Of a stretch of 64,000 nucleotides of DNA, positions 1 through 64,000 are shown in pieces (position 1 is the stretch's first letter; each line of letters begins with the position of its first letter). The notes beneath the pieces were generated by a model. It made no database searches and was not told the DNA's origin. It saw only the letters and a program-made list of their open reading frames with translations. The stretch covers positions 5,472,001 through 5,536,000 of the forward strand of contig OZ244999.1 of NCBI GenBank assembly GCA_965223265.1. Reading direction: 5' to 3'. The position numbers and the translations under genes are program-made. This DNA is from Planctomycetota bacterium. Its GTDB lineage: Bacteria; Planctomycetota; UBA8108; SXIK01.

Positions 1-231
1 TAAAAACAGCGCAAATTCAGGGCTTTCTGCGGGCCTTCACATCGGTACGAAACTTGCGATCTTTTGTTCGGCTCGAGACGAGAAGAGGGAAGAGAGAAGA
101 GAGAGAAGCGGAGAGGAGGAAGCACGATGAGGGAAAGAGGTGACGCAGTAGGTCTTGGTGGAGCGACGACGCTGGCGCGGCGTGGGAGTGAAGCGCAGGG
201 AGAGGGAGAAGGGCTCAGCTTTCCGAGGATC

Positions 232-411
232 ATGTGGTACTCAGAGCTGGAATCGCAACTGCGCTCGTACGACGATCTGTCGGCGCAATTGAGAGAGCTG
301 AGGGGGTTCCTACTCGAGCTGCCGCGGGACGAATTCGCGCTCTATCGAGACCGATTCAACAAACTTGCTTCGCGTTACAACCGCTTGGCGAAGTCGAAGA
401 AGGCTCCCTGA
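232..411 (+). CDS. small helical hypothetical protein (59 aa)
   Basis: ATG at 232 is in frame with the 64..411 ORF and preceded by GAGGA; the product MWYSELESQLRSYDDLSAQLRELRGFLLEL... looks amphipathic-helical, while the upstream extension is low-complexity purine-rich sequence. Confidence 0.4.
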   Translation: MWYSELESQLRSYDDLSAQLRELRGFLLELPRDEFALYRDRFNKLASRYNRLAKSKKAP

Positions 412-538
412 TCGCGCCCCTCCCATTCGCGCGCCTCTTCGCCCTCTATGCTATGCTGTCAGTCGCGGTCCGCTTTCGAGATAGTGTGTTCTAACTCGAG
501 GCGCGACCCACACCCTCAAGCAATGGGAGGCCGACAGC

Positions 539-1402
539 ATGACGTCAGTGCGAGACACGTACAAGTTTGACGAACTCACTTGGCCCGAAATCAACGAAGC
601 GGTCCGTCTCCGAAAGATCCCCATTCTGCCGACCGGTTCGGTGGAGCAACACGGTCACCACTTGGCGCTCAACGTCGATCACGTCTGCGCTAGCGCAGTT
701 GCGACCGAAGCCGCGCGTCTGAAGCCTGAGTACAGCCTCGTGCTGCCACCCGTCACCTACGGGTATGTCCATCATGTCATGGACTTTCCCGGATCGCTGA
801 ACATCCACTTCGAGCACTTCATTCAGTACGTTCTCGACATCTGCAAGAGCCTCGCCTACCACGGCTTCAAAAAGATCGTCATCGTCAACGGCCATGGTTC
901 CAACCACCCGCTGGTGGATCTGGTCAGCCGCCGCGTCATCGTCGAGACGGACGCGAGCTGCGTCTTCTGCAGCTGGTGGCAGCTGCTTCAAGTCGATCCG
1001 GAGTTCAAGAACAAGTGGCGTGACAGCATTTTTCCCGGTGGCTGCTCACACGCCTGTGAGCTCGAAACTTCGATGATGCTCCACCTGCGGCCAGACTGTG
1101 TTCGCCAAGAGAAGATCAAGAGCGAGATTGCGCGCACGAACAAAGTCGGCTCCAAATTCATTTGGGGTGACCTGTTCGGTAAAGGCCCGCTCGGGCTTCT
1201 CGAGTGGACAAGCCAGTACACAGAGACCGGCGTCATGGGTGAAGCGGAGAAGGCTACCGCTGAGAAAGGGCGTCTTGTCTTCGAGGAGGCGAGTCGTCAA
1301 CTTGCTGCTTTCATCGAGGAATACCACGCGCGTTCGATCGAGCCTCGACAAGCGCACCAGGCTGAGGCTCCGACGATGGAGCTCAATTTCCCGACCGACT
1401 GA
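539..1402 (+). CDS. creatininase/creatinine amidohydrolase family protein
   Basis: LPTGSVEQHGHHL..D, VNGHGSN and HACELETS metal-binding motifs; GGAGG RBS. Confidence 0.9.
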   Translation: MTSVRDTYKFDELTWPEINEAVRLRKIPILPTGSVEQHGHHLALNVDHVCASAVATEAARLKPEYSLVLPPVTYGYVHHVMDFPGSLNIHFEHFIQYVLDICKSLAYHGFKKIVIVNGHGSNHPLVDLVSRRVIVETDASCVFCSWWQLLQVDPEFKNKWRDSIFPGGCSHACELETSMMLHLRPDCVRQEKIKSEIARTNKVGSKFIWGDLFGKGPLGLLEWTSQYTETGVMGEAEKATAEKGRLVFEEASRQLAAFIEEYHARSIEPRQAHQAEAPTMELNFPTD

Positions 1403-1628
1403 CGTCGATCGAACCGCCGCACGCGAACGGTGAGATCGCCGAGAGCGCCGCAGCCGCCGCAGCCGCCGCCGGACCGTCGTTGTGGTTGCCGGACAGCTCT
1501 CGTTCGATGAGACGGCTAGCAGCCGCGATCATGTTTGTCGTTTGCGACGAAGAAGCAGCCAGGTAGCATGTCTGGGGTCAAGCGCGACCAGACGCGGCAG
1601 GTGAGGCGCGGCATGAAGCTCAGAAAGA

Positions 1629-2747
1629 ATGAAGATCACAGACGTCGAAGCGATCCATCTACGCATTCCAGACGTTGAAGAGATCGCCGACGGCACTCAA
1701 GACGTTCTCGTGATCAAAATTCACACCGATGCGGGCGACGTCGGGATTGGTGAAGTCAGCAGTCAATCCTACGTCTGCAAGGCGATCTTCGAAGCGCCGC
1801 GCTCAGCGGCTCGGCGACATGGCTTGAGAGAGATTTTGGTCGGCCAGGAGATCGACGATGTCCGCGCGCTCTGGCGACGCATGTACTACCAGACGAATCG
1901 CTACGGTCGCCGCGGCGCAGCACTCCACGCCATCAGCGGCGCCGACATCGCACTTTGGGACCTCTACGGCAAGCAGCGCGGCCTGCCTGTCTGTGAACTG
2001 CTCGGCAACCCGCGTCGCAAACCGATTCGCGCCTACGCGAGCTTCCTCTTCGGAACGACGCCCGACGCCACGCGCCAACTCGCCGTCGACGCGGTCGACC
2101 TCGGGCTGACGGCGGTGAAGTTCGGCTGGGGACCCTTTGGCCAGGACGAAGCGACCGACTTGGCGCACGTCGCCGCTGCCCGCGAAGCGCTCGGAGCTGA
2201 TCGCACGCTCATGGTCGACGCAGGCTGTGCCTGGGACGCAGACACCGCACTGGCGCGCGCTGAGCGCCTCGCAGAGTTCGACCTAGAATGGCTCGAGGAA
2301 CCTCTGACGCAGGATGACCTCGCTGGCTATCGACACCTAGCCGAACGTTCGCCCGTGCCAATCGCTGCCGGCGAGGGTGAAGTGACCCGCTTCGGCTTCG
2401 AGGAACTTGCCGCGTGCGGCGTTCGTATCCTGCAGCCAGATGTCGCGATCTGCGGCGGGCTCACCGTCTGCGAAGAGGTGAGCGAGATTTGCGCGAGGAC
2501 TCGCGCGCGACCGGTCCCCCACTGCTTCAGCACCGGCATCAACCTTGCCGCGTCACTACACTGGATCGCGACCGCGCCGCGCGGCGACCTCGTCGAGTAC
2601 TGCCTGCGTCCGTCGCCACTCATGCGCAAGCTTGTGCGCAACTTGCCGCCACTCGAGGCGGGCCACGTCGACGTTCCAGACGGCCCCGGTCTCGGCATCG
2701 AGCTCGACGAAAGAGTTGTCGAAGAGTTCAGGGTAAACCCATCGTGA
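1629..2747 (+). CDS. mandelate racemase/muconate lactonizing enzyme (enolase superfamily)
   Basis: MKITDVEAI start, AISGADIALWDL.GK, LMVDA, WLEEP, IAAGE and LQPD..ICGG motifs. Confidence 0.92.
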   Translation: MKITDVEAIHLRIPDVEEIADGTQDVLVIKIHTDAGDVGIGEVSSQSYVCKAIFEAPRSAARRHGLREILVGQEIDDVRALWRRMYYQTNRYGRRGAALHAISGADIALWDLYGKQRGLPVCELLGNPRRKPIRAYASFLFGTTPDATRQLAVDAVDLGLTAVKFGWGPFGQDEATDLAHVAAAREALGADRTLMVDAGCAWDADTALARAERLAEFDLEWLEEPLTQDDLAGYRHLAERSPVPIAAGEGEVTRFGFEELAACGVRILQPDVAICGGLTVCEEVSEICARTRARPVPHCFSTGINLAASLHWIATAPRGDLVEYCLRPSPLMRKLVRNLPPLEAGHVDVPDGPGLGIELDERVVEEFRVNPS

Positions 2748-4120
2748 CTCCGTCGGCCCCAGACTCACCTCGACCAACTCGCATCCGCTACGTGGTGCTG
2801 ACACTCGCCTGCCTGACGAGCTTCATCCTTTACCTCCATCGATATGCGTGGGGGGTGATCAAACCCGACGTCAAGGCGGAGTTCGGCCTCGACGATGAGC
2901 AGCTTGGTTGGCTCGACTCCGCATTCAACATCACCTACGCGATCTTTCAGGTTCCGATCGGGCTCCTCGGCGACCTGGTCGGTCCGGCGCTCGTCCTGCC
3001 GCTGATCATTGGGCTCTGGTCAGGTGCCGTGGCGCTCACGTCGTGGGCTGCAGGGTTGTGGCCGCTCGCCGGCGTGCGACTCTTTTTCGGCGCCGCGCAG
3101 GCCGGAACCTACCCTAACTTGTCGACCGTTACGCGTAGCTGGTTTCCTCTCTCATCCCGCACAACTGTGCAGGGCTTCATCGCCTCGGCCTCCGGACGTG
3201 CCGGCGGCGCATGTGCTTCGATCGTCGTCAGCGCGCTTCTGATCGGAGCGCTCGGGCTGTCCTGGCGCTGGGCGCTTGTCGTCATCAGTTTTTTGGGAGG
3301 AGTGCTGGTGGTCGGATATCTCCTTCTCTTCCGGAGTCATCCCGCATTCCACCCTCGCGTCAACGACGCAGAGCGACGCCTGATCTCGGCGGGGGAAACC
3401 GAGGACGACAGCACGCGCAAGAATCGAGACGCCACCAACACTCCCGCCGATAAAAACGATTTGCCGGAATCGACGAATGAGGTTTCGGCACCCACTCGCT
3501 TCACTCGCGACCGCGCCGCATGGATCAGCTTTTCCTTTCTCCTCTTTCACATGTTCGCCAGCGCCTTCGCCGATCAGCTGTACGTCTATTGGATTCCGCT
3601 CTTTCTCGAGGAAGAAAAAGGGCTGAGCAAAACCGCCATGGGCTTCTACGCAAGCCTTCCTCTCCTCGCGGGCGCGCTCGGTGGTCTCTTTGGTGGCGTG
3701 CTCAACGACTGGCTCCTCCGCCTTTTCGGGCGGCGTTTCGCTCGCGCCACCGTTGGACTCGTCGGGAAACTACTCTCGGCCGTGCTCATGCTGATCAGTC
3801 TCCAGTTCGAGTCAGGTCGAGCCGTCATGATCGTGATCGCCTGCAGCAAATTCTTCACAGACTGGAGTCAGCCGACGACGTGGGGTACGGTAACCGACAT
3901 CGCCGGCAGAGCGTCCGGGCGCGTGTTCGGTACGGTGAACATGGTCGGTTCGATCGGCACCGTCATCGCCGGCCCTGTGCTCGGCGGCCTGAAGAAGGAC
4001 TTCGGCTGGAATGCCGTGTTCACCGCTCTTGCCGTCGTCTACGTGGCCGCCGCGCTGGCGTGGCTCGGAATCGATGCGTCCAGGCGCCTGATGGTGCGGG
4101 ATCGCGACACAGAAAGTTGA
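2744..4120 (+). CDS. MFS transporter (ACS/sugar-acid type)
   Basis: GTG start overlaps the upstream TGA (GTGA); about 12 hydrophobic segments; RYVVL..., FQVPIGLLGD, RLFFGAAQAG..P and RSWFP motifs. Confidence 0.88.
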   Translation: MTPSAPDSPRPTRIRYVVLTLACLTSFILYLHRYAWGVIKPDVKAEFGLDDEQLGWLDSAFNITYAIFQVPIGLLGDLVGPALVLPLIIGLWSGAVALTSWAAGLWPLAGVRLFFGAAQAGTYPNLSTVTRSWFPLSSRTTVQGFIASASGRAGGACASIVVSALLIGALGLSWRWALVVISFLGGVLVVGYLLLFRSHPAFHPRVNDAERRLISAGETEDDSTRKNRDATNTPADKNDLPESTNEVSAPTRFTRDRAAWISFSFLLFHMFASAFADQLYVYWIPLFLEEEKGLSKTAMGFYASLPLLAGALGGLFGGVLNDWLLRLFGRRFARATVGLVGKLLSAVLMLISLQFESGRAVMIVIACSKFFTDWSQPTTWGTVTDIAGRASGRVFGTVNMVGSIGTVIAGPVLGGLKKDFGWNAVFTALAVVYVAAALAWLGIDASRRLMVRDRDTES

Positions 4121-4168
4121 GCATCAAGGAGCCACCAACGAGGGTGGCACCATCAACCGACTTCTCCC

Positions 4169-4960
4169 GTGAACGAAGTGAGCGAGCGTCGACGACTGAC
4201 AGCTGAGCAGCTGACCCACTACCGAGACGAAGGCTACGTCACCGGTCTTCCCGTCTTCAACGCCGACGAAGTCGCGACGCTGCAGGCCAGGTTTCCGGAG
4301 ATCCGTACCTTGCTTCGACCGGGGAAAGACATCAGCCGTGTCAACTGGTGGCACAAAAAGAACCGGTTCCTCTATGACAATGTGTGTACCGACTCGCGCA
4401 TCCTCGACTACGTCGAGTGCCTTTTGGGGCCGAACTTCTTCCTCTGGGGGTCACAGTTCTTCGTGAAAGATCCTGGTGACGGCAGCGAGGTACCGTGGCA
4501 TCAGGATGCGCAGTATTGGCCGCTCGAGCCGATGAAAGCGGTCACGGTGTTTGTCGCGTTCGACGACTGTGACGCCGCCAATGCTTGCATGCGCGTGATT
4601 CCGCGTACGCATCGCGAGTCTGCGAAACAGCATCGACACGCCGGCAAGGATCACTACGTCCTGCAAGAAGAGATCCTCCCGGAGGAGATCGACACGTCGC
4701 AGTCCGTCGACCTCGAGCTCCGCGGCGGAGAGATCTCCCTCCACGACGACCGCCTCGTTCATGGCTCCGGGCCGAACCTCTCGGAGCGGCCGCGGATTGG
4801 ATTCACCATGCGCTATTCGAGCACCGACGTGAAGTGTGACCTGGCCGTATGGCCGACGTTCGCGGCGTTCCTCGTGCGCGGCGTTGACAAGTTCGACCAC
4901 AATCCTCGCGGCGTCGTGCCAACCGGGTTCGAAGCTCCGGACTGCATGCGTCCGGCGTGA
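4169..4960 (+). CDS. phytanoyl-CoA dioxygenase (PhyH) family Fe/2OG dioxygenase
   Basis: PWHQD...HGSGPN.S..PR (HxD...H triad) and NACMRVIPRTH. Confidence 0.9.
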   Translation: MNEVSERRRLTAEQLTHYRDEGYVTGLPVFNADEVATLQARFPEIRTLLRPGKDISRVNWWHKKNRFLYDNVCTDSRILDYVECLLGPNFFLWGSQFFVKDPGDGSEVPWHQDAQYWPLEPMKAVTVFVAFDDCDAANACMRVIPRTHRESAKQHRHAGKDHYVLQEEILPEEIDTSQSVDLELRGGEISLHDDRLVHGSGPNLSERPRIGFTMRYSSTDVKCDLAVWPTFAAFLVRGVDKFDHNPRGVVPTGFEAPDCMRPA

Positions 4961-4981
4961 AATCAATCGGCAAACCCGCCG

Positions 4982-6472
4982 TCAAGCGCCCCCGAGATCA
5001 AATCGTGTGTCGGCGTCCATCGGATAGATTTTGCGACCGAGCCGCCGAAACGGCAGTCGTTTGAAGTCTTGCGAAAAAGGACTCTCGGTGTCGACATTGT
5101 GGATCGACCCGGCAATGGGGCCAAAACCGCTGCGAAAGTGCCCGGTCGACTTGACGCAGAGATATCGCGTCTGCGTGCAGTCAAGGCCAAGGGTGCGCGC
5201 GAAGGCAAGATCGATCGGTTGAATCGTGCGCGAAATCACCGCCACGTGAACGCCGCCCTGACGCAGGAGAACGGACTTGCCGTGGTCGCCGCCGAGACGG
5301 GCAAACATCGGCCCGTCGTACGTAAACAGCCCGTCGGTAACAGCGAGCACTTCGGCGTGCAGCCGCACGGGTTCCCCCGACAGCTCGTAGCGCCCGCCCA
5401 CGTCGACGTCGACGACAGCGCCAACACCCGCCGCGGCCGCGATCTCGACCGCCTGCGGATCCACGATGTGGAGAACGGCGGACGGCTCTAGCTGATTGTC
5501 GAGGAAGAGCTGTAGGATTTCGGTGTTGTCACTGGGCGCGCCACCGCCCGGATTGTCCGCTTGGTCAGCGAGGATGATTGGGTAACGCCCCTGCGCCTCG
5601 CCGGCGGCGAGCCCCTCGAGCGCCGTCATCGGCGCCGCCTGCCAAACATCGCGGCGCTCCCAAACCCAGCGCGCAAGCTCGTCTGCTCTGCGCTGCGCGT
5701 TCACCGCATCGCCATCCGTCACCACGATCGTCGAAGCGCCAGCGCATGGGACGTCAGCCCACTGGTATCCGACTCCAACACTCGCCGTCAACACGTCCGG
5801 CTGACGCTCAACGGCATGCAGCTGTTCGACAAGCGACCGCATCGGATCTTCGGCTGAGATCATCTTGATCGCCGCCCAAAAGAGCGGCAGCGAAGTCCAT
5901 CCCATCGTCGGTCGCACCTCGCCGCGAATTGTCTTCACGATCATATCCGCAGCCTCGATACCGCGTTCCGCCATATCCGTATGGGGATAGGTGTCTTCGA
6001 CGATAAGGGCCGTGGCGCTACGCACCATGTCCTCGCCGATGTTCGAATGCAGGTCGTGCACGGCGATGATCGGAGTGTCCGGACCGACAAGGGCGCGCGT
6101 CGCGACCAAAATATCTCCATCGGCATCGTCAACGCCCTGCGCTGAGTACGATCCATGCAAGCTGAGGAGGACGCCGTCGACGGGAAGAGCTGCCTCGAGT
6201 GGAGCCAAAAGTCGCCGCTTAAGCTCCTCGTGCGTCGCCTGTGCCGGTTGACCACCCGACGGTGCGTGACACCAGATGAGCGGTACGACCTGGCCACCGC
6301 CGCGGCGAACGCCCGTCAGAAACCCATCAACGATCGTGTTGGCATCGCCCTTCCGACGCCCGAGCTCCTCCGACTCCGACCAGCGAGTGCCGACGAAGAA
6401 GTCTTCGAGACGGGTCTCCAGCGGCGAGAAATTGCTACTCTCATGTTCGATTCCACCAACCGCAATGCGCAT
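4982..6472 (-). CDS. M81 family metallopeptidase (MlrC-like)
   Basis: MRIAVGGIEHESSNFS, LSLHG, DLHSN, YPHTD, DNPGGG and VKSTGHFR motifs; ATG at 6472 with GAGGA RBS. Confidence 0.9.
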   Translation of the reverse strand: MRIAVGGIEHESSNFSPLETRLEDFFVGTRWSESEELGRRKGDANTIVDGFLTGVRRGGGQVVPLIWCHAPSGGQPAQATHEELKRRLLAPLEAALPVDGVLLSLHGSYSAQGVDDADGDILVATRALVGPDTPIIAVHDLHSNIGEDMVRSATALIVEDTYPHTDMAERGIEAADMIVKTIRGEVRPTMGWTSLPLFWAAIKMISAEDPMRSLVEQLHAVERQPDVLTASVGVGYQWADVPCAGASTIVVTDGDAVNAQRRADELARWVWERRDVWQAAPMTALEGLAAGEAQGRYPIILADQADNPGGGAPSDNTEILQLFLDNQLEPSAVLHIVDPQAVEIAAAAGVGAVVDVDVGGRYELSGEPVRLHAEVLAVTDGLFTYDGPMFARLGGDHGKSVLLRQGGVHVAVISRTIQPIDLAFARTLGLDCTQTRYLCVKSTGHFRSGFGPIAGSIHNVDTESPFSQDFKRLPFRRLGRKIYPMDADTRFDLGGA

Positions 6473-6764
6473 CGTCTGTTCCTCTGCCAACGTTCCTGCA
6501 AGCGACCGCCGCCCAGCGTATCATGGCGAACTGGCGTAGCGACGGCGAATTCACTCGTCAGTCACCGTTCGCGAAGCGATTTCGTGCTCTGGAGACCAAG
6601 GGCTGGACGCGGCGAAGATCCGAACGGGGCTGCCTGCGATAGAATCACTCGAGCCGCACTGGTCCGCCCCTACCTTTCCCGGCAACCCCACGCTATTCTG
6701 GTGCGGTGCGCGCCTGAAGTGCACACAGCCGCTGATCGACAACCAACCGACGAAACACCGATCC

Positions 6765-7688
6765 ATGAACGCTTCGTTCGGCGGGGTCTGGCCCGCCATG
6801 CTGACACCCTTCACCGAAGAGGGTGAACCAAACCTTGACGTCATCGATCCATTGGTCGACGCGTTCGCGCGTGAAGGTCTTGACGGCCTCTACGTTCTTG
6901 GCTCCACTGGTCAAGGCTTAGCGCAGAGCGTCGAGCAGCGCCGCCGCGTCCTTGAGCGTGTTGTCACCGCCAGCCGCGGACGCCTGCCGGTGATGGTGCA
7001 CGTCGGTGCTATCGCGACGCGTGATGCCGTCGAGCTCGCGCGTCATGCGGCCGACTGCGGGGCCGACGCAGTCTCGTCGGTACCGCCGGTCTACTTCCCC
7101 TGCACGCAGGACGCTGTGTTCGAGCACTATCGGCAGATCGGGGGTGCGACAGAGCTCCCCTTCTTCCCGTACCATCTCGACTTTTTCGGCGTCGAGATGC
7201 TCGCCGATCCCGCCTACACGCAGCGCGTCCTCGCCATACCCAACGTCGCCGGCATGAAGCTGACGATCCGTGACCTCTACCACTTCGGTCTCTTCGCCGC
7301 ACGCACCCGCGGACGCCTGACGCTGTTCAGCGGCGCGGATGAACTCGTCTGTCACGCGGTACTGAGCGGTGCCGTCGGGGCGATCGGTACGTTCTACAAC
7401 CTGTGGGGGCGAGCAGTCGCGGCAGCACGTTGCGCATGTACCAGCGGCGACGTCGATCGAGCCCGCGAGTTCATGGAGACTTTTCAGCTGGCGGTGGACG
7501 AAATCCTTCGCAGCGGCAATACGTATGACTTTTTGCGTCGTGCCATGCGTCTCAAGTACGACATCGACATCGGTCCAGGTCGATCTCCGAGCAGTTTCAC
7601 GAGCCGGCCTTGGGACGATGCCGTCGTGGAGCGCATTGTCGCGCGGGTCGATGCAACGCTCACACAAACCAAGCCGCACAATCAATGA
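6765..7688 (+). CDS. dihydrodipicolinate synthase/N-acetylneuraminate lyase family aldolase
   Basis: GVWPAMLTPF, YVLGSTGQ, HVG, Schiff-base Lys in GMKLT, SGADE and GAIGTFYN. Confidence 0.88.
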   Translation: MNASFGGVWPAMLTPFTEEGEPNLDVIDPLVDAFAREGLDGLYVLGSTGQGLAQSVEQRRRVLERVVTASRGRLPVMVHVGAIATRDAVELARHAADCGADAVSSVPPVYFPCTQDAVFEHYRQIGGATELPFFPYHLDFFGVEMLADPAYTQRVLAIPNVAGMKLTIRDLYHFGLFAARTRGRLTLFSGADELVCHAVLSGAVGAIGTFYNLWGRAVAAARCACTSGDVDRAREFMETFQLAVDEILRSGNTYDFLRRAMRLKYDIDIGPGRSPSSFTSRPWDDAVVERIVARVDATLTQTKPHNQ

Positions 7689-7704
7689 AAACGAATCAGT
7701 GAAC

Positions 7705-9075
7705 ATGGAGAAGCTCATGCACGCACGTTCGCACACGCCCAGAACTGTCGCCCTTTTCGCCGCCGCCTTCGTGGCCTCTCTCGTGTTGGCGCCTGCGCTC
7801 ACCGCTGCGCCAGGCACTGCCGCCAATGAGCTGTCAGCGACCGAGAAAGCGGCTGGGTTCGAGCTCCTCTTCGATGGCCTAACCCTGGAAGGTTGGGAAG
7901 GCAACCCGGACTTCTGGACGGTCGAGCGCGGAGCGATCGTCGGGCGGACGACGAAAGAGAACCCGACCAAAGGCAACACGTTTCTCATCTATCGACCGGG
8001 GCTGTTGACGGATTTCGAGCTGCGCGTTTCGTGGAAAATCGAAGGCGGCAACTCCGGCATTCAGTTTCGCAGCCGCGATCTCGGCAATTGGGTCGTCGGC
8101 GGCTACCAGGCCGACCTCGACGCCAGCGGCAAGTTCACCGGCATCCTCTACGACGAGAAGGGACGCGGCATTCTCGCCAAGCGCAACGAGAAGGTTCTCG
8201 TCACGAGCGAAGGAAAGAAAGTCGTCGTCGCGCACCTAGCAGGAGAAGAGACGATCAGAGCAGCCATTGACGCCGACGGCTGGAACGAAACCGTGGTGAC
8301 GGCTTGGGGCCACCACATCGTGCAGACGATCAATGGTGTAACGACCATGGAGCTCTACGATCGCGACAAGGAAAAGCGGGTCACGTCGGGAATCTTGGCG
8401 CTGCAGCTCCACGCGGGGCCGCCGATGACGGTGCGCTTCCGCTCGATCAAACTCAAGCGTTACGCCTCCGATCGCCCAGAGGCTCTCTTCGATGGCCGCA
8501 GCCTCACCGGCTGGATGCTGCACGAGGGACTTCCCGGCGGCGAAGTGGCAGGCAAGTGGACGGTGGAGGATGGCTCGATCGTTGGACGCCAACACCCGCC
8601 AGGAAAGGGCGGTTTTCTAACGACACTGCGCGAATACCAAGACTTCGAGCTCGAGTTCGAGACCAAGATCGAGTGGCCGTTCGACAGCGGTGTGTTCCTC
8701 CGCGTTGGGCCGCACGGTAAGAGCCATCAGGTGACACTCGACTACCGCGAGAACGGTACGGTCGGCGCGATCTATTGCCCATGGACACAAGGCTTCGTGC
8801 ACAAAGGTGACGGTGAAGGCATGCGCAAGTTCAAGAAGGACGCGTGGAATCAGGCAAAGATCCGCATCGAAGGCGAGCCAGCGCGCATCCGCTTCTGGCT
8901 CAACGGCGATCTCATCACCGACTTCCAGCACACCGAAAAGAGCACCGCCGGCGTGCCCGGGAAAGGCACGATCTGCCTCCAGGTCCATCCCGGCGGTAAA
9001 GGCTACGACGAGGCGTATGCGGCTTTTCGCAGCCTGAGCGTCAGGGATCTCAGCGTCGGGCGGTCAGAGGAGTAG
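7705..9075 (+). CDS. secreted tandem DUF1080 (3-keto-disaccharide hydrolase-like) protein
   Basis: Signal peptide; two LFDG.TL.GW...DFEL...NSG...WN...G.I.LQ.H domains; start could be 7705 or 7717. Confidence 0.88.
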   Translation: MEKLMHARSHTPRTVALFAAAFVASLVLAPALTAAPGTAANELSATEKAAGFELLFDGLTLEGWEGNPDFWTVERGAIVGRTTKENPTKGNTFLIYRPGLLTDFELRVSWKIEGGNSGIQFRSRDLGNWVVGGYQADLDASGKFTGILYDEKGRGILAKRNEKVLVTSEGKKVVVAHLAGEETIRAAIDADGWNETVVTAWGHHIVQTINGVTTMELYDRDKEKRVTSGILALQLHAGPPMTVRFRSIKLKRYASDRPEALFDGRSLTGWMLHEGLPGGEVAGKWTVEDGSIVGRQHPPGKGGFLTTLREYQDFELEFETKIEWPFDSGVFLRVGPHGKSHQVTLDYRENGTVGAIYCPWTQGFVHKGDGEGMRKFKKDAWNQAKIRIEGEPARIRFWLNGDLITDFQHTEKSTAGVPGKGTICLQVHPGGKGYDEAYAAFRSLSVRDLSVGRSEE

Positions 9076-9128
9076 AGAGACCGCGCGCGCTGCTGGTCGC
9101 TTTCCGTGAGGGCTGCGGAGTAGGACGC

Positions 9129-9224
9129 TTTGCGTTTGCGTTTGCGTTTGCGTTTGCGTTTGCGTGGGCGTTTGCGTGGGCGTTTGCATTTGCGTTTGCG
9201 TTTGCGTTTGCGTGGGCGTGGGCG
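9129..9224 (+). repeat. hexamer tandem array (TTTGCG/TGGGCG) x16
   Basis: 16 in-register units read directly from the sequence. Confidence 0.95.
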
Positions 9225-9234
9225 TCTCTCTAAG

Positions 9235-9598
9235 GTAGCAGGCACACTCTGTGTGCCGTCGCCCGAAAGACGACAGATCGGACGATGCGCGGCGAGACTG
9301 TGAGCTTTCTAGAAGATGCTGCCGCAACCGCAACTCGCGGTCACGTCCGGACCGTCACGTCCGGATCGCACGCCGCCGTGCACCGACGCCACGAAAACCG
9401 GACGGCACACGGAGAAGCTGTGAATTCTTTAGAACGTGCCGTCGCACCTCACGGTCACGGTCCACGGTCACGGTCACGTCCGGACGGCACACGGAGTGTG
9501 CCTGCTACTTTAGGAGACGCGCTCGCTCACGCTCACAAGAACGGATGGCACACGGAGCAGGGCTGTAAAGATTCACAGCCTCGGCGTGTGCCTGCTAC
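9235..9598. repeat. cluster of GTAG-type REP-like palindromes (BIME-like)
   Basis: GTAGCAGGCACACTCTGTGTGCCGTC at 9235-9260, inverted copy GACGGCACACGGAGTGTGCCTGCTAC at 9483-9508, partial or interrupted copies at 9401-9414 and 9544-9598. Confidence 0.8.
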
Positions 9599-9623
9599 TT
9601 TGAAGACGGCGCGCGCGCTTCGA

Positions 9624-10625
9624 TCAGTTGCTCGATCGAGCGGCCGCCTCAAGTTGCCGGATCGTTTCGTTCAGTTGGGACCTGAAGTACCGGACCGAAT
9701 CATCGAGCGCGAGCTTCTCGGCAGATTCCCTCACGGCACGCAGCTCATCGAGAAAAGCTGCAGACTCCGGTAAGAGGTCGCGGAGTGCCGCGGCCGCTCG
9801 CGCTCCATAGTAGATGTCATCCTTGACCAGCCGAAGCGCGGCGCGAGCGGCGCGTTCCTTCTCGGTGTCGAAAGCGATCAGTGTCGCGATGACCTCGGAA
9901 ACGACGGCGATGTCTGTGTCGTCCAGGAGCGGCAAGAGATGCGGCGTGAATCCATGAGCCGGCCGGCCGATGGCTCTCAGAGCGCGCACGGCACTCTGGC
10001 GCCGGAGACCCTGGCCGGAGCTAAGGTCCGCAGCAATCACAATCGTAGCATCGACAGCCCGACCACCGAACCCACTGAGCACGTACGCGAGCCTCCGCCG
10101 TAGTTCAGGATCGAGCGCTCCCTTCATCTCGCGATGAATCGCCGCGAAGATACGATCCTCGTCGTAGCGACGTAGCGCTGAGAGTGCCTCGGCGGCCCGC
10201 GCGCGCGTCATGGTGAGTCCCCTCTGGTCGGCTAAGATTTCGACAATGTCGGGCACGAACGCGATGTCCCCTTCGACTTGACTCAAAGCGCGAAGCGCGC
10301 TCTCCCGAGCCATGGAGTCGAGACGACTGTCGGTTGCGATTTTGAGAAGATCCGCATTTCGGTCTCCGTGCGACCACGGCTCTAGGATCGAAGGCCGGCG
10401 TGGACGTGGCCCGTGACCCTGTAGAGGGCGCCCGCACGTACCTGCGCTCGGAATCCGCCCCGACAGTTGCATAAGTTTTCGCAGGAAGGGCTCAGAAACC
10501 CTTTCCCTGAGGTTCGATCGGCAGTTGAAGGACGTCGCGGCAGACCTCAGTTTAGTGAGGTGGACGGTGTGCCGTGTTCCCCCTCGCCCACGCACACCCA
10601 CACGCACACTCTCACTCAATCGCAA
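9624..10625 (-). CDS. HEAT-repeat protein; 5' end uncertain, possibly degenerate
   Basis: Repeated R..A..AL..I motifs (ARESALRAL, RARAAEAL, RRQSAVRALRAIG, GARAAAAL); the part above about 10380 is not protein-like in this frame. Confidence 0.55.
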   Translation of the reverse strand: MRLSESVRVGVRGRGGTRHTVHLTKLRSAATSFNCRSNLRERVSEPFLRKLMQLSGRIPSAGTCGRPLQGHGPRPRRPSILEPWSHGDRNADLLKIATDSRLDSMARESALRALSQVEGDIAFVPDIVEILADQRGLTMTRARAAEALSALRRYDEDRIFAAIHREMKGALDPELRRRLAYVLSGFGGRAVDATIVIAADLSSGQGLRRQSAVRALRAIGRPAHGFTPHLLPLLDDTDIAVVSEVIATLIAFDTEKERAARAALRLVKDDIYYGARAAAALRDLLPESAAFLDELRAVRESAEKLALDDSVRYFRSQLNETIRQLEAAARSSN

Positions 10626-10685
10626 TCGCGCACGGTCTTAAGGCGCGTCTCTTTTGCAACGTTGGGGTCCGCCTCTGTCTCTGTG

Positions 10686-12650
10686 TCACCTGCCGCGCCC
10701 GATGTGCGTCAACACTTCGACCATACGCTCCAGGAGGCGCTCGTCCGTCGGCTCGCCGTAGTTTCGCAACACGATCTCCTTGGCGAAGAGATGCGACAAG
10801 TAACGCAATCGTGCCCGCGGTTCGTCGGCGACGGTGCGATAGTCAGGATGTGCGGCGTTGTACTCCCAGAGACGCCCTCGCATTCTCGAACGCCAATCGC
10901 CCTCGGCGTCGAATGCGCGCTTCGGGTCCGGGATGCCAGCCTCAGGGCTCTCACCACGCAGCTTCTCAACGATGTCGATATCTGCTTCAGCGTGTGCCGT
11001 GCGTTCACCCTGTCGGGCGCACAGCCCGAGACGCGCCGAACCCAAGGTGTCGCTCGAACGAAACAGTGCCCGGCCCGCCTCCGACTCAATGCGACCGTCA
11101 CCGCTGAGCAACTCCCAGGTGTAGCTGACCCCGTCGGTGACTGTGCGTCCAGTGGCATCGACCGCACGGGCGACAAACTGTCGTGAGGCACCGGGAAGAA
11201 GCCGCGACTTTCTCGGCGTGATGCGCACCCCTTCAAGAGGACCTACCGGTAACAGCTCGGCTGTCGGCTGCGGATCGTCCACGGCCCCGTCTTCAGGATC
11301 TATCTCAACCGTCGCAGGGTTGGCGTCACTCACCGCCGTCCCACCGTCTGGGCTGTCGACGCCGTTTATGTCTGGCTCCCGCCGGCCGAGCTTCTCACCG
11401 TCCTCGCGCCCCTCGCCGCTGCTGCCTCCTGCATCCCCCGTGATGTCGAAGAAATCGTACTGCGGTAGGTTGCGTGTCAACGGCCGGAAGATGCGTCGCA
11501 GCTCGCGAGCCAAACTCTCATCTTCTTCGGCACGCCTCCGGGCACGGACCTTCTCCAAAAACTCCGCGAGCTGCGGTTCCACGCTGCGCAGCGAGGCAAA
11601 GAGAGCGTCAGCCGACGGACCGGGTACGAACTCACGGCGAGTCGACGGCGCCACCTGCAGTTCGGGAAACTCGACGATACCTTCGAGTCGACCGCCTGAC
11701 CAAAGTTCCGGATCGAGACCGTAGCCGTGAATGCTGCCGAGATCATCGCAGACCGCAGTACCACCGCATGCGAGGGAGACACGACCGGGATCTTGCCCAT
11801 CCTCTTCAACAATGTAGAGCTCGAGGACGGCGTCGCTGAACCCAGAAACTGCAACACGCTCGAGCTCTTCGATGCGCCGACCGTGAAAGCGCTGTGGTAC
11901 AACCAAGAAGTCTTTCACTGCGCTGTCGCGCGCCAGGCGGTCGAGAATGCGCAGCTTGACAGGGCGCGACAGGAGCTGTCCGCGCAGCTCCGAGCCGAGA
12001 TACTCGCCCAGACGACGACCCGTCAGCTGGCGGGACGATCCCGGGTGCACGCCGCGAATGACCACCTCGGTCCATGTATCCTCGCCGAGTGAAAGGCGAC
12101 TCTGAGGAACCCTGCGGACTTCGGCCGAGGGTTGATCGCGACGCAGATGCAGAGCCCAGACGGCGGAGCCCGCAACGCGCGTCCGCATCTCAAACTCTAC
12201 TCCGACAGCCCAGAAGCCAAGAAGGCCGATGCCATACTTGCCGAGTAACATCTGGCGCTGGCGTTCAGCTGGCGACAGATCGCGTTTGAAGGAGTGTCCG
12301 ATGTTGGTGGCAAGACGCTCGAGCGCAAGCGGCCGCTCGAGACCCGGAAAGACGCCGTCTCCATCGTCGAGGATCGACAACGCCGCCTCGCCCCGGCGAC
12401 GCATCCTCGTGATCGTGATGTGGCGTGCATTCGCATCCAAAGCGTTTTGAACTAACTCGGCCAATGCCTTACGCGGGTCGCTTTGACTGTGAGCCAGGAG
12501 ACGAATGAGGTCGAACGGATTGGCTGGTTTGAGCCGCAGCCTTTTGGTGAATTTCGTCGTTCTTGTCGCGCGCTGGATCATGTGTCGAGTTCGCGTCGTT
12601 GCGAAGTCTCCCCCTTCGTCTCTCAATGGAGTCTCACTGGAAGCGCTCAA
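10686..12650 (-). CDS. GHKL (Hsp90/MORC-like) ATPase with internal Ig-like domain
   Basis: ALAELVQNALDA, ILDDGDG, GKYGIG and TEV GHKL boxes; VRITP...F.A.A.D..G......YTW Ig-like segment; C-terminal YNAAHPDY; alternative ATG at 12581. Confidence 0.8.
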   Translation of the reverse strand: MSASSETPLRDEGGDFATTRTRHMIQRATRTTKFTKRLRLKPANPFDLIRLLAHSQSDPRKALAELVQNALDANARHITITRMRRRGEAALSILDDGDGVFPGLERPLALERLATNIGHSFKRDLSPAERQRQMLLGKYGIGLLGFWAVGVEFEMRTRVAGSAVWALHLRRDQPSAEVRRVPQSRLSLGEDTWTEVVIRGVHPGSSRQLTGRRLGEYLGSELRGQLLSRPVKLRILDRLARDSAVKDFLVVPQRFHGRRIEELERVAVSGFSDAVLELYIVEEDGQDPGRVSLACGGTAVCDDLGSIHGYGLDPELWSGGRLEGIVEFPELQVAPSTRREFVPGPSADALFASLRSVEPQLAEFLEKVRARRRAEEDESLARELRRIFRPLTRNLPQYDFFDITGDAGGSSGEGREDGEKLGRREPDINGVDSPDGGTAVSDANPATVEIDPEDGAVDDPQPTAELLPVGPLEGVRITPRKSRLLPGASRQFVARAVDATGRTVTDGVSYTWELLSGDGRIESEAGRALFRSSDTLGSARLGLCARQGERTAHAEADIDIVEKLRGESPEAGIPDPKRAFDAEGDWRSRMRGRLWEYNAAHPDYRTVADEPRARLRYLSHLFAKEIVLRNYGEPTDERLLERMVEVLTHIGRGR

Positions 12651-12656
12651 GCGGCG

Positions 12657-13685
12657 TCACCCCTCAAGCTCAAACGCCCGCGCGGCGTTGTTGTAGAAAA
12701 CGTCCTCCACCTGCCCGCGGCTGAGCTCCGCGAGCTCCGCAGCGTGCTTCATGCACAGAAGCTGCTGGTAGATCGCGAGAATCGGCCTGGCGTCGGTGTG
12801 GATGTTCTCCTGCTTGGAGTGTTCCGGCGCCATCACTTGATACCAGTACCGCCCCATCGGCACATAGTAGCCGCGAAACGTGTTGGCAGTCAGATTGTCC
12901 GTGCCGAAAAGGATGCGCCGGTGATCTTCCTTCTTCATCAGCGTGTAGTGCGCCATGACATCCGCAACCGCCGATGTGTCGTACCAGATGTTCGGCATGT
13001 CGCGTAGGCGATCGACCGCCTGACGGATAGGCCAATAGGTGAAGCTACGCGCACAGTGGGCGAGGATCCACTTGATGCGCGGGTAACGCTTTTGGGTGTA
13101 CTCCTCGAGGTCGTCGAGATTCTGGCGATCCGCACAGCCGTGGTAGCGCGAGAGATGCAAAGTCACCCAGAGGCCGAGTTCGTTCGCAAGCTCCATTTGC
13201 CCATGCGGAAGAAACTCATGGATGCGGCACTGATTCGCATCGCCGGTCGTCGCGAAGACGCGGTATGGCTTCAGTCCCGTAAAACCATAGTCGCTGGCGT
13301 CAACGCGAATCGACTCGAGGCTGCAGGTCGGCGTCACCAACCGGTGCATGCGTGCATTCTTGTGCGGTTTCATGACCTCGACGATGAAGCGGTTGTGCGC
13401 CGCGACGTCAATCCCCGTCCGCGGGCTGCCGAGGATCAGATACTCAATTTCACGGCCGGGAAAGAGCTCACGATTGGCCGCGGCCATCACCTTCATGTCG
13501 CAGCGCCGCGTCGTGCCGCGTCGGGGGTGGTCCGGTGGCAAGAAATCGTCGCTCCAGAGGTGAGCGTGCGCATCAAAGAATTTGGCCGGGACGAAAGCAT
13601 CGAGCTCTTCCTCCCAGACGGTGCGGTCCGCGTCGGTGTATTCGAACTCTCCCCAAACCATGTCCTTTTTAGCCTCGATGCCCAT
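12657..13685 (-). CDS. amidohydrolase superfamily protein
   Basis: FDAHAH, GLKPY, TLH, ILAH, YDTS and ILFGTD motifs. Confidence 0.88.
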   Translation of the reverse strand: MGIEAKKDMVWGEFEYTDADRTVWEEELDAFVPAKFFDAHAHLWSDDFLPPDHPRRGTTRRCDMKVMAAANRELFPGREIEYLILGSPRTGIDVAAHNRFIVEVMKPHKNARMHRLVTPTCSLESIRVDASDYGFTGLKPYRVFATTGDANQCRIHEFLPHGQMELANELGLWVTLHLSRYHGCADRQNLDDLEEYTQKRYPRIKWILAHCARSFTYWPIRQAVDRLRDMPNIWYDTSAVADVMAHYTLMKKEDHRRILFGTDNLTANTFRGYYVPMGRYWYQVMAPEHSKQENIHTDARPILAIYQQLLCMKHAAELAELSRGQVEDVFYNNAARAFELEG

Positions 13686-13807
13686 GTGCGAGCCTCCTGA
13701 ACGAGAGTTTTATCGACGACCGGGGCGGAGCTATTGTACTCGTGACAACACGAGAGTCGAGCGCAGCCACTCGCCGCTGCGCCCGCCATCGCTTGCCGTA
13801 GGAATCC

Positions 13808-15037
13808 TCAGCAGGGCAGCTCAGCTTCGAATCCAACAAGCGCTTCGACCTGCCTTGCAGCAGCAAGAAGCGGCAGATCCTTTCCCTTGGCGGCGACGAA
13901 CTGAACACCGAGCGGCAGCCTCGAGTCACTGAGACTGACCGGCAGGGTCAACGACGGCGCCCGTGCGTGAGTGAAGATCAGGCTCATGCGCGGATCGCCA
14001 GTCGCGCTGAGCCCGTGCGGTGCGGGACCCGGAGCCCCCGGCGCGAGGACGAAGTCGTAGTCTGAGAAGATCAAGCCGAACTCATCTTCAAGCTGCTCTC
14101 GACGTTCCCGACTCTCCTCGAGCTCGTCAGGGCTGACGCTGCGGCCGCGATCGATGAGCTCGAGGATCTTGCGCGGGTAACGGGACTCGTACCGTGGTAG
14201 GAGATCGGCGTGTGACTGAGCCAGCTCCGCAGCAATCAACGTCATATGGTTTGGGTAGGCGGCGCGAAGTGACTCGGGCAGACGGACATTCTCGACCTTG
14301 AATCCACCACGGCTTAGCTGCTCACCGACGTGACGCAGCGCGGCAAGCATCTCTTCGTCCGCCGCATCACAGTAGAGGTCTTCAACCAGAGCGATTCGTG
14401 TCTTACTCGATTGCGGTGCGGCAGCGTCAGGAACCGGCGCGTCGAAAAGCGCGCCGCAAAGTGTCTCCAGATCAGCGACATTCGAGGTAAAGAACCCGAC
14501 GGTGTCGACGCTGGGAGAAAACGGAAACACCCCGGCGCGCGACATGCGCTCGTAGGTCGGCTTGAACCCCACCGTGCCGCAGAACGAAGCCGGGCGATTC
14601 ACCGAGGCGACGGTCTGTGTGCCAAGAGCAGCGCGCACCATCCCTGTCGCCACGGCCGCCGCCGACCCCATACTGGAGCCGCCCGGGGTGTGCTCGGCAT
14701 GCCACGGGTTGGTCGTGGGGCCTGGATCGAAATAAGCAAACGACGTGGTCACGACCTTCGAGAAAACATAAGCGCCAAGCTTCTCGAGACGCTCAACGAT
14801 GTCGGCGCTTGCAGCTGCGGGCTCGTCTGGCAAGAAGTCTACACCGCATCGTGTCGGCAAACCTGCGACGTCGATGATGTCCTTGACGCCGATCGCCCAG
14901 CCATGAAGTGGACCGGGGCTACAGCTCTCGGCGCGGACGCGGGCAGCGTCGGCATCCCAGCCGAGAAGGGCATGCACACGAGACTCGTAAGCTTCGACGC
15001 GCGCCAGATGATCCCTCAACGTTTGTGGCTGACCCAT
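13808..15037 (-). CDS. amidase signature family protein
   Basis: GPLHG..IGVKDIID, TPGGSSMGSAAAVA, GTQT.ASV.RPASFCG and GFKPT. Confidence 0.92.
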   Translation of the reverse strand: MGQPQTLRDHLARVEAYESRVHALLGWDADAARVRAESCSPGPLHGWAIGVKDIIDVAGLPTRCGVDFLPDEPAAASADIVERLEKLGAYVFSKVVTTSFAYFDPGPTTNPWHAEHTPGGSSMGSAAAVATGMVRAALGTQTVASVNRPASFCGTVGFKPTYERMSRAGVFPFSPSVDTVGFFTSNVADLETLCGALFDAPVPDAAAPQSSKTRIALVEDLYCDAADEEMLAALRHVGEQLSRGGFKVENVRLPESLRAAYPNHMTLIAAELAQSHADLLPRYESRYPRKILELIDRGRSVSPDELEESRERREQLEDEFGLIFSDYDFVLAPGAPGPAPHGLSATGDPRMSLIFTHARAPSLTLPVSLSDSRLPLGVQFVAAKGKDLPLLAAARQVEALVGFEAELPC

Positions 15038-15055
15038 GGATCGATAGAACCTTAG

Positions 15056-17356
15056 CTAATTTTCCCGCAGGGCCATGGAGCGAATCCACTCGCCAACCAG
15101 CTCGACGCCGTCGCGGTCAACCTCGAGTGTGCCGATATGCGGCATTCGCCCTGCTCCTCTCAGATTCATGCGCTTCCAGACGAGCGACCGCTCCGGTGCT
15201 CCCGGTGCGATGAGCCGCGCGTCCGGAAGACCGAAGTCACCGTGCAGCGGCAGAGCGTTCGGCGCGCCAGTGTCGGCTAGACTGGTCGCGTACAAGAGAA
15301 TCAAATTGGCGTTGCCGCCACCTTTGAAACGATGGCAGTGCGAACAGTTGGCGTGCAAATAGGAACGTGCACGCACGTCGATGGGCGCATCGGTCAGCCT
15401 CGGATCAGAAAGTCGCGCCAGCTCTTCCGGGGACTCCCCAGGAGGCTCATCGAAGAGTCCCCAGCGTACGAACGCATCGATCTGATTCGTTCGGACGTCG
15501 CCGTAATCGTGATCTCGGTTCATCTGCAGGGTGCTCAATCCCAACACAAATCGAGCCTTTTCGTTGTGACACACCATGCAGTCAGCACGACTTGGGAATC
15601 GCCACGTCTGCTCGCGGACACCTCCAGGCGCAGCTGCGTCTCGCACTTCGTAGGTCTTCTCAAGCGCGCCTCTACCAAGGAGCGTCGCGTCCGTCTCGGC
15701 ATCATTCCACAGATACGTGTACCCGGCCCACTGGCCATCCTGAAGAGTCAACAACCGCGTCTCGAGGCGTCGTCGGCTCGTAGGGTTGCCGGCTTCGAGC
15801 TCGAGAGTGAACGTCTTGACAAGGACCGTCCCTTCAGGGAACGCCCAAGGATTGTCGGCCCGATAGATGATCTTGCCGTCGCCCGGAATCGCCAGATAGC
15901 GTTCCTTCTCAGCGCCATCGGACCAAAGCGGCGCGACCACGCCATAGGGGATAAGACCTGGCGCTGGCGTGAGATCTTTCACCGACGTGAACAGTCCCGT
16001 GTCACTTAGCCGAACCGGAAACTGGGCCTGCCGTTGCTCTCGCTGCGCCGGTGGCCGTGGCACGAGTCGGTGGAGCCGCCCCTCCAAGTGACTCAGGACA
16101 AAGAGCTCACCGTCGTGGTCTTCACCGAACGCGGCGATGTCGAGCGACGTGTCGACGAGCTCGTCCTCCCACGTGACGCGCTCGCCATCGTGGCGCAGCC
16201 CCCAAATCTTGCCGGTTTCGTAATCACCGTAGACATACGCGCCGTATAGCTCGGGGCGCTGCGAGCCGCGATAAACGTAGCCGCCGGTGATCGACCGTGA
16301 CTCGCCGTGGTGGTGTGCCTTGATCGGTGGCTGAATCGGCGTCGGCCCGCGAGGACGACGCGGACGAAACTCCTGCGGTCCCTCCATGACACTCCACCCG
16401 TAGTTGCCTCCTGACTCGACGCGGTACACCATTTCCCACAAGTCCTGGCCGACGTCACCAACCCATAGGTCCCCGTTGTCGCGATCGAAAGTCATCTTCC
16501 AGACTTGACGAAAACCGTAAGCAAAAACCTCTGGCGCTGCACCGACCGTCTCGATGAACGGATTATCCGGAGGGATAGCGTAGGATTTCGCCGAGTGTCG
16601 CCCATCAACATCGATGCGAAGAATCGCAGCAAGGAAGTCGCCAATGAACTGGCCCGTTAAGTGCTGGTCGTTTGAGCCACCGCCGTCGCCAGTACCAATG
16701 TAAAGGTAGCCGTCGGGGCCGAATTCCAAAGAGCCGCCGTCATGACCACGAGACGGAAACTCGAGAAGGATGTGCTCCGACTCGGGATCGGCGCGCCACG
16801 TGTCGGGGTCCATCTCAAACCGCGCGATCCGCGTACGCGACGGCTGCGGCTTTCGCTCGGTGATGAAGAGATAAAAGAAGTGGTTCTCCTGAAACCGTGG
16901 GTGAAACGCCATGCCATAGATCTCACGCCGCACGTCACGCCCAAGGTTGCGGTCATAGCGTCCGCCGAGGTCGAGCGATAGATCGCCTTTGACGACGTCG
17001 CCACGCTGTGGAAACGAAAACACTCGACCGTAGCGCTCGGCCACGAAGATGCGGTGCTCTTCGGGCGGCATGGTCATGAGGAGCAGCTGGTCGAACTTCA
17101 GGTGCGGAAACGCCAACTCGACCGTGTAGGGCGATGGTGGCTCCGGGCTGCCGACGACGCGCGACGTCTTCCACGGCACCCGCGAGCTCGTCGCAGGCAC
17201 TGAGGTTCCCGGCAAAGCTCCGATGCTGGCAGGCTCGCCCGCAAGAGCTGAAAGCGTGATCGACGATGCAGCGAGGAGAAGGGCCAACGCGTCGAACGGA
17301 GAGCCCGCCCGAGGCAGCGCCTGCCGTCGACTCCCAAGTGGCGGATTGTCACTCAC
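15056..17356 (-). CDS. PQQ-dependent sugar dehydrogenase (GSDH) propeller fused to a di-heme cytochrome c region
   Basis: HDGG.L.FGPDGYLY..GDGG, YGFR..W, DVGQ..WE and SITGG.VYRG; CMVCH and CSHCH; GTG at 17356 with AGGAGA RBS. Confidence 0.88.
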   Translation of the reverse strand: MSDNPPLGSRRQALPRAGSPFDALALLLAASSITLSALAGEPASIGALPGTSVPATSSRVPWKTSRVVGSPEPPSPYTVELAFPHLKFDQLLLMTMPPEEHRIFVAERYGRVFSFPQRGDVVKGDLSLDLGGRYDRNLGRDVRREIYGMAFHPRFQENHFFYLFITERKPQPSRTRIARFEMDPDTWRADPESEHILLEFPSRGHDGGSLEFGPDGYLYIGTGDGGGSNDQHLTGQFIGDFLAAILRIDVDGRHSAKSYAIPPDNPFIETVGAAPEVFAYGFRQVWKMTFDRDNGDLWVGDVGQDLWEMVYRVESGGNYGWSVMEGPQEFRPRRPRGPTPIQPPIKAHHHGESRSITGGYVYRGSQRPELYGAYVYGDYETGKIWGLRHDGERVTWEDELVDTSLDIAAFGEDHDGELFVLSHLEGRLHRLVPRPPAQREQRQAQFPVRLSDTGLFTSVKDLTPAPGLIPYGVVAPLWSDGAEKERYLAIPGDGKIIYRADNPWAFPEGTVLVKTFTLELEAGNPTSRRRLETRLLTLQDGQWAGYTYLWNDAETDATLLGRGALEKTYEVRDAAAPGGVREQTWRFPSRADCMVCHNEKARFVLGLSTLQMNRDHDYGDVRTNQIDAFVRWGLFDEPPGESPEELARLSDPRLTDAPIDVRARSYLHANCSHCHRFKGGGNANLILLYATSLADTGAPNALPLHGDFGLPDARLIAPGAPERSLVWKRMNLRGAGRMPHIGTLEVDRDGVELVGEWIRSMALREN

Positions 17357-17553
17357 CGAACATCTCCTAAAACTTCCCTGCCCCAAGAGCCGAGCCATCG
17401 GGGTTCGAGCGCGCTTGAATCTTAATGAACCGCCGAGTTGAAAGCGCTCCAAAAACTGATGGGCAGACAGCTCTCGACTGATCGCGAAGCCGCTTCTTAG
17501 AATAGGTCGAGGTCCAAAGATCAACATAAACCACGTGTCGAATTGAGGGCACC

Positions 17554-18795
17554 GTGAAACGACGCGACTTTCTCAAGACCGGCGGTGTGGCCGCCAGCGC
17601 GCTCTTGGTGGGCGCCAGCCCCGCCGAACAGCACACTCCAGTCCTCAAGCTCCCGTTTCGCGGCGCGATGTATCAGCGCATGAACGGTGAGCTCATCCTC
17701 GTCGGACGCGGCCTCGTCTACTCGACGTCGCACGACGCGGGCATCTCGTGGTCGCGCCCACGTCTTTTCATGAACCGCGGCGAGGCGATTCAAAGCGAGT
17801 CGCACGTGTTGGGATTGCGTCGACTTCGATCCGGCAAAGTCGCGCTCATGTATGGCCGCAGGCAAAGAGTGAACAACTATCACCGTCAGGAGATCTTCTT
17901 TCGCACGTCGGACGATGACGGCCAAACGTGGTCTCCCGAGAACAGCGTCACCCCATTGCCCGGTGACGACCTCTACGCCCTCCATGGCAGCCTCGTGGAA
18001 CTCTCCAGCGGTCGTTTGATCTTGCCGGCGTACACACATTTTTCGCACGAGTACATCGGTCGACCGCGGAACGCCGGAGACACCTGGTTGCCGCACTACA
18101 ACGCGACCCACATGCTCATCTCCGATGACGAGGGAGTGACTTGGGAACCGACGAACGGTCTCTACCTCTGGAAAGACTTTGGCCATGGGGGAATAGCCAG
18201 CTGTGGTGAAGCTTGCCTCGCGGAGACGAAGGACGGCCGTCTTCTGATGCTCGCGCGAACGACGAACATGCGTGCGCTTCGTAGCTACTCGGACGATGGC
18301 GGCGAGACGTGGACCTACGTCGAACTGACCGACCTGTCGAGCTCGGACGCACCGATTCGATTGACGCGCATACCCAAAAGCGGCGACCTGTTGATCGTCT
18401 GGAATCAGGCCACCGCGAGCGAGCAACGCAGCGGCTATGGATACAGCCGCCTCTCCTGTGCGGTCTCAAAGGACTCGGGCAAATCGTGGGAACACTTCCG
18501 CACGCTCGAGCTGTGCCCTGGGATGGCAACAGATGATCGGGTCGACGATCCGGAGCCGCCTCAGTTCGTCCGTGCCGGGGAGAACACTTCGCCTGGGCAG
18601 GTTCCTAACAACTCGGTCCGCGGCATCGTCCGCAGCTCCTACGCCAACGTTCACTTCGTCGGCGACAGAGTTCTCGTGGACCACGAGCACTGGTGGACGC
18701 CAAACCTTTGGGCCGGCAAAGGCGCACGTCGGGACGCGTACCAGAAACTACAAATCCTGCCTCTCAACTGGTTCTACGGCGGCACGAAGAGCTGA
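17554..18795 (+). CDS. Tat-exported sialidase-like BNR/Asp-box protein
   Basis: MKRRDFLK twin-arginine signal; five Asp-boxes (SHDAGISW, SDDDGQTW, SDDEGVTW, SDDGGETW, SKDSGKSW). Confidence 0.85.
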   Translation: MKRRDFLKTGGVAASALLVGASPAEQHTPVLKLPFRGAMYQRMNGELILVGRGLVYSTSHDAGISWSRPRLFMNRGEAIQSESHVLGLRRLRSGKVALMYGRRQRVNNYHRQEIFFRTSDDDGQTWSPENSVTPLPGDDLYALHGSLVELSSGRLILPAYTHFSHEYIGRPRNAGDTWLPHYNATHMLISDDEGVTWEPTNGLYLWKDFGHGGIASCGEACLAETKDGRLLMLARTTNMRALRSYSDDGGETWTYVELTDLSSSDAPIRLTRIPKSGDLLIVWNQATASEQRSGYGYSRLSCAVSKDSGKSWEHFRTLELCPGMATDDRVDDPEPPQFVRAGENTSPGQVPNNSVRGIVRSSYANVHFVGDRVLVDHEHWWTPNLWAGKGARRDAYQKLQILPLNWFYGGTKS

Positions 18796-18821
18796 CTTCT
18801 GCGTATAGGAACAAGGACACG

Positions 18822-20111
18822 ATGCTTCGCTACCTTCGCTACCCTGAACAAAAAGGTGGACTCGTCGAGCTGCGGGACGGCCGTCTCATGGGCATCATCC
18901 GGGGCCTTCTGAAGTTTTATTCGCACGACCGTGGTCGCACGTGGACCGAACCGGAGGCGGTACTCGACGCCGGCAAACAGATCATCGGCACCGGCGATCC
19001 ACAAGGCGTCTTGCGCTTGCAGTCGGGCGCGCTGGGGATGACCTATCGCCGACCGGTCACCGAGGCCGACTTTCCAAGCGCTGCACCGACTGCACGCAAG
19101 AGACTCGCCGCCGGGCCAGGAGCGCTCTTCTTTCGCAAATCGTACGACGAGGGCGAGACGTGGGGACGAGAAAACCTCGTCGTCGGTCCTGGCGTCGTGT
19201 GGTGGTACGCGCTATCCGACACCATGATCCAGCTGGCGAGCGGTCGCTTGCTGTGGCCACTCTACGGCGGCTCGCGCGGCTATCGGCCAGACCCGATGCC
19301 CAAGGTCGAGGGCCTCGATCGGGGCATCGGTCACCTCTGGTATCCCGAGAACTGCGGTCAGTCGAAGTTCTACTACTCGGACGATGAAGGCGAGACGTGG
19401 AAAGAATCACCTGACGATCTCATGCTGTGGCGCGACAGTGGCAAACACAATCTCGATGCTCTCCACGAAATCACAGCGGCTGAAACTAGTGATGGCCACA
19501 TCGTGGCGTTGGCGCGCTGCGCGCAGTGTCGAGCGGCACAGACTTTTTCCTATGACGGAGGTGTACGCTGGACGCTCCCGGAGCTCAGCGAGCTCAATTC
19601 CTCGAACGCGCCAGTCCGAGTCAAGCGCATCCCATCGACCGGAGACTTGATGGTGGTGTGGAATCAGGTCACGGCCGAGGAACACCGCCACGCCTACAGC
19701 CGCTGCCGACTCTCAGCGGCGATTTCAACCAACGGCGGCGTTACGTGGAAAAACTTTCGCAACATTCACGTCAGCCCCGGCATGGATGAAACGCCGCGCG
19801 TTAGCGATCCGGAACCACCCCACTTCGAGCGCCCAGGTTCGGCGACGCGACCGGACGACCCGCTGGTGAAAAATCCGATTCAAGGACGCGTCCGCGCCTC
19901 GTACGCTAACTTCTACTTCTTCGGCGACGAGGTGTTCATCGAGCACGACTATTGGTTTCGGTCCGACCCATGGGGCACATACGCGGTGCCGAACGAGTGG
20001 AAACATCTGACGAAAAATCGAAACCGCCGTACGAAAGACGGACACCTCCTGGGATCGCTGCCGCGGCGGCTCCACATTCTACCTCTGAAGTGGTTTTACA
20101 GCGGCTCCTGA
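18822..20111 (+). CDS. sialidase-like BNR/Asp-box protein (paralogue of the upstream gene)
   Basis: Asp-boxes SHDRGRTW, SYDEGETW, SDDEGETW, SYDGGVRW, STNGGVTW; ATG at 18822 after AAGGA. Confidence 0.83.
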   Translation: MLRYLRYPEQKGGLVELRDGRLMGIIRGLLKFYSHDRGRTWTEPEAVLDAGKQIIGTGDPQGVLRLQSGALGMTYRRPVTEADFPSAAPTARKRLAAGPGALFFRKSYDEGETWGRENLVVGPGVVWWYALSDTMIQLASGRLLWPLYGGSRGYRPDPMPKVEGLDRGIGHLWYPENCGQSKFYYSDDEGETWKESPDDLMLWRDSGKHNLDALHEITAAETSDGHIVALARCAQCRAAQTFSYDGGVRWTLPELSELNSSNAPVRVKRIPSTGDLMVVWNQVTAEEHRHAYSRCRLSAAISTNGGVTWKNFRNIHVSPGMDETPRVSDPEPPHFERPGSATRPDDPLVKNPIQGRVRASYANFYFFGDEVFIEHDYWFRSDPWGTYAVPNEWKHLTKNRNRRTKDGHLLGSLPRRLHILPLKWFYSGS

Positions 20112-20159
20112 GCGCTCCGGGCGAGCCGACGACGCAACGCGCTCGCCTACTTAGCTTAG

Positions 20160-20318
20160 CAGCCCGTTGAAAAAGTCATTCGGCTGAGAAACCGGCCTCT
20201 TCACGCCCAGATCAGCCGCGGCGAGCCTCGAAAATCTCGGAGATTACCTGCGTTCGCCGCGGCTGATCTGGACGCGAAGCGACCAGTTTTCAGCTCGAAG
20301 CGCTTTTTCAACAGGCTG
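20160..20318. mobile_element. 159-bp MITE with 16-bp TIRs and TTAG target duplication
   Basis: ttag|CAGCCCGTTGAAAAAG ... CTTTTTCAACAGGCTG|ttag (15/16 inverted match); internal inverted arms CAGATCAGCCGCGGCGA / TCGCCGCGGCTGATCTG. Confidence 0.85.
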
Positions 20319-20436
20319 TTAGGGTGACTCGATCGGCGCTGGTGATCAATCGAAGCGCCAGCGATGTTCAACACCAAACCACTGCTCGGCGCTGAATCAT
20401 TCACTGTCCAGTATCGCTTCGCCTGTCCGACCCCCA

Positions 20437-23400
20437 TCAGCGGAACTGTGCTGCTTGCCGGTCGCCCCGCGACAGAAGATAGGCCAACAGATCGAGAACC
20501 TCGTCTTGGTTCAGCGGGTTGAGTAAACCAGCCGGCATCATCGACGTGGGGGACGGCATCATCTGTAGCACGTCCCCGCTGTTGATCGTTGTTAGGTCGT
20601 CTGGTTTCGTCATGTCCGTGTTAACGATGTAGCGCTCGCCGCTCATGTTGACGATGCGTCCGGTGTGGACCGAACCATCAAGGGTGACAAACGTCGTCGC
20701 CTCGTATTGATCCGAGACCGTCTTGCTCGGCTCGACGATCGACTCAATCAGATCGCGCACGCTGAAACGGCCGGCGACCCCAGTGAGGTCTGGACCGGTC
20801 GAGCCGCCGCGTCCGGCGAAGCGGTGGCACTGAAAGCAATAGGCTGCCGAGAACATCTTCTCGCCAGCCTCAAAGCTACGGCCGCGAAGACCAGCCTCTG
20901 CGATGCGGCTGAGCTGCTCGATCTGCCATTCCCGCCCCGGCCCCGTCGGCTTAGGGAGCTGAGCGAACGCCTCAGCGCTTGAAGCCTCGACGAGCACGTC
21001 TGCGAGCGACTCTTTCTCTGACGCGGTGAGGTTTTCAACCGCCTCCTTCTTTATGTTGCGGACGAAACCGTTGAAGCTATGACCGCCGAAAAAGCCTTGG
21101 GCTTTGCTAAACCACTCGAAGTAGGCACGGCGCGCCGACGCTGTCCAACCGCTCTTCATGTTGCGCAGGGCGAGGGCGTAGCCGATTTGCTCTTCCTGCG
21201 TCGGTGCGTTCCGCATGAGCTCGACCGTCTTGCTCGCCACGTGCGGCGCCTCGAGATAGATGAGCAGCTGGCTCAGCTCGCGATTGAGGGGCTCCGATGT
21301 CGCTGGATAGAGCGGATTGAAACGAAGAGCAAGACGCGACGCCGTCGCCGCGTCGGGCCTCCCCATGCGGATGAACGCCAGTCCGTAGGCCCGCAAGAGG
21401 CCGAGTTGCTGCTGCTCGCTGAGCGAACGCCAGTGGATGCGTTCAAGCGCCTCGATGAGCTGCGGCCGCAGCGATGCGCCGCCATGACGCGCCAGTGCGA
21501 TCGCACCTTCGATCAGAACCCGTGGTTCGTTCGCCTCGAGGATTCTCTGTTGCCACGTGGCGACAGGCTGATGTTCCAAGGCGATGCGCGCCGCGTAACG
21601 TACGAATCGGTCCGGGTGCGCAAGAGCGGCAACCGCTGCTGCTACCGCGCGCTCGTCGCGGCGGCCGTGAAACGCCTCCAGCTTACGCCGCAGGTCGCGC
21701 GCTGGGCTCGCGGGCACGCGCTTCGAAAAGTCTTGGACAGGATCCGGCTTTTCATGCGTGACGCGATAGAGGCCCGATTGAGCGCGGCGGCCGCCCACCG
21801 TGAAGTAGAGCGCGCCGTCGTGCGGATTCGCGACGACGTCGCTCACCGGCAGAGGCGTACCGGCGACGAACTGCTCCACCTCGCCGCGCCACGTAGCCCC
21901 ATCTTCGCTCAGGTGTACGGCGAAGATCTTGCCGTACGACCAGTCGCACATGAAAAGTGCCTGCTGGTACTTGCTAGGAAACTTCGTGCCGTACCCAAAA
22001 GCGATTCCCGTCGGTGATCCCGGCCCAATGTCAACGACGCTGCCCAGATTGTCCGGATAGTACGTCGGCCATTTCGCCGTCCCCGAACGCCAACCGTACT
22101 CACCGCCACTGACGACGTGGTTGACGCGTGTCGGCCGGTACCATGCCGTGCCGACGTCCCACTCCATATCGGCGTCAAAGGTGAACAGATCCCCGGCGGC
22201 GTTGAACGCAGCATCGAACTCGTTACGAAATCCGTTGGCGAAGAGCTCCCACTCTTTCCCTTCCGGGTCGGTGCGTGCAATCCAGCCGCCCGGCGCCAGC
22301 TTGCCGCGAGCGTGCCCCGTCGCGTCCCATTGGCGCCCGAGAAGAACGTCCTCGTCCCACACCCGAGGCACCACAGACTTCTCGGGGTCGGGAATGTCGG
22401 TGTGGTTTCCGCCCACAATGTAGAGAGACCTGCCGTCAGGGCTCAGAAGCACCGCATGCGGACCATGCTCGCCGCCGCCTTTGATCTTGCGCAATAGCTT
22501 GACGTCGTCGTAGACGTCGTCGCCGTCTGTATCACGAACGCGATACAGTCCGCCGCGCCGATTCTCGTTGCCGACGACGTAAAGACTATCAAACGCACAG
22601 AGGAGGCCGTGAGCGCCGCCAACGTCGAGGTCGATCTTCTCAATCTTCGGCAAGGTGGACGCACCGGCGGCCGGTGGGGTGACCCGATAAAGTCCGCCGT
22701 ACTGGTCGGAGACGATCAGTCGCCCCTTCGGATCCGGCGTCAGGTTGACCCACGATCCGTGCTCTTCCTTCGGCACGGAGTAGAGGAGTTCCACTTTGAA
22801 ACCCGGCAGCGTCTGCAGCTTCTGTGCCGCGGTGGCACGAATCGCAAGAGGCTGCACAGTACTCGTAATCCCCCAGACCGACACCGCTCGCCCAAACGGT
22901 TCGCCGCCAGCCGGTGCGATCTCCCACGGTGTGGCCCATCCGGCAGCCGCGAAGTCGCTTCTGCGCCAGCCGTCCGCCGCTAGCGTGTGGGCCTGCCAGC
23001 CGCTGTCAGTGACGATCACCTGCTCGCCACCGTCTTCGCTTTCAATCGCCAGGTGGGCAAGAAAGCCTGCCTTCGAACCTGTGTTCTGCACTTCCGCGGC
23101 AATCACGTTGTCGCCGATGCGCAGCTTGCCCGCGATGTCGGCGCGTGCCGGTGGGTTGACGGTACGGCTCGTAAGAACCTCTTCGCCGTTGACATAAACC
23201 GTCGCCGAGTTGTCCACCGCGACAGCGAGCGTAGCTTTTCGGGCTTTCTTGCTGATGGGCACTACTTTGCGCAGATAGATCGTACCATCCTTGATCTCCC
23301 GCCCACTCCAAATCCATTTCGGCACGGCGGGCGGATCAAGAAAGCCCAAGTGCTGCATCCAGTCGCGAGCCAGAGCAGGCCAGCTACGCGTCGTCTCATC

Positions 23401-24213
23401 GCGATCGAGTCCGACTCCGTGCCGGCCAGACCGATAGACGTGCAGCTCTGCGTCAATGCCAGTTTTCCGCAGCGCCTTGTAGTAAAGAAGGCTGTTCTCA
23501 ACAACAACCGGACGGTCGGTGGTGGTATGGAACAGGAAGGCCGGCGGTGTGTCCTTGCTGACCTGGAGCTCCAGCGAAAGCTGCTGGACGAGGTCCGCAG
23601 GAGCCGGTTCGCCGAGGAGGTTGCGGCGCGAGCCGCGATGAGTGTGAGGGTCGGTGAGAGTGATGACTGGGTACGCAAGAATCGAAAAATCCGGCCGCGA
23701 CGAAACCCGAGAGATCGCATCGTCGGAGTCTTCGTCGCCTGGGACAAACAGCGTCGACGCCGACGCCGCGAGGTGGCCTCCGGCAGAAAAGCCAAGGACG
23801 CCGATGCGATCGGGCGAAAGTTCGAAGCGCACCGAACTGGCTCGGACGAACTGAAGCGCGCGCCGCACGTCCTGAAGCGGCGCCGGATGACCGTATCGCG
23901 GCGCGTGCCGGTACTTGAGCACCACGCCGGTGACGCCAAACGAATTCAGCCAGCGGCCGACCTCATGCCCCTCCTTGTCGATCGCGAGACCGCCGTATCC
24001 TCCTCCAGGACAGATGACGACCGCAGCTCCGACGTTCGATTCGGCCGGTGGCCGATGCACGAAGAGTAAGGGGATGTCCGCCGCGCTCTCCCCCACTGCG
24101 CCCGGGACACCGAGCGGCCAAAGCGGCACAGGTTGCGGCACGTTCGCATCGTCAGCGTACGTGTGGTCAGCGGCGGTCAGGATGAACAAGAGAAGAGTGA
24201 CAAGTTGGCGCAT
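20437..24213 (-). CDS. secreted fusion: alpha/beta-hydrolase esterase + beta-sandwich sugar-binding module + PVC-type heme-binding dehydrogenase with HEAT repeats and cytochrome c
   Basis: Signal peptide MRQLVTLLLF; CPGGGY, GFSAGGHLA, D..V and HG.G; PKWIW...YLRK...VDN..VYVNG; GEHGPH, GFRN.FD, DADMEWD and GPGSPTG; CFQCH...GPDLT. Confidence 0.88.
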   Translation of the reverse strand: MRQLVTLLLFILTAADHTYADDANVPQPVPLWPLGVPGAVGESAADIPLLFVHRPPAESNVGAAVVICPGGGYGGLAIDKEGHEVGRWLNSFGVTGVVLKYRHAPRYGHPAPLQDVRRALQFVRASSVRFELSPDRIGVLGFSAGGHLAASASTLFVPGDEDSDDAISRVSSRPDFSILAYPVITLTDPHTHRGSRRNLLGEPAPADLVQQLSLELQVSKDTPPAFLFHTTTDRPVVVENSLLYYKALRKTGIDAELHVYRSGRHGVGLDRDETTRSWPALARDWMQHLGFLDPPAVPKWIWSGREIKDGTIYLRKVVPISKKARKATLAVAVDNSATVYVNGEEVLTSRTVNPPARADIAGKLRIGDNVIAAEVQNTGSKAGFLAHLAIESEDGGEQVIVTDSGWQAHTLAADGWRRSDFAAAGWATPWEIAPAGGEPFGRAVSVWGITSTVQPLAIRATAAQKLQTLPGFKVELLYSVPKEEHGSWVNLTPDPKGRLIVSDQYGGLYRVTPPAAGASTLPKIEKIDLDVGGAHGLLCAFDSLYVVGNENRRGGLYRVRDTDGDDVYDDVKLLRKIKGGGEHGPHAVLLSPDGRSLYIVGGNHTDIPDPEKSVVPRVWDEDVLLGRQWDATGHARGKLAPGGWIARTDPEGKEWELFANGFRNEFDAAFNAAGDLFTFDADMEWDVGTAWYRPTRVNHVVSGGEYGWRSGTAKWPTYYPDNLGSVVDIGPGSPTGIAFGYGTKFPSKYQQALFMCDWSYGKIFAVHLSEDGATWRGEVEQFVAGTPLPVSDVVANPHDGALYFTVGGRRAQSGLYRVTHEKPDPVQDFSKRVPASPARDLRRKLEAFHGRRDERAVAAAVAALAHPDRFVRYAARIALEHQPVATWQQRILEANEPRVLIEGAIALARHGGASLRPQLIEALERIHWRSLSEQQQLGLLRAYGLAFIRMGRPDAATASRLALRFNPLYPATSEPLNRELSQLLIYLEAPHVASKTVELMRNAPTQEEQIGYALALRNMKSGWTASARRAYFEWFSKAQGFFGGHSFNGFVRNIKKEAVENLTASEKESLADVLVEASSAEAFAQLPKPTGPGREWQIEQLSRIAEAGLRGRSFEAGEKMFSAAYCFQCHRFAGRGGSTGPDLTGVAGRFSVRDLIESIVEPSKTVSDQYEATTFVTLDGSVHTGRIVNMSGERYIVNTDMTKPDDLTTINSGDVLQMMPSPTSMMPAGLLNPLNQDEVLDLLAYLLSRGDRQAAQFR

Positions 24214-24382
24214 GGTATCTTTCAGCTTGACTGGGACATTGAGAACCGTGCCGAATCGACGCGACCATCGTGCCGTCGGATCTTCACGGCGAAGACGAAC
24301 GTCAACGTGTGCCCGGGAGCTGGGCCAGGTCGGGCATTGTAGCAGATGATTCGCCGCAACCGAATGCAGAGAGGTCGCGAGT

Positions 24383-24426
24383 TCGGGTGGCTGTCGGGTC
24401 GCTGTCGGGTCGCTGTCGGGTGGGCG
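24383..24426 (+). repeat. 11-bp direct repeat (TCGGGTCGCTG) x about 4 in a divergent intergenic region
   Basis: Units start at 24383, 24394, 24405 and 24416. Confidence 0.7.
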
Positions 24427-24594
24427 CCAGGGCGAACGGCACCGATTCTTCGCGACCTTCTGACTCCAATGCCGCTCGGGCCGCACCGCTGAGGCATTTT
24501 GATTAAGTTTTGCTCGAAACGGCTAGCGCTGTTTCGCGAAAATGTAGCTTCGACGCTCGAACCGTTCCAGACTCCCGAGAGCGAATGATCAACG

Positions 24595-27441
24595 ATGCTT
24601 CACAGATTCACACTCGCGTGTCTCGCTAGTTTGTCTGGCTTCTTCGTGCTGGTTCGTGCCGCGGACGAACCGAGCCCACAGCCAGAGTTCAGCGCCGAGA
24701 ACATCGAGTTCTTCGAGTCGAAGATTCGCCCGGTGCTGGTCGAAGAGTGCTACGAATGTCACAGTACACGCTCCGCGACTGTCGAGGCGGGCTTGACGCT
24801 CGACAGCCGCGCCGCGCTCATCGAGGGCGGCGACAGCGGCGCGGTGATCGCGCCGGGGAGCCCGGAAGAAAGCTTGCTGATCCAAGCGATCAGCTACCGC
24901 AGCGAAACTTTGGCCATGCCGCCGCAGCGCAAGCTCACGGCCGAAGTGCAGCGAGACTTTGCGACCTGGGTTCGCCTGGGAGCTCCGTGGCCTCCGGGAG
25001 AGACTCCTTCGACTCGCGCCGACGCGGCAGCATGGGACTGGCCAACAATCCGCGAGGCTCATTGGGCGTGGCGACCGGTCGCGCAGCCGGAACCGCCGCC
25101 GGTACGTGACCAAGATTGGCCGCGCTCAGAACTCGACCATTTTGTCTTGGCGCGGTTGGAGGCGTCCGGCCTCACTCCTGCACCGGCAGTTGATCGACGG
25201 ACGCTGATTCGGCGCGCGTACTTCGACCTATTGGGTTTACCGCCGACGCCACGGGAGGTTGATGCGTTCCTCGTCGACACCAGCGACCGAGCTTTTGAGA
25301 AGGTCATTGACCGTCTGCTCGCCGATGCCGCCTACGGCGAACGCTGGGGCCGTCACTGGCTCGATGTGGCACGCTACAGTGACGGCTTCGGAGCTTTTTC
25401 AGATCAGCGGCCGAGGGAATTCGCCTATCGATTTCGTGATTGGGTCACCGAAGCTCTGGCGCTGGACACTCCGTACGACCTCTTCGTGAAGTACCAGATC
25501 GCCGGCGATCTCATCGCTGGCGGCGAACATGCCGCGGCAACTGGCTTTTTCGCGCTCGGCCCGACGTACCGTTCGGACGGAGGTGCGCCGGAGAGCGTAG
25601 CACAAGCGCGCGCCGAGACGCTCGACGATCGTGTCGACACACTCTCACGCGGTTTCATGGCTCTGACCGTGTCCTGTGCTCGGTGTCACGACCACAAATT
25701 CGATCCCGTGCCAACGCAGGACTACTACTCGCTCGCGGGCGTGTTCAATAACAGCAAAGAGTTCGACAAACCGACGGCGCCCGAAGAGGTCGTTCAGCGC
25801 TACGACGACGCACAAGCTGCCATCCGCGCGGCAGAACAGAAACGGCGTGACCGCTCGAATGCCCTGAGGCGGCGGGAAGAAAAACGGCTTCAGCGTCGCG
25901 TCGGAATCTATGTCAACGCCGCGTTGGCATTCGTCTTGAAGTACGGTACTTCGGCCTCTCCGGAAGGGCGATCAGCCTACGCCGCCGACAACGATTTAGT
26001 CGGTCAGGTGCTCGATCGCTGGGTCGGCTTTCTGTCGACGCCGAACAACCGCGGGCGACTGCCGCGACTTGACCCTCTCTTTGACGCACTGCACAGCAGT
26101 GCACAGCCCTCGACCAGCGGCGACGATCGCCAGTCTTTAGACCCTGATCTTGCAGAGGCGATTGACGCCTTTGAGTCCAACGTCGTCCGACTTCTGGAGC
26201 GTCAGGAGGCTCAGCGGCGGGATCAGAAATCGACAGGAGAAGGTCCGAAGAACGAGGCCGAGGCAAGCGACACGGAATCCAAGGTACTCTTCGAGATCAT
26301 CGATCCACTCTGCTCGCTCAACCGAGCCTTCCGAAATCTCCTGAACGAAACAGAACGACAAGAGCTCGATGATCTGCTCGCCCGGCGAACGCAACTCGAA
26401 GAAAACGCACCACCGAAGTACCCGGTTCTGCACACAATCGCTGACAGTGGCAGCGCCGACATGCGCGTCGCACTGCGCGGTAATCCACTCAAGTTTGGCG
26501 AACTCGCGCCGCGCCGTTTTCTGCGATTGATTGCTGGAGACGCCCCCCAACTCTTCACGCGCGGCAGCGGTCGTCTGGATCTCGCCGACGCCGTCGCTCG
26601 CGCGGACAATCCGCTCACCGCGCGTGTCATCGTTAATCGCGCTTGGCTTCATCACTTTGGGAGAGCCCTTGTGCGTTCGCCCAGCAATTTTGGGACTCTC
26701 GGCGAGCGACCGACCCACCCGCTTCTCTTGGATTGGCTCGCGACCAAACTCATCCAGAACGGCTGGTCCCTCAAAGCTTTCCACCGCGCCGTCATGCTCT
26801 CCGCCACCTACCGCATGAGCAGCGACTTCGATGCGGATCATTTCGCCCGGGACGGCGACAACCGCCTCGTTTGGCGCACGAATCCACGTCGCCTCGACGT
26901 CGAAGCTTGGCGCGACAGCGTGCTCGCCGTGACCGCAACCCTCGATCGTCGACTCGGCGGCCAACCGACGCAGGAGCTACTCGAAGGCCGACGTCGGACC
27001 CTTTATTCAATTGTCAGCCGCAATCAAGATCGCTTCGAGTCCGACGCGTTTCTCCTGCTGTTCGATTTTCCGAGCCCCCGTATCACAAGTGCCCGCCGCA
27101 CCGTGAGCACCGTGCCGCAACAGTTCTTGTTCCTGCTCAACAGCGAGTTCATGGTCAATAGCGCGAAGAAACTCGCAGCGCAACTCGTCGCCAGCTCTGA
27201 AACAGACTCCGCACGCATCAACACGGCGTATGCGCTCCTCTTCGCACGCCAACCCAGTGCCGCGGAGAGGCACGCGGCACTTGAGTTTCTGCAGACAACC
27301 CCAGCGCAGTCATCGACGGCTCCAGTTTCGGCTCCGACCGCACCAGAGCGGGCGGCCAACTCACGCCCGGCAGGGTTGACCCTGTGGGAACAATATGCTC
27401 AGGTGTTGTTGAGCTCGCACGAATTCCGATCGGTTCGTTAG
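24595..27441 (+). CDS. planctomycete cytochrome c + DUF1549 + DUF1553 (PSD1) protein
   Basis: FFESKIRPVL..CYECH, HWAW, YGERWGRHWLDVARY, CARCHDHKFDP, NPLTARV.VNR.W and PTHP.LLDWLA. Confidence 0.95.
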   Translation: MLHRFTLACLASLSGFFVLVRAADEPSPQPEFSAENIEFFESKIRPVLVEECYECHSTRSATVEAGLTLDSRAALIEGGDSGAVIAPGSPEESLLIQAISYRSETLAMPPQRKLTAEVQRDFATWVRLGAPWPPGETPSTRADAAAWDWPTIREAHWAWRPVAQPEPPPVRDQDWPRSELDHFVLARLEASGLTPAPAVDRRTLIRRAYFDLLGLPPTPREVDAFLVDTSDRAFEKVIDRLLADAAYGERWGRHWLDVARYSDGFGAFSDQRPREFAYRFRDWVTEALALDTPYDLFVKYQIAGDLIAGGEHAAATGFFALGPTYRSDGGAPESVAQARAETLDDRVDTLSRGFMALTVSCARCHDHKFDPVPTQDYYSLAGVFNNSKEFDKPTAPEEVVQRYDDAQAAIRAAEQKRRDRSNALRRREEKRLQRRVGIYVNAALAFVLKYGTSASPEGRSAYAADNDLVGQVLDRWVGFLSTPNNRGRLPRLDPLFDALHSSAQPSTSGDDRQSLDPDLAEAIDAFESNVVRLLERQEAQRRDQKSTGEGPKNEAEASDTESKVLFEIIDPLCSLNRAFRNLLNETERQELDDLLARRTQLEENAPPKYPVLHTIADSGSADMRVALRGNPLKFGELAPRRFLRLIAGDAPQLFTRGSGRLDLADAVARADNPLTARVIVNRAWLHHFGRALVRSPSNFGTLGERPTHPLLLDWLATKLIQNGWSLKAFHRAVMLSATYRMSSDFDADHFARDGDNRLVWRTNPRRLDVEAWRDSVLAVTATLDRRLGGQPTQELLEGRRRTLYSIVSRNQDRFESDAFLLLFDFPSPRITSARRTVSTVPQQFLFLLNSEFMVNSAKKLAAQLVASSETDSARINTAYALLFARQPSAAERHAALEFLQTTPAQSSTAPVSAPTAPERAANSRPAGLTLWEQYAQVLLSSHEFRSVR

Positions 27442-27498
27442 CATGAGTCTCAGCAGTTGACAGGCCGCAATAGACCATAAGCTCGACGGGTGTCTTCG

Positions 27499-29001
27499 AT
27501 GGATTTCAATGACCGAAACAATCCTCGTGCGAGATGCTGGTTTGGTCCACGACCGTCACACCCGTTTGTCACGCGTCGGGAGATGTTGAGCCGCCTCGGC
27601 GGCGGCGTCGGCTCCATCGGCCTACTGCAGGCTTTGGCGGGCAGCGGATCGCTTCGCGCGTCTCCGACCGCGGCAGGGGTCGAAGAGCAGCCGCACACGC
27701 CGGTGGCCACCTCGCCGCTCGCTCCCAAAGTGCCTCACTTCGCGCCGCGCGCTACGCGCATGATTCAACTCTTCATGCCAGGCGGCCCCTCGCACGTAGA
27801 TACGTTCGATTACAAGCCGGACATTGCCAAGTACGCCGGTCAACGACCTGGCGAAGTCGATCTCAGGTCGCTGCGCAACACCAAAGGCGGACTCATGAAG
27901 TCGCCGTTCGGATTCAAGCGCTACGGTCAGAGCGGCCACTGGGTGAGCGACATCTTTCCGCACGTCGCCGAGTGTGTCGACGAGATCTGTTTCATCCACT
28001 CGATGCACACCGACATACCGGAGCATGCCGGTGGCATTTTGATGATGAATCTCGGACACTTGCAGCCGAACCGCCCGAGTATGGGGTCTTGGCTTGTCTA
28101 CGGCCTGGGAACTGAGAATCAAAACCTGCCTGGCTTCGTTTCCATGTGCCCGCGCGCTGAACCGCGCGGCCGCAAGTCGAACTGGGGGAGTAGTTTTCTT
28201 CCCGGGGAGTACGGCGGCTGCCACATCAATCTGGGAAAGATGCAGCAGGACGCGGTCGTACCGCACCTCGTCAACCCTCGGCTTGGACGCGACGCGCAGC
28301 GACGTCAAACGCTGCTCTGGCAGCGCTTGAGCAACTTGCAGCTTGAGAAGGTCGAGCGCGATCATGACCTCGAAGCGAGCATTGAGGCCATGGAGATGGC
28401 GTTTCGTATGCAGTTCGCCGTGCCGGAGGCGTTCGATACGAAACACGAAACCCAGGCGACAAAGGACCTCTACGGCGAGGGCGATTTCGCCAAGGGATGC
28501 CTGATCGCGCGGCGACTTGTGGAGCGTGGCGTGCGCGTCGTCCAGCTCTCGATCTCGATCGACGAATACGATATTCCCTGGGACACTGGCCATCACGACA
28601 TCGCGGGCGGCCACAAAGTCCTGGCGCAGTCGTGTGACCGTGGAATCGCCGCGCTCTTGCGCGACCTCCGTGCCCGAGGTCTTCTCGAAGAGACGCTCGT
28701 GGTTTGGGGCGGCGAGTTCGGGCGCGCTCCAACCTCCGAAGGCAAACGCGGACGCGACCACAATCACTACGGCTACACAACCTGGCTTGCGGGCGGTGGC
28801 GTACGTCCCGGCATGAGCTATGGGGCGACGGACCGGTTTGGTCTACGGGCGGTCGAGAATCGCGTCCACGTGCACGATTTGCACGCGACGATTCTCCACC
28901 TCATGGGCCTCGATCACGAACGACTCACCTATCGCTACTCGGGCCGCGACTTCCGCCTCACTGACGTTCACGGCAAGGTGATCTCGGACATTTTGGCGTA
29001 G
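27499..29001 (+). CDS. DUF1501 family protein (Tat-exported)
   Basis: TRREML, FMPGGPSHVDTFDYKP, PSMGSW..YGLG.EN.NLP, ARRLVERGVR, WGGEFGR.P, GRDHN and RDFRLTDV. Confidence 0.95.
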   Translation: MDFNDRNNPRARCWFGPRPSHPFVTRREMLSRLGGGVGSIGLLQALAGSGSLRASPTAAGVEEQPHTPVATSPLAPKVPHFAPRATRMIQLFMPGGPSHVDTFDYKPDIAKYAGQRPGEVDLRSLRNTKGGLMKSPFGFKRYGQSGHWVSDIFPHVAECVDEICFIHSMHTDIPEHAGGILMMNLGHLQPNRPSMGSWLVYGLGTENQNLPGFVSMCPRAEPRGRKSNWGSSFLPGEYGGCHINLGKMQQDAVVPHLVNPRLGRDAQRRQTLLWQRLSNLQLEKVERDHDLEASIEAMEMAFRMQFAVPEAFDTKHETQATKDLYGEGDFAKGCLIARRLVERGVRVVQLSISIDEYDIPWDTGHHDIAGGHKVLAQSCDRGIAALLRDLRARGLLEETLVVWGGEFGRAPTSEGKRGRDHNHYGYTTWLAGGGVRPGMSYGATDRFGLRAVENRVHVHDLHATILHLMGLDHERLTYRYSGRDFRLTDVHGKVISDILA

Positions 29002-29112
29002 CGTGCGACGTGAGGCGATCGCAAATGAGCCACAAGATGCCGGCGGTGCGATCCTTGTATGCCGCGACGCAGCAGCAGACGACGCACCCGACGACCGAGG
29101 AACTCGCTGATC

Positions 29113-30366
29113 ATGGCCACTGAATCGATCGACACCGCGTCCGGCGGCGCGCGCCGCTGGTACGAGCGCATCGGCCCAGGCATCATCACCGCCTGCGTCG
29201 TCATCGGCCCAGGAAGTATTCTGACAAGCTCGAAGACGGGTGCAGCCCACGGTTACTCGTTGGCGTGGGTTGTTGCTGCAGCCGTCGTTTTCATGCTCGT
29301 CTTCATGACACTTGGCGCCAAACTCGGCGTCATCGCGGGCACCTCGCCGGGCGACCTCATCAGAGCACGAGGAGGACGCCCTCTCGCGATCCTGATCGGC
29401 GTCGGAATCTTCATGATCTCGGCCGGCTTTCAGTTCGGCAACAATCTGGGCGTGCACTCTGCCTTTGCGGCGCTTGGATTGGAATGGGACTATACGGCGG
29501 TCGCGTTCAATGCTGTTTCGATTCTGTTTCTTTTCGGCTTCAAGAATCTCTATCGTGCTGTTGAACGCCTGATGATGGGGCTGGTCGGACTGATGCTCCT
29601 GTCGTTCGTCATCAACCTCATATTCGCCAAGCCGCACCTCGGCGAGTTGGCTGCAGGCTTTCTCCCAGGTCGCACGAAAATTGACATCACCCTCCTTGGA
29701 CTCGTCGGCACGACATTCGTCGTCTCAGCGGGGTACTTTCAGGCTTTTCTCGTGCAGCAGAAAGGCTGGGGGAAGCCTGAGCTACGCAGCGGACTGCTGG
29801 ACGCTCGCGTCGGTTCGGTGATCATGGCGCTCATCACGCTGATGCTGATGTGGACTGCAGCGGCCGGTCTGCGTAACGAGTCGCTCAACAACGTCGAAGA
29901 AGTCGCGCAAGGGCTCAACCCACTCTTCGGCGGTTGGGGTCAGCCCATCTTCTGCCTCGGACTCTTCTCTGCTGCCTATTCTTCCTTCCTGGTGAACTCG
30001 ATGATCGGTGGGTTCATTCTGTCGGACGGACTGGGCTTAGGCTCGAAGCCAACGGACCGCTGGCCACGTTTGTTCACCGTCTTCGTTCTGCTCACCGGCA
30101 TGTTCATCGCGCTCTACGCGATCAAATCAGGAACGCGCCCAGTCGCCGCGATCGTGACAGCACAGGCGCTGACGGTCATTGCCTCACCGCTCGCCGCCGG
30201 CGCGCTTCTGTGGCTAACCAACCGACGCGACGTCATGGGGGAGGAGCGCAACGGCCCGCTCCTCAACATTCTCGGCGGCCTGGGATTCCTCATTCTCCTG
30301 GCCATGGCGTGGCGGACGGCCGCGTACAACGTGTGGCCGGCGATCGCGGCTTGGCTTGAGGGCTAG
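29113..30366 (+). CDS. NRAMP-family divalent metal transporter-like protein
   Basis: IGPGIITACVVIGPGSI....GA..GY.L.W, FQFGNN, LVGTT and GLFSAAYSS; about 11 TM segments. Confidence 0.85.
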   Translation: MATESIDTASGGARRWYERIGPGIITACVVIGPGSILTSSKTGAAHGYSLAWVVAAAVVFMLVFMTLGAKLGVIAGTSPGDLIRARGGRPLAILIGVGIFMISAGFQFGNNLGVHSAFAALGLEWDYTAVAFNAVSILFLFGFKNLYRAVERLMMGLVGLMLLSFVINLIFAKPHLGELAAGFLPGRTKIDITLLGLVGTTFVVSAGYFQAFLVQQKGWGKPELRSGLLDARVGSVIMALITLMLMWTAAAGLRNESLNNVEEVAQGLNPLFGGWGQPIFCLGLFSAAYSSFLVNSMIGGFILSDGLGLGSKPTDRWPRLFTVFVLLTGMFIALYAIKSGTRPVAAIVTAQALTVIASPLAAGALLWLTNRRDVMGEERNGPLLNILGGLGFLILLAMAWRTAAYNVWPAIAAWLEG

Positions 30367-30389
30367 TCCCAGGACGAAGAACGGCCGCG

Positions 30390-30539
30390 TTTGCGTTTGC
30401 GTTTGCGTTTGCGTTTGCGTTTGCGTTTGCGTTTGCGTTTGCGTTTGCGTTTGCGTTTGCGTTTGCGTTTGCGTTTGCGTGGCCGTGGCCGTGACCGTGA
30501 CCGTGACCGTGACCGTGACCGTGACCGTGACCGTGGGCG
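30390..30539 (+). repeat. compound hexamer array (TTTGCG)15(TGGCCG)2(TGACCG)7(TGGGCG)
   Basis: 25 in-register units counted from the sequence. Confidence 0.95.
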
Positions 30540-30598
30540 CGCGCCTCTGTCTCAAGCCCGCCGTGTTGCACATGCACGGCGGGCCCGAGGCCCCTGCG

Positions 30599-30922
30599 TC
30601 AGTGCGTCAGCTTCCAGAGCATCGCCTGCAGCGCATCGACGTCCGCAAGTACCGAGTCGATTTGCGACGCATCGATATAGCCCCATGCCGCAGCAACCTT
30701 GAGCGCCGTGCGCACCTCTTCAGCGCTACCTGAGGCAACGCGCCAAAGATGCCCGCGGTCGCGACCTTGACGCCGATTGCCCTCAGCAAGGTTGAGTGCC
30801 ACGGACGAACCGGCATCGCGCAGCTGAGCGGCAAGCTTTGAGTCGTGACGACGGATACTCGAGACGAGGGGTCGCAGCTGACGAACTATGCTAAAAGTGT
30901 GATCCAGAGCGAGAAAGCCCAT
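30599..30922 (-). CDS. four helix bundle protein (23S rRNA IVS protein/Avd-like fold)
   Basis: LAAQLRDAGSSVALNLAEG.RR....R..LW.VA.GSAEE...L......GYI signature; ATG at 30922 after GGAG. Confidence 0.88.
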   Translation of the reverse strand: MGFLALDHTFSIVRQLRPLVSSIRRHDSKLAAQLRDAGSSVALNLAEGNRRQGRDRGHLWRVASGSAEEVRTALKVAAAWGYIDASQIDSVLADVDALQAMLWKLTH

Positions 30923-30989
30923 GTGTGACTCCGGTAACGGCCCAGTGAATTGTCGCCGACGCCCGACGCGGCGGCGTTTCACTGCCGCC

Positions 30990-31073
30990 AACCGAACGAG
31001 AGACGGGGTCAAGGGCGCGAAGCGCCGAGCGCAGCGAGGGCACCCTTGAGGCCGGCTCTCGTTCGGTTACGAT
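30990..31073. promoter_or_regulatory. 79-nt hairpin upstream of the four-helix-bundle gene, overlapping a putative sigma70 promoter on the + strand
   Basis: AACCGAACGAGAG (30990-31002) pairs perfectly with CTCTCGTTCGGTT (31056-31068); inner TCAAGGG/CCCTTGA stem; TTGAGG-N16-TACGAT at 31046-31073. Confidence 0.55.
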
Positions 31074-31154
31074 CGACAAAACCGCCGACGCACGCACGCC
31101 TGAAGCAGCAGAGCTCTTCTCTGCCCTCGGCTCGAGCGCCGCTACCGCGCACCG

Positions 31155-31412
31155 GTTTGCGTTTGCGTTCGCGTTTGCGAGGGAGTGGGAGTGGAGTACT
31201 CCGTCTCTGTCTCTGTCTCCGCCTCTGTCTCCGCCTCTGTCTCCGTCTCCGCCTCGGTCTCCGTCTCCGTCTCCGTCTCGGTCTCCGTCTCGGTCTCGGT
31301 CTCCGTCTCGGTCTCCGTCTCCGCCTCTGTCTCCGTCTCCGTCTCCGCCTCTGTCTCCGTCTCCGTCTCCGCCTCTGTCTCTGTCTCCGTCTCCGTCTCT
31401 GTTTCTGACTCT
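31155..31412 (+). repeat. compound hexamer array: GTTTGC-type, then GTGGGA-type, then GTCTC(C/T/G)/GCCTC(T/G), about 43 units
   Basis: Continuous 6-bp register from 31155 through about 31412. Confidence 0.93.
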
Positions 31413-31464
31413 TCCTCTATCCAATCTCCACGCTCCCCCCTAAAGCCCCAGCCCGACGAAAGAC

Positions 31465-32697
31465 TCAGATAAAGTCCAGCGCGCAAAGGTGGTCGAAATA
31501 CGCGTTCTTGTTGCCGCTGTCCTTTTGGCCGCAGACGCGCATGATCTCTGCGTAGGCTTGATGCAGGCGCGAGCTCGAAGCGCGGATCGCTTCGTGCTGT
31601 CGCATGGTGGGTCCCGGCTGGTAGTCGAAGTGCTGCCGAACCCCCGAGGCGTTCCAATCGGCGAAGTACCTTCCTTGCGCTTCGATGGCTTCGACGACGA
31701 GTCGGTGGGCTTTCTGGAGAGAGGCAGGGGCGTTGAGGCGGCGCAACTCCTTCAGCACGGAATCGATTTCCGTCTGATACTGCTCAAAAGGCTGCCCACG
31801 GCGACCTCGCGACTGAAAGTAGCGCAGGGTGGCAACACGCGCCACCATAGCGTGATCGACGAGCGTAAAGAAGCGATGGAGGAACGCCTTACTCCCATCA
31901 TCGAGGCGCGCACCTTGACTGCGAAAGGTGGTTTGCCGGTGAGGGATCGCACGGTAGGCCTCGGAAATCGCCATTGGCCCTCGCGCGTTGACAAGCATGG
32001 CAACCGCAGGGAGAAGCTCCGTGTAGAGGTTGTGACGCGGACGGTGCCCGGTCGAGTCGTAGCGCAACATGAAGGCTTTGTCGACGAGTTGAAATCCAGG
32101 GACCATGTCATAGCTCGCACGCGTCTGTAGCTCTTTCGTGCCGAGAAGGACGATCCGGTTCGCTGACTCTTCGGTGCGAAAATGCTTCGCCCAAGCGCGC
32201 GCTTCGTCGAGAGTCGGAACGCCGAGTTTCGGGCCGTAGAGAAGAAGGTGAACGTGCACAATGCGCTCATCGTCGAGGGAGACGTCGGTGTACTCCTGAA
32301 AGTACTCGTCGATCGACCGCAAGTTCTGCTGGGGGGTGAAGCCTTGAAACGAGCCGTAACGGTGAGCTCCGGCAAACGCCTGGCAGGCTGGGCACGACAT
32401 ACCGATCGGCTCGATTAGAAGCACTTGACCGCGCAGCGACGAGAGCTGGACGTAGTCTCCGGTGGAAGACTGAAGCACCAGATCGGGGTAACGCTTGCTC
32501 AGACGCGGCGGCCACTCCACCTGCCGGTTGATCGCAATCTCGAACGTGAGCGCCGATGTTCCTGGGTTGGCAGCAGCGGCGGCGGCAGACGCGCTCGGCC
32601 GCGAATCTCCGCCGTAGCAACCATGCAGCGTCGCGACGATGACCGCCGACCAAACGCACCTCACGATCCACTGTATGATCCCCGCGAAGCTTCGCAT
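31465..32697 (-). CDS. exported protein with a thioredoxin/AhpC-like CxxC domain and a helical C-terminal domain
   Basis: Possible lipobox LHGC; PDLVL....G..V.LSSLRGQV.LI.....SCPACQ; GAGGAG RBS before ATG 32697. Confidence 0.65.
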   Translation of the reverse strand: MRSFAGIIQWIVRCVWSAVIVATLHGCYGGDSRPSASAAAAAANPGTSALTFEIAINRQVEWPPRLSKRYPDLVLQSSTGDYVQLSSLRGQVLLIEPIGMSCPACQAFAGAHRYGSFQGFTPQQNLRSIDEYFQEYTDVSLDDERIVHVHLLLYGPKLGVPTLDEARAWAKHFRTEESANRIVLLGTKELQTRASYDMVPGFQLVDKAFMLRYDSTGHRPRHNLYTELLPAVAMLVNARGPMAISEAYRAIPHRQTTFRSQGARLDDGSKAFLHRFFTLVDHAMVARVATLRYFQSRGRRGQPFEQYQTEIDSVLKELRRLNAPASLQKAHRLVVEAIEAQGRYFADWNASGVRQHFDYQPGPTMRQHEAIRASSSRLHQAYAEIMRVCGQKDSGNKNAYFDHLCALDFI

Positions 32698-32765
32698 GTT
32701 TTTCTCCTCAAGCACTCTCATTGGCTCCCAGCGACCGCTCACAACGAAGGAGTGACTCCGGCCGC

Positions 32766-33275
32766 TCAGTATTTGCCGAAGATGTTACGCTTCTTTCCAG
32801 TCGCGTCGAAGGTTGCGAGAAACGGCTCTTCACCTGCGTCGCTCAGTCCGAGCCCAAAGACGATGCGATCGCTGCCCGATCGATCTTTGAAGACGAGGAC
32901 CGGCGATTCGTTGCGTCCGGCCAACCGCAAGAGCAGTCGAAGTCTCTCTTTGCCGTCGAATAAACCCATTAGAGGCAGCCCAGCCTCACCCCGAGCGACA
33001 CGGCCGGAGTAAGTTCCGAGCTGCAGCCGACGACCACCGCTTCGCGCGAAGAGTTCCAGCACCTTGCCAGGTGTCGCGATGGTGTCGTCCGTGACGCGCC
33101 GCTGTCGCAGGACTTTGAGAAAGGCCGCGACATCTGCTATGTCCCCAGGAGAGAGCTGTTCAGACTCCGTCGCAGCTTCAGTCCGTGGGGTTTGGCGACC
33201 CACGAAGCCTGACACGACACCGCCGGCGAATCCCCCGACGAGCGCCAGAGTCACAACCATGTAGCTACTTTTCAT
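32766..33275 (-). CDS. membrane-anchored hypothetical protein with repeated beta-strand units
   Basis: N-terminal TM segment (LALVGGFAGG); repeats P.L...D..G..R.. x3-4; overlaps the upstream gene end. Confidence 0.65.
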   Translation of the reverse strand: MKSSYMVVTLALVGGFAGGVVSGFVGRQTPRTEAATESEQLSPGDIADVAAFLKVLRQRRVTDDTIATPGKVLELFARSGGRRLQLGTYSGRVARGEAGLPLMGLFDGKERLRLLLRLAGRNESPVLVFKDRSGSDRIVFGLGLSDAGEEPFLATFDATGKKRNIFGKY

Positions 33276-34170
33276 CGTGTTTCCCCGCTTGCTGGCGGCT
33301 CGCGTCCCGACGCTGGATCGGGTCCTTCGTCGGTGGCGATCGAAGATCTTCCAGCCGTCGCTCAACGTCATCCCGGCGCGGACTTGTCGGAAACCGTTCA
33401 AGAAAGCGACGAAACTCGATCTCAGCGTGTACCCGCACCCCCTCCGACTCAAACGCGCGTGCAAGCCAATATCGTGCGGTCTCGTCACCAGGATCGTTCT
33501 CGAGGATGCGATAGAAATGAACGATGGCTTGGGCGTGACGATCGCTATGGTAATAGGCCAAACCGTGGATCAACTCGGTGGTGCTCGCCGGATCATCATC
33601 GACAGGCAACGCGGGTTTCTCTGCCCCCCTGACTTGGAGATGCTCGACCGCATCGCGCGCCAGATCCCGGCAAAGCTCTCCCAAAGATGAGAGTCTGCCG
33701 TTCACTTCGAAAGCCGCCACTACCGCCGTTGTCTCCGTGTCGTATATCGTCGCAGACACCTCGACGAAGTCTCTGTCGTGAACGCGCAACCGCCCCGACC
33801 GCACACTCCCCGTCAGGACGAACTGGGCTGATGTGACGCCTCTAAACTCATCGATGTCTTCACGAGTTAAGTTCTCCCACCGCAGCCCGATCTCGCGTAT
33901 GGAACGTTCGAGCGACTCTCGATCGACGACCGTGAGAGGTGGGGAATCGGGCTCTGACACTGGAGCAGCGTCACCGGTAGTGTCGCTCAGGAAGACCGTG
34001 ACGAGATCCGGAATCGCGTGGCGCAGCGAACTCAGCGCGGCGTCGCCGCTAGCGTTTTCGAACGGCAAGATGAGCAGAGTCGGCCGCGGCTTTGTCTCTT
34101 CGGAGGCCCGGAGCGTTGACAGAATCGCCATCGCAACGACAGCGACACGGCTCAATAGAAAGTGCTTCAT
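33265..34170 (-). CDS. secreted CsgG/TolB-N-like domain + TPR protein
   Basis: TLLILPFENASGD......L..AIPDL...VVDRE.L and AQFVLTGS; C-terminal TPRs ending FLERFPTSP; ATGA overlap with the upstream gene. Confidence 0.75.
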   Translation of the reverse strand: MKHFLLSRVAVVAMAILSTLRASEETKPRPTLLILPFENASGDAALSSLRHAIPDLVTVFLSDTTGDAAPVSEPDSPPLTVVDRESLERSIREIGLRWENLTREDIDEFRGVTSAQFVLTGSVRSGRLRVHDRDFVEVSATIYDTETTAVVAAFEVNGRLSSLGELCRDLARDAVEHLQVRGAEKPALPVDDDPASTTELIHGLAYYHSDRHAQAIVHFYRILENDPGDETARYWLARAFESEGVRVHAEIEFRRFLERFPTSPRRDDVERRLEDLRSPPTKDPIQRRDASRQQAGKHDEK

Positions 34171-37100
34171 GGCGCCTCCCGCCGTGGCGTGATCTGATAC
34201 AAGCCGTTGAACCAAGTCCCTATCCATACCGTTCGACCATCTGGTTCGACGACCAGAGAGCTCGGCTGACTGAGCACCTCATGCGGCGGATTCAAGACCC
34301 GATGCCGCACGCCGTCGAAGTAGCCGAGCCCGACGCTGCGCTCTTCGGCTGCAGGCAGATACCACACGCCGCTGCGCGGGTCGGGCACAAGACTGCCGAT
34401 CGACCAATAAAGAACCGGCGACGTGTTTGGCGTGTAGTGTCGCCACTCGGGCTGACGGTCGACAGAATTTAGACGCAGCATACCGGTGCCGGACACGCCA
34501 ACCCAAAGGGCACGCTGCGCGTCAAGTGCGATGTCGAGTATGCGCCGACCTGTCGCAACCTTTGGGAGCCTCACGCGCCGAGAATGATCCGGGGTGGTCG
34601 CGTTGAAAACGTGGAGATCGCCTACGTCCGTCGCAACCCAAAGGTCTCGTCGCTCTGCGTCGTATGCAAGAGCGGTCACGGGCGCTCTCACGTTTCGCAC
34701 ACCGTACACCCGCCGGCCGTCAAACTCTGCAACGTCGCCTGCAGTCGTGCCGACAGAGATGCGCCCTTCCGTGCTTCCGAATTCGATGTCGGCGATCGCA
34801 CCACTAAGCTGCGGTACCGTCGTCGAATGAAAGCGTGGCGGCACTCCGGTCGCAAGGGTCGCATCGATCGATCTCGGGTTGTGAATAGACCCGAGTCGCG
34901 GTTGCGGTAAGTGCGTTGACCCAAACCACACCCGGCCGTCACGGCTGGCGGTAATGTGCGTGACGAAATGATGAAAAAACCCCTGCGAGACGTCCGTAGC
35001 CAGGAAGCGGTCCTTATCCTTGTACATGACGCCGCTTTCAATGCCCCACCAGATGCGTCCGCTCGGGTCGATTCCGAGCGATGTAACGTCAGAGACGCGC
35101 ACGCGCGCCTGCGCAAAGATGCGGGTCCAGACGTTGCCGTCAGCGTCAGACTCGGTCTCGCGGTAGATCGGCCAATTGCGAGTATCCTTGTCGATCGGCT
35201 CGCCGCTGACATTGAACTTGCGGTATTGCCTCAAATCGACATGTTCGTCGCCTTTCAAAGCGACAATAAATTCGCCGCCGAGCGCCGCGGCCGCCGCATA
35301 AGGCTCGAGTCCAGCGCGCGTGACGAGATCGAGAACTGGCTCATCTGTGTCCGGATGAAAGTGAGAAAATTGGAGGCCATATTGATTGTCCGAGAGAAGC
35401 AGAAGCAGCTCACCTCGCGCAAGAGGGAAGAGCCGAACGCGGTGGGCTCGCGCGGTGCTCAGCGTCGACTGGTTCCAGAATTTGATCGTGAATTTTCGCC
35501 GCTGCCACCTTTTGGCATCCACGGAGCTCCACAAGTGGACGGTTCCCGCCGTGCCTAGGAAACAGAGTCGAAGGACGCCAGAACTGTCCTCCGCCAAAGA
35601 GATGCCGTACGCAGGGCTTTTGAGTACGATCGACGCGGCGACTTGCCATTCGAAAACACTGCTTGCTTTTAGGACCACGACCTGCCGCTTCGCTAGCGAA
35701 TAGTAAGCGAGAATCCATTGGCCCCGACGATCCTGCAGGATGTCATACTCCAGCAGCTGCGACGGCACGTGGATACGTTCTTCCATCCCGGCGTCTACGA
35801 AACGCTCCAAAGGCACTCGGCGTGGCCGACTCCACCGCGTTTGACTAGCTCCACGGGCACGCATTCGCGGCGCCAGCGATGGCAGGGTGCGCGGCCCCGA
35901 CTCGCTGCGATGTTCATGGACGAGCGGCTTGACGGCAAAGCGCTCGAGAGACGCCATCCACAGCTCCCAGCCGCGGCCACGACGTGTCGAGATCCAGCTG
36001 AGCCACAGACGTCCATCTTCGGAGAGAGACCAGCGCGGGCTGTAGTCCTCGCTTTGTGAGTCGATCTCGAGAGGTGCGAACGTACTCCACCGACGACCAT
36101 CTTGGCTCTGCGCCAACGAGAGCTCTGTCGGACTCGCATCGAGCTGTCCATCCGCCGAGACAAGAAAGAATCCGTGCCGCGGGTGACGGATGAGATCCAA
36201 CTCCTTTTTCGGCTCGTAGTAAGACTCACGCCGACTTCGTGTCGACCCGACGAGCTCGGGTGGCGGCAGGTCGACACTTCCTAACGGCTGTCCTTCCCAA
36301 AAACCTTTGACGCTCTTCCGTTCTGAATCGCGGCGCGGTGATGGGAGGCCGTCATCGGGCCGTAGCTGAACCTCCAAGCGCCAGGAACGAACCTCCGCCT
36401 GGCTCTCCGCAAGCTGTACGGCGAAGACGCCCTGATGCTCGCCGTGAAAGGAGATCTGTTTCTGCAGCGTCGTGAAACGTGCTGTCTGTCCGAAGATGGC
36501 GCCAAACCAGCGGCGCTCGTGATCGCGAGGGAGCGGAAACGGAAGCACGCGCATAGCGTACGAATGATAAGGCCGGCGAACGCGTAGACGACCGGTGACG
36601 CTCAGATCAACTCCGGTCGCGCGATGACCGCGCGGCACAATCACGACGTAAAGTCTCTCGCGCCAACCAGGCTCCTCTCCTTCCGGATCGAAAAGAGACG
36701 CCGTACGATCAAATCGTAGCTCAACGTGGGTCGGATCGGCGGCGCTAAGGACAAGAACACCTCGGGGTGCGGTCAATCCTTCGGCGCTTCGAGTCTGTGG
36801 ATCCAGCTGGCGAAAAATCGTCGCCATACTGGCGATCGACTCACGGAAGAGTGTCAGGGCGTGCTCCCAACCAAAAAAGGTCGAGGCGCGACCTTGCGAT
36901 CGGCGAAGTCGCTCTGGGTCTCGGCGGGCTCGCGAGCAAAAAGTGTCGATCGTGTGGAACTGACGATACGCCTCGACAAGCTCACCACGCGAAAAGAGTA
37001 GTCGGCCGAGACGGAAGGAGGCTTCCAAGGTGTGAGGGCTGGTCGGCCGAAGCTTCACGAGCCGCCGGTAGACGTCGATCGCCTCGGCATCGTCGCCAAG

Positions 37101-37982
37101 TCGATCCTCGAGCACGCGTGCCGCGAAGTAGAGAGCGTCACGCGCTTCAGTGGATTGTGGTCGCCGCTCGTGCAGTCGCAGATGCGAAGCGACGGCGTGG
37201 TCGTACTCGCCGATCGCTTCGAACATTCTCCCTAGCCAGAGCTGCGCCTCGGCAAAACTCGAGTCCTGTCGTAGTGCTTGGAGAAGCTCACCGATCGCTT
37301 CGGGATAACGCCCACGATCGTAGTGGTCCATAGCATGGTAGAACCGCTCGGTTGCCGGCATCGACGACGTCGGCGCGAAGCGAATGTTCCTCTCTTCCTC
37401 ATCCGTAAGAGCCACATGCTCTTCGCGCAAGAGAGTCACGGCGGCCTCAGCTACGAGCGAACGAAGCTCGCCGTAGCTTCCTGTCGTCTTCGAACGCCGT
37501 ACGATCTTCTGGTCCTTCAGATTGAGCAGCGAGACTGTCAGTGAGATCGTCTCACCGTCGAGTCGGTAGTCACCGAAGACGACCTGGTCGACTTTGGCGA
37601 CGCGACCGACGCGAAGAGCTCTCTCCTCGTCTGCGAGTGCGGAATCGCTAAGCGCCACCTCGTCGGTGAACGTCTGCATCCGTTCGCGGTCTAGAACGAC
37701 GATCGAAGCGGCCTGCGAAAAACTCTTGATGAGAAGATCCGCAATCGCCTTACTCAGCCACGTGTTTTTCGCGTGCTCGGCCAGAAGAGGACCAACCGTG
37801 AGTGTGCGCTGACTCTCAGTTGTCGGGATACTTTGAGGCGGCTGCGCCGTGTCGGAGAAGTTCACCACTGCGAGACGACGCGCCACCGGCTCCGTTGCCG
37901 GAGCAACCTGGGTCGCGACGTCGGCGCAGACGGGAGCGCAAATCAGCGCAGCCCACAACAGCTTCGTAGTGCTTTGGCGCAT
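34167..37982 (-). CDS. large secreted CsgG/TolB-N-like + TPR + beta-propeller protein
   Basis: Signal peptide; LAVVNFS...AIADLL...VLDRE...VGRVAKVD.V.FG; several TPRs; SQDGRRW Asp-box-like motifs; C-terminal D..G.LWVGT propeller repeats. Confidence 0.75.
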   Translation of the reverse strand: MRQSTTKLLWAALICAPVCADVATQVAPATEPVARRLAVVNFSDTAQPPQSIPTTESQRTLTVGPLLAEHAKNTWLSKAIADLLIKSFSQAASIVVLDRERMQTFTDEVALSDSALADEERALRVGRVAKVDQVVFGDYRLDGETISLTVSLLNLKDQKIVRRSKTTGSYGELRSLVAEAAVTLLREEHVALTDEEERNIRFAPTSSMPATERFYHAMDHYDRGRYPEAIGELLQALRQDSSFAEAQLWLGRMFEAIGEYDHAVASHLRLHERRPQSTEARDALYFAARVLEDRLGDDAEAIDVYRRLVKLRPTSPHTLEASFRLGRLLFSRGELVEAYRQFHTIDTFCSRARRDPERLRRSQGRASTFFGWEHALTLFRESIASMATIFRQLDPQTRSAEGLTAPRGVLVLSAADPTHVELRFDRTASLFDPEGEEPGWRERLYVVIVPRGHRATGVDLSVTGRLRVRRPYHSYAMRVLPFPLPRDHERRWFGAIFGQTARFTTLQKQISFHGEHQGVFAVQLAESQAEVRSWRLEVQLRPDDGLPSPRRDSERKSVKGFWEGQPLGSVDLPPPELVGSTRSRRESYYEPKKELDLIRHPRHGFFLVSADGQLDASPTELSLAQSQDGRRWSTFAPLEIDSQSEDYSPRWSLSEDGRLWLSWISTRRGRGWELWMASLERFAVKPLVHEHRSESGPRTLPSLAPRMRARGASQTRWSRPRRVPLERFVDAGMEERIHVPSQLLEYDILQDRRGQWILAYYSLAKRQVVVLKASSVFEWQVAASIVLKSPAYGISLAEDSSGVLRLCFLGTAGTVHLWSSVDAKRWQRRKFTIKFWNQSTLSTARAHRVRLFPLARGELLLLLSDNQYGLQFSHFHPDTDEPVLDLVTRAGLEPYAAAAALGGEFIVALKGDEHVDLRQYRKFNVSGEPIDKDTRNWPIYRETESDADGNVWTRIFAQARVRVSDVTSLGIDPSGRIWWGIESGVMYKDKDRFLATDVSQGFFHHFVTHITASRDGRVWFGSTHLPQPRLGSIHNPRSIDATLATGVPPRFHSTTVPQLSGAIADIEFGSTEGRISVGTTAGDVAEFDGRRVYGVRNVRAPVTALAYDAERRDLWVATDVGDLHVFNATTPDHSRRVRLPKVATGRRILDIALDAQRALWVGVSGTGMLRLNSVDRQPEWRHYTPNTSPVLYWSIGSLVPDPRSGVWYLPAAEERSVGLGYFDGVRHRVLNPPHEVLSQPSSLVVEPDGRTVWIGTWFNGLYQITPRREAP

Positions 37983-38025
37983 CGAGCTCAGCGAAATGGC
38001 GACAACCGCGAACGAACGACCGACA

Positions 38026-39039
38026 CTATTTGTCGAGGTCCTTTAGGATACGCAGCGCTGTTCGCTCGGCGATCTTGGCGGCGGCCTTCTGGATCGCAGT
38101 TTTCCCCGCGATCTGTTCCGAGACGTCGACCGCGACCTCAGTTTGGCGATCGACAGCGATGATTCTCCCTGTATCCCGTTCGATAGCCTTCACTTCGACG
38201 CGCCCCTTGCAGGAGACCAAGTTGCCCTTGCGCAGCGCGAACTCACTGAAAGCTTCTCCCGTTATTTCCACGTCGGGTTGTTTGACTGTGGTTTCGGCGT
38301 CAACCAGATCGAATCCGAGAGTTTGAAAGAGGAAACTGATTTCGGTCTCAGCGGCTGGATCGAGTGTTTCGGAGCGAATATGTCGTTCAGCGACGACAAC
38401 TGAGACTGTGGGAAGGTTCTTCCCTTCAACCATGATCTTCAGGCTTTCAAGCAAGCTCTCCTCTTTCGATGCGGCAGGGGCGACGAGTAACCGCCCCTTG
38501 TTTGCAATGGTTTTCGCGACTTTGTCTGCCAACTTGCGGCTGGCCTCTGCGTGAGACTTCCGAACGGAGAAGGATACGAATTCTCCGAAGACCTTACTGG
38601 TCTCAACGCCGACGATTTTTGCCGCGATATAGAGCTCATTCTGAACTGCGAAGATCCTCCCGGTAACAAGGATCTTCGCGCCGGTGATCTGTCCGATTTT
38701 CGCCGCTGTCTCATTCGACACCGTCCCTGAGAGACCCAGCTCCATCTCACTGACGATCTTGTCGAGCTCGTCTCGCTCGACGAGAGACATCCCGTCCGCA
38801 GCCGAGAGGTGCGTGACGATGAGCTGCGTGACCGGCGCCTCCAATTCCTTGAGTGGAGCGCTCGCAGCGTGAAACGGCAACACTGCAACGGAGGTCGCCG
38901 CGGCGGATGTATCGCTCTCGGATTCCTGCGTTGTGTTGAGTTCCTCTTCTGCAAACAACGCCGTTGGCGTCGCGATCGCGCACATCGCTGCGACAAACAT
39001 CACGGGGACGAGCAAGTGGGTTGGATCTTTGAGCTGCAT
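38026..39039 (-). CDS. CsgG/HfaB family secreted protein
   Basis: SVAVLPF...LVERDELDKIVSEMELGLSG.V....AAKIG..TGAKILVTG. Confidence 0.82.
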   Translation of the reverse strand: MQLKDPTHLLVPVMFVAAMCAIATPTALFAEEELNTTQESESDTSAAATSVAVLPFHAASAPLKELEAPVTQLIVTHLSAADGMSLVERDELDKIVSEMELGLSGTVSNETAAKIGQITGAKILVTGRIFAVQNELYIAAKIVGVETSKVFGEFVSFSVRKSHAEASRKLADKVAKTIANKGRLLVAPAASKEESLLESLKIMVEGKNLPTVSVVVAERHIRSETLDPAAETEISFLFQTLGFDLVDAETTVKQPDVEITGEAFSEFALRKGNLVSCKGRVEVKAIERDTGRIIAVDRQTEVAVDVSEQIAGKTAIQKAAAKIAERTALRILKDLDK

Positions 39040-39054
39040 GCCTAAACCTCAGTT

Positions 39055-39915
39055 CTACGAGTCAAGAACGTTCGACATCTGAAAGATTTCCAGAAGCAAT
39101 TTGCTGGCGCGTGGATCGCTGTCTAAATCGTCAAGAAACTTCATATCGACGACCGTCGAAACCGACGCTTGCTCACGCGTGACGACAATTTTCGGAAAGG
39201 TGGTGAAACCTTCGTTCAAGACGATGACCGCGCCCCGCGAGCGCATAGTCCCCTGTGACAATGCGAGTTCTGACGGTGTCACGAGGACCGTCACTGCTGG
39301 GACGCGAGGATCGAGGGCGCCAGCCTTTAGGTCGACGACGCGGACGTCGCGCTCTGTCAGAAACCGAGCCAGTTTCCCGTTCGTGTCGAGGCGAAGATGG
39401 ACGCGCCTCGACCAGCGCGAGAGCGGTGCCAATAGATCGTCAGGGTAGACCCGGAGACGGGCGGTCTCGACGTCTTGCCAGGCGTCCTCGCGAGCTCGTT
39501 TCGCTTCGAGAGCAACCATAATCGTCGTCTCCGACTCGACGTCGGGGAGTGATACGACGACTTCCACGTCGCGGGGTTGGCCGCCCGCGAGAGGCTCGCG
39601 CGACAGGACAGTAACTCTGTCACCGATCGGTGCTGCCGTTGCGAACGTGGTCTGCAGCATCTGGAGCCGCACATCGACCACTTCGTCTGAAGAAGCCTCG
39701 AGCCTGACCGTCATCTTGACGTCGCGGCCGCCGAAGACGTGGCGTGCAGCACGGCCGACCGGCAACGGTGTCGCGCTCTTCGGCTGTGCCGGCAGCAGTG
39801 TGACCGTCACCGGAGCGACTACTTCCTCACTGTCGTCCTGAGCGGCGCTAGCAGCGGCAAGAAGACAAGGTAGGAGAAGACACGCGATCCCAAGCTCGTG
39901 CAGTTTCAAATCCAT
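39055..39915 (-). CDS. secreted hypothetical protein (Ig-like beta-sandwich N-terminal half)
   Basis: Signal peptide LGIACLLLPCLLAAASAAQ; beta-rich; first gene of the tight minus-strand operon. Confidence 0.65.
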   Translation of the reverse strand: MDLKLHELGIACLLLPCLLAAASAAQDDSEEVVAPVTVTLLPAQPKSATPLPVGRAARHVFGGRDVKMTVRLEASSDEVVDVRLQMLQTTFATAAPIGDRVTVLSREPLAGGQPRDVEVVVSLPDVESETTIMVALEAKRAREDAWQDVETARLRVYPDDLLAPLSRWSRRVHLRLDTNGKLARFLTERDVRVVDLKAGALDPRVPAVTVLVTPSELALSQGTMRSRGAVIVLNEGFTTFPKIVVTREQASVSTVVDMKFLDDLDSDPRASKLLLEIFQMSNVLDS

Positions 39916-40205
39916 CGGCAGGCTCCCGGTCGGAGAAAGCGGTGTGGAAGTATACAACAGACGTGAACACGCCCCCGACTCACACGCGCGCGAGTTCCAA
40001 GAACTTCGACGTTGGAGGTTTATCGACTCACCGGTGCCTGGTAAAATTCGCGTTCTACCTGCCGCTGACTCGAATGAACGATTCCTGTACTTCTCGCCGG
40101 CTGGTGGAACCTTTGCGAAGAGCTCTGCGTTCGAAGAATGTTGGTCCAAATTTGACCAAACCAACCGCAGCGATCGAGTCGCCCAGGCTATGGAGACGGG
40201 AATGC

Positions 40206-43200
40206 ATGGGGCGTAAGCTTGCCTCGAACTTTCCAAAACGGCGCGCCGTTTTGTATTTCGTGGTCGCTCTGTTGTCGCGGCCGCTCGATGCGTTGGTGAT
40301 CTCCGAAATCCACTACAACCCGATCGAGGGTCGCCAGCTCGAATTCATCGAACTCACCAACGATGAGCCAACGCCTGAGGATGTTTCCGGGTGGTCGTTT
40401 ACTGAAGGTGTACGCTACACGTTCCCTCCTGGCACCGTCGTATTTGGCGGCGACGTTTTGGTGGTTTGCGCAGATGTTGAGTCCGTCCGTTCGACCTACG
40501 GGATCAACAACGTCGTTGGCAACTTCGACGGCCGCCTCGACGGCAGCGGCGAGCGTCTGACTCTCGTCAATCACGCCGGAGCCGTCATACAAAGCCTTCG
40601 ATACCAGACAGACGGCAAATGGCCTGTAGGCCCCGACGGCGGCGGACACTCCCTCATACTTCGAAGTTTGCACGTCGACACCTCAGAGCCTGAGAGCTGG
40701 ACCCAAAGTCCGGAGCTAGGCGGCAGTCCGGGATTCGTCAACGACCCCGAAGTTCGTATTCAATTCGATGAGGAGGTGCTGATCGAAATCGGCGACGAAT
40801 GGCGGTTTCGCAAAGGCACGTCTCCTTTCTCCGATCCAGAAAACGCGTGGCAGCTGCCCGAGTTCGACGACTCAGACTGGGAGATCGGCCCATCCGGCTT
40901 CGGGTTTTCGGACGACGATGATGCGACCGTCTGGGACGATATGCAGGGGCAGTACGTGTCGGGGGTTGTGCGCCGGACGTTTGAGCTCTCCGAGGAGCAG
41001 TTCGGCGAGCTCGACGCGGTGTTTCTCGACATCAATTTCGACGACGGCTTCTGCGCCTTCATTAACGGTGTCGAGTTCGCCCGCACGAATTGCCCAGAAG
41101 AGCCCTTGTGGAATGAAACAGCACGTGGGTTTCACGAAGCGACGTCGCGCGGCTTCGAGCTCCATGAAATGCAGCGCGAGGACCTCCGCGTGGGGACGAA
41201 CGTGCTCGCCATCATTGGATACAACCGCAGAGTGAACGACGGCGACTTCAGCCTGCTGCCGCGAGTTTTACATCGCCGTTCGATCGTTCCGCAGCTCGGC
41301 CCTACACGCGCGCTGTTTTTCAACGAGCTGTATCGTGGAAGCGAAGCTGAAGCCGGCTGGATCGAGATCTACAACGCTGAGAGTGTCGCCAGAGATCTCT
41401 CGGGTTGGAGCTTGGCAGCCGATCCCCAGCAACTCGAACGGTTCGTGTTCGGCGAAGGGAACGCAATTCCGGCGCTAGGATACCTCGTTGTCGACGCAAA
41501 CATCGCGAATGTCGCCCTGACCGCCAACGAACCGGTACAGCTATTCCTCTTCTCTCCGGATGGATTTGTTGGCGCGGCCGCAACCTTCGATCGGCTCGTT
41601 CCCGACGGGATGGCCCCTGAGCTCTTTTCTGAAGCGCGATTTCCCGACGGCAACGGGCGCAGCTGGCTCACGCCGACACGAACGCCGGGAGCGACCAACG
41701 ACGTCCCTCGCGTGACGGACGTCGTCATCAATGAAATCCACTATCATCCGCCGGAAGAGCGGGCTGGCGAGTTTCTCGAACTGTACAACCGTGGCCAGGC
41801 CGCTATTGATCTCAGCGGGTTTCGTTTCACAAGAGGCATCGACGTCACTTTCGCGGGCGGGACGGTTCTAGCACCCGGTGGTTACCTGGTGTTAGCAGAG
41901 GATCCAAGACTGTTACAGCAGACTTACGGCGTCGCCGGTGCCATCGAGTACGAAGGCACGCTTGCCAACGGCGGCGAAAACGTCCGACTTGTCGACACGC
42001 TTGGAAACCTTGTGGATGAAGTGAGGTACTTCGACGGTGGCACGTGGCCCCTATGGGCTGATGGGCGTGGATCAAGTCTGGAGTTGATCGACCCGCACCA
42101 AGACAATGACTTTGCCGCAGCATGGGAAGCGAGCGACGAGACCGGCAAGGCACCGTGGGAACAGCATTCGTTCCACGTGCCACGTCTCGGCAGCTCGAGT
42201 GAGACCGAACTGCAGATCATGCTTGCTGAGCGTGGCATCTGCCACATTGACGACGTCTCTATAACTGGCGACGCGTTCGTCGAATCGCCCCTCCTGCCGG
42301 CGGGCGCTGAGTGGCGGTTTCGCAAAGGTACCGGCCCGTTCTCTGATCCGGCCAACGCGTGGATGATGAGCGAGTTCGACGACTCATCGTGGGAGACTGC
42401 CGTTGCCGGGTTTGGATACGGCGATGAAGGTCTTGGAACGATTCTCGACGACATGCAAGAGAACTACAACACGCTTGCCATCCGAGCGCGCTTTGAAATG
42501 ACGCAGGAGCAGCTAAGCAACGAACGGCTCGAATTCTACTTCGGAATCTATTACGACGACGGATACTGCGCTTTCTTAAACGGCGAGCTACTCGATCGTC
42601 GCGGCTGTTCACGCAATCCGGCTTGGGATGACACCGCTCGCATTGGGCACGAGGCCGACGAGGAGATTACGATCCGAATTCCGGAGGAACGACTGCGAGT
42701 TGGAGAGAACGTCCTCGCAGTTCTCGGTGTCAATCGAGTCGCTCGCGTCGCCCCAGGATCCCCGGAATTCGCAGCCGACGACGATTTCACACTTCACCCA
42801 CGAGTCTTCGTGCTACGCCCCGAAGGGCGCAGCCAAAACCTCCTCGCCAACCCCGGTTTTGAGGAAGACACTGCGACGTGGCGATTTGAAGGGACCCACT
42901 CGCGTAGCCGCCGAGTGCAGGACGATGCAAACGGCGGCAGTGCATGTCTTGAGATGATCGCGACTGGGAAGGGCGACATGACATGCAATCGGATCGAGAC
43001 CGACACCGAGCCACGATTGACAGCTGACCGGCGGTACGACATCTCGCTGGCGACACGATGGGTGCGCGGCTCCAGCCTGCTCCTCGTGCATGGCACCTTT
43101 TCGCCAGGCGAGTGGCCTGGGACGCGCGACTCCAACCTCTCCGGCAACGAGATCGCACAAGCCATCCGCATGGCCATACCCGACGATCTCGGCACCCCCG

Positions 43201-45215
43201 GCGCTGAGAACAGTGTGCGTCGACTGCTGCGAGAGTTCACCGAAAACGGCAACCTCGGCCCGCTGATTGCTGATGTCGAACATGAACCGATTAATCCGAC
43301 GCCTGGTGCAACAGTAACGGTTCGCGCCCGTGTGGTCGACTCCGATGGCATCGGTAGCGTCCGCATCCTGTACCGTGAAGACATCGATTCAGAGGAACCG
43401 TTGGATTTTCTATCCATCGAGATGTCCGAAGTCGCCGGCAGCCGCGACCCGTTGACAGGCGTTGCTACCTACGAAGGCCAGATTCAGCCGATAGAAACGA
43501 GTCAAGTGATCTTCTTCGTCGAAGCAGAAGACGCGTTTGGCACGCAAGGCACTTTCCCGTTCGATGCTCCGGAGAAGACACTCGTCTATCGCTACGCGGA
43601 TCCGTTCCCACACCGGATTGAGGTTCTATTGCCCTTAGCGGAGTGGAGCGAGCTTCGCACGCGGAGACTCCACTCCAATGACTTGGTCGACGGAACAGTC
43701 ACCTACGCGGGCGAGCAAATCTTCTACAACGTGGGCGTACGCTATCGCGGCAGCCCGTGGGGACGTGGCACGCTCGAAAGTATTCGTGTTCGTTTCCCGG
43801 ACGATCGCCTCTACAAGGGAACGCGCCGCGACATCAACATTTCGAATCGCGACAGGACGGATGGTGCCGCGTACCCGGTCGTCGGCCGTAGTGGCAACCG
43901 TGACTCTCCGGTGCCAGTAGCGGACTACAAGTACGTCGCTACTCGGTTCAACGGACGATCGTTCGGTACGCCGGGTGTTTTCGAGCCGTATGATCGCACG
44001 CTCCTTGACAAATGGTATGGACGAGATGTCACGCGCGACGCGGTACTTCTCAAAAGCATCGGCCGACTTCTGTTCAGCGACGGGTGCTCCCGCACCGCTT
44101 GGGACGAAGCCACGATGGCGCATCGCAATGAGAACGCAGAGAACTACCGATTCTACTGGTTTCATAGCATTCATCAGACGCGCGACAACTGGCAACCATT
44201 CATCGACGCGACGCGAATAGCTGACGGACGCGTCACATCAGACGAGGACTTCGACGCGGAGTTCGAGAGCGTCATTGACGTAGAAACCTTTATTCGTGGG
44301 CTGATGCCACGAATCCTCATGTCCGATGGCGACGGACTCTTCGTCGGCAATGGGCACAACGGATATCTGTTCTGGGATCCGTCCGATGGTCGGTGGGAGT
44401 ACTTTCCGTTCGACATGGGCCTCGGATGGGGAGGCACACCGACAAGTCTATTCTCCGTTCGAGATCGTGTCGTGCGCAGGGTGCTCGCGCATCCCCGCTC
44501 ACAGCGTACGTACTACCGAGTGCTCAACGAGTACTTGAACAATTACTGGTCGGAAGAACGAGCCGGTCCCTTTCTCGATGCGCTGCAGGAGCAATCCAAC
44601 AGCGTAGGAACGCAGCAGAAGGCGTTCATACGAGCAAGCAATCCTCGTCTCTTTCGCCTCATAGAACCCTTCGTGAATGCGGAGCTGCGCATCTTGACGA
44701 ACCAGGGCGAAGACTTCAGCGTTGGCACGCCGACGGTCACGCTTTCTGGCGAAGCGTCGACCCTGATGACTCTATTCACCATTCGGCTGAACGGTGGTGC
44801 GCCGCAGGCGTTCGTGCCTGTGTGGACCTCGGCCCTTCAGTGGACGACGACCCTGCCCATGAGTGGCGACTCACTGATGGTTCAGATCGATGGATTCGGG
44901 GTGGACGGCGTTGCGCTGGGGAGCGCTGGAATCACCATTCGGCGGGGCCCGCTGCGCGAGTTCATCCGCGGTGACGTCAACGACGACAACTCGCTCAACA
45001 TCTCTGACGCGATCGAGGCGCTGCTGCATCTCTTTCGCGGTTTCCCGATTGCCTGCCCTGATGCTGCTGACTTCGATGACAGCGGCAACGTTGATCTCAG
45101 CGACGCACTTGGCGTATTGGGGTACGCGTTTCGAGACGGGGACCCACCGGCCTCTCCTTTCCCGGAGCGTGGCGTCGACATCACGGACGACCCGCTGGAG
45201 TGTCGGAGCGAGTAG
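40206..45215 (+). CDS. multi lamin-tail domain, CotH-kinase-like and C-terminal dockerin-like surface protein
   Basis: ISEIHYNP..EFIEL.N, FNEL..WIEIYN and INEIHYHP..EFLELYN; GVRYRG...HN.YL...PFDM CotH-like region; FIRGDVN.D...NISDA...C.DAADFDD.G..DLSDA. Confidence 0.88.
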   Translation: MGRKLASNFPKRRAVLYFVVALLSRPLDALVISEIHYNPIEGRQLEFIELTNDEPTPEDVSGWSFTEGVRYTFPPGTVVFGGDVLVVCADVESVRSTYGINNVVGNFDGRLDGSGERLTLVNHAGAVIQSLRYQTDGKWPVGPDGGGHSLILRSLHVDTSEPESWTQSPELGGSPGFVNDPEVRIQFDEEVLIEIGDEWRFRKGTSPFSDPENAWQLPEFDDSDWEIGPSGFGFSDDDDATVWDDMQGQYVSGVVRRTFELSEEQFGELDAVFLDINFDDGFCAFINGVEFARTNCPEEPLWNETARGFHEATSRGFELHEMQREDLRVGTNVLAIIGYNRRVNDGDFSLLPRVLHRRSIVPQLGPTRALFFNELYRGSEAEAGWIEIYNAESVARDLSGWSLAADPQQLERFVFGEGNAIPALGYLVVDANIANVALTANEPVQLFLFSPDGFVGAAATFDRLVPDGMAPELFSEARFPDGNGRSWLTPTRTPGATNDVPRVTDVVINEIHYHPPEERAGEFLELYNRGQAAIDLSGFRFTRGIDVTFAGGTVLAPGGYLVLAEDPRLLQQTYGVAGAIEYEGTLANGGENVRLVDTLGNLVDEVRYFDGGTWPLWADGRGSSLELIDPHQDNDFAAAWEASDETGKAPWEQHSFHVPRLGSSSETELQIMLAERGICHIDDVSITGDAFVESPLLPAGAEWRFRKGTGPFSDPANAWMMSEFDDSSWETAVAGFGYGDEGLGTILDDMQENYNTLAIRARFEMTQEQLSNERLEFYFGIYYDDGYCAFLNGELLDRRGCSRNPAWDDTARIGHEADEEITIRIPEERLRVGENVLAVLGVNRVARVAPGSPEFAADDDFTLHPRVFVLRPEGRSQNLLANPGFEEDTATWRFEGTHSRSRRVQDDANGGSACLEMIATGKGDMTCNRIETDTEPRLTADRRYDISLATRWVRGSSLLLVHGTFSPGEWPGTRDSNLSGNEIAQAIRMAIPDDLGTPGAENSVRRLLREFTENGNLGPLIADVEHEPINPTPGATVTVRARVVDSDGIGSVRILYREDIDSEEPLDFLSIEMSEVAGSRDPLTGVATYEGQIQPIETSQVIFFVEAEDAFGTQGTFPFDAPEKTLVYRYADPFPHRIEVLLPLAEWSELRTRRLHSNDLVDGTVTYAGEQIFYNVGVRYRGSPWGRGTLESIRVRFPDDRLYKGTRRDINISNRDRTDGAAYPVVGRSGNRDSPVPVADYKYVATRFNGRSFGTPGVFEPYDRTLLDKWYGRDVTRDAVLLKSIGRLLFSDGCSRTAWDEATMAHRNENAENYRFYWFHSIHQTRDNWQPFIDATRIADGRVTSDEDFDAEFESVIDVETFIRGLMPRILMSDGDGLFVGNGHNGYLFWDPSDGRWEYFPFDMGLGWGGTPTSLFSVRDRVVRRVLAHPRSQRTYYRVLNEYLNNYWSEERAGPFLDALQEQSNSVGTQQKAFIRASNPRLFRLIEPFVNAELRILTNQGEDFSVGTPTVTLSGEASTLMTLFTIRLNGGAPQAFVPVWTSALQWTTTLPMSGDSLMVQIDGFGVDGVALGSAGITIRRGPLREFIRGDVNDDNSLNISDAIEALLHLFRGFPIACPDAADFDDSGNVDLSDALGVLGYAFRDGDPPASPFPERGVDITDDPLECRSE

Positions 45216-45506
45216 CCTCTTTCGTCGCCGCGCCGCGCAAGCCGCATGGACCAGGTAGTCGCGGACGCCGAGGACTTAGAGAGAACGCTTCGGCAAGAGA
45301 GTTTGGCCGTGCGTCGTTGACGCCAAGCTCGACCGCGTCGATACTCAACGGTCTTGCAGATGACGCGCGTTCGTGGTGGTCGAACTGGGCGCGGAGAGAC
45401 GAGTTTTCGGCTCGAAGCACGGATTCAAACGAGCCTGTCTAGCAATGGCTGAGTGGCCAGACCGAGGCGGCCTGGAGTTGCGGTCGGTCACGCATCAGAG
45501 GTGCGC

Positions 45507-45821
45507 ATGATTCTTACAAATGTCGAAAGCGTTCCGGGGCGATCTATCGTCCAGTCCTTCGGATTGGTGCAGGGCAGCACGATACGAGCGAAGCATGTGG
45601 GACGAGATCTCATGGCTGGGCTGAAGAATATCGTTGGTGGCGAGTTGTCCGGCTATACCGAGCTGTTGCGCGAATCGCGTAGGCAGGCGACGGACCGCAT
45701 GATTTCGGAGGCTCAAGATTTGGGCGCCAATGCGATCGTCAATGTTCGCTACTCCACTGCAGCGGTCACTCAGGGTGCGGCGGAAATTCTGGCGTACGGC
45801 ACGGCAGTTTTGGTGGAATAA
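45507..45821 (+). CDS. ybjQ: YbjQ (UPF0145) family protein
   Basis: GLVQGSTIRAKHVGRD..AGLKNIVGGEL.GYT.LL..SR..A..RM...A..LGANAIV.VR. Confidence 0.92.
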   Translation: MILTNVESVPGRSIVQSFGLVQGSTIRAKHVGRDLMAGLKNIVGGELSGYTELLRESRRQATDRMISEAQDLGANAIVNVRYSTAAVTQGAAEILAYGTAVLVE

Positions 45822-45956
45822 GTGCTAAGTCCCACAGTATCTGGCGCGGAAATCCCAGATTAAATGGCATGGTGCTGATTCGCGGGTGCGAGATGCGATT
45901 TGCGAGGCGAGAAGGCGCGGGTCGTCGTGTCCCGGACGGCACGACGACCCGGGGAA

Positions 45957-46274
45957 TCACGAAGGGCGAGGCGTGGCGCGAGCGTCACCGCGACGATCGC
46001 GGAGCTCGGCGAGGAACTCGACGGCGTCGACGAAATTCAGCCGCTTGACGATCATGACCAGGTCGATCGGGTTGAAGTTCGTCTCGCAGCGAAAGCAACG
46101 CGCGAGGTTGGTGGACGCCTTCGTCGCGGTGTTGAATTCGCGACACCGCGGACAGAGGAAGCGCACGTAGCCCTCGGAGATTTTCGCGGGGACGCCGAGC
46201 AGATCGAGGAGCCACGCGATCGGTATATCGTTTCTCAACGACCGCAGGAGCTTGCCGGAGAATCGTCCTGTCAT
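45957..46274 (-). CDS. stand-alone primase-type (CHC2-like) zinc-finger protein
   Basis: FLCPRC...NLARCFRC..NFNPIDLVM.....F.DAV.FL resembles the DnaG Zn-binding domain; ATGA coupling with the upstream gene. Confidence 0.8.
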   Translation of the reverse strand: MTGRFSGKLLRSLRNDIPIAWLLDLLGVPAKISEGYVRFLCPRCREFNTATKASTNLARCFRCETNFNPIDLVMIVKRLNFVDAVEFLAELRDRRGDARATPRPS

Positions 46275-46564
46275 GCGACGCCACCTCCACCGCTCGGCGC
46301 CTTCAAATATCGGATTCGTTGCAGGCTCTCGAGATACTCTTCGAGGACGATCTGGAGCGCTCGCAGCTGAGCGCCCAAGGCGGCGAGATAGGCGTCTTGC
46401 TCGGTGTAGGAGGAGCGTTGCGTGTAGTCGAAGTCGAGATCGGGGTACGCGGCGTTCAGAGCGAACAGGGCGATCTCGAGGTTCGTCGCGAGGGTCATCA
46501 AAACGGCGAGCTCAGGATACTCGGCGAAGTCGTTGACTCGAGGCATCAGGGTCTTGTGGAACAT
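46271..46564 (-). CDS. small helical hypothetical protein (transposon accessory gene)
   Basis: 97 aa, GGAG RBS, lies between the ATPase and the Zn-finger gene. Confidence 0.72.
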   Translation of the reverse strand: MFHKTLMPRVNDFAEYPELAVLMTLATNLEIALFALNAAYPDLDFDYTQRSSYTEQDAYLAALGAQLRALQIVLEEYLESLQRIRYLKAPSGGGGVA

Positions 46565-46583
46565 GGCGCGTCAGTCTCCGTTC

Positions 46584-47375
46584 TCAGGGCAGATGGAACT
46601 CGGGGGCGGTGTCGTTGACGAGCGCCTCGGAGATCTTCTGGACGTTCTTGCTCGCGGCCTGAATGAGGCAGGCGGTGGCGATGTTGTTGATGCGCCGCGG
46701 CACGCCGCTTGAGTAGTCGTGGATGAGCGACTTCGCTTCAGGCTCGAAGACTTTCTGCGAGGCGCCGGCTGCGCGCATCTGAAAGTCGATGTACTCGACC
46801 GTCTGCTCCTTGCTGAGCGGCGGCACGTGGTAGCGCACGCTGAGCCGATGCGTGAGATCGGCGTGGCGCGCTCGGGTAAGCTCCTTTCTCAGGGTCTCTT
46901 GTCCGCTGAGGAGGATCTTCAATGGCGGGCCGTCCTCGAGTCCGGAGCTGACCAGAAGTCTCAGATCGGTGAGCGACTCCGAAGGAAGCAGGTGCGCTTC
47001 ATCGATGACGAGGATTGTCGTGTGCTCGTTCGCCCCGACGCGATCCAGGATCTGGAGGAAGAGCCGCTCCTTGCCACGGCGGGGCTGCTCGCCGAGGCTG
47101 GAAACCAGGAGCTTCAGAATGCCGTTTGCCCCGACGTAGGTCAGCGAGAGATAGATCGGGTCGTAGAGGTTGCGGCTCAGCGAGCGCACGAAGAGCTTCA
47201 CCAGAGACGACTTCCCCACCCCGGTGAGTCCGGTCACCAGGCCGATCGAGCCCGACTTGGCGAGGTACTCCAGTCGAGCGAGTCCCTGGGTGATGCGCTC
47301 GTCGGAAAGAATCTGCTCGACGGGCGCGCGCTCGAGAAAGGGCTGCGTCGTCATCTTGAAATGGGTGGTGAACAT
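46584..47375 (-). CDS. ExeA/MuB-like AAA+ ATPase
   Basis: HF.MT.QPF start, Walker A GLTGVGKS, Walker B VIDEAH, LSGQ and SGVPRRIN; TGATG coupling to the transposase. Confidence 0.92.
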   Translation of the reverse strand: MFTTHFKMTTQPFLERAPVEQILSDERITQGLARLEYLAKSGSIGLVTGLTGVGKSSLVKLFVRSLSRNLYDPIYLSLTYVGANGILKLLVSSLGEQPRRGKERLFLQILDRVGANEHTTILVIDEAHLLPSESLTDLRLLVSSGLEDGPPLKILLSGQETLRKELTRARHADLTHRLSVRYHVPPLSKEQTVEYIDFQMRAAGASQKVFEPEAKSLIHDYSSGVPRRINNIATACLIQAASKNVQKISEALVNDTAPEFHLP

Positions 47376-48937
47376 CAGTCCTCCTTTCTGCCTGCGAGTC
47401 GTTGAAGCTCGTAGGCGATGTAGGGAATGGATTTCTCCGGAGCCTTCTCGAAGGCCCTCAGCAAGAGGACTTCGGTGAGGCTGGGAGTACGGTTGTAGAA
47501 CTTCTTGAGTTCCTCGAGCTCCTCGGCGGTGAAGCTCGAGAGGGCGCCCTTGCGCCCCATGAGCCGGCCGAGAAGGCATGCGAAGTCGGTGAAGGGCCAC
47601 TGGCGAGAGGCGATGACACGACGGTAGTCGATCCCCTGGGCGCGCTTCTTGAGCTCCTCGTCGTGCTCACGGCGAAGAAGCTCCAGATAGTTGTGCTTCG
47701 CTTTGGCGGGAGGGGCGGGAGCACCGGCGTCCTCGCCCTCTTCGCGCTCGTGAAGGACGCCCTTTCCGAGGTACTCTTCGTTGCTGGAGTAGATGAGAAC
47801 CGTGTCGGGCGCGGAGAAGGGATCGTAGCGGACTTCGACCTTGTCACCGCGCAGACTCTTGTCGACGCGATAGAAGCGGCGATCGAGCTGGACGTCGGAG
47901 AAGTCCGGGTGAACGCGCCGCGTCTCGCGGCACATGAAGAACTCGGTGACGCGCTGAATGTCGACGTGTCGGATAGGCCGTTTGAGGCCGGCCTCGGCTC
48001 GTGCCTCGGGTGTTTCGCCGGTCTCGGTGTTGACCTGGCGGTGGTAGGCCACGGTCTTCCAGGAATCGAAGCTTCCGTTGAGCGAGTCGAGAGTGAGGAT
48101 CTCGCCGGCTCTGACCTCGGCCTCGAACTGGCCCTGTATCGTCTCGATGAGTCGTTCGACGAGACCACCCGGTGGCGGATCGCCCTTGCCGCGATGGATG
48201 AGCCGGGTGACAACGGCAAGGCATGCCGCCTTGAGCGCTTTGGAGATATAGACCTTCGCCTGATCGACATAGAGCTCGTCCGAAGCGCCGTGCTTGGCCC
48301 ACGCCCGCAGCAAGCAGTCGATCAAGACCTCGAGATTTTGCCGAAGGTAGTAGCGCCCCTCGACGAGCGAGCGGCTGTAGCAGTCGATGAGAACACAGAG
48401 GAAGGTGGGGACGACTTCGCCGTCGTGCAGCACGTAGGGTCCATCGGCGAAGTCGCCGACCCAGAGGGCATGGGTGGAGTCACGAGTCCAGCGTTTCCGG
48501 ACTTTCCTCCTCTCGACACCGAGCTTCAGCCGCGTCGCGCCGGCGATCTTGAGGTAGCGGAAGAGGGTCGAACGCGGAATGGTCTTTCCGTGCTGAGCCT
48601 GGAGGAACTTGTTGATGGCGAAGTGGGAGCGCAGTGGCTGATCACGCTTCAGCTCGACGGCTTTCTCGACGAGCTCTTTGCCGTGGGCACGCGGTTTCCC
48701 GCGATCGCTTCGCGGCCTGCGGGCAAGACCCTCGAAGCCCTCCTCGCGATAGATGCGAAGCTTCCGCCTCAGGGTCGAAAGAGCCGGCTTGCGTCGCGAT
48801 CCGTCGGGAAAGATGCGCTCTTCTTTGGCGAGCTCGCGGAGAAATCGCGCGGCTTCCTCCTCCGGCACCTCGCCGATGACGACGGGCTGGAGAAGAGCCG
48901 CCCAGAAGATAGCCCAATCGAGATCTTTCGCTTTCAT
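47375..48937 (-). CDS. Mu-like/rve DDE transposase with C-terminal Mu domain
   Basis: HTH LSTLRRKL..Y...G..GL....RSD.G; LWVGD, IDCYSR, YVDQ and LVER catalytic core; VEVRYDP; ATG 48937 after GAGGTG. Confidence 0.92.
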   Translation of the reverse strand: MKAKDLDWAIFWAALLQPVVIGEVPEEEAARFLRELAKEERIFPDGSRRKPALSTLRRKLRIYREEGFEGLARRPRSDRGKPRAHGKELVEKAVELKRDQPLRSHFAINKFLQAQHGKTIPRSTLFRYLKIAGATRLKLGVERRKVRKRWTRDSTHALWVGDFADGPYVLHDGEVVPTFLCVLIDCYSRSLVEGRYYLRQNLEVLIDCLLRAWAKHGASDELYVDQAKVYISKALKAACLAVVTRLIHRGKGDPPPGGLVERLIETIQGQFEAEVRAGEILTLDSLNGSFDSWKTVAYHRQVNTETGETPEARAEAGLKRPIRHVDIQRVTEFFMCRETRRVHPDFSDVQLDRRFYRVDKSLRGDKVEVRYDPFSAPDTVLIYSSNEEYLGKGVLHEREEGEDAGAPAPPAKAKHNYLELLRREHDEELKKRAQGIDYRRVIASRQWPFTDFACLLGRLMGRKGALSSFTAEELEELKKFYNRTPSLTEVLLLRAFEKAPEKSIPYIAYELQRLAGRKED

Positions 48938-48977
48938 GATCACACCTCGCATGGGGCGAGCGAGGCGTGATTCTCGC

Positions 48978-49646
48978 TCACGCCCAGGCTGCGGAGGTTG
49001 CCAAGTCGGGGAAGATCGATCGGCCGAAGAGGGAACGGAACACCTGGTCGATCGAGAGAGCTCGAAGTGCCGCGACGAGAGTGTCCCGCCGTGATTCGCT
49101 TCGGTACTTGGCTGGACGGACGGCGAAGACCTTGCGGAAGATGTCGGACCTCGCCGAGCGCTCTCGGATGAGGCGGAGAGCCTCCAGGAGCGTGGCGTTG
49201 AGAGAGCGAAAGAACGAAAGCCAACGATGAAGTGTTGAGTGCGCGAGGCTGCGCTCGTCGATCGCTCCCCTGTCGTCACCCTCGTGGAAGACGGGCATGT
49301 GTTCGACCTTGACGGCTTCGCGATACGAAAGCTCGTCGATCTGGAGGTAGCGCCGAGCGTGATCGAAAACGCAGTCGCGAACGTAGCGTTTCCCCGGCAG
49401 CGCGAAGGGCGGGTAGAGCGTGAAGGAGCGCTTACACAGAGGACACTTCCAGCGACTCAGAAGCGACAGGACAGGTTCGACCAGACGCCTGACGATAACG
49501 AGGAACACGCGCTCTCGGTGACCGCGGTAGCGGAACCGATCTGGCTCCCCGCTGCAATTCGGGCAGCGGTTACAGGTCGGCTGGATCTCACGGCGGCGAA
49601 CAGCTTCGCCATAGCTCTGTATCGCGTTGACCAAATGGGGTAGCAT
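48978..49646 (-). CDS. zinc-ribbon + HTH protein (DUF6431-like), first gene of the transposon
   Basis: CPNC...RWKCPLCKRSFT.YP.F..P.KRY and AHSTLHRW. Confidence 0.75.
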   Translation of the reverse strand: MLPHLVNAIQSYGEAVRRREIQPTCNRCPNCSGEPDRFRYRGHRERVFLVIVRRLVEPVLSLLSRWKCPLCKRSFTLYPPFALPGKRYVRDCVFDHARRYLQIDELSYREAVKVEHMPVFHEGDDRGAIDERSLAHSTLHRWLSFFRSLNATLLEALRLIRERSARSDIFRKVFAVRPAKYRSESRRDTLVAALRALSIDQVFRSLFGRSIFPDLATSAAWA

Positions 49647-49903
49647 CGCTCTCTCCGTACGGGGACTTGCGGAGAGAAGTGCACCAACACCGGTCTCTCC
49701 GCTCCCCTCTTTACTCGAGGTGAGGCGAGGAGTCGAGCGAAGGTCCAGGGCGCAGCGTCGAACGGGGGGCGCGGGGTAGGCGGGGTATGATCGGACGGTC
49801 GGTTCGGCGGGGTATGCCGGGGCGTTTCCGGGTCAGTGAATCTGAGACTCGTCGCTGCTCACGAGCCAGAGTTTGTGGGACTCAGCAAATAAGGGAGCTC
49901 ACG

Positions 49904-50365
49904 ATGACAATGTTCCAGATCCTCGTGAACCTATGGCCTGTGCATCTGCTCGTGCTGGCTTGGTTTACCGGCCGGATGCTCGAGCGCCATCACTACCAAA
50001 GTATTCAGGACCGCGAGATGGAGTCGGCGGAACGGCCCGCGACATCGATGCGATCGCTGCCGCTGGAGCGGTGTGCAGGGACGACCGATCTGGCTGTGGG
50101 CTCAGTGGTCATTTCCGTCGATCACTTCAAGCGTTTCCTCGGCTCTTGGCGCAAGATCTTCGGCGGCGAACTTCGGGCGCATGTTTCGGTGATCGATCGC
50201 GGCCGGCGCGAGGCGATCCTCAGGATGAAGGAATCTCACCCCGACGCAGACATGTTCATCAACCTGCGGCTTTACACGTCGTCGATCGTCAACCGGCGTC
50301 AGAACGCCAGTTCGGCTGTTGAGGTCGTCGCGGTCGCGACGGCGATTCGTTTCGAGCGATCGTGA
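49904..50365 (+). CDS. YbjQ-related protein with N-terminal membrane anchor
   Basis: G...ERHHY.SI..RE, GSVVISVD.FKRF....R.IFGG and DRGRREAILRMKE; GGGAG RBS. Confidence 0.85.
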   Translation: MTMFQILVNLWPVHLLVLAWFTGRMLERHHYQSIQDREMESAERPATSMRSLPLERCAGTTDLAVGSVVISVDHFKRFLGSWRKIFGGELRAHVSVIDRGRREAILRMKESHPDADMFINLRLYTSSIVNRRQNASSAVEVVAVATAIRFERS

Positions 50366-50807
50366 TCCTGCCCTCTTCCGTCCCACCCCAGGGTCGTCCC
50401 TCCGCGTCGTCCGCTCCCAGGGTTGTCAGCCGAGCAGCCGAGCCGAAGCGGATAGCCGATCGCCGATCGCCGATCGTCGGTTCCCCAGGATTCGCTCGCG
50501 GCTCGCGCTTTCGCCTTTCATCAAGCGTTTCCCTTGTCAGGATCCCGTCGCAGCGGCCCAGCTAGTCAGTCGACCTAATGCGCCTATACAGAGTGCCCTT
50601 AGTTTGTTCTGTTTCGAAGGTTGCGACGGCATCTGCGTCGCTTCCGCTACACTGTCCGAATCCGGACGTCCGATTTTGACATCCGACCACCGACGACCGA
50701 AAGGGTTTCGTCGCGGCAGGCAGGAAGCACGCACGATGAGAACGACTTACGCACAATTCTGCGCGTACCGCAGTTCGTGGAACGCGGTTTGCCCAGAAGT
50801 GCCGCTG

Positions 50808-51719
50808 ATGACAGCCCCACGACAAGTTATCCCCGGAACTACTTACATGGTCACGAGACGCTGCTCACAGCGTCAATTCCTCCTTCGCCCTTCGAAAGAG
50901 GTGAACCAAGTCTTTCTTTATCTTCTCGCCTACTCCTCAAACCGCTTTTCCGTGGACGTCCATGCATACTGTGTTCTGAGCAATCACTACCACTTGATCG
51001 TTACAGACCGCCTCGGCAATCTGCCGGCGTTCATGCAACTCTTGAATTGTCTAGTTGCACGAGCCTTAAACGCTTACTATCGACGCTCGGAAAATATGTG
51101 GTCCCCTGGCTCTTACAACGCGGTAGCGCTCGTGGGAGAAGAAGACGTGATCGACAAGCTCATTTATGTCCTATCCAATCCGGTTGAAGCAGGTTTGGTC
51201 TCGCATGGTGAGCATTGGCCCGGGCTTCGTTCGTCGCCGCGCGACTTCGGAAGCCATCGTGCGGTAGAACAACCGTCCTTCTTTTTTCAACCCGACGGCG
51301 ACGCGCCTGATAGGGCAATCCTGAGTATTTCTTCGCCGCCGCGCCACGAGGGTTCCTCAGAAGACGAATTCATGAATTCGATTGAGGAAAAGCTCGACGC
51401 GAGGGAAGCCGAACTCCGAATTCGACAAACACGAAAGGGAAGAGAATTCCTCGGAGCCAAATCTGTCCTGAAGCAAAGCATCCAGACGCAAGCACGGAGT
51501 ACAGACGCCGGTTCTCGGAGAAAACAAATAGTTCCTCGGTTCGCCTGTCGAGAAAAGCAGAAGCGCGTCGAAGCGCTTGCCAGATATCGGCAATTTCTTA
51601 GAGAGTACCGCGACGCGCTCAGAGATTTCTGCGGAGGTCTACGGAACGTTGTATTTCCATACGGAACGTACTGGATGCGCGTTCAATTTGCGGTCCAATG
51701 CGCGTCGATGCCGCCGTAG
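50808..51719 (+). CDS. Y1/HUH tyrosine transposase (RAYT/TnpA-REP-like) with C-terminal extension
   Basis: PG.TY.VTRRC..R.FLL, AYCVLSNHYHL (HUH), catalytic Y in YVLSNPV.AGLV and FPYGTY tail; visibly more AT-rich than its neighbours. Confidence 0.88.
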   Translation: MTAPRQVIPGTTYMVTRRCSQRQFLLRPSKEVNQVFLYLLAYSSNRFSVDVHAYCVLSNHYHLIVTDRLGNLPAFMQLLNCLVARALNAYYRRSENMWSPGSYNAVALVGEEDVIDKLIYVLSNPVEAGLVSHGEHWPGLRSSPRDFGSHRAVEQPSFFFQPDGDAPDRAILSISSPPRHEGSSEDEFMNSIEEKLDAREAELRIRQTRKGREFLGAKSVLKQSIQTQARSTDAGSRRKQIVPRFACREKQKRVEALARYRQFLREYRDALRDFCGGLRNVVFPYGTYWMRVQFAVQCASMPP

Positions 51720-51890
51720 AAATACAGCGTCATCAGCTAAGAGCTTGGCGACTGTGGGAGAAGAGGAGAGACGATATGGCTCTAAGTCCCCAAAATCGCT
51801 TTAAACGACCGCTACGGGTCTCAGTTTCAGCGCCGGAACTGTCAATCGGAGAGAGTTGATCGGTCTTCGGCCGTCTTTGTGAAAGAAAAG

Positions 51891-52289
51891 AACCTCGGAC
51901 TCTCCTCGAACGAGAACTGGGGACCGATTAACCCTCGGACGGGCGACGGGCGAGACGGGCGACGGGCGGACGGGCGACGCGACGGGCGACGGGCGACGGG
52001 CGACGGGCGACGGGCGGGACGGGCGGGACGGGCGGCGGGTTCCGGCAAGGAAACCTCGGACCGGTTGGCGTGGGCGGACGGGCGGACGGGCGACGGGCGG
52101 GGAAACCTCGGACGGGTTCGGGCGACGCGGACCGGTTGGCGTGGGCGGCGGGGAGAACCTCGGGCGCTTTCGGGTTCCGGCGGGTTCCGGCGAGGAAACC
52201 TCGGACCGGTTGGCGTGGACCGGTTGGCGTGGGCGGACGGGCGACGGGGACGGGCGACGCGACGGGCGACGGGCGGGGAAACCTCGGAC
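51891..52289 (+). repeat. array of seven AACCTCGGAC-type motifs interspersed with (GGGCGAC)n and GGACCGGTTGGCGTGG units
   Basis: Motif starts at 51891, 51930, 52052, 52104, 52156, 52197 and 52280, all in the same orientation. Confidence 0.85.
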
Positions 52290-52317
52290 GGGTTCGGGAG
52301 GGAGGATTCTCTGGTGC

Positions 52318-53619
52318 TCAGGCACTCGGCGGGCTTCCCGGCGCGAAAGGCCAGCTGCTCGCACCGTAGGCGAAATCGAGCGCCTTCGTCTCAACGAGCT
52401 TGCCACCCTCGGAGAGACTCCGCATCAGCGCGTCGAGGACGCACGTCGTCACGACTGTCCGCTCGACCGGGTAGGCGGGCACTCCGGTGTGAACCATCGA
52501 GACGATCGCGCGCAGCAGCCACTCGAAATGCCCCCACGGAGGTCTCTCCTCAACGGCGAACCTTGTCGTGCGCGGCGCCGCCTCGCCCTTCACCCGCGCC
52601 GCGAACGTCCGCGCGGCGACGCCATTGAGCATGGCCACACTCGCCTTCAACCCGTCTCGATAGTCGATCAAATAGAACGTGCTCTTCGAGATAAGCTTGC
52701 TCAAGGTCGACGCGGGTGGCTTCGACAACGCCCCGAGCGCGGACTTGAAAAGCTCGTGCGACCAATACCCGTCTCGCTCAGCGCGGCGAATCTCGTCGCC
52801 CCGCACCGCGCGCACCGCTCGAACACCGGTCTCACCTCCCCGGCGACGTTCAACCATGCACTGGAGGCCTTCCAACGCGTGAAAACCATACGACTCAAGC
52901 CCTCCGTGACCGAGGAACATCGCGCCGTCAAGCTCACACTCCAGCGGCAACTCCAACGCTGGCACACGCCACGCCACGGGCACGGAAGATCCAGCCATCA
53001 ACGGCATCTTTAGTTCACGGGCGGTGCGGTACATCTCGAGCGCCTCATCGCTTCGATGCGACAGGTGTTTGTCACTGAAGACAGGAACTACGCGCCCGCC
53101 ACGCTTCAATGCCGCAACGATCGCGTCGAAGAATCGCTTGCGGGGATACATGTGCTGATGGGTCTTCGGGTGATGCGGATAGTCGCCATGTTCGCCAATC
53201 GAGAGAACCCCGTCGACAACGACCCGATCGCCACCGAGGGTCACCGCTTCGTCGATCGTCCGCGCCAGACGAACGCCATGCTTTTTCGCCAGCTCACGAC
53301 TCATATCGTTCTCGGGCACCTGATCGACGAAGAGCGATACGAGCCGTAGCGCAGGTCCCGGACCGCCGTCCTGGCGATATCCCTCGAGAATCTTGCCGAG
53401 AATTACATCCGCATGCGAATGGCGCCGATACACGGTCGTCACTCCAGCGACAGGAAGCGGCTTCGCGGGCGCAGACTCCTCCGCTGCAAGGAGCCGTGCC
53501 ATAGCGCCAGCCACCGTGCCGCACGTCACCGTGCCGCACGTCACCGCGCGCAGGAACTCACGCCGGTGAAACCTACGGTCTTGCGGCGCGAACCTCACCG
53601 GCTCAAGGACTCTACACAC
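52318..53619 (-). CDS. Tat-exported Gfo/Idh/MocA-like oxidoreductase-fold protein
   Basis: HRREFL signal; VDGVL.IGEHG.YP, PVF.DKHL, MAGSS and ESYGFH.LE. Confidence 0.75.
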   Translation of the reverse strand: MCRVLEPVRFAPQDRRFHRREFLRAVTCGTVTCGTVAGAMARLLAAEESAPAKPLPVAGVTTVYRRHSHADVILGKILEGYRQDGGPGPALRLVSLFVDQVPENDMSRELAKKHGVRLARTIDEAVTLGGDRVVVDGVLSIGEHGDYPHHPKTHQHMYPRKRFFDAIVAALKRGGRVVPVFSDKHLSHRSDEALEMYRTARELKMPLMAGSSVPVAWRVPALELPLECELDGAMFLGHGGLESYGFHALEGLQCMVERRRGGETGVRAVRAVRGDEIRRAERDGYWSHELFKSALGALSKPPASTLSKLISKSTFYLIDYRDGLKASVAMLNGVAARTFAARVKGEAAPRTTRFAVEERPPWGHFEWLLRAIVSMVHTGVPAYPVERTVVTTCVLDALMRSLSEGGKLVETKALDFAYGASSWPFAPGSPPSA

Positions 53620-53627
53620 TCACCGCC

Positions 53628-55061
53628 TCACGTGAGAATGTCGTGAAGCACGCGACCGTAAACGTCGGTCAGGCGAAAGTCGCGGCCACCATGACGATAG
53701 GTCAAACGCTCGTGATCGAGCCCCAGCAGATGCAAAATCGTGGCGTGAACGTCGTGGAAAGTCACGACGTTCTCAGTCGCCTCCATCCCATACTCGTCGG
53801 TTGCTCCGTAGGCAACGCCGCCTCGCACTCCACCTCCGGCCATCCAGAGGCTGAATCCGTTCGGGTGATGATCACGACCGTCGGTGCCTCCTGAATGCGG
53901 CGTCCGACCAAACTCTCCCGACCACAGGACGACTGTCTCGTCGAGGAGACCTCGCGCCTTCAAGTCTCTCAAGAGCGCAGCGATCGCCTCATCGACAATC
54001 GCCGCATTGCCCTCATGGCCTTTACGAAGATTGCCATGTTGGTCCCAAGTGCCGTTCGTCTGATAGACCATCGGGCACGTGACTTCGACGAACCGAACTC
54101 CGGCCTCCACCAACCGGCGCGCGCGTAGGCACTGCATACCGTAGCGACGCTTGTTGACATCGGTCGCTTCGAGACCGTAGAGCCGCCGTGTCGCACGGCT
54201 TTCGCGCTGTAAATCGAGAACATCCGGAACGAGCGACTGCATGCGATAGGCGAGTTCGTAGTTCGTGATCGCCGACTCAATCGCGTCCGCGCCACCCTGC
54301 TCCGCCGCAAAGGCGCTGTCCTGCCGTCGCAGAAAGGCCAGCTTTGCGCGCTGGACGCGTGGGTCGACATCAGCGGGCGCCAGGTTGTCGATCGGCACAC
54401 CTTGAGTCCGCACGAGGGTCGCCTGGTGACTCGCTGGCAGGAACCCACTGGAAAAATTATCCAGACCGCTCGGCAAGCTGAGTCCGTTGTGCAGCACCAC
54501 ATAGCCAGGAAGATTCTGGTTCTCGCTCCCAAGCCCGTAGCTCACCCATGATCCCAGGCTCGGTCGTCCGGCCAAACTCAGGCCGGTATGAGCTAGCAGA
54601 TTACCGCGCGAGTGAAGTGGAAACTCAGCCTGCATTGATCGAACGACGGCCAAGTCATCGATGCAGCTTCCAATGAACGGAAAGAGATCACTCACCGGCA
54701 AGCCGCATCGGCCTCGACGATGGAACTTCCACGGGCTTCCGAGCCACTTGCGGATGCCGGCACGGTTCGCGTTCTGCTTTTTCGTGACCCTGATCTTCTC
54801 GCCGTGATCTCGAAACAAGTGCGGCTTCGGATCAAACGAGTCAACGTGCGACACGCCCCCGTCCATGAACAAGAAGATGACGCTCCTGGCACGAGGACGA
54901 AAGTGAGGGCGTTTCTGCACCGCGCTAAAAGAACGGTCTGCCATGAGCGCCGAAAGCGCCAGCAGCCCGAACCCGTTGCCCGTCTGGCGGAGGAGTTCGC
55001 GACGTGAGGGCCAAACTCGATCGAGAGCGCCAGGCAACGATCTCTCCGTGACGACGTTCAT
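53628..55061 (-). CDS. DUF1501 family protein (Tat-exported)
   Basis: SRRELL, FMDGGVSHVDSFDPKP, PSLGSW.SYGLG, ARRLVEAGVRF, GEFGRTP and GRDHH. Confidence 0.93.
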   Translation of the reverse strand: MNVVTERSLPGALDRVWPSRRELLRQTGNGFGLLALSALMADRSFSAVQKRPHFRPRARSVIFLFMDGGVSHVDSFDPKPHLFRDHGEKIRVTKKQNANRAGIRKWLGSPWKFHRRGRCGLPVSDLFPFIGSCIDDLAVVRSMQAEFPLHSRGNLLAHTGLSLAGRPSLGSWVSYGLGSENQNLPGYVVLHNGLSLPSGLDNFSSGFLPASHQATLVRTQGVPIDNLAPADVDPRVQRAKLAFLRRQDSAFAAEQGGADAIESAITNYELAYRMQSLVPDVLDLQRESRATRRLYGLEATDVNKRRYGMQCLRARRLVEAGVRFVEVTCPMVYQTNGTWDQHGNLRKGHEGNAAIVDEAIAALLRDLKARGLLDETVVLWSGEFGRTPHSGGTDGRDHHPNGFSLWMAGGGVRGGVAYGATDEYGMEATENVVTFHDVHATILHLLGLDHERLTYRHGGRDFRLTDVYGRVLHDILT

Positions 55062-55386
55062 TCCAGCGTTCTGCGCCTCGCGACTCAAAGATGCTGCGGT
55101 GACCAATGCTTGCGACGAACGGCAAGCTGAAGGCCCGAAGTCCGCTGCCGGTTCAATCTTCGTCGGCCAGCGATGCACTCGGAACAGCGCTCGAAACCAC
55201 ACAGCGAGCACGAGCCGACGAATTCGCGGCCTGCGTCTAGCGTGCGGTCCAAGCAAAGCGCCTTGCCGCCAGCGGGTCATAGTTTAACGCAGCCCGCCGG
55301 CGGATTTGAACCAAATCTTGTCGCACAGAGGGCCAACTCGACGGCAAATCCTGCCGCCGAATGACTCTTCCACGGCTAGCCGCGAC

Positions 55387-56694
55387 TCATGTCGTGGTGT
55401 CGGAGAAATAGCCACGCCAAGCAATATCGATCGTCGACTCAGTCAACACCGGCTCTCTCTCGTGGAAACGGCAGACGTCGACGACCCGTTCGAGAAGATC
55501 GCGCGGATCGCAGCAGCGCATCGGGCGACGCTCGGCCTTGTAGCGTGTCACGAGCGCGGCGAGAAGCCCTGTTGGGATCTCGAGGTCGAGGCGCTTCGCG
55601 TAACGCTCAAAGATTTCGATGAATCGTCCGTCGTTGGGCGTATCAAGATGTGCGCGGTATCCCATACGGCGGAGGAACGCAGAATCGGCAACCTGGCGCG
55701 GTTCAAGATTCGTCGCAACCACAAGAAGCGGTCGAAACGGCACCTGAATCTGCTGCCCAGTCCGAAGAGTCAGATGGTCGACGCCGTACTCCAGCGGCAC
55801 GATCCATCGGTTGAGTAGATCCTTTGCCGCGACGCGCTGACGACCGAGATCGTCGATGAGAAAGAGACCGCCGTTCGCCTTGACGTGGAGCGGCGCCTCG
55901 TAAACCCCAGTCTTGGCGTGGAACGAAAGATCCAGCGTCTCCATCGTCAGCTCGCCACCGACGACGACGAGCGGCCGCCGAATCCGCACCCATCTCTTGT
56001 CTTGACTCCAAAGCATCTCAGAGTCGTCATCGACGAGCTCATGGCAAAGCGGGTCGTAGAGTCTGACGATACTCTTGTCGACCGCGAGACAACGTGGAAT
56101 CCACAGGTCGCCTGGTAGACAGCTGTGCAGAAGACGTCCCAGCGTCGTCTTGCCACTGCCCGGCGGCCCGAAGAGGAATAAGCTGCGGCCGGACGATACG
56201 GCAAGTCCAGCAACGCGAACAACGTTTTCTTCGACGACGAGTTGATTGCAGACCGAAGCGACCTCTCGCGGCTTCAGTTCTGGGAATGACTGAATTTGAG
56301 CCTCAAGTTGTTCGTGGTAGAGCTCGAGCGGCACAGGAGCCGCACCGACGTAGCTGCAAACCTCCATGGCTCTTGCCGCCTCAGCACGACCGCGCCCAGA
56401 GGCGGTGTAGCGATGCGTGAACGGAGACTCCTCGCCGAGAATCTCCAGAAACGCCTCGTCGACGAGCTCGTGTAAAAGATCTTCAACGATCTGAACCGGC
56501 AGGTGGAGCCGCTCGGCAGCCCACTCCGTCGTGAAACTATACGTTGTACTCGAAAGTTTGAGCACAAGTTCATTGAGGAGGGAACGGTCAAGACCGGTGT
56601 CTTCCACTTTGGCCGGTGCTTGCGGAGTGAAACTTGGCCTTGAAGACGACTCGGGAGCTTCGTTGAGCGGTAGTGGTTGGGTGTTGGTGATCAT
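55387..56694 (-). CDS. AAA+ ATPase co-transcribed with tadG
   Basis: N-terminal wHTH-like region; Walker A GPPGSGKT, APLH.KANGG, Walker B LIDDLGRQ and ATNL...D.AFLRR. Confidence 0.85.
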   Translation of the reverse strand: MITNTQPLPLNEAPESSSRPSFTPQAPAKVEDTGLDRSLLNELVLKLSSTTYSFTTEWAAERLHLPVQIVEDLLHELVDEAFLEILGEESPFTHRYTASGRGRAEAARAMEVCSYVGAAPVPLELYHEQLEAQIQSFPELKPREVASVCNQLVVEENVVRVAGLAVSSGRSLFLFGPPGSGKTTLGRLLHSCLPGDLWIPRCLAVDKSIVRLYDPLCHELVDDDSEMLWSQDKRWVRIRRPLVVVGGELTMETLDLSFHAKTGVYEAPLHVKANGGLFLIDDLGRQRVAAKDLLNRWIVPLEYGVDHLTLRTGQQIQVPFRPLLVVATNLEPRQVADSAFLRRMGYRAHLDTPNDGRFIEIFERYAKRLDLEIPTGLLAALVTRYKAERRPMRCCDPRDLLERVVDVCRFHEREPVLTESTIDIAWRGYFSDTTT

Positions 56695-56842
56695 CACTGC
56701 CTCTTGTGGCGGGAGGTTGCAGGGGTTGCCTTCACGGGAGCGAAGGAACTGGCGTAACGAGGAAGGAAGAAGGGAAGGAAGGAGGGGAAGAAGCTGCCGA
56801 CGGCGACGACACAGTCTCGCCGCCGTCGGTAGGTGTAGAAGT

Positions 56843-58204
56843 CTATTCGACCAGGAAGACGATGCGCGGCTGCACGCCGAACTGACCTTCATAGTTGATA
56901 TTCAATTCACCGTCGCCATGGGCGAAGATCGTATCAGCGATCAAGCCGTTGGCGAAGTTGTCGCTCGTCCCACCGATCTCGAGCTCAGCGGCCGGGAAGT
57001 AGAGCGTTCCCGTGATACTGAAATTTGCAGTGCCGAGAATCCGCGAATCGTTGGTGTTATCGCGAGCCTGGAAAATCGGCACACCGACGTACGGAAAGAG
57101 TGGATCGCCGGAGACGGTCGGGTCAGCAACCGTAGCCGCGTCGATGCGGATCTCGCCGTTACCGCGGATGTCGACGTTGCCGGAGCCGACGATGTAAAAG
57201 AGCACGCCATCCTGAGCGAGAAGGTTGCCGCCGTTGACGTCGAGCCCTTCCCCGTCGAGGATATACACACCGCGGCCCACCGTGAGAGTGCCGTTTTCGA
57301 CACGAAAGCCGCCGCTGTAATAGCCAGGGATGTTCACCTCGACTGCAGCGCCGCCGTTGACTAAGACGGTTCCCAGGTCATTGGCGGGGTCGTAAGGCGG
57401 ATCCGGGAGTCCCGCAAGCGGATCAGGAATGGGAGCCAACGGGCTTTCTTCGACAAGCGTACCGTCAAAGTTGACCTGATCGTCGAAGTTGCGATCAGTT
57501 CCTCCCTCGAGGTGGAGCTCATCAGCCGAAACCGTCGGCTGGCCAGAATGGCAAGCGGCATCCGGATGGGTAGAGTTGACGTAGATCGCTCCGTCATTGA
57601 CGATGATCTCTCCGGTCGTGCCGCGGACATCGAAGGAACACGAGACCGTCGGGTTGAGCGCGATCACGCCAGCACCGACGCCGCCGATCAGCATGGCGAT
57701 CGCATCCCTCTGAACGCTGACTTCGGTCACACCTGCAAGTGAACCGAAAAAGAGCGGCACCGCGCCGTTGGGCGACGCAGCGGTTCGCCGCGCATTCACT
57801 TGTACAGCGTTGATCGGGTCGAGCTGCGGCGTGAACGTACCGTCGGAGCGATCAAACTGCCCCACCACGACGTCTCCACCCGCCGCATTGGCGTCGTTGC
57901 GCTCTAGCGTGATCGAAACGTTGGTCGAAGTGTTGGCCAAGCCGATCGCAGTCGCTTGGTCGCGTGCCGCGCTCACCGTGTTGCGGATCTCGTGGACGCC
58001 AGCCAACGCTGAAGCGTCAGCGCAGTTCTGCAGCTGGTGCGCGGCGTAGTAACACCACGCGGTGTCGATCGTCAAACCGACAACCGAAATCATGAGACCG
58101 ATCGTCATCACGGTCCAGATCAACGTCGCACCGCGACAGCGTCGCTCGCCGGACGCGTGCGAGTGAGTAACCGAATTGAGAAAAACTGAACGCAACATGG
58201 GCAT
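56843..58204 (-). CDS. tadG: TadG-like Flp pilus tip/adhesin protein
   Basis: RG|ATLIW + TM, GL.ID......HQLQN.ADA.ALAG, NAV.V..RR and VPLFFG; C-terminal beta-helix GTLYFP. Confidence 0.8.
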   Translation of the reverse strand: MPMLRSVFLNSVTHSHASGERRCRGATLIWTVMTIGLMISVVGLTIDTAWCYYAAHQLQNCADASALAGVHEIRNTVSAARDQATAIGLANTSTNVSITLERNDANAAGGDVVVGQFDRSDGTFTPQLDPINAVQVNARRTAASPNGAVPLFFGSLAGVTEVSVQRDAIAMLIGGVGAGVIALNPTVSCSFDVRGTTGEIIVNDGAIYVNSTHPDAACHSGQPTVSADELHLEGGTDRNFDDQVNFDGTLVEESPLAPIPDPLAGLPDPPYDPANDLGTVLVNGGAAVEVNIPGYYSGGFRVENGTLTVGRGVYILDGEGLDVNGGNLLAQDGVLFYIVGSGNVDIRGNGEIRIDAATVADPTVSGDPLFPYVGVPIFQARDNTNDSRILGTANFSITGTLYFPAAELEIGGTSDNFANGLIADTIFAHGDGELNINYEGQFGVQPRIVFLVE

Positions 58205-58873
58205 TTCCTCCGCGCCAGGCGAACTGAACAATGTAGCTATTGAATGGATAATCTACGCTGGGCAGAAAGGGGAACGTCTCTCCTGCCGCAACCTTTGCAC
58301 CGGCTGAGCGACGCTCAATCATCGTGGACGAATCCACGAGGACACATTCGAGTTTACCGCTTGACTTCGCTGGGCGGAATCCCTGCTCTGGGAATGTTGC
58401 TGTGGAGTTTGGCATGATTCTCGAAGGGAACAACACAAACTCGCGATTGACGCGATTCCAAGTTCACGAAGTTGTCAAGATCGTCTTTGTTTCGTGCGTT
58501 TTTACGCTAGCAAAACACTCTGGAAGGCCAGAGAAAAAAATCGAATCGTCGCCCCCTTGACAGCTCGCAAAGACACCCCAATACTTGAGTCCGCACCTCG
58601 ATTGATTGCGTCCTGCACTCGATCGCAACTCCCACACAAACACCTGCTCCCCACCTAATTCGCACTGCTGACGCAGTTCGCGATACTTTTCCCAAACGCC
58701 CCCAAGAGTTTTCCTTCCGTCCTGCAGATCGAATCTCAGCCGGAATGGGCAGTTCGTTCGCTTCGACACACGAAGTCGCTCGCTTGGCGCGAAAGGATCT
58801 GTCTGTCCGCCTGTGCATTTCGTCTGCAGATTTGCTCTCTTTCCGTAGGTCGCTTCTTTCAAAGGAGATCACA

Positions 58874-59041
58874 ATGAAGAAGCTTCTCAAAAAGTTCGCT
58901 CGCGACGACAAGGGTCTCGAGACTGTCGAATACGCCATCATCCTGGGCCTCATCGTTGCTGGCACGATCGCCATCATCGTCGCCATCGGCAACTGGGTGA
59001 ACACTCAGTTCTCGAACACGCAGACGGAGCTCATGGCGTAG
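58874..59041 (+). CDS. flp: Flp family type IVb pilin
   Basis: F.RDDKG|LETVEYAII Flp motif; AAGGAG RBS. Confidence 0.93.
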   Translation: MKKLLKKFARDDKGLETVEYAIILGLIVAGTIAIIVAIGNWVNTQFSNTQTELMA

Positions 59042-59045
59042 TCCA

Positions 59046-59606
59046 TTGGAAACCAGTGTCATTGACACACTGCAGCTTCAGTGGGGCGTCGCAATCGGCG
59101 CCTCACTGATTGCCGCAGTTACCGACCTGATCTCCCGGCGGATCCCGAACGTCCTGACGTTCACGGTTCTCGCCGTCGGCCTGGTGTTCGCATTCGCGAC
59201 TCAGGGCTTTCTGGGCCTTGGCAACGCCTTCGCCGCCTGCCTCATTCTCGCCTTCCCGTTCGTCGTTCTCTTCGCCTTCGCCGGAGGCGGGGCAGGCGAC
59301 GCGAAGCTCATGGGAGCGGTGGGAGCATGGCTTGGTGTCACACACGGTGTGATTGCTCTTGCCACGGTCTGCATCACCGGCATCTTTCTTGCTATCTTCT
59401 TCGCGCTGCGGAGCAGCCGTCTCAAGGACGCTCTCCAACGCGTCTCAGACATCCTCAAAGGATTCTTTTTCGTTCTCGCCTCGCGCAGTCGCCTGAGCGA
59501 CCTGAAAACCTTCGTTCCCGAGACTACAGAAATGCAAAAGATCCCGTACGGGATCTCCATCTTTCTCGGAGTCACCCTCGCAGCAGTTGGGACATTCGCA
59601 TGGTAA
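59046..59606 (+). CDS. cpaA: A24 prepilin peptidase (CpaA/TadV)
   Basis: TDL.SRRIPN, GAGDAKL and IPYG; start could be TTG 59046 or slightly downstream. Confidence 0.92.
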   Translation: METSVIDTLQLQWGVAIGASLIAAVTDLISRRIPNVLTFTVLAVGLVFAFATQGFLGLGNAFAACLILAFPFVVLFAFAGGGAGDAKLMGAVGAWLGVTHGVIALATVCITGIFLAIFFALRSSRLKDALQRVSDILKGFFFVLASRSRLSDLKTFVPETTEMQKIPYGISIFLGVTLAAVGTFAW

Positions 59607-60004
59607 GAAATCATAAGACTCATCGCGGACGTGGCCTCGCGCTCACCGAGATGGCGCTGGTGCTTCCTCTCCTACTCTGGCTGACGCTCGGCGCCATCGA
59701 GTACGGCTGGATTTTTCTGAAGATGCAGCAAGTCACAGGTGCATCGAGGGAAGGCGCCCGCGTCGGCGCTACTCCTGACGCCGTCGGCGCTGACGTAACC
59801 AACGCAGTAAACGATGTCATGACCGCCGCAAACATTAGCGGCCACTCGACGACGGTCGCCCCAGGCGTTGGGATCGCGACGGGCGCGACCCTGACCGTGA
59901 CAGTTACTGTGCCGTACACCAACGTCCAGCTGATCGCGACTCCTTTCCTTCCGACTCCGACAAATCTCACCGCCTCAACGAGCATGGCCAAAGAGGGACC
60001 GTAA
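59600..60004 (+). CDS. tadE: TadE-like pseudopilin
   Basis: RG|LALTEMALVLP...G.IEYG...ASREGAR; ATG overlaps the end of cpaA. Confidence 0.9.
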   Translation: MVRNHKTHRGRGLALTEMALVLPLLLWLTLGAIEYGWIFLKMQQVTGASREGARVGATPDAVGADVTNAVNDVMTAANISGHSTTVAPGVGIATGATLTVTVTVPYTNVQLIATPFLPTPTNLTASTSMAKEGP

Positions 60005-60160
60005 CCTCCCTCCCTTTCCCCTTCGCCCCCCAATGCCATGCCTGGGCGAAATCCGCCCGCCTCGCCTTCGAAGAAATTCCCCTTCTCCCCACTGTTTCTT
60101 TCGGTCCATCCCTCCGCCGTGCTACCGCTCGGTGCCAACTTTCGTTAGGAGACCTTACTC

Positions 60161-61165
60161 ATGAAGTGGCCTGTCATCGCCCTCGTCGCTGTGGGTATCA
60201 TTGCAGCGGTCTCGGCCTCCGCCGTCGTTGCCACGTTCGGATCGTCGAAAGCTACCGCGCCGACGAAATTTCAAATTGTCGTCGCCGCGAGCGATCTCCC
60301 AGCCATGACGGTCGTCAAAGCCGACATGCTGACGACTAAGACCGTGCTCAGCACGGAAGCTCCTGAGAAGTTCCTGACCAATCCGGTGCAGGCCGTCGGT
60401 CGAGTCCTCTCGATCCCGGTGACAAAGGGCCAGGCAGTCACCCACGGGACGTTCTCCGCCGAAGGCTCCGGAATCCAGCTCGCCTCAGCGCTTGAGGATG
60501 GGATGCGAGCGGTCAGCGTCTCGCTCATGGACTACTCGGGCCTCTACGGTCTCCTCTACCCGGGAAGCGTCGTCGACGTCATGGCCTATCTGAAAGTTCG
60601 AGGCAAAGAACAGGATTCCGCCTCTGTAACGATCATGAAAGCTGTCCAGGTGTTGGGCGTTGAGGACCAAACCGTCGTCTCTGCCAACAAAGGCGAAGAT
60701 CCAAAGAGCCCTGAAGGATCTCGTGGTGGCAGCAAGCGCTGGATGATCACGCTCATGGTCACTCCGAAGCAGGCACAGGCATTGCAACTGGCTATGGAAA
60801 ACGGCCGGATCTCTCTCGCCATGCGAAACCCTCTCGACACTAACTCCGGAGAAGAAGCCAAGAGCACCTACCTCAGCGACATCCTTCACGAAGCCACGAA
60901 GGGACGCCGCGGAGGTTGGAACTTGGGGAAACTCTTCACGCGCTGGGGACCGACCGACGCGGACGCTCTCCACAATTCGCGACGCGCAGTCGGTTCGACG
61001 GCCGCCGTTCAGGCTCGTTACGCGCGCGGTCAGACTCGCCGGGCAGGTAACGCTGCATTCCACGGCAAGACCTGGGAAGTCGAAGTCCTGCGTGGTGGAG
61101 ACTCCGAGAAAGTCTACTTCCCGGTCAAAGAGCCGCAGGCAAAAACCTCGAAAGAAGTCCACTAA
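60161..61165 (+). CDS. cpaB: Flp pilus assembly protein CpaB/RcpC
   Basis: SAF domain VVAASDLP, GMRAVSV, PG..VDV, TL.VTP.QA and LAMRNP.D. Confidence 0.93.
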   Translation: MKWPVIALVAVGIIAAVSASAVVATFGSSKATAPTKFQIVVAASDLPAMTVVKADMLTTKTVLSTEAPEKFLTNPVQAVGRVLSIPVTKGQAVTHGTFSAEGSGIQLASALEDGMRAVSVSLMDYSGLYGLLYPGSVVDVMAYLKVRGKEQDSASVTIMKAVQVLGVEDQTVVSANKGEDPKSPEGSRGGSKRWMITLMVTPKQAQALQLAMENGRISLAMRNPLDTNSGEEAKSTYLSDILHEATKGRRGGWNLGKLFTRWGPTDADALHNSRRAVGSTAAVQARYARGQTRRAGNAAFHGKTWEVEVLRGGDSEKVYFPVKEPQAKTSKEVH

Positions 61166-61203
61166 GAGAAATCACCGAACGGAGCCAAATCGTGAGACGT
61201 ACG

Positions 61204-62691
61204 ATGTTCAAATCACACCTTCACCTGACAACACTTCTGCTCTTCGCAGCCGTCACCCCCTGCGCGATGGCACAGGCCGACGGGTCGGCGCCAAGCACAC
61301 TCAATCTTCGCACCGGCGGTTCGCAGATCTTCAAGACGCCGTGGCAAGTCAAGCGCGTCTCGATTACTCAGCCCAACATCGCGGCGGTCAAGGTCCTCGA
61401 TCCAGGCAGCATCCTCGTCTCGGGGACAGCCGTCGGCTCGACTGACCTGTTTCTCTGGAACGAGGATGAAGAGAGTCTTCAGATCCAGGTCAACGTTACG
61501 GCTGATCTTCGCGAACTGAAGAAGACGCTTGGTCAACTCTTCCCCGGGTCCCAACTCGAAGTCTCTCAGTCCGGGGAGGTCGTGATCGTTCGCGGAACTC
61601 TTGCACGTGCTCACGATGCCAAGCAGCTTCCTACGTTCTTGGAGACTTCCGGTCTCAAATTTGTGGACCAAACATCTGTGGCCGGCGTCCAGCAGGTTCA
61701 GATTCAGGTGCGCGTCGCTGAGGCAAGCCGCACGGCGATCAAAGCACTAGGAGTCAACGCGTTTCAGGTTGGCGAAGACGCGTTCGGCGCCACTCAGATT
61801 GGCCCCTCCGCTGGCGGCCCCCTCAACCCGATCGACATCGGCGTCCCAGGTGGCTCGCTCGCCCGCCCCGACCTTCCTTTCTTCTTTCCGAGTGACGTCA
61901 CGACCGCTTCCGGCGTGACCATCTTCGGCGGACTCGTCGACGAAAACCTGATGGCGTTTGTCCAGGCGCTGGCCGAGAACCAGTACCTGCGCATTCTCGC
62001 CGAGCCGACCTTGGTTGCTCTCAGCGGCGAGCCGGCCAGCTTCCTCGCTGGCGGTGAGTTTCCGATTCCTGTCGTCCAAGGCGGCTCGGGTGGTGGATCG
62101 ACGTCGATCCAGATCATTTACAAGGAGTTCGGCGTTCGCCTCAACTTCATGCCGACCGTTCTCGGCGAAGGACTGATTCGCTTGCGCGTCGAGCCCGAGG
62201 TCAGTGAGCTCACGGACACTGGTGCCGTCGAAATCGAGGGTTTCCGCGTTCCTGGTATCGTCACCCGTCGTGCCAAGACGACACTCGAATTGAAGAGTGG
62301 CGAGACATTCGCCATGGCCGGACTTCTCAACAGCCGCCGCGAAGCACGCAACTCCAGCCTGCCGATCCTCGGCGACATCCCGATCCTCGGCGCGCTCTTC
62401 CGCTCCGTCCGCTACACACGCGGCGAGACCGAACTCGTGGTCATGGTCACAGCGTCACTCGTCACGCCGATGTCCCCGTCGGACGCTCCTCCACTTCCAG
62501 GAACTCTCGAACAACCAGAGAACGACTGGGAGATTTTTGTTGAGGCCGACTTTGACGGCACCATTCCTGTCGTCGCTTCGAAGTCCAGTCCGTCCAGTCT
62601 GAAGCGCCTCGGTCTCGACCGTCTCCGCGGTCCCGGCGCGTGGGCGACACATGACAACGACGCCTCTCATTCCGTCGGTCGCGAAGACTAG
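61204..62691 (+). CDS. cpaC: Flp pilus secretin CpaC/RcpA
   Basis: QV...VRVAE, LAEPTL.ALSGE.ASFLAGGEFPIP, KEFGVRL.F.P and LGDIPILGALFRS. Confidence 0.95.
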   Translation: MFKSHLHLTTLLLFAAVTPCAMAQADGSAPSTLNLRTGGSQIFKTPWQVKRVSITQPNIAAVKVLDPGSILVSGTAVGSTDLFLWNEDEESLQIQVNVTADLRELKKTLGQLFPGSQLEVSQSGEVVIVRGTLARAHDAKQLPTFLETSGLKFVDQTSVAGVQQVQIQVRVAEASRTAIKALGVNAFQVGEDAFGATQIGPSAGGPLNPIDIGVPGGSLARPDLPFFFPSDVTTASGVTIFGGLVDENLMAFVQALAENQYLRILAEPTLVALSGEPASFLAGGEFPIPVVQGGSGGGSTSIQIIYKEFGVRLNFMPTVLGEGLIRLRVEPEVSELTDTGAVEIEGFRVPGIVTRRAKTTLELKSGETFAMAGLLNSRREARNSSLPILGDIPILGALFRSVRYTRGETELVVMVTASLVTPMSPSDAPPLPGTLEQPENDWEIFVEADFDGTIPVVASKSSPSSLKRLGLDRLRGPGAWATHDNDASHSVGRED

Positions 62692-62714
62692 TTCCTGAGG
62701 AGGCACACAGCCCC

Positions 62715-63854
62715 ATGTCGAAGAACCAGTTCGTCCTCGTCACAAACGACACCAGCGTTCAAAGTTCTGTCGAATCAGTCATTGGCAAGCACCCGAGACA
62801 TCAAATGTCACATGTCTGCCAAGGACTCGACGAACTCCTGCAGCGCCTTGACAACGGATCTGTGAACGCGGCCTTCGTCGACATCGATCCGCAGCCAGAG
62901 GAAATGATGGCTGCGCTCGACAAGATCGTTCCGAAGTTCTCCGCGACCAAGTTCGTCGTCCTCTCGAGTGCACTCAACGACGACCTCGTGATCCAAGCGA
63001 TGCAGGTTGGCGCTCGAAACTTCATTCGCAAAGATTCCATCGCGACGAAGATCGAGAATGTACTCGACCGACTGGTGCCCGAGGATTCGAACCCTGCAGC
63101 CGGCCGTTTGACGACAGTCATGTCAGTAAGCGGCGGCTGCGGTTCGACGACGGTGGCCGTGAACCTCGCTCACGAATTAGAGACTGCGACCGAAGAACCG
63201 GTCTTGCTGGTCGACCTTGACGGTATGTACGGAGCAGTCGCAGGATACCTTGACCTGAGCGGGCGCTATAGCGTCACCGACGTGCTTTCAAGCACGAACG
63301 GAGTCGACCCGGAACTCGTGCGTTCCACCGCGCTACACTACTCGGATCACCTGGACGTCCTGATTAGCCCGGCAAGCGTCAATCTCGTCGAGCCTGAGGC
63401 GATCGATTTCTCGAAGCTGGAGCCGACCCTGACGAGCTTTCGGGAGGCGTACAGCCATACTGTGATCGACGCACCGCGCGTCTCGTTGGACACGGCCACA
63501 ACACTGTCTGAGGCGAGCACCTTGACTTACATCGTCTTTCAGTTGTCGGTCAAAGACGTGCGCCTGGCGAGCACTCTCTGCACTGCACTCGTCGACCGTG
63601 GTATTGCGAGTGATCGCATCGTAGGGATCGCCAATCGATTCCGGCGACGACATCACATGGTCAACTTGACGGAGGCACGCTCGGCGCTTCGCGGCATCCG
63701 TGTCGAGCCGATCAGCAACGACTTCCGGGCATCCAGCTTGGCCATCAACTATGGACAACCGCTTGCGAAGGTGGCCCCAAAGTCACCTCTGCGACGTGAT
63801 CTCGAAAAACAGAGCTTACAACTCGCGGGAACGGATCACCAACTCACCCGTTGA
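62715..63854 (+). CDS. cpaE: CpaE/TadZ (atypical receiver + MinD-like ATPase)
   Basis: Receiver-like N-terminus (AMQVGAR.F); GGCGSTT.AVNLA, LLVDLD and AIN.G.P. Confidence 0.9.
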   Translation: MSKNQFVLVTNDTSVQSSVESVIGKHPRHQMSHVCQGLDELLQRLDNGSVNAAFVDIDPQPEEMMAALDKIVPKFSATKFVVLSSALNDDLVIQAMQVGARNFIRKDSIATKIENVLDRLVPEDSNPAAGRLTTVMSVSGGCGSTTVAVNLAHELETATEEPVLLVDLDGMYGAVAGYLDLSGRYSVTDVLSSTNGVDPELVRSTALHYSDHLDVLISPASVNLVEPEAIDFSKLEPTLTSFREAYSHTVIDAPRVSLDTATTLSEASTLTYIVFQLSVKDVRLASTLCTALVDRGIASDRIVGIANRFRRRHHMVNLTEARSALRGIRVEPISNDFRASSLAINYGQPLAKVAPKSPLRRDLEKQSLQLAGTDHQLTR

Positions 63855-63905
63855 GCCTCCACGACGCGAAGGTCGCAACTAACTTAGAAGAAGCAGAACC
63901 TGACA

Positions 63906-64000
63906 ATGAAAGACCAGACGGATAGACCCAACCAGTCCGGCGAAGACATCAAAACCACAGTCCACCGTCGCCTCTTGGAGACGATTGATCTCGCCGAGGC
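63906..64000 (+). CDS. cpaF: CpaF/TadA ATPase, 5' fragment running off the window
   Basis: IKTTVHRRLLETIDL is a typical CpaF N-terminus and it follows cpaE; only 31 codons are visible. Confidence 0.7.
   Translation, partial: MKDQTDRPNQSGEDIKTTVHRRLLETIDLAE

Follow-up and report, generated by a model that had tools for sequence, protein, structure and literature searches.

A multicopy, recently mobile DDE transposon with a conserved four-gene set, probably of a distinct family in the Mu/Tn552/Tn5053/Tn7 superfamily

The window (the whole 64,000-nucleotide stretch of Planctomycetota DNA analyzed here) contains a complete transposon with TG...CA termini (TGCTAAG from 45823, CTCAGCA up to 49887). 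Its features are as follows, with the evidence for the assignments in brackets.

45817..45822, no strand: left copy of the target-site duplication, AATAAG, a perfect match to the right copy
45823..49887, minus strand: whole transposon, 4,065 bp, every gene on the minus strand
45823..45848, no strand: terminal inverted-repeat arm, gene-distal end, TGCTAAGTCCCACAGTATCTGG... (inverted-pair search)
45851..45868, plus strand: second end-motif copy, internal to the first, AATCCCAGATTAAATGGC (sequence reading; relatives' inner sites)
45919..45950, minus strand: hairpin of a perfect 11-bp stem (GGGTCGTCGTG / CACGACGACCC) and a 10-nt loop, directly 3' of the last gene
45957..46274, minus strand: stand-alone DnaG-primase-type zinc-binding domain protein, 105 aa, CxxC...CxxC (Pfam, structure alignment)
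46271..46564, minus strand: 97-aa ORF of no known family (homologues in few relatives)
46584..47375, minus strand: AAA+ ATPase of the ExeA/AAA_22 type, 263 aa, fold MuB/TnsC-like (Pfam, PHROG, Foldseek)
47375..48937, minus strand: DDE transposase, 520 aa (Pfam, PHROG, invariant DDE)
48978..49646, minus strand: DUF6431-family Zn-ribbon protein, 222 aa (Pfam, Atlas, invariant cysteines)
49771-49779, 49780-49788 and 49807-49815, minus strand: three strand-specific repeats, reading GCGGGGTA(G/T) on the plus strand (sequence reading)
49832..49849, minus strand: second end-motif copy at the gene-proximal end, internal to the first, minus-strand sequence AGTCTCAGATTCACTGAC
49862..49887, no strand: terminal inverted-repeat arm, gene-proximal end (inverted-pair search; relatives' ends)
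49888..49893, no strand: right copy of the target-site duplication, AATAAG, a perfect match to the left copy

An earlier note on this DNA had described exact ends, a perfect 6-bp AATAAG duplication, degenerate inner copies of the end motif (at 45851 and 49832-49849) and five co-oriented genes with two translationally coupled junctions, all of which were borne out. The five ORFs share the minus strand; one base is common to the stop of the DDE gene and the start of the ATPase gene (TGATG, 47377-47373), and the stop of the small ORF overlaps the start of the Zn-finger gene (ATGA, 46274-46271). The imperfect terminal repeats were also present, but with arms of 26 nt (81% complementary) instead of the 23 bp first given, and they form the longest of the 128 inverted pairs reported. 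The arm at 45823-45848 is a putative terminal transposase-binding site. In 11 non-redundant relatives the terminal motif T(G/C)CTA.GTC(C/T)CA is kept and the two-site layout is found again, both ends having a corresponding inner site at roughly positions 29-40; each end of the family's elements thus carries two conserved sites of ~20 bp. The hairpin at 45919-45950 may be terminator-like, and hairpins occur at the equivalent place in relatives, as judged by eye; lacking a T run, the hairpin was passed over by the terminator scan. The left AATAAG copy includes the TAA stop of an upstream YbjQ-family gene, and the right copy lies 10 nt 5' of the ATG of a downstream YbjQ-family gene.

The 222-aa protein matches Pfam DUF6431 below the cut-off (2.8e-4), while proteins of its relatives exceed it; its nearest Atlas cluster is DUF6431 (0.99). 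All 22 sequences compared keep residues C28, C31, C68 and C71, and the protein probably also has an HTH (HSTxxRW). The transposase consists of an N-terminal HTH (HTH_32, 3.9e-6), an rve catalytic core (2.8e-7), a Mu-transposase C-terminal barrel (Mu-transpos_C, 7.3e-8) and a C-terminal tail of ~130 aa that is conserved in relatives, and it matches PHROG 310 (transposase) at 8.6e-29. Its catalytic triad, D162, D225 and E261, does not vary across 28 sequences, and the last two of these residues are aligned to the FYTD and GGVVER motifs of ShCAST TnsB. The ATPase matches Pfam AAA_22 (1.7e-17) and PHROG 296, 'DNA transposition protein' (2.5e-25), with invariant Walker A (G49, G52, G54, K55) and Walker B (D125, E126) residues. 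By two-sided TM-score, its structure model (pLDDT 88.4) is nearest to ShCAST TnsC (7plh; Foldseek E 2.3e-11, TM 0.68/0.68) and the MuB filament (8xvb; E 3.6e-11, TM 0.66/0.70); archaeal Orc/Cdc6 proteins come first in the order of Foldseek E-values, and sequence matches to MuB and TnsC are weak (E 0.26 and 0.42).

The 97-aa ORF has no match in Pfam, NCBIfam or PHROG and a top Atlas score of 0.79. Homologues with 36-52% identity occur in the close relatives L126, L128, L129 and L141; in the shorter L129 and L141 the homologue comes next after the ATPase gene, and in L029 and L134 a homologue is placed 3' of the Zn-finger gene. The 105-aa zinc protein has no polymerase domain. It scores 22 bits (E 1.5e-4) against Pfam Zn_ribbon_DnaG, where the cut-off is 24.9, and its family profile aligns end-to-end with 1d0q, a solved structure of the DnaG zinc-binding domain (1-91 to 1-91, E 5e-4). 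All 25 sequences compared keep C41, C44, C60 and C63, and the protein has 1,314 relatives of 57-184 aa.

The 9.18-Mb genome contains 10 full-length copies of the element (matching 1-4065 of 4065 at ~100% identity), all exactly 4,065 bp long with 0 or 1 mismatch. All 10 are flanked by a perfect 6-bp duplication, every one different, in keeping with the earlier proposal of an intact, recent insertion and settling the number of further copies and the duplication length that it had left to be checked. A single site varies, having G in two copies (that of the window and L002) and A in the other eight; the difference is synonymous, the proteins of G- and A-bearing copies being 100% identical. The ten copies occupy 10 different insertion sites, with no fixed attachment site, and target choice appears near-random, apart from a weak preference for T/A-A at the center. 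The element was recovered as a separate 4,065-bp unitig in four of four sequencing runs (4,066 in X4), at roughly 6-23x the depth of its flanks (99.3 vs. 6.1-8.5 in X1, 46.2 vs. 2-4.3 in X2, 121.7 vs. 10.5-11.5 in X3 and 23 vs. 2-3.6 in X4), although these runs may include the genome's own assembly sample and their support is not fully independent. Among 38 copies with both ends found, duplications were of 6 bp in 26, 7 bp in 3 and 5 bp in 1; the remaining 8 had no matching duplication, suggesting that recombination or another pathway also acts.

To define the gene set, we counted genes in 66 non-redundant relatives from many phyla, the denominators being testable loci. The DUF6431 gene was present in 53/53, the ATPase gene in 59/59 and the primase-type Zn gene in 36/38 (adjoining the ATPase gene on its 3' side in 34 of these 36), while the small ORF was found in only 4/38, in the ATPase/Zn-finger gap in two and behind the Zn-finger gene in two. 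These counts point to a conserved core of four genes, not five, encoding the DUF6431 protein, the transposase, the ATPase and the primase-type Zn domain, with the 97-aa ORF classed as a subclade accessory gene. The suggestion that all five genes might be core was therefore not upheld: of the three supposed accessory genes, two are regular companions in relatives and the small ORF is not. Three of the core genes appear to extend across a much wider superfamily: the DUF6431-DDE-AAA trio is maintained to 30% transposase identity, with the DUF6431 gene upstream of the transposase in 6/6 distant DDE+AAA loci of 30-35% identity. At least 1,283 of the 8,000 candidates scored are transposase relatives (E<=0.001), most of them on 2-5 kb contigs. 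The 169 relatives in species genomes come from Planctomycetota, Thermodesulfobacteriota, Chloroflexota, Gammaproteobacteria, Cloacimonadaceae and others, and four other genomes carry multi-copy elements of 3,694-4,321 bp.

By its protein sequences and the fold of its ATPase, the element is placed as a distinct family in the Mu/Tn552/Tn5053/Tn7 superfamily, in which transposases with an rve core and a Mu-type beta-barrel work with an AAA+ target-DNA ATPase. The family's transposase profile scored highest against the DUF6431-linked elements of Cupriavidus necator pBB2 and Rhodococcus DK17 pDK2 (167-169 bits). Lower scores went to the resolvase-linked element of Sphingomonas (95) and the Tn552-like one of Listeria (60), then to Tn5053-like TniA (34.5), IS21 (9.6) and MuA (5). 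For the ATPase profile, the same DUF6431-linked elements (105-148 bits) were followed by MuB (29.7), the Tn552-like ATPase (13.9), TniB (3.9) and IstB (~2). Resolution of the tree was poor: 8 of its 20 inner branches were left open, and MuA and IS21 sat on long branches. Tests of membership in IS21, IS481, Tn7/Tn5053 and Tn552 were all negative. We consider it highly probable that this is an autonomous DDE transposon, currently or very recently active, of a distinct, cross-phylum family in that superfamily.

The alternative that fares best, though we think it rather unlikely, is that the element belongs to a family already in ISfinder or TnCentral under a name that did not surface in this analysis, its biology as described here but nothing new. 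Annotators have indeed met the wider DUF6431 + DDE + AAA trio: a 2026 preprint reports such a cassette in 15 copies in Clostridium sp. JS66 (bioRxiv 10.64898/2026.08.16.744336), and a DUF6431 gene is tabulated beside a DDE integrase in another paper (PMC12323340). The Clostridium, Cupriavidus and Rhodococcus cassettes are uncharacterised; they share the first three genes in the same order, but at ~30% identity, in a comparison by genes alone, and tblastn and profile searches found no primase-type Zn gene in them. Against a catalogued family, the source names among 120 listed relatives are only 'transposase InsO family', 'putative transposase' and 'DDE-type integrase', we found no description of the family in the literature, and every NCBIfam IS-family model scored the element's proteins below its cut-off, so that the close match to a characterised IS family that could have overturned the earlier note did not appear among these models. 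The family apparently has no published name, ISfinder and TnCentral lying outside this comparison.

It is improbable that the element is a replicative Tn552, Tn5053 or Tn7-like transposon proper that has lost its resolvase or TniQ. It does combine a Mu-C type transposase, an AAA+ ATPase and arrays of ~20-bp sites at each end, and the resolvase-linked elements receive 60-95 bits from its transposase profile. Tn552 generates duplications of 6-7 bp, which also counts in favor of a Tn552-like reading, as do a Mu-C type DDE transposase of ~480-520 aa followed by an ATPase of ~265 aa and TG...CA ends with two binding sites each. Tn552 was compared through a Listeria stand-in, labeled Tn552-like for its architecture (recombinase, 482-aa transposase, 269-aa ATPase). 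However, the element has no resolvase, res site or cargo, adds the DUF6431 and primase-type Zn proteins, and shows low sequence similarity. End-site arrays are likewise found in Tn7, Tn5090, Tn5053 and Tn552, according to Benler et al. (PMC8649781), and the top solved-structure match of the transposase by sequence is ShCAST TnsB (2.5e-11, covering the barrel and the latter half of the catalytic core), the ATPase fold giving a TM of 0.68 with TnsC. Yet none of the five proteins contains a recombinase, TniQ/TnsD or TnsA domain, and when each Zn protein was compared with a TniQ by hhalign, the probability was <1%. The duplications are of 6 bp, not 5, agreeing with the earlier view that the element is not strictly Tn7-like. 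Other differences from Tn5053/Tn402 and Tn7-like elements, type V-K CAST included, are the lack of a fixed attachment site and the weak scores of the Tn5053-like TniA and TniB. Finally, the resolvase-less four-gene set is the conserved state in the 66 relatives rather than a one-off loss. Mu-like phages resemble the distinct family favored here in that PHROG 310 and PHROG 296 cover most of the transposase and ATPase, and MuB has the highest ATPase-profile score among the named reference ATPases tested; they differ in that the element is 4 kb without phage genes and MuA barely registers with the profile. Mu generates 5-bp duplications, against 6 bp here.

We give little credence to an IS481-family insertion sequence with passenger genes, in which the transposase alone would suffice for movement. 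IS481 is the best NCBIfam match of the transposase (104.3 bits, E 7.9e-30, 28-280 of 284 model positions), resembling its N-terminal HTH and catalytic core, and IS481 likewise generates 6-bp duplications, in agreement with those seen here. This score is, however, less than half of the 224-bit cut-off, and the element has four to five genes against one, a Mu-C domain, the further ~130-aa tail and an obligatory ATPase partner; unlike passengers, the ATPase and DUF6431 genes accompany the transposase at every testable locus, to 30% identity. The transposase is thus intermediate between IS481-type and Mu/Tn7-type enzymes, as had been proposed. An IS21-family (IstA/IstB) element with extra ORFs is hardly credible despite the shared operon logic (a DDE transposase, then a translationally coupled ~260-aa helper ATPase) and reiterated end sites, and was refuted by the model scores, in line with the earlier note: the transposase reaches 21.8 bits where the IS21 model requires 160, and the ATPase 13.2 where the IstB model requires 200, whereas genuine IS21 copies in the same genome reach 226 and 246 bits and score <=9.6 with the family profile, and IS21 has no counterpart of the two Zn proteins.

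For the distinct family, we propose a mechanism based on homology, from which the roles of all of the proteins are inferred. The transposase would bind the terminal and inner sites, pairing both ends, and join the 3'-OH ends to target phosphates with a 6-bp stagger (occasionally 5 or 7). The ATPase would polymerise on target DNA in the manner of MuB/TnsC and deliver the target to the transposase via the latter's conserved C-terminal tail. No acidic residue is invariant in the alignment of either zinc protein, and both are for this reason taken to be DNA-binding accessory factors rather than enzymes, with possible roles in regulating the element's promoter or in selecting ends or targets. The gene set includes no second-strand nuclease or resolvase, and processing of the 5' strand could be replicative or proceed by nick-join-repair.

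The three repeats at 49771..49815, which read (C/A)TACCCCGC on the gene strand, lie in the stretch that separates the first gene from the inner end site. Twelve elements that have the Zn-finger gene carry these CCCGC repeats in their gene-proximal ends, with 44 copies in total vs. ~4 expected on a gene-body basis; 2 copies were seen in reverse orientation. There are none in two complete elements without this gene (L031 and L036), which are close kin and represent one lineage, and L025 has the gene yet just 1 repeat. The repeats co-vary with the gene for the primase-type zinc protein, and one of the two accessory zinc proteins may bind to them.

The earlier note had placed the element at window positions 45823-49887, and its boundaries proved correct: the element starts with TGCTAAG at 45823, finishes with CTCAGCA at 49887, is bracketed by an AATAAG duplication (45817-45822 and 49888-49893) and has an inner copy of the end motif at each end (45851-45868, and 49832-49849 on the reverse strand). 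The ends were also the longest inverted pair in the repeat-finder output (26 nt, 81% complementary). Five ORFs were confirmed, all on the minus strand, as were two translational couplings: the transposase stop and the ATPase start have one base in common (TGATG), and the stop of the small ORF overlaps the start of the Zn-finger gene (ATGA).

Genes of the element (window positions).
Gene 1: 48978-49646, minus strand, DUF6431-family protein (Pfam 2.8e-4; nearest Atlas cluster 0.99)
Gene 2: 47375-48937, minus strand, DDE transposase (Pfam HTH_32, rve and Mu-transpos_C)
Gene 3: 46584-47375, minus strand, AAA_22-type ATPase (Walker A and B invariant)
Gene 4: 46271-46564, minus strand, small ORF (family: none found)
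Gene 5: 45957-46274, minus strand, Zn-finger gene, a complete stand-alone homologue of the DnaG primase zinc-binding domain

A search for further copies in the genome of origin (a single contig of 9,179,496 bp, 60.8% G+C) gave ten matches over positions 1-4065 of 4065, every one exactly 4,065 bp long. All ten copies are flanked by perfect 6-bp duplications (AATAAG, GGTCGG, GCGATT, TATAGA, GTTAGC, CCAAAC, CGAAAG, GGTAGG, CAAAAC and GCTGGA, in the orientation of the element; the window copy and two others read on the + strand). Only one position varies, being G in the window copy and one other and A in the remaining eight; the change is synonymous, since the transposase is 100% identical between the G-type and A-type copies. 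In four public sequencing runs (X1 to X4), kept as contigs and possibly including the assembly's own source, the element assembled as a unitig of its own, 4,065 bp long (4,066 bp in one run), at a depth relative to its flanks of about 12-16x (X1), 11-23x (X2), 11-12x (X3) and 6-12x (X4), with A as the majority base at the variant site. The element is thus a live repeat whose copy number has recently increased. Its ten target sites show a weak central preference only (T at position 3 in 6/10, A at position 4 in 8/10), and several lie inside long open frames, so that genes get hit. Insertion directed by replication forks is unsupported: GC skew puts the origin at about 7.96 Mb and the terminus at about 3.54 Mb, and the genes run in the direction of replication in seven of the ten copies, a proportion indistinguishable from chance. 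A promoter scan of the element was uninformative (0 sigma-70-type sites vs. 0.4 expected in shuffles), and a terminator scan found one weak terminator-like site, inside a gene.

The transposase residues D162, D225 and E261 are invariant among relatives, and D225 and E261 align to the FYTD and GGVVER motifs of ShCAST TnsB, where we take the aligned residues to be catalytic. The model of the ATPase (pLDDT 88.4) matches the folds of archaeal Orc/Cdc6, ShCAST TnsC and MuB filaments; by two-sided TM-score, TnsC (0.68/0.68) and MuB (0.66/0.70) are the best matches of this predicted structure. Relatives of gene 1 score above the Pfam cut-off for DUF6431, and in their alignment four cysteines and many basic and aromatic residues are invariant, but no acidic residue is; the predicted fold of gene 1 is a poor model (mean pLDDT 60, pTM 0.25). 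The family profile of gene 5 aligns with the solved domain 1d0q over its whole length (1-91 on 1-91, E 5e-4), and has CxxC where the primase has CxH. A predicted complex of the ATPase with the Zn-finger protein scored 0.01, which gives no answer either way. Comparison of the small ORF with Pfam, NCBIfam, PHROG and Atlas returned no family.

At least 1,283 transposase relatives were found at E<=0.001 among 8,000 candidates scored, the top match being 75% identical. Most lie on contigs of 2-5 kb, as expected because multi-copy elements break assemblies. A scan of species genomes with the single transposase protein found nothing, while a profile found 169 relatives, of which 79 loci from many phyla were kept. 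A metagenome scan added 17 loci; four of these, with 32-34% transposase identity, were excluded, and the pooled set of 92 loci (79 genome and 13 metagenome) collapsed to 66 non-redundant transposase genes. The earlier note had suggested that all five genes might be core machinery. Counted as present over testable loci, this was borne out for the genes accompanying the transposase with one exception: DUF6431 was found in 53/53, the ATPase in 59/59 and the Zn-finger gene in 36/38, but the small ORF in only 4/38. Of the 36 loci that possess the Zn-finger gene, 34 have it immediately 3′ of the ATPase. In two loci (L126 and L128) the small ORF separates the ATPase from the Zn-finger gene, and in two others (L029 and L134) it follows the Zn-finger gene; it also occurs 3′ of the ATPase in L129 and L141, two shorter contigs from the closest subclade. 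The two loci lacking the Zn-finger gene (L031 and L036) are close kin, and an unrelated ORF occupies its position. In this sub-lineage, which includes L052, the replacement is an ORF of 95-120 aa starting MKVY(V/L)GI, a start that we take to resemble IS110-type transposases; the L031 copy had no Pfam match at E<=0.01.

In the element a DUF6431 gene directly precedes an rve-type transposase, and an AAA_22-type ATPase comes next, an arrangement that we refer to as the DUF6431-DDE-AAA cassette. A DUF6431 gene was likewise upstream in all six distant DDE+AAA loci examined (30-35% identity), two of them on Cupriavidus pBB2 and Rhodococcus pDK2 and the other four in the same phylum as the window's genome; four of the six scored above the Pfam cut-off. 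A plasmid collection gave 517 matching records, all distant comparators below 60% identity and none covering >=80% of the query.

Multi-copy elements in four other genomes measure 3,790, 4,321, 3,716 and 3,694 bp.

Target duplications in the four other genomes (scripted lengths; copies with both ends located).
Desulfoferrobacter suflitae DRH4: 7 copies; 6 bp in 4, 7 bp in 2, 5 bp in 1, none in 0
Desulfatiglandales MAG: 10 copies; 6 bp in 8, 7 bp in 0, 5 bp in 0, none in 2
Delta-proteobacterial MAG: 7 copies (2 further loci where both ends could not be located); 6 bp in 4, 7 bp in 1, 5 bp in 0, none in 2
G132, another genome with relatives: 4 copies; 6 bp in 0, 7 bp in 0, 5 bp in 0, none in 4

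With the window's genome included, 26 of 38 copies have a 6-bp duplication, and 30 of 38 are clean simple insertions, even though the element encodes neither nuclease nor resolvase. Two inverted copies in G132 carry exchanged flanks (TCTTAA...ACCGGG at L025 and ACCGGG...TCTTAA at L027), which fit the signature of a 1.7-Mb inversion between them, by homologous recombination or replicative inversion alike. One Desulfatiglandales copy (L078) is 5,393 bp long instead of 3,716 bp, with about 1.7 kb extra near the gene-distal end; as it retains a 6-bp duplication, the extra DNA is probably a nested insertion.

Eleven non-redundant elements have in common the terminal motif T(G/C)CTA.GTC(C/T)CA and a second related site about 29-40 nt inside each end. 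The gene-proximal end, next to gene 1, begins with TC instead of TG in five of the 11 (L034, L036, L039, L061 and L062), a boundary confirmed by the D. suflitae duplications; the transferred 3′ end would there be ...GA, not the usual ...CA. CCCGC repeats, read on the gene strand, are confined to the gene-proximal end, where they lie between gene 1 and the inner end site. The 12 elements with a Zn-finger gene have 44 copies vs. about 4 expected from their own gene-body density, and only 2 in the opposite orientation. Two complete elements without the Zn-finger gene have none, and three truncated contigs, counted apart from both groups, have 3, 1 and 3. This co-variation represents one evolutionary event only.

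The element was compared first with the Tn7-like elements, Tn5053 and CAST included. The transposase is of TnsB type, with a Mu-C barrel (Mu-transpos_C 32.7 bits, above the cut-off of 21.7) and a match to ShCAST TnsB at E 2.5e-11. The fold of the ATPase resembles TnsC (TM 0.68), whereas by sequence the match is weak, at E 0.42 against TnsC and 3.9 bits against a TniB; Pfam TniB gave no match at E<=0.1 in the element proteins. Tn7-like elements make 5-bp target duplications, however, a length seen here in 1/38 copies vs. 26/38 for 6 bp. The five proteins have no Pfam match to TniQ, and hhalign against one TniQ gave probabilities of 0.3% for the DUF6431 alignment and 0.6% for the Zn-finger alignment. 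No TnsA was found among the five proteins either. In the available text of Benler et al. (PMC8649781), Tn7-like elements are TnsB plus TnsC plus TnsD/TniQ plus end arrays; measured against that definition, the present family is without a target selector.

Membership of the resolvase-bearing Tn552/Tn5053 group has some appeal from the transposase profile, which ranked DUF6431-linked elements first, resolvase-linked and Tn552-like ones next, then TniA, and IS21 and MuA a long way behind; for the ATPase profile, MuB had the top score among named reference families (the bit scores come from a tiny database, and the ranking alone counts). The element encodes no resolvase, however, as no serine or tyrosine recombinase domain was found among its five proteins and 4,065 bp leaves no space for an additional gene. 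In a tree of 23 transposases the family forms one side of a branch (SH-aLRT 88), and the Tn552-like, Tn5053-like and Sphingomonas rows fall together in a clade (99) that joins the distant DUF6431-linked rows (88). With 8 of 20 forks open, MuA and IS21 on very long branches, and IS481, IS3 and TnsB references left out, this tree agrees only weakly with the family being a distinct clade and leaves its sister group unsettled.

A Mu-like phage would account for the A-like and B-like genes, both of which match transposable-phage proteins in PHROG (8.6e-29 for the transposase, 2.5e-25 for the ATPase), but not for an element that is only 4,065 bp long, has exact ends and carries no phage genes. Every NCBIfam IS model scored below its cut-off, including ISNCY (38 bits, cut-off 250) and IS3 (28.5 bits, cut-off 160). 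IS481 came closest (NF033577, 104.3-106.1 bits, cut-off 224); IS481 is a single-gene element, and four genes are conserved here over 66 non-redundant relatives. IS21 can be dismissed, with 21.8 bits for the IstA-type transposase (NF033546, cut-off 160) and 13.2 for the IstB helper ATPase (NF038214, cut-off 200) vs. 226-246 bits for true IS21 copies in the same genome, whose IstB-like ORFs score about 1-2 bits with the family's ATPase profile.

In this family the catalytic and nucleotide-binding motifs are intact, each end has two conserved sites, joining is staggered by 6 bp and targets are near-random. By the paradigms of Mu, Tn7 and Tn552, the transposase would pair both ends through the terminal and inner sites, and the ATPase would mark target DNA and activate the transposase through its conserved tail. 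We read the DUF6431 and Zn-finger proteins, two zinc proteins without acidic invariants, as putative DNA-binding factors. The CCCGC repeats could serve autoregulation or tell the two ends apart. A wider reading, which we consider quite unlikely as a whole, would see the stand-alone DnaG-type zinc-binding domain as a transposition factor of a new class, reading the CCCGC repeats, or else single-stranded DNA at forks or where strand transfer makes its joint, and coupling strand transfer to host priming and replication; clean simple insertions would then be possible without a TnsA-type nuclease, resolvase or TniQ, and a large, so far unrecognised MuB/TnsC-type transposon superfamily would have DUF6431 as its third universal subunit.

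A literature search that paired transposon terms with the proteins and domains of the family, ISfinder and TnCentral lying outside its scope, found no description of the family, and it seems doubtful that it already has a name somewhere. The nearest records, in the text available, are a 15-copy DUF6431 + DDE + AAA cassette in Clostridium sp. JS66, there without further transposon analysis (bioRxiv 10.64898/2026.08.16.744336), and a table row with a DUF6431 gene adjoining a DDE integrase (PMC12323340). Exact ends, duplication length and end-site architecture now define a compact (3.7-4.3 kb), cargo-free, cross-phylum family, in a superfamily that also contains Mu, Tn7 and CRISPR-associated transposons. 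DUF6431, a domain of unknown function, gains a genomic and mechanistic context, since in every case here it opens a DDE + AAA+ transposition operon, and more than 1,300 mini 'DNA primase' proteins mislabelled by annotation pipelines also gain a context. A small element with a MuB/TnsC-like ATPase and no TniQ, TnsA or resolvase is tractable for studying the minimal requirements of ATPase-guided transposition and the role of the primase zinc domain. In practice such elements break assemblies, and their ATPase is easily mistaken for a secretion protein: an ExeA-family gene beside a DDE integrase is so read in a passage of one genome paper (PMC9679502).

The window copy sits between two tandem YbjQ-family genes (45453-45821 and 49904-50365; Pfam YbjQ_1 5.5e-37 and 4.4e-11, respectively). 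The first gene's stop codon is part of the AATAAG duplication, and the second gene's ATG lies 10 nt further on; since the element splits the pair exactly there, the insertion has probably uncoupled an operon. A 1,757-aa ORF (39942-45215, + strand) lies upstream of the insertion site, and about 870 bp downstream of the element an ORF at 50757-51716 (+ strand) has a weak match to IS200-like Y1 transposases (Pfam Y1_Tnp, E 9e-4, 19.8 bits, under the cut-off of 23). Elsewhere in the genome (2,465,298-2,478,793 and 809,091-809,351) are three additional, diverged primase-type Zn-finger ORFs (65%, 51% and 48% identity), and near 2.47 Mb one fragment each of a transposase (34%) and an ATPase (32%) lie among IS21- and IS481-like fragments. 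These ORFs and fragments appear to be relics of older elements from the same superfamily.
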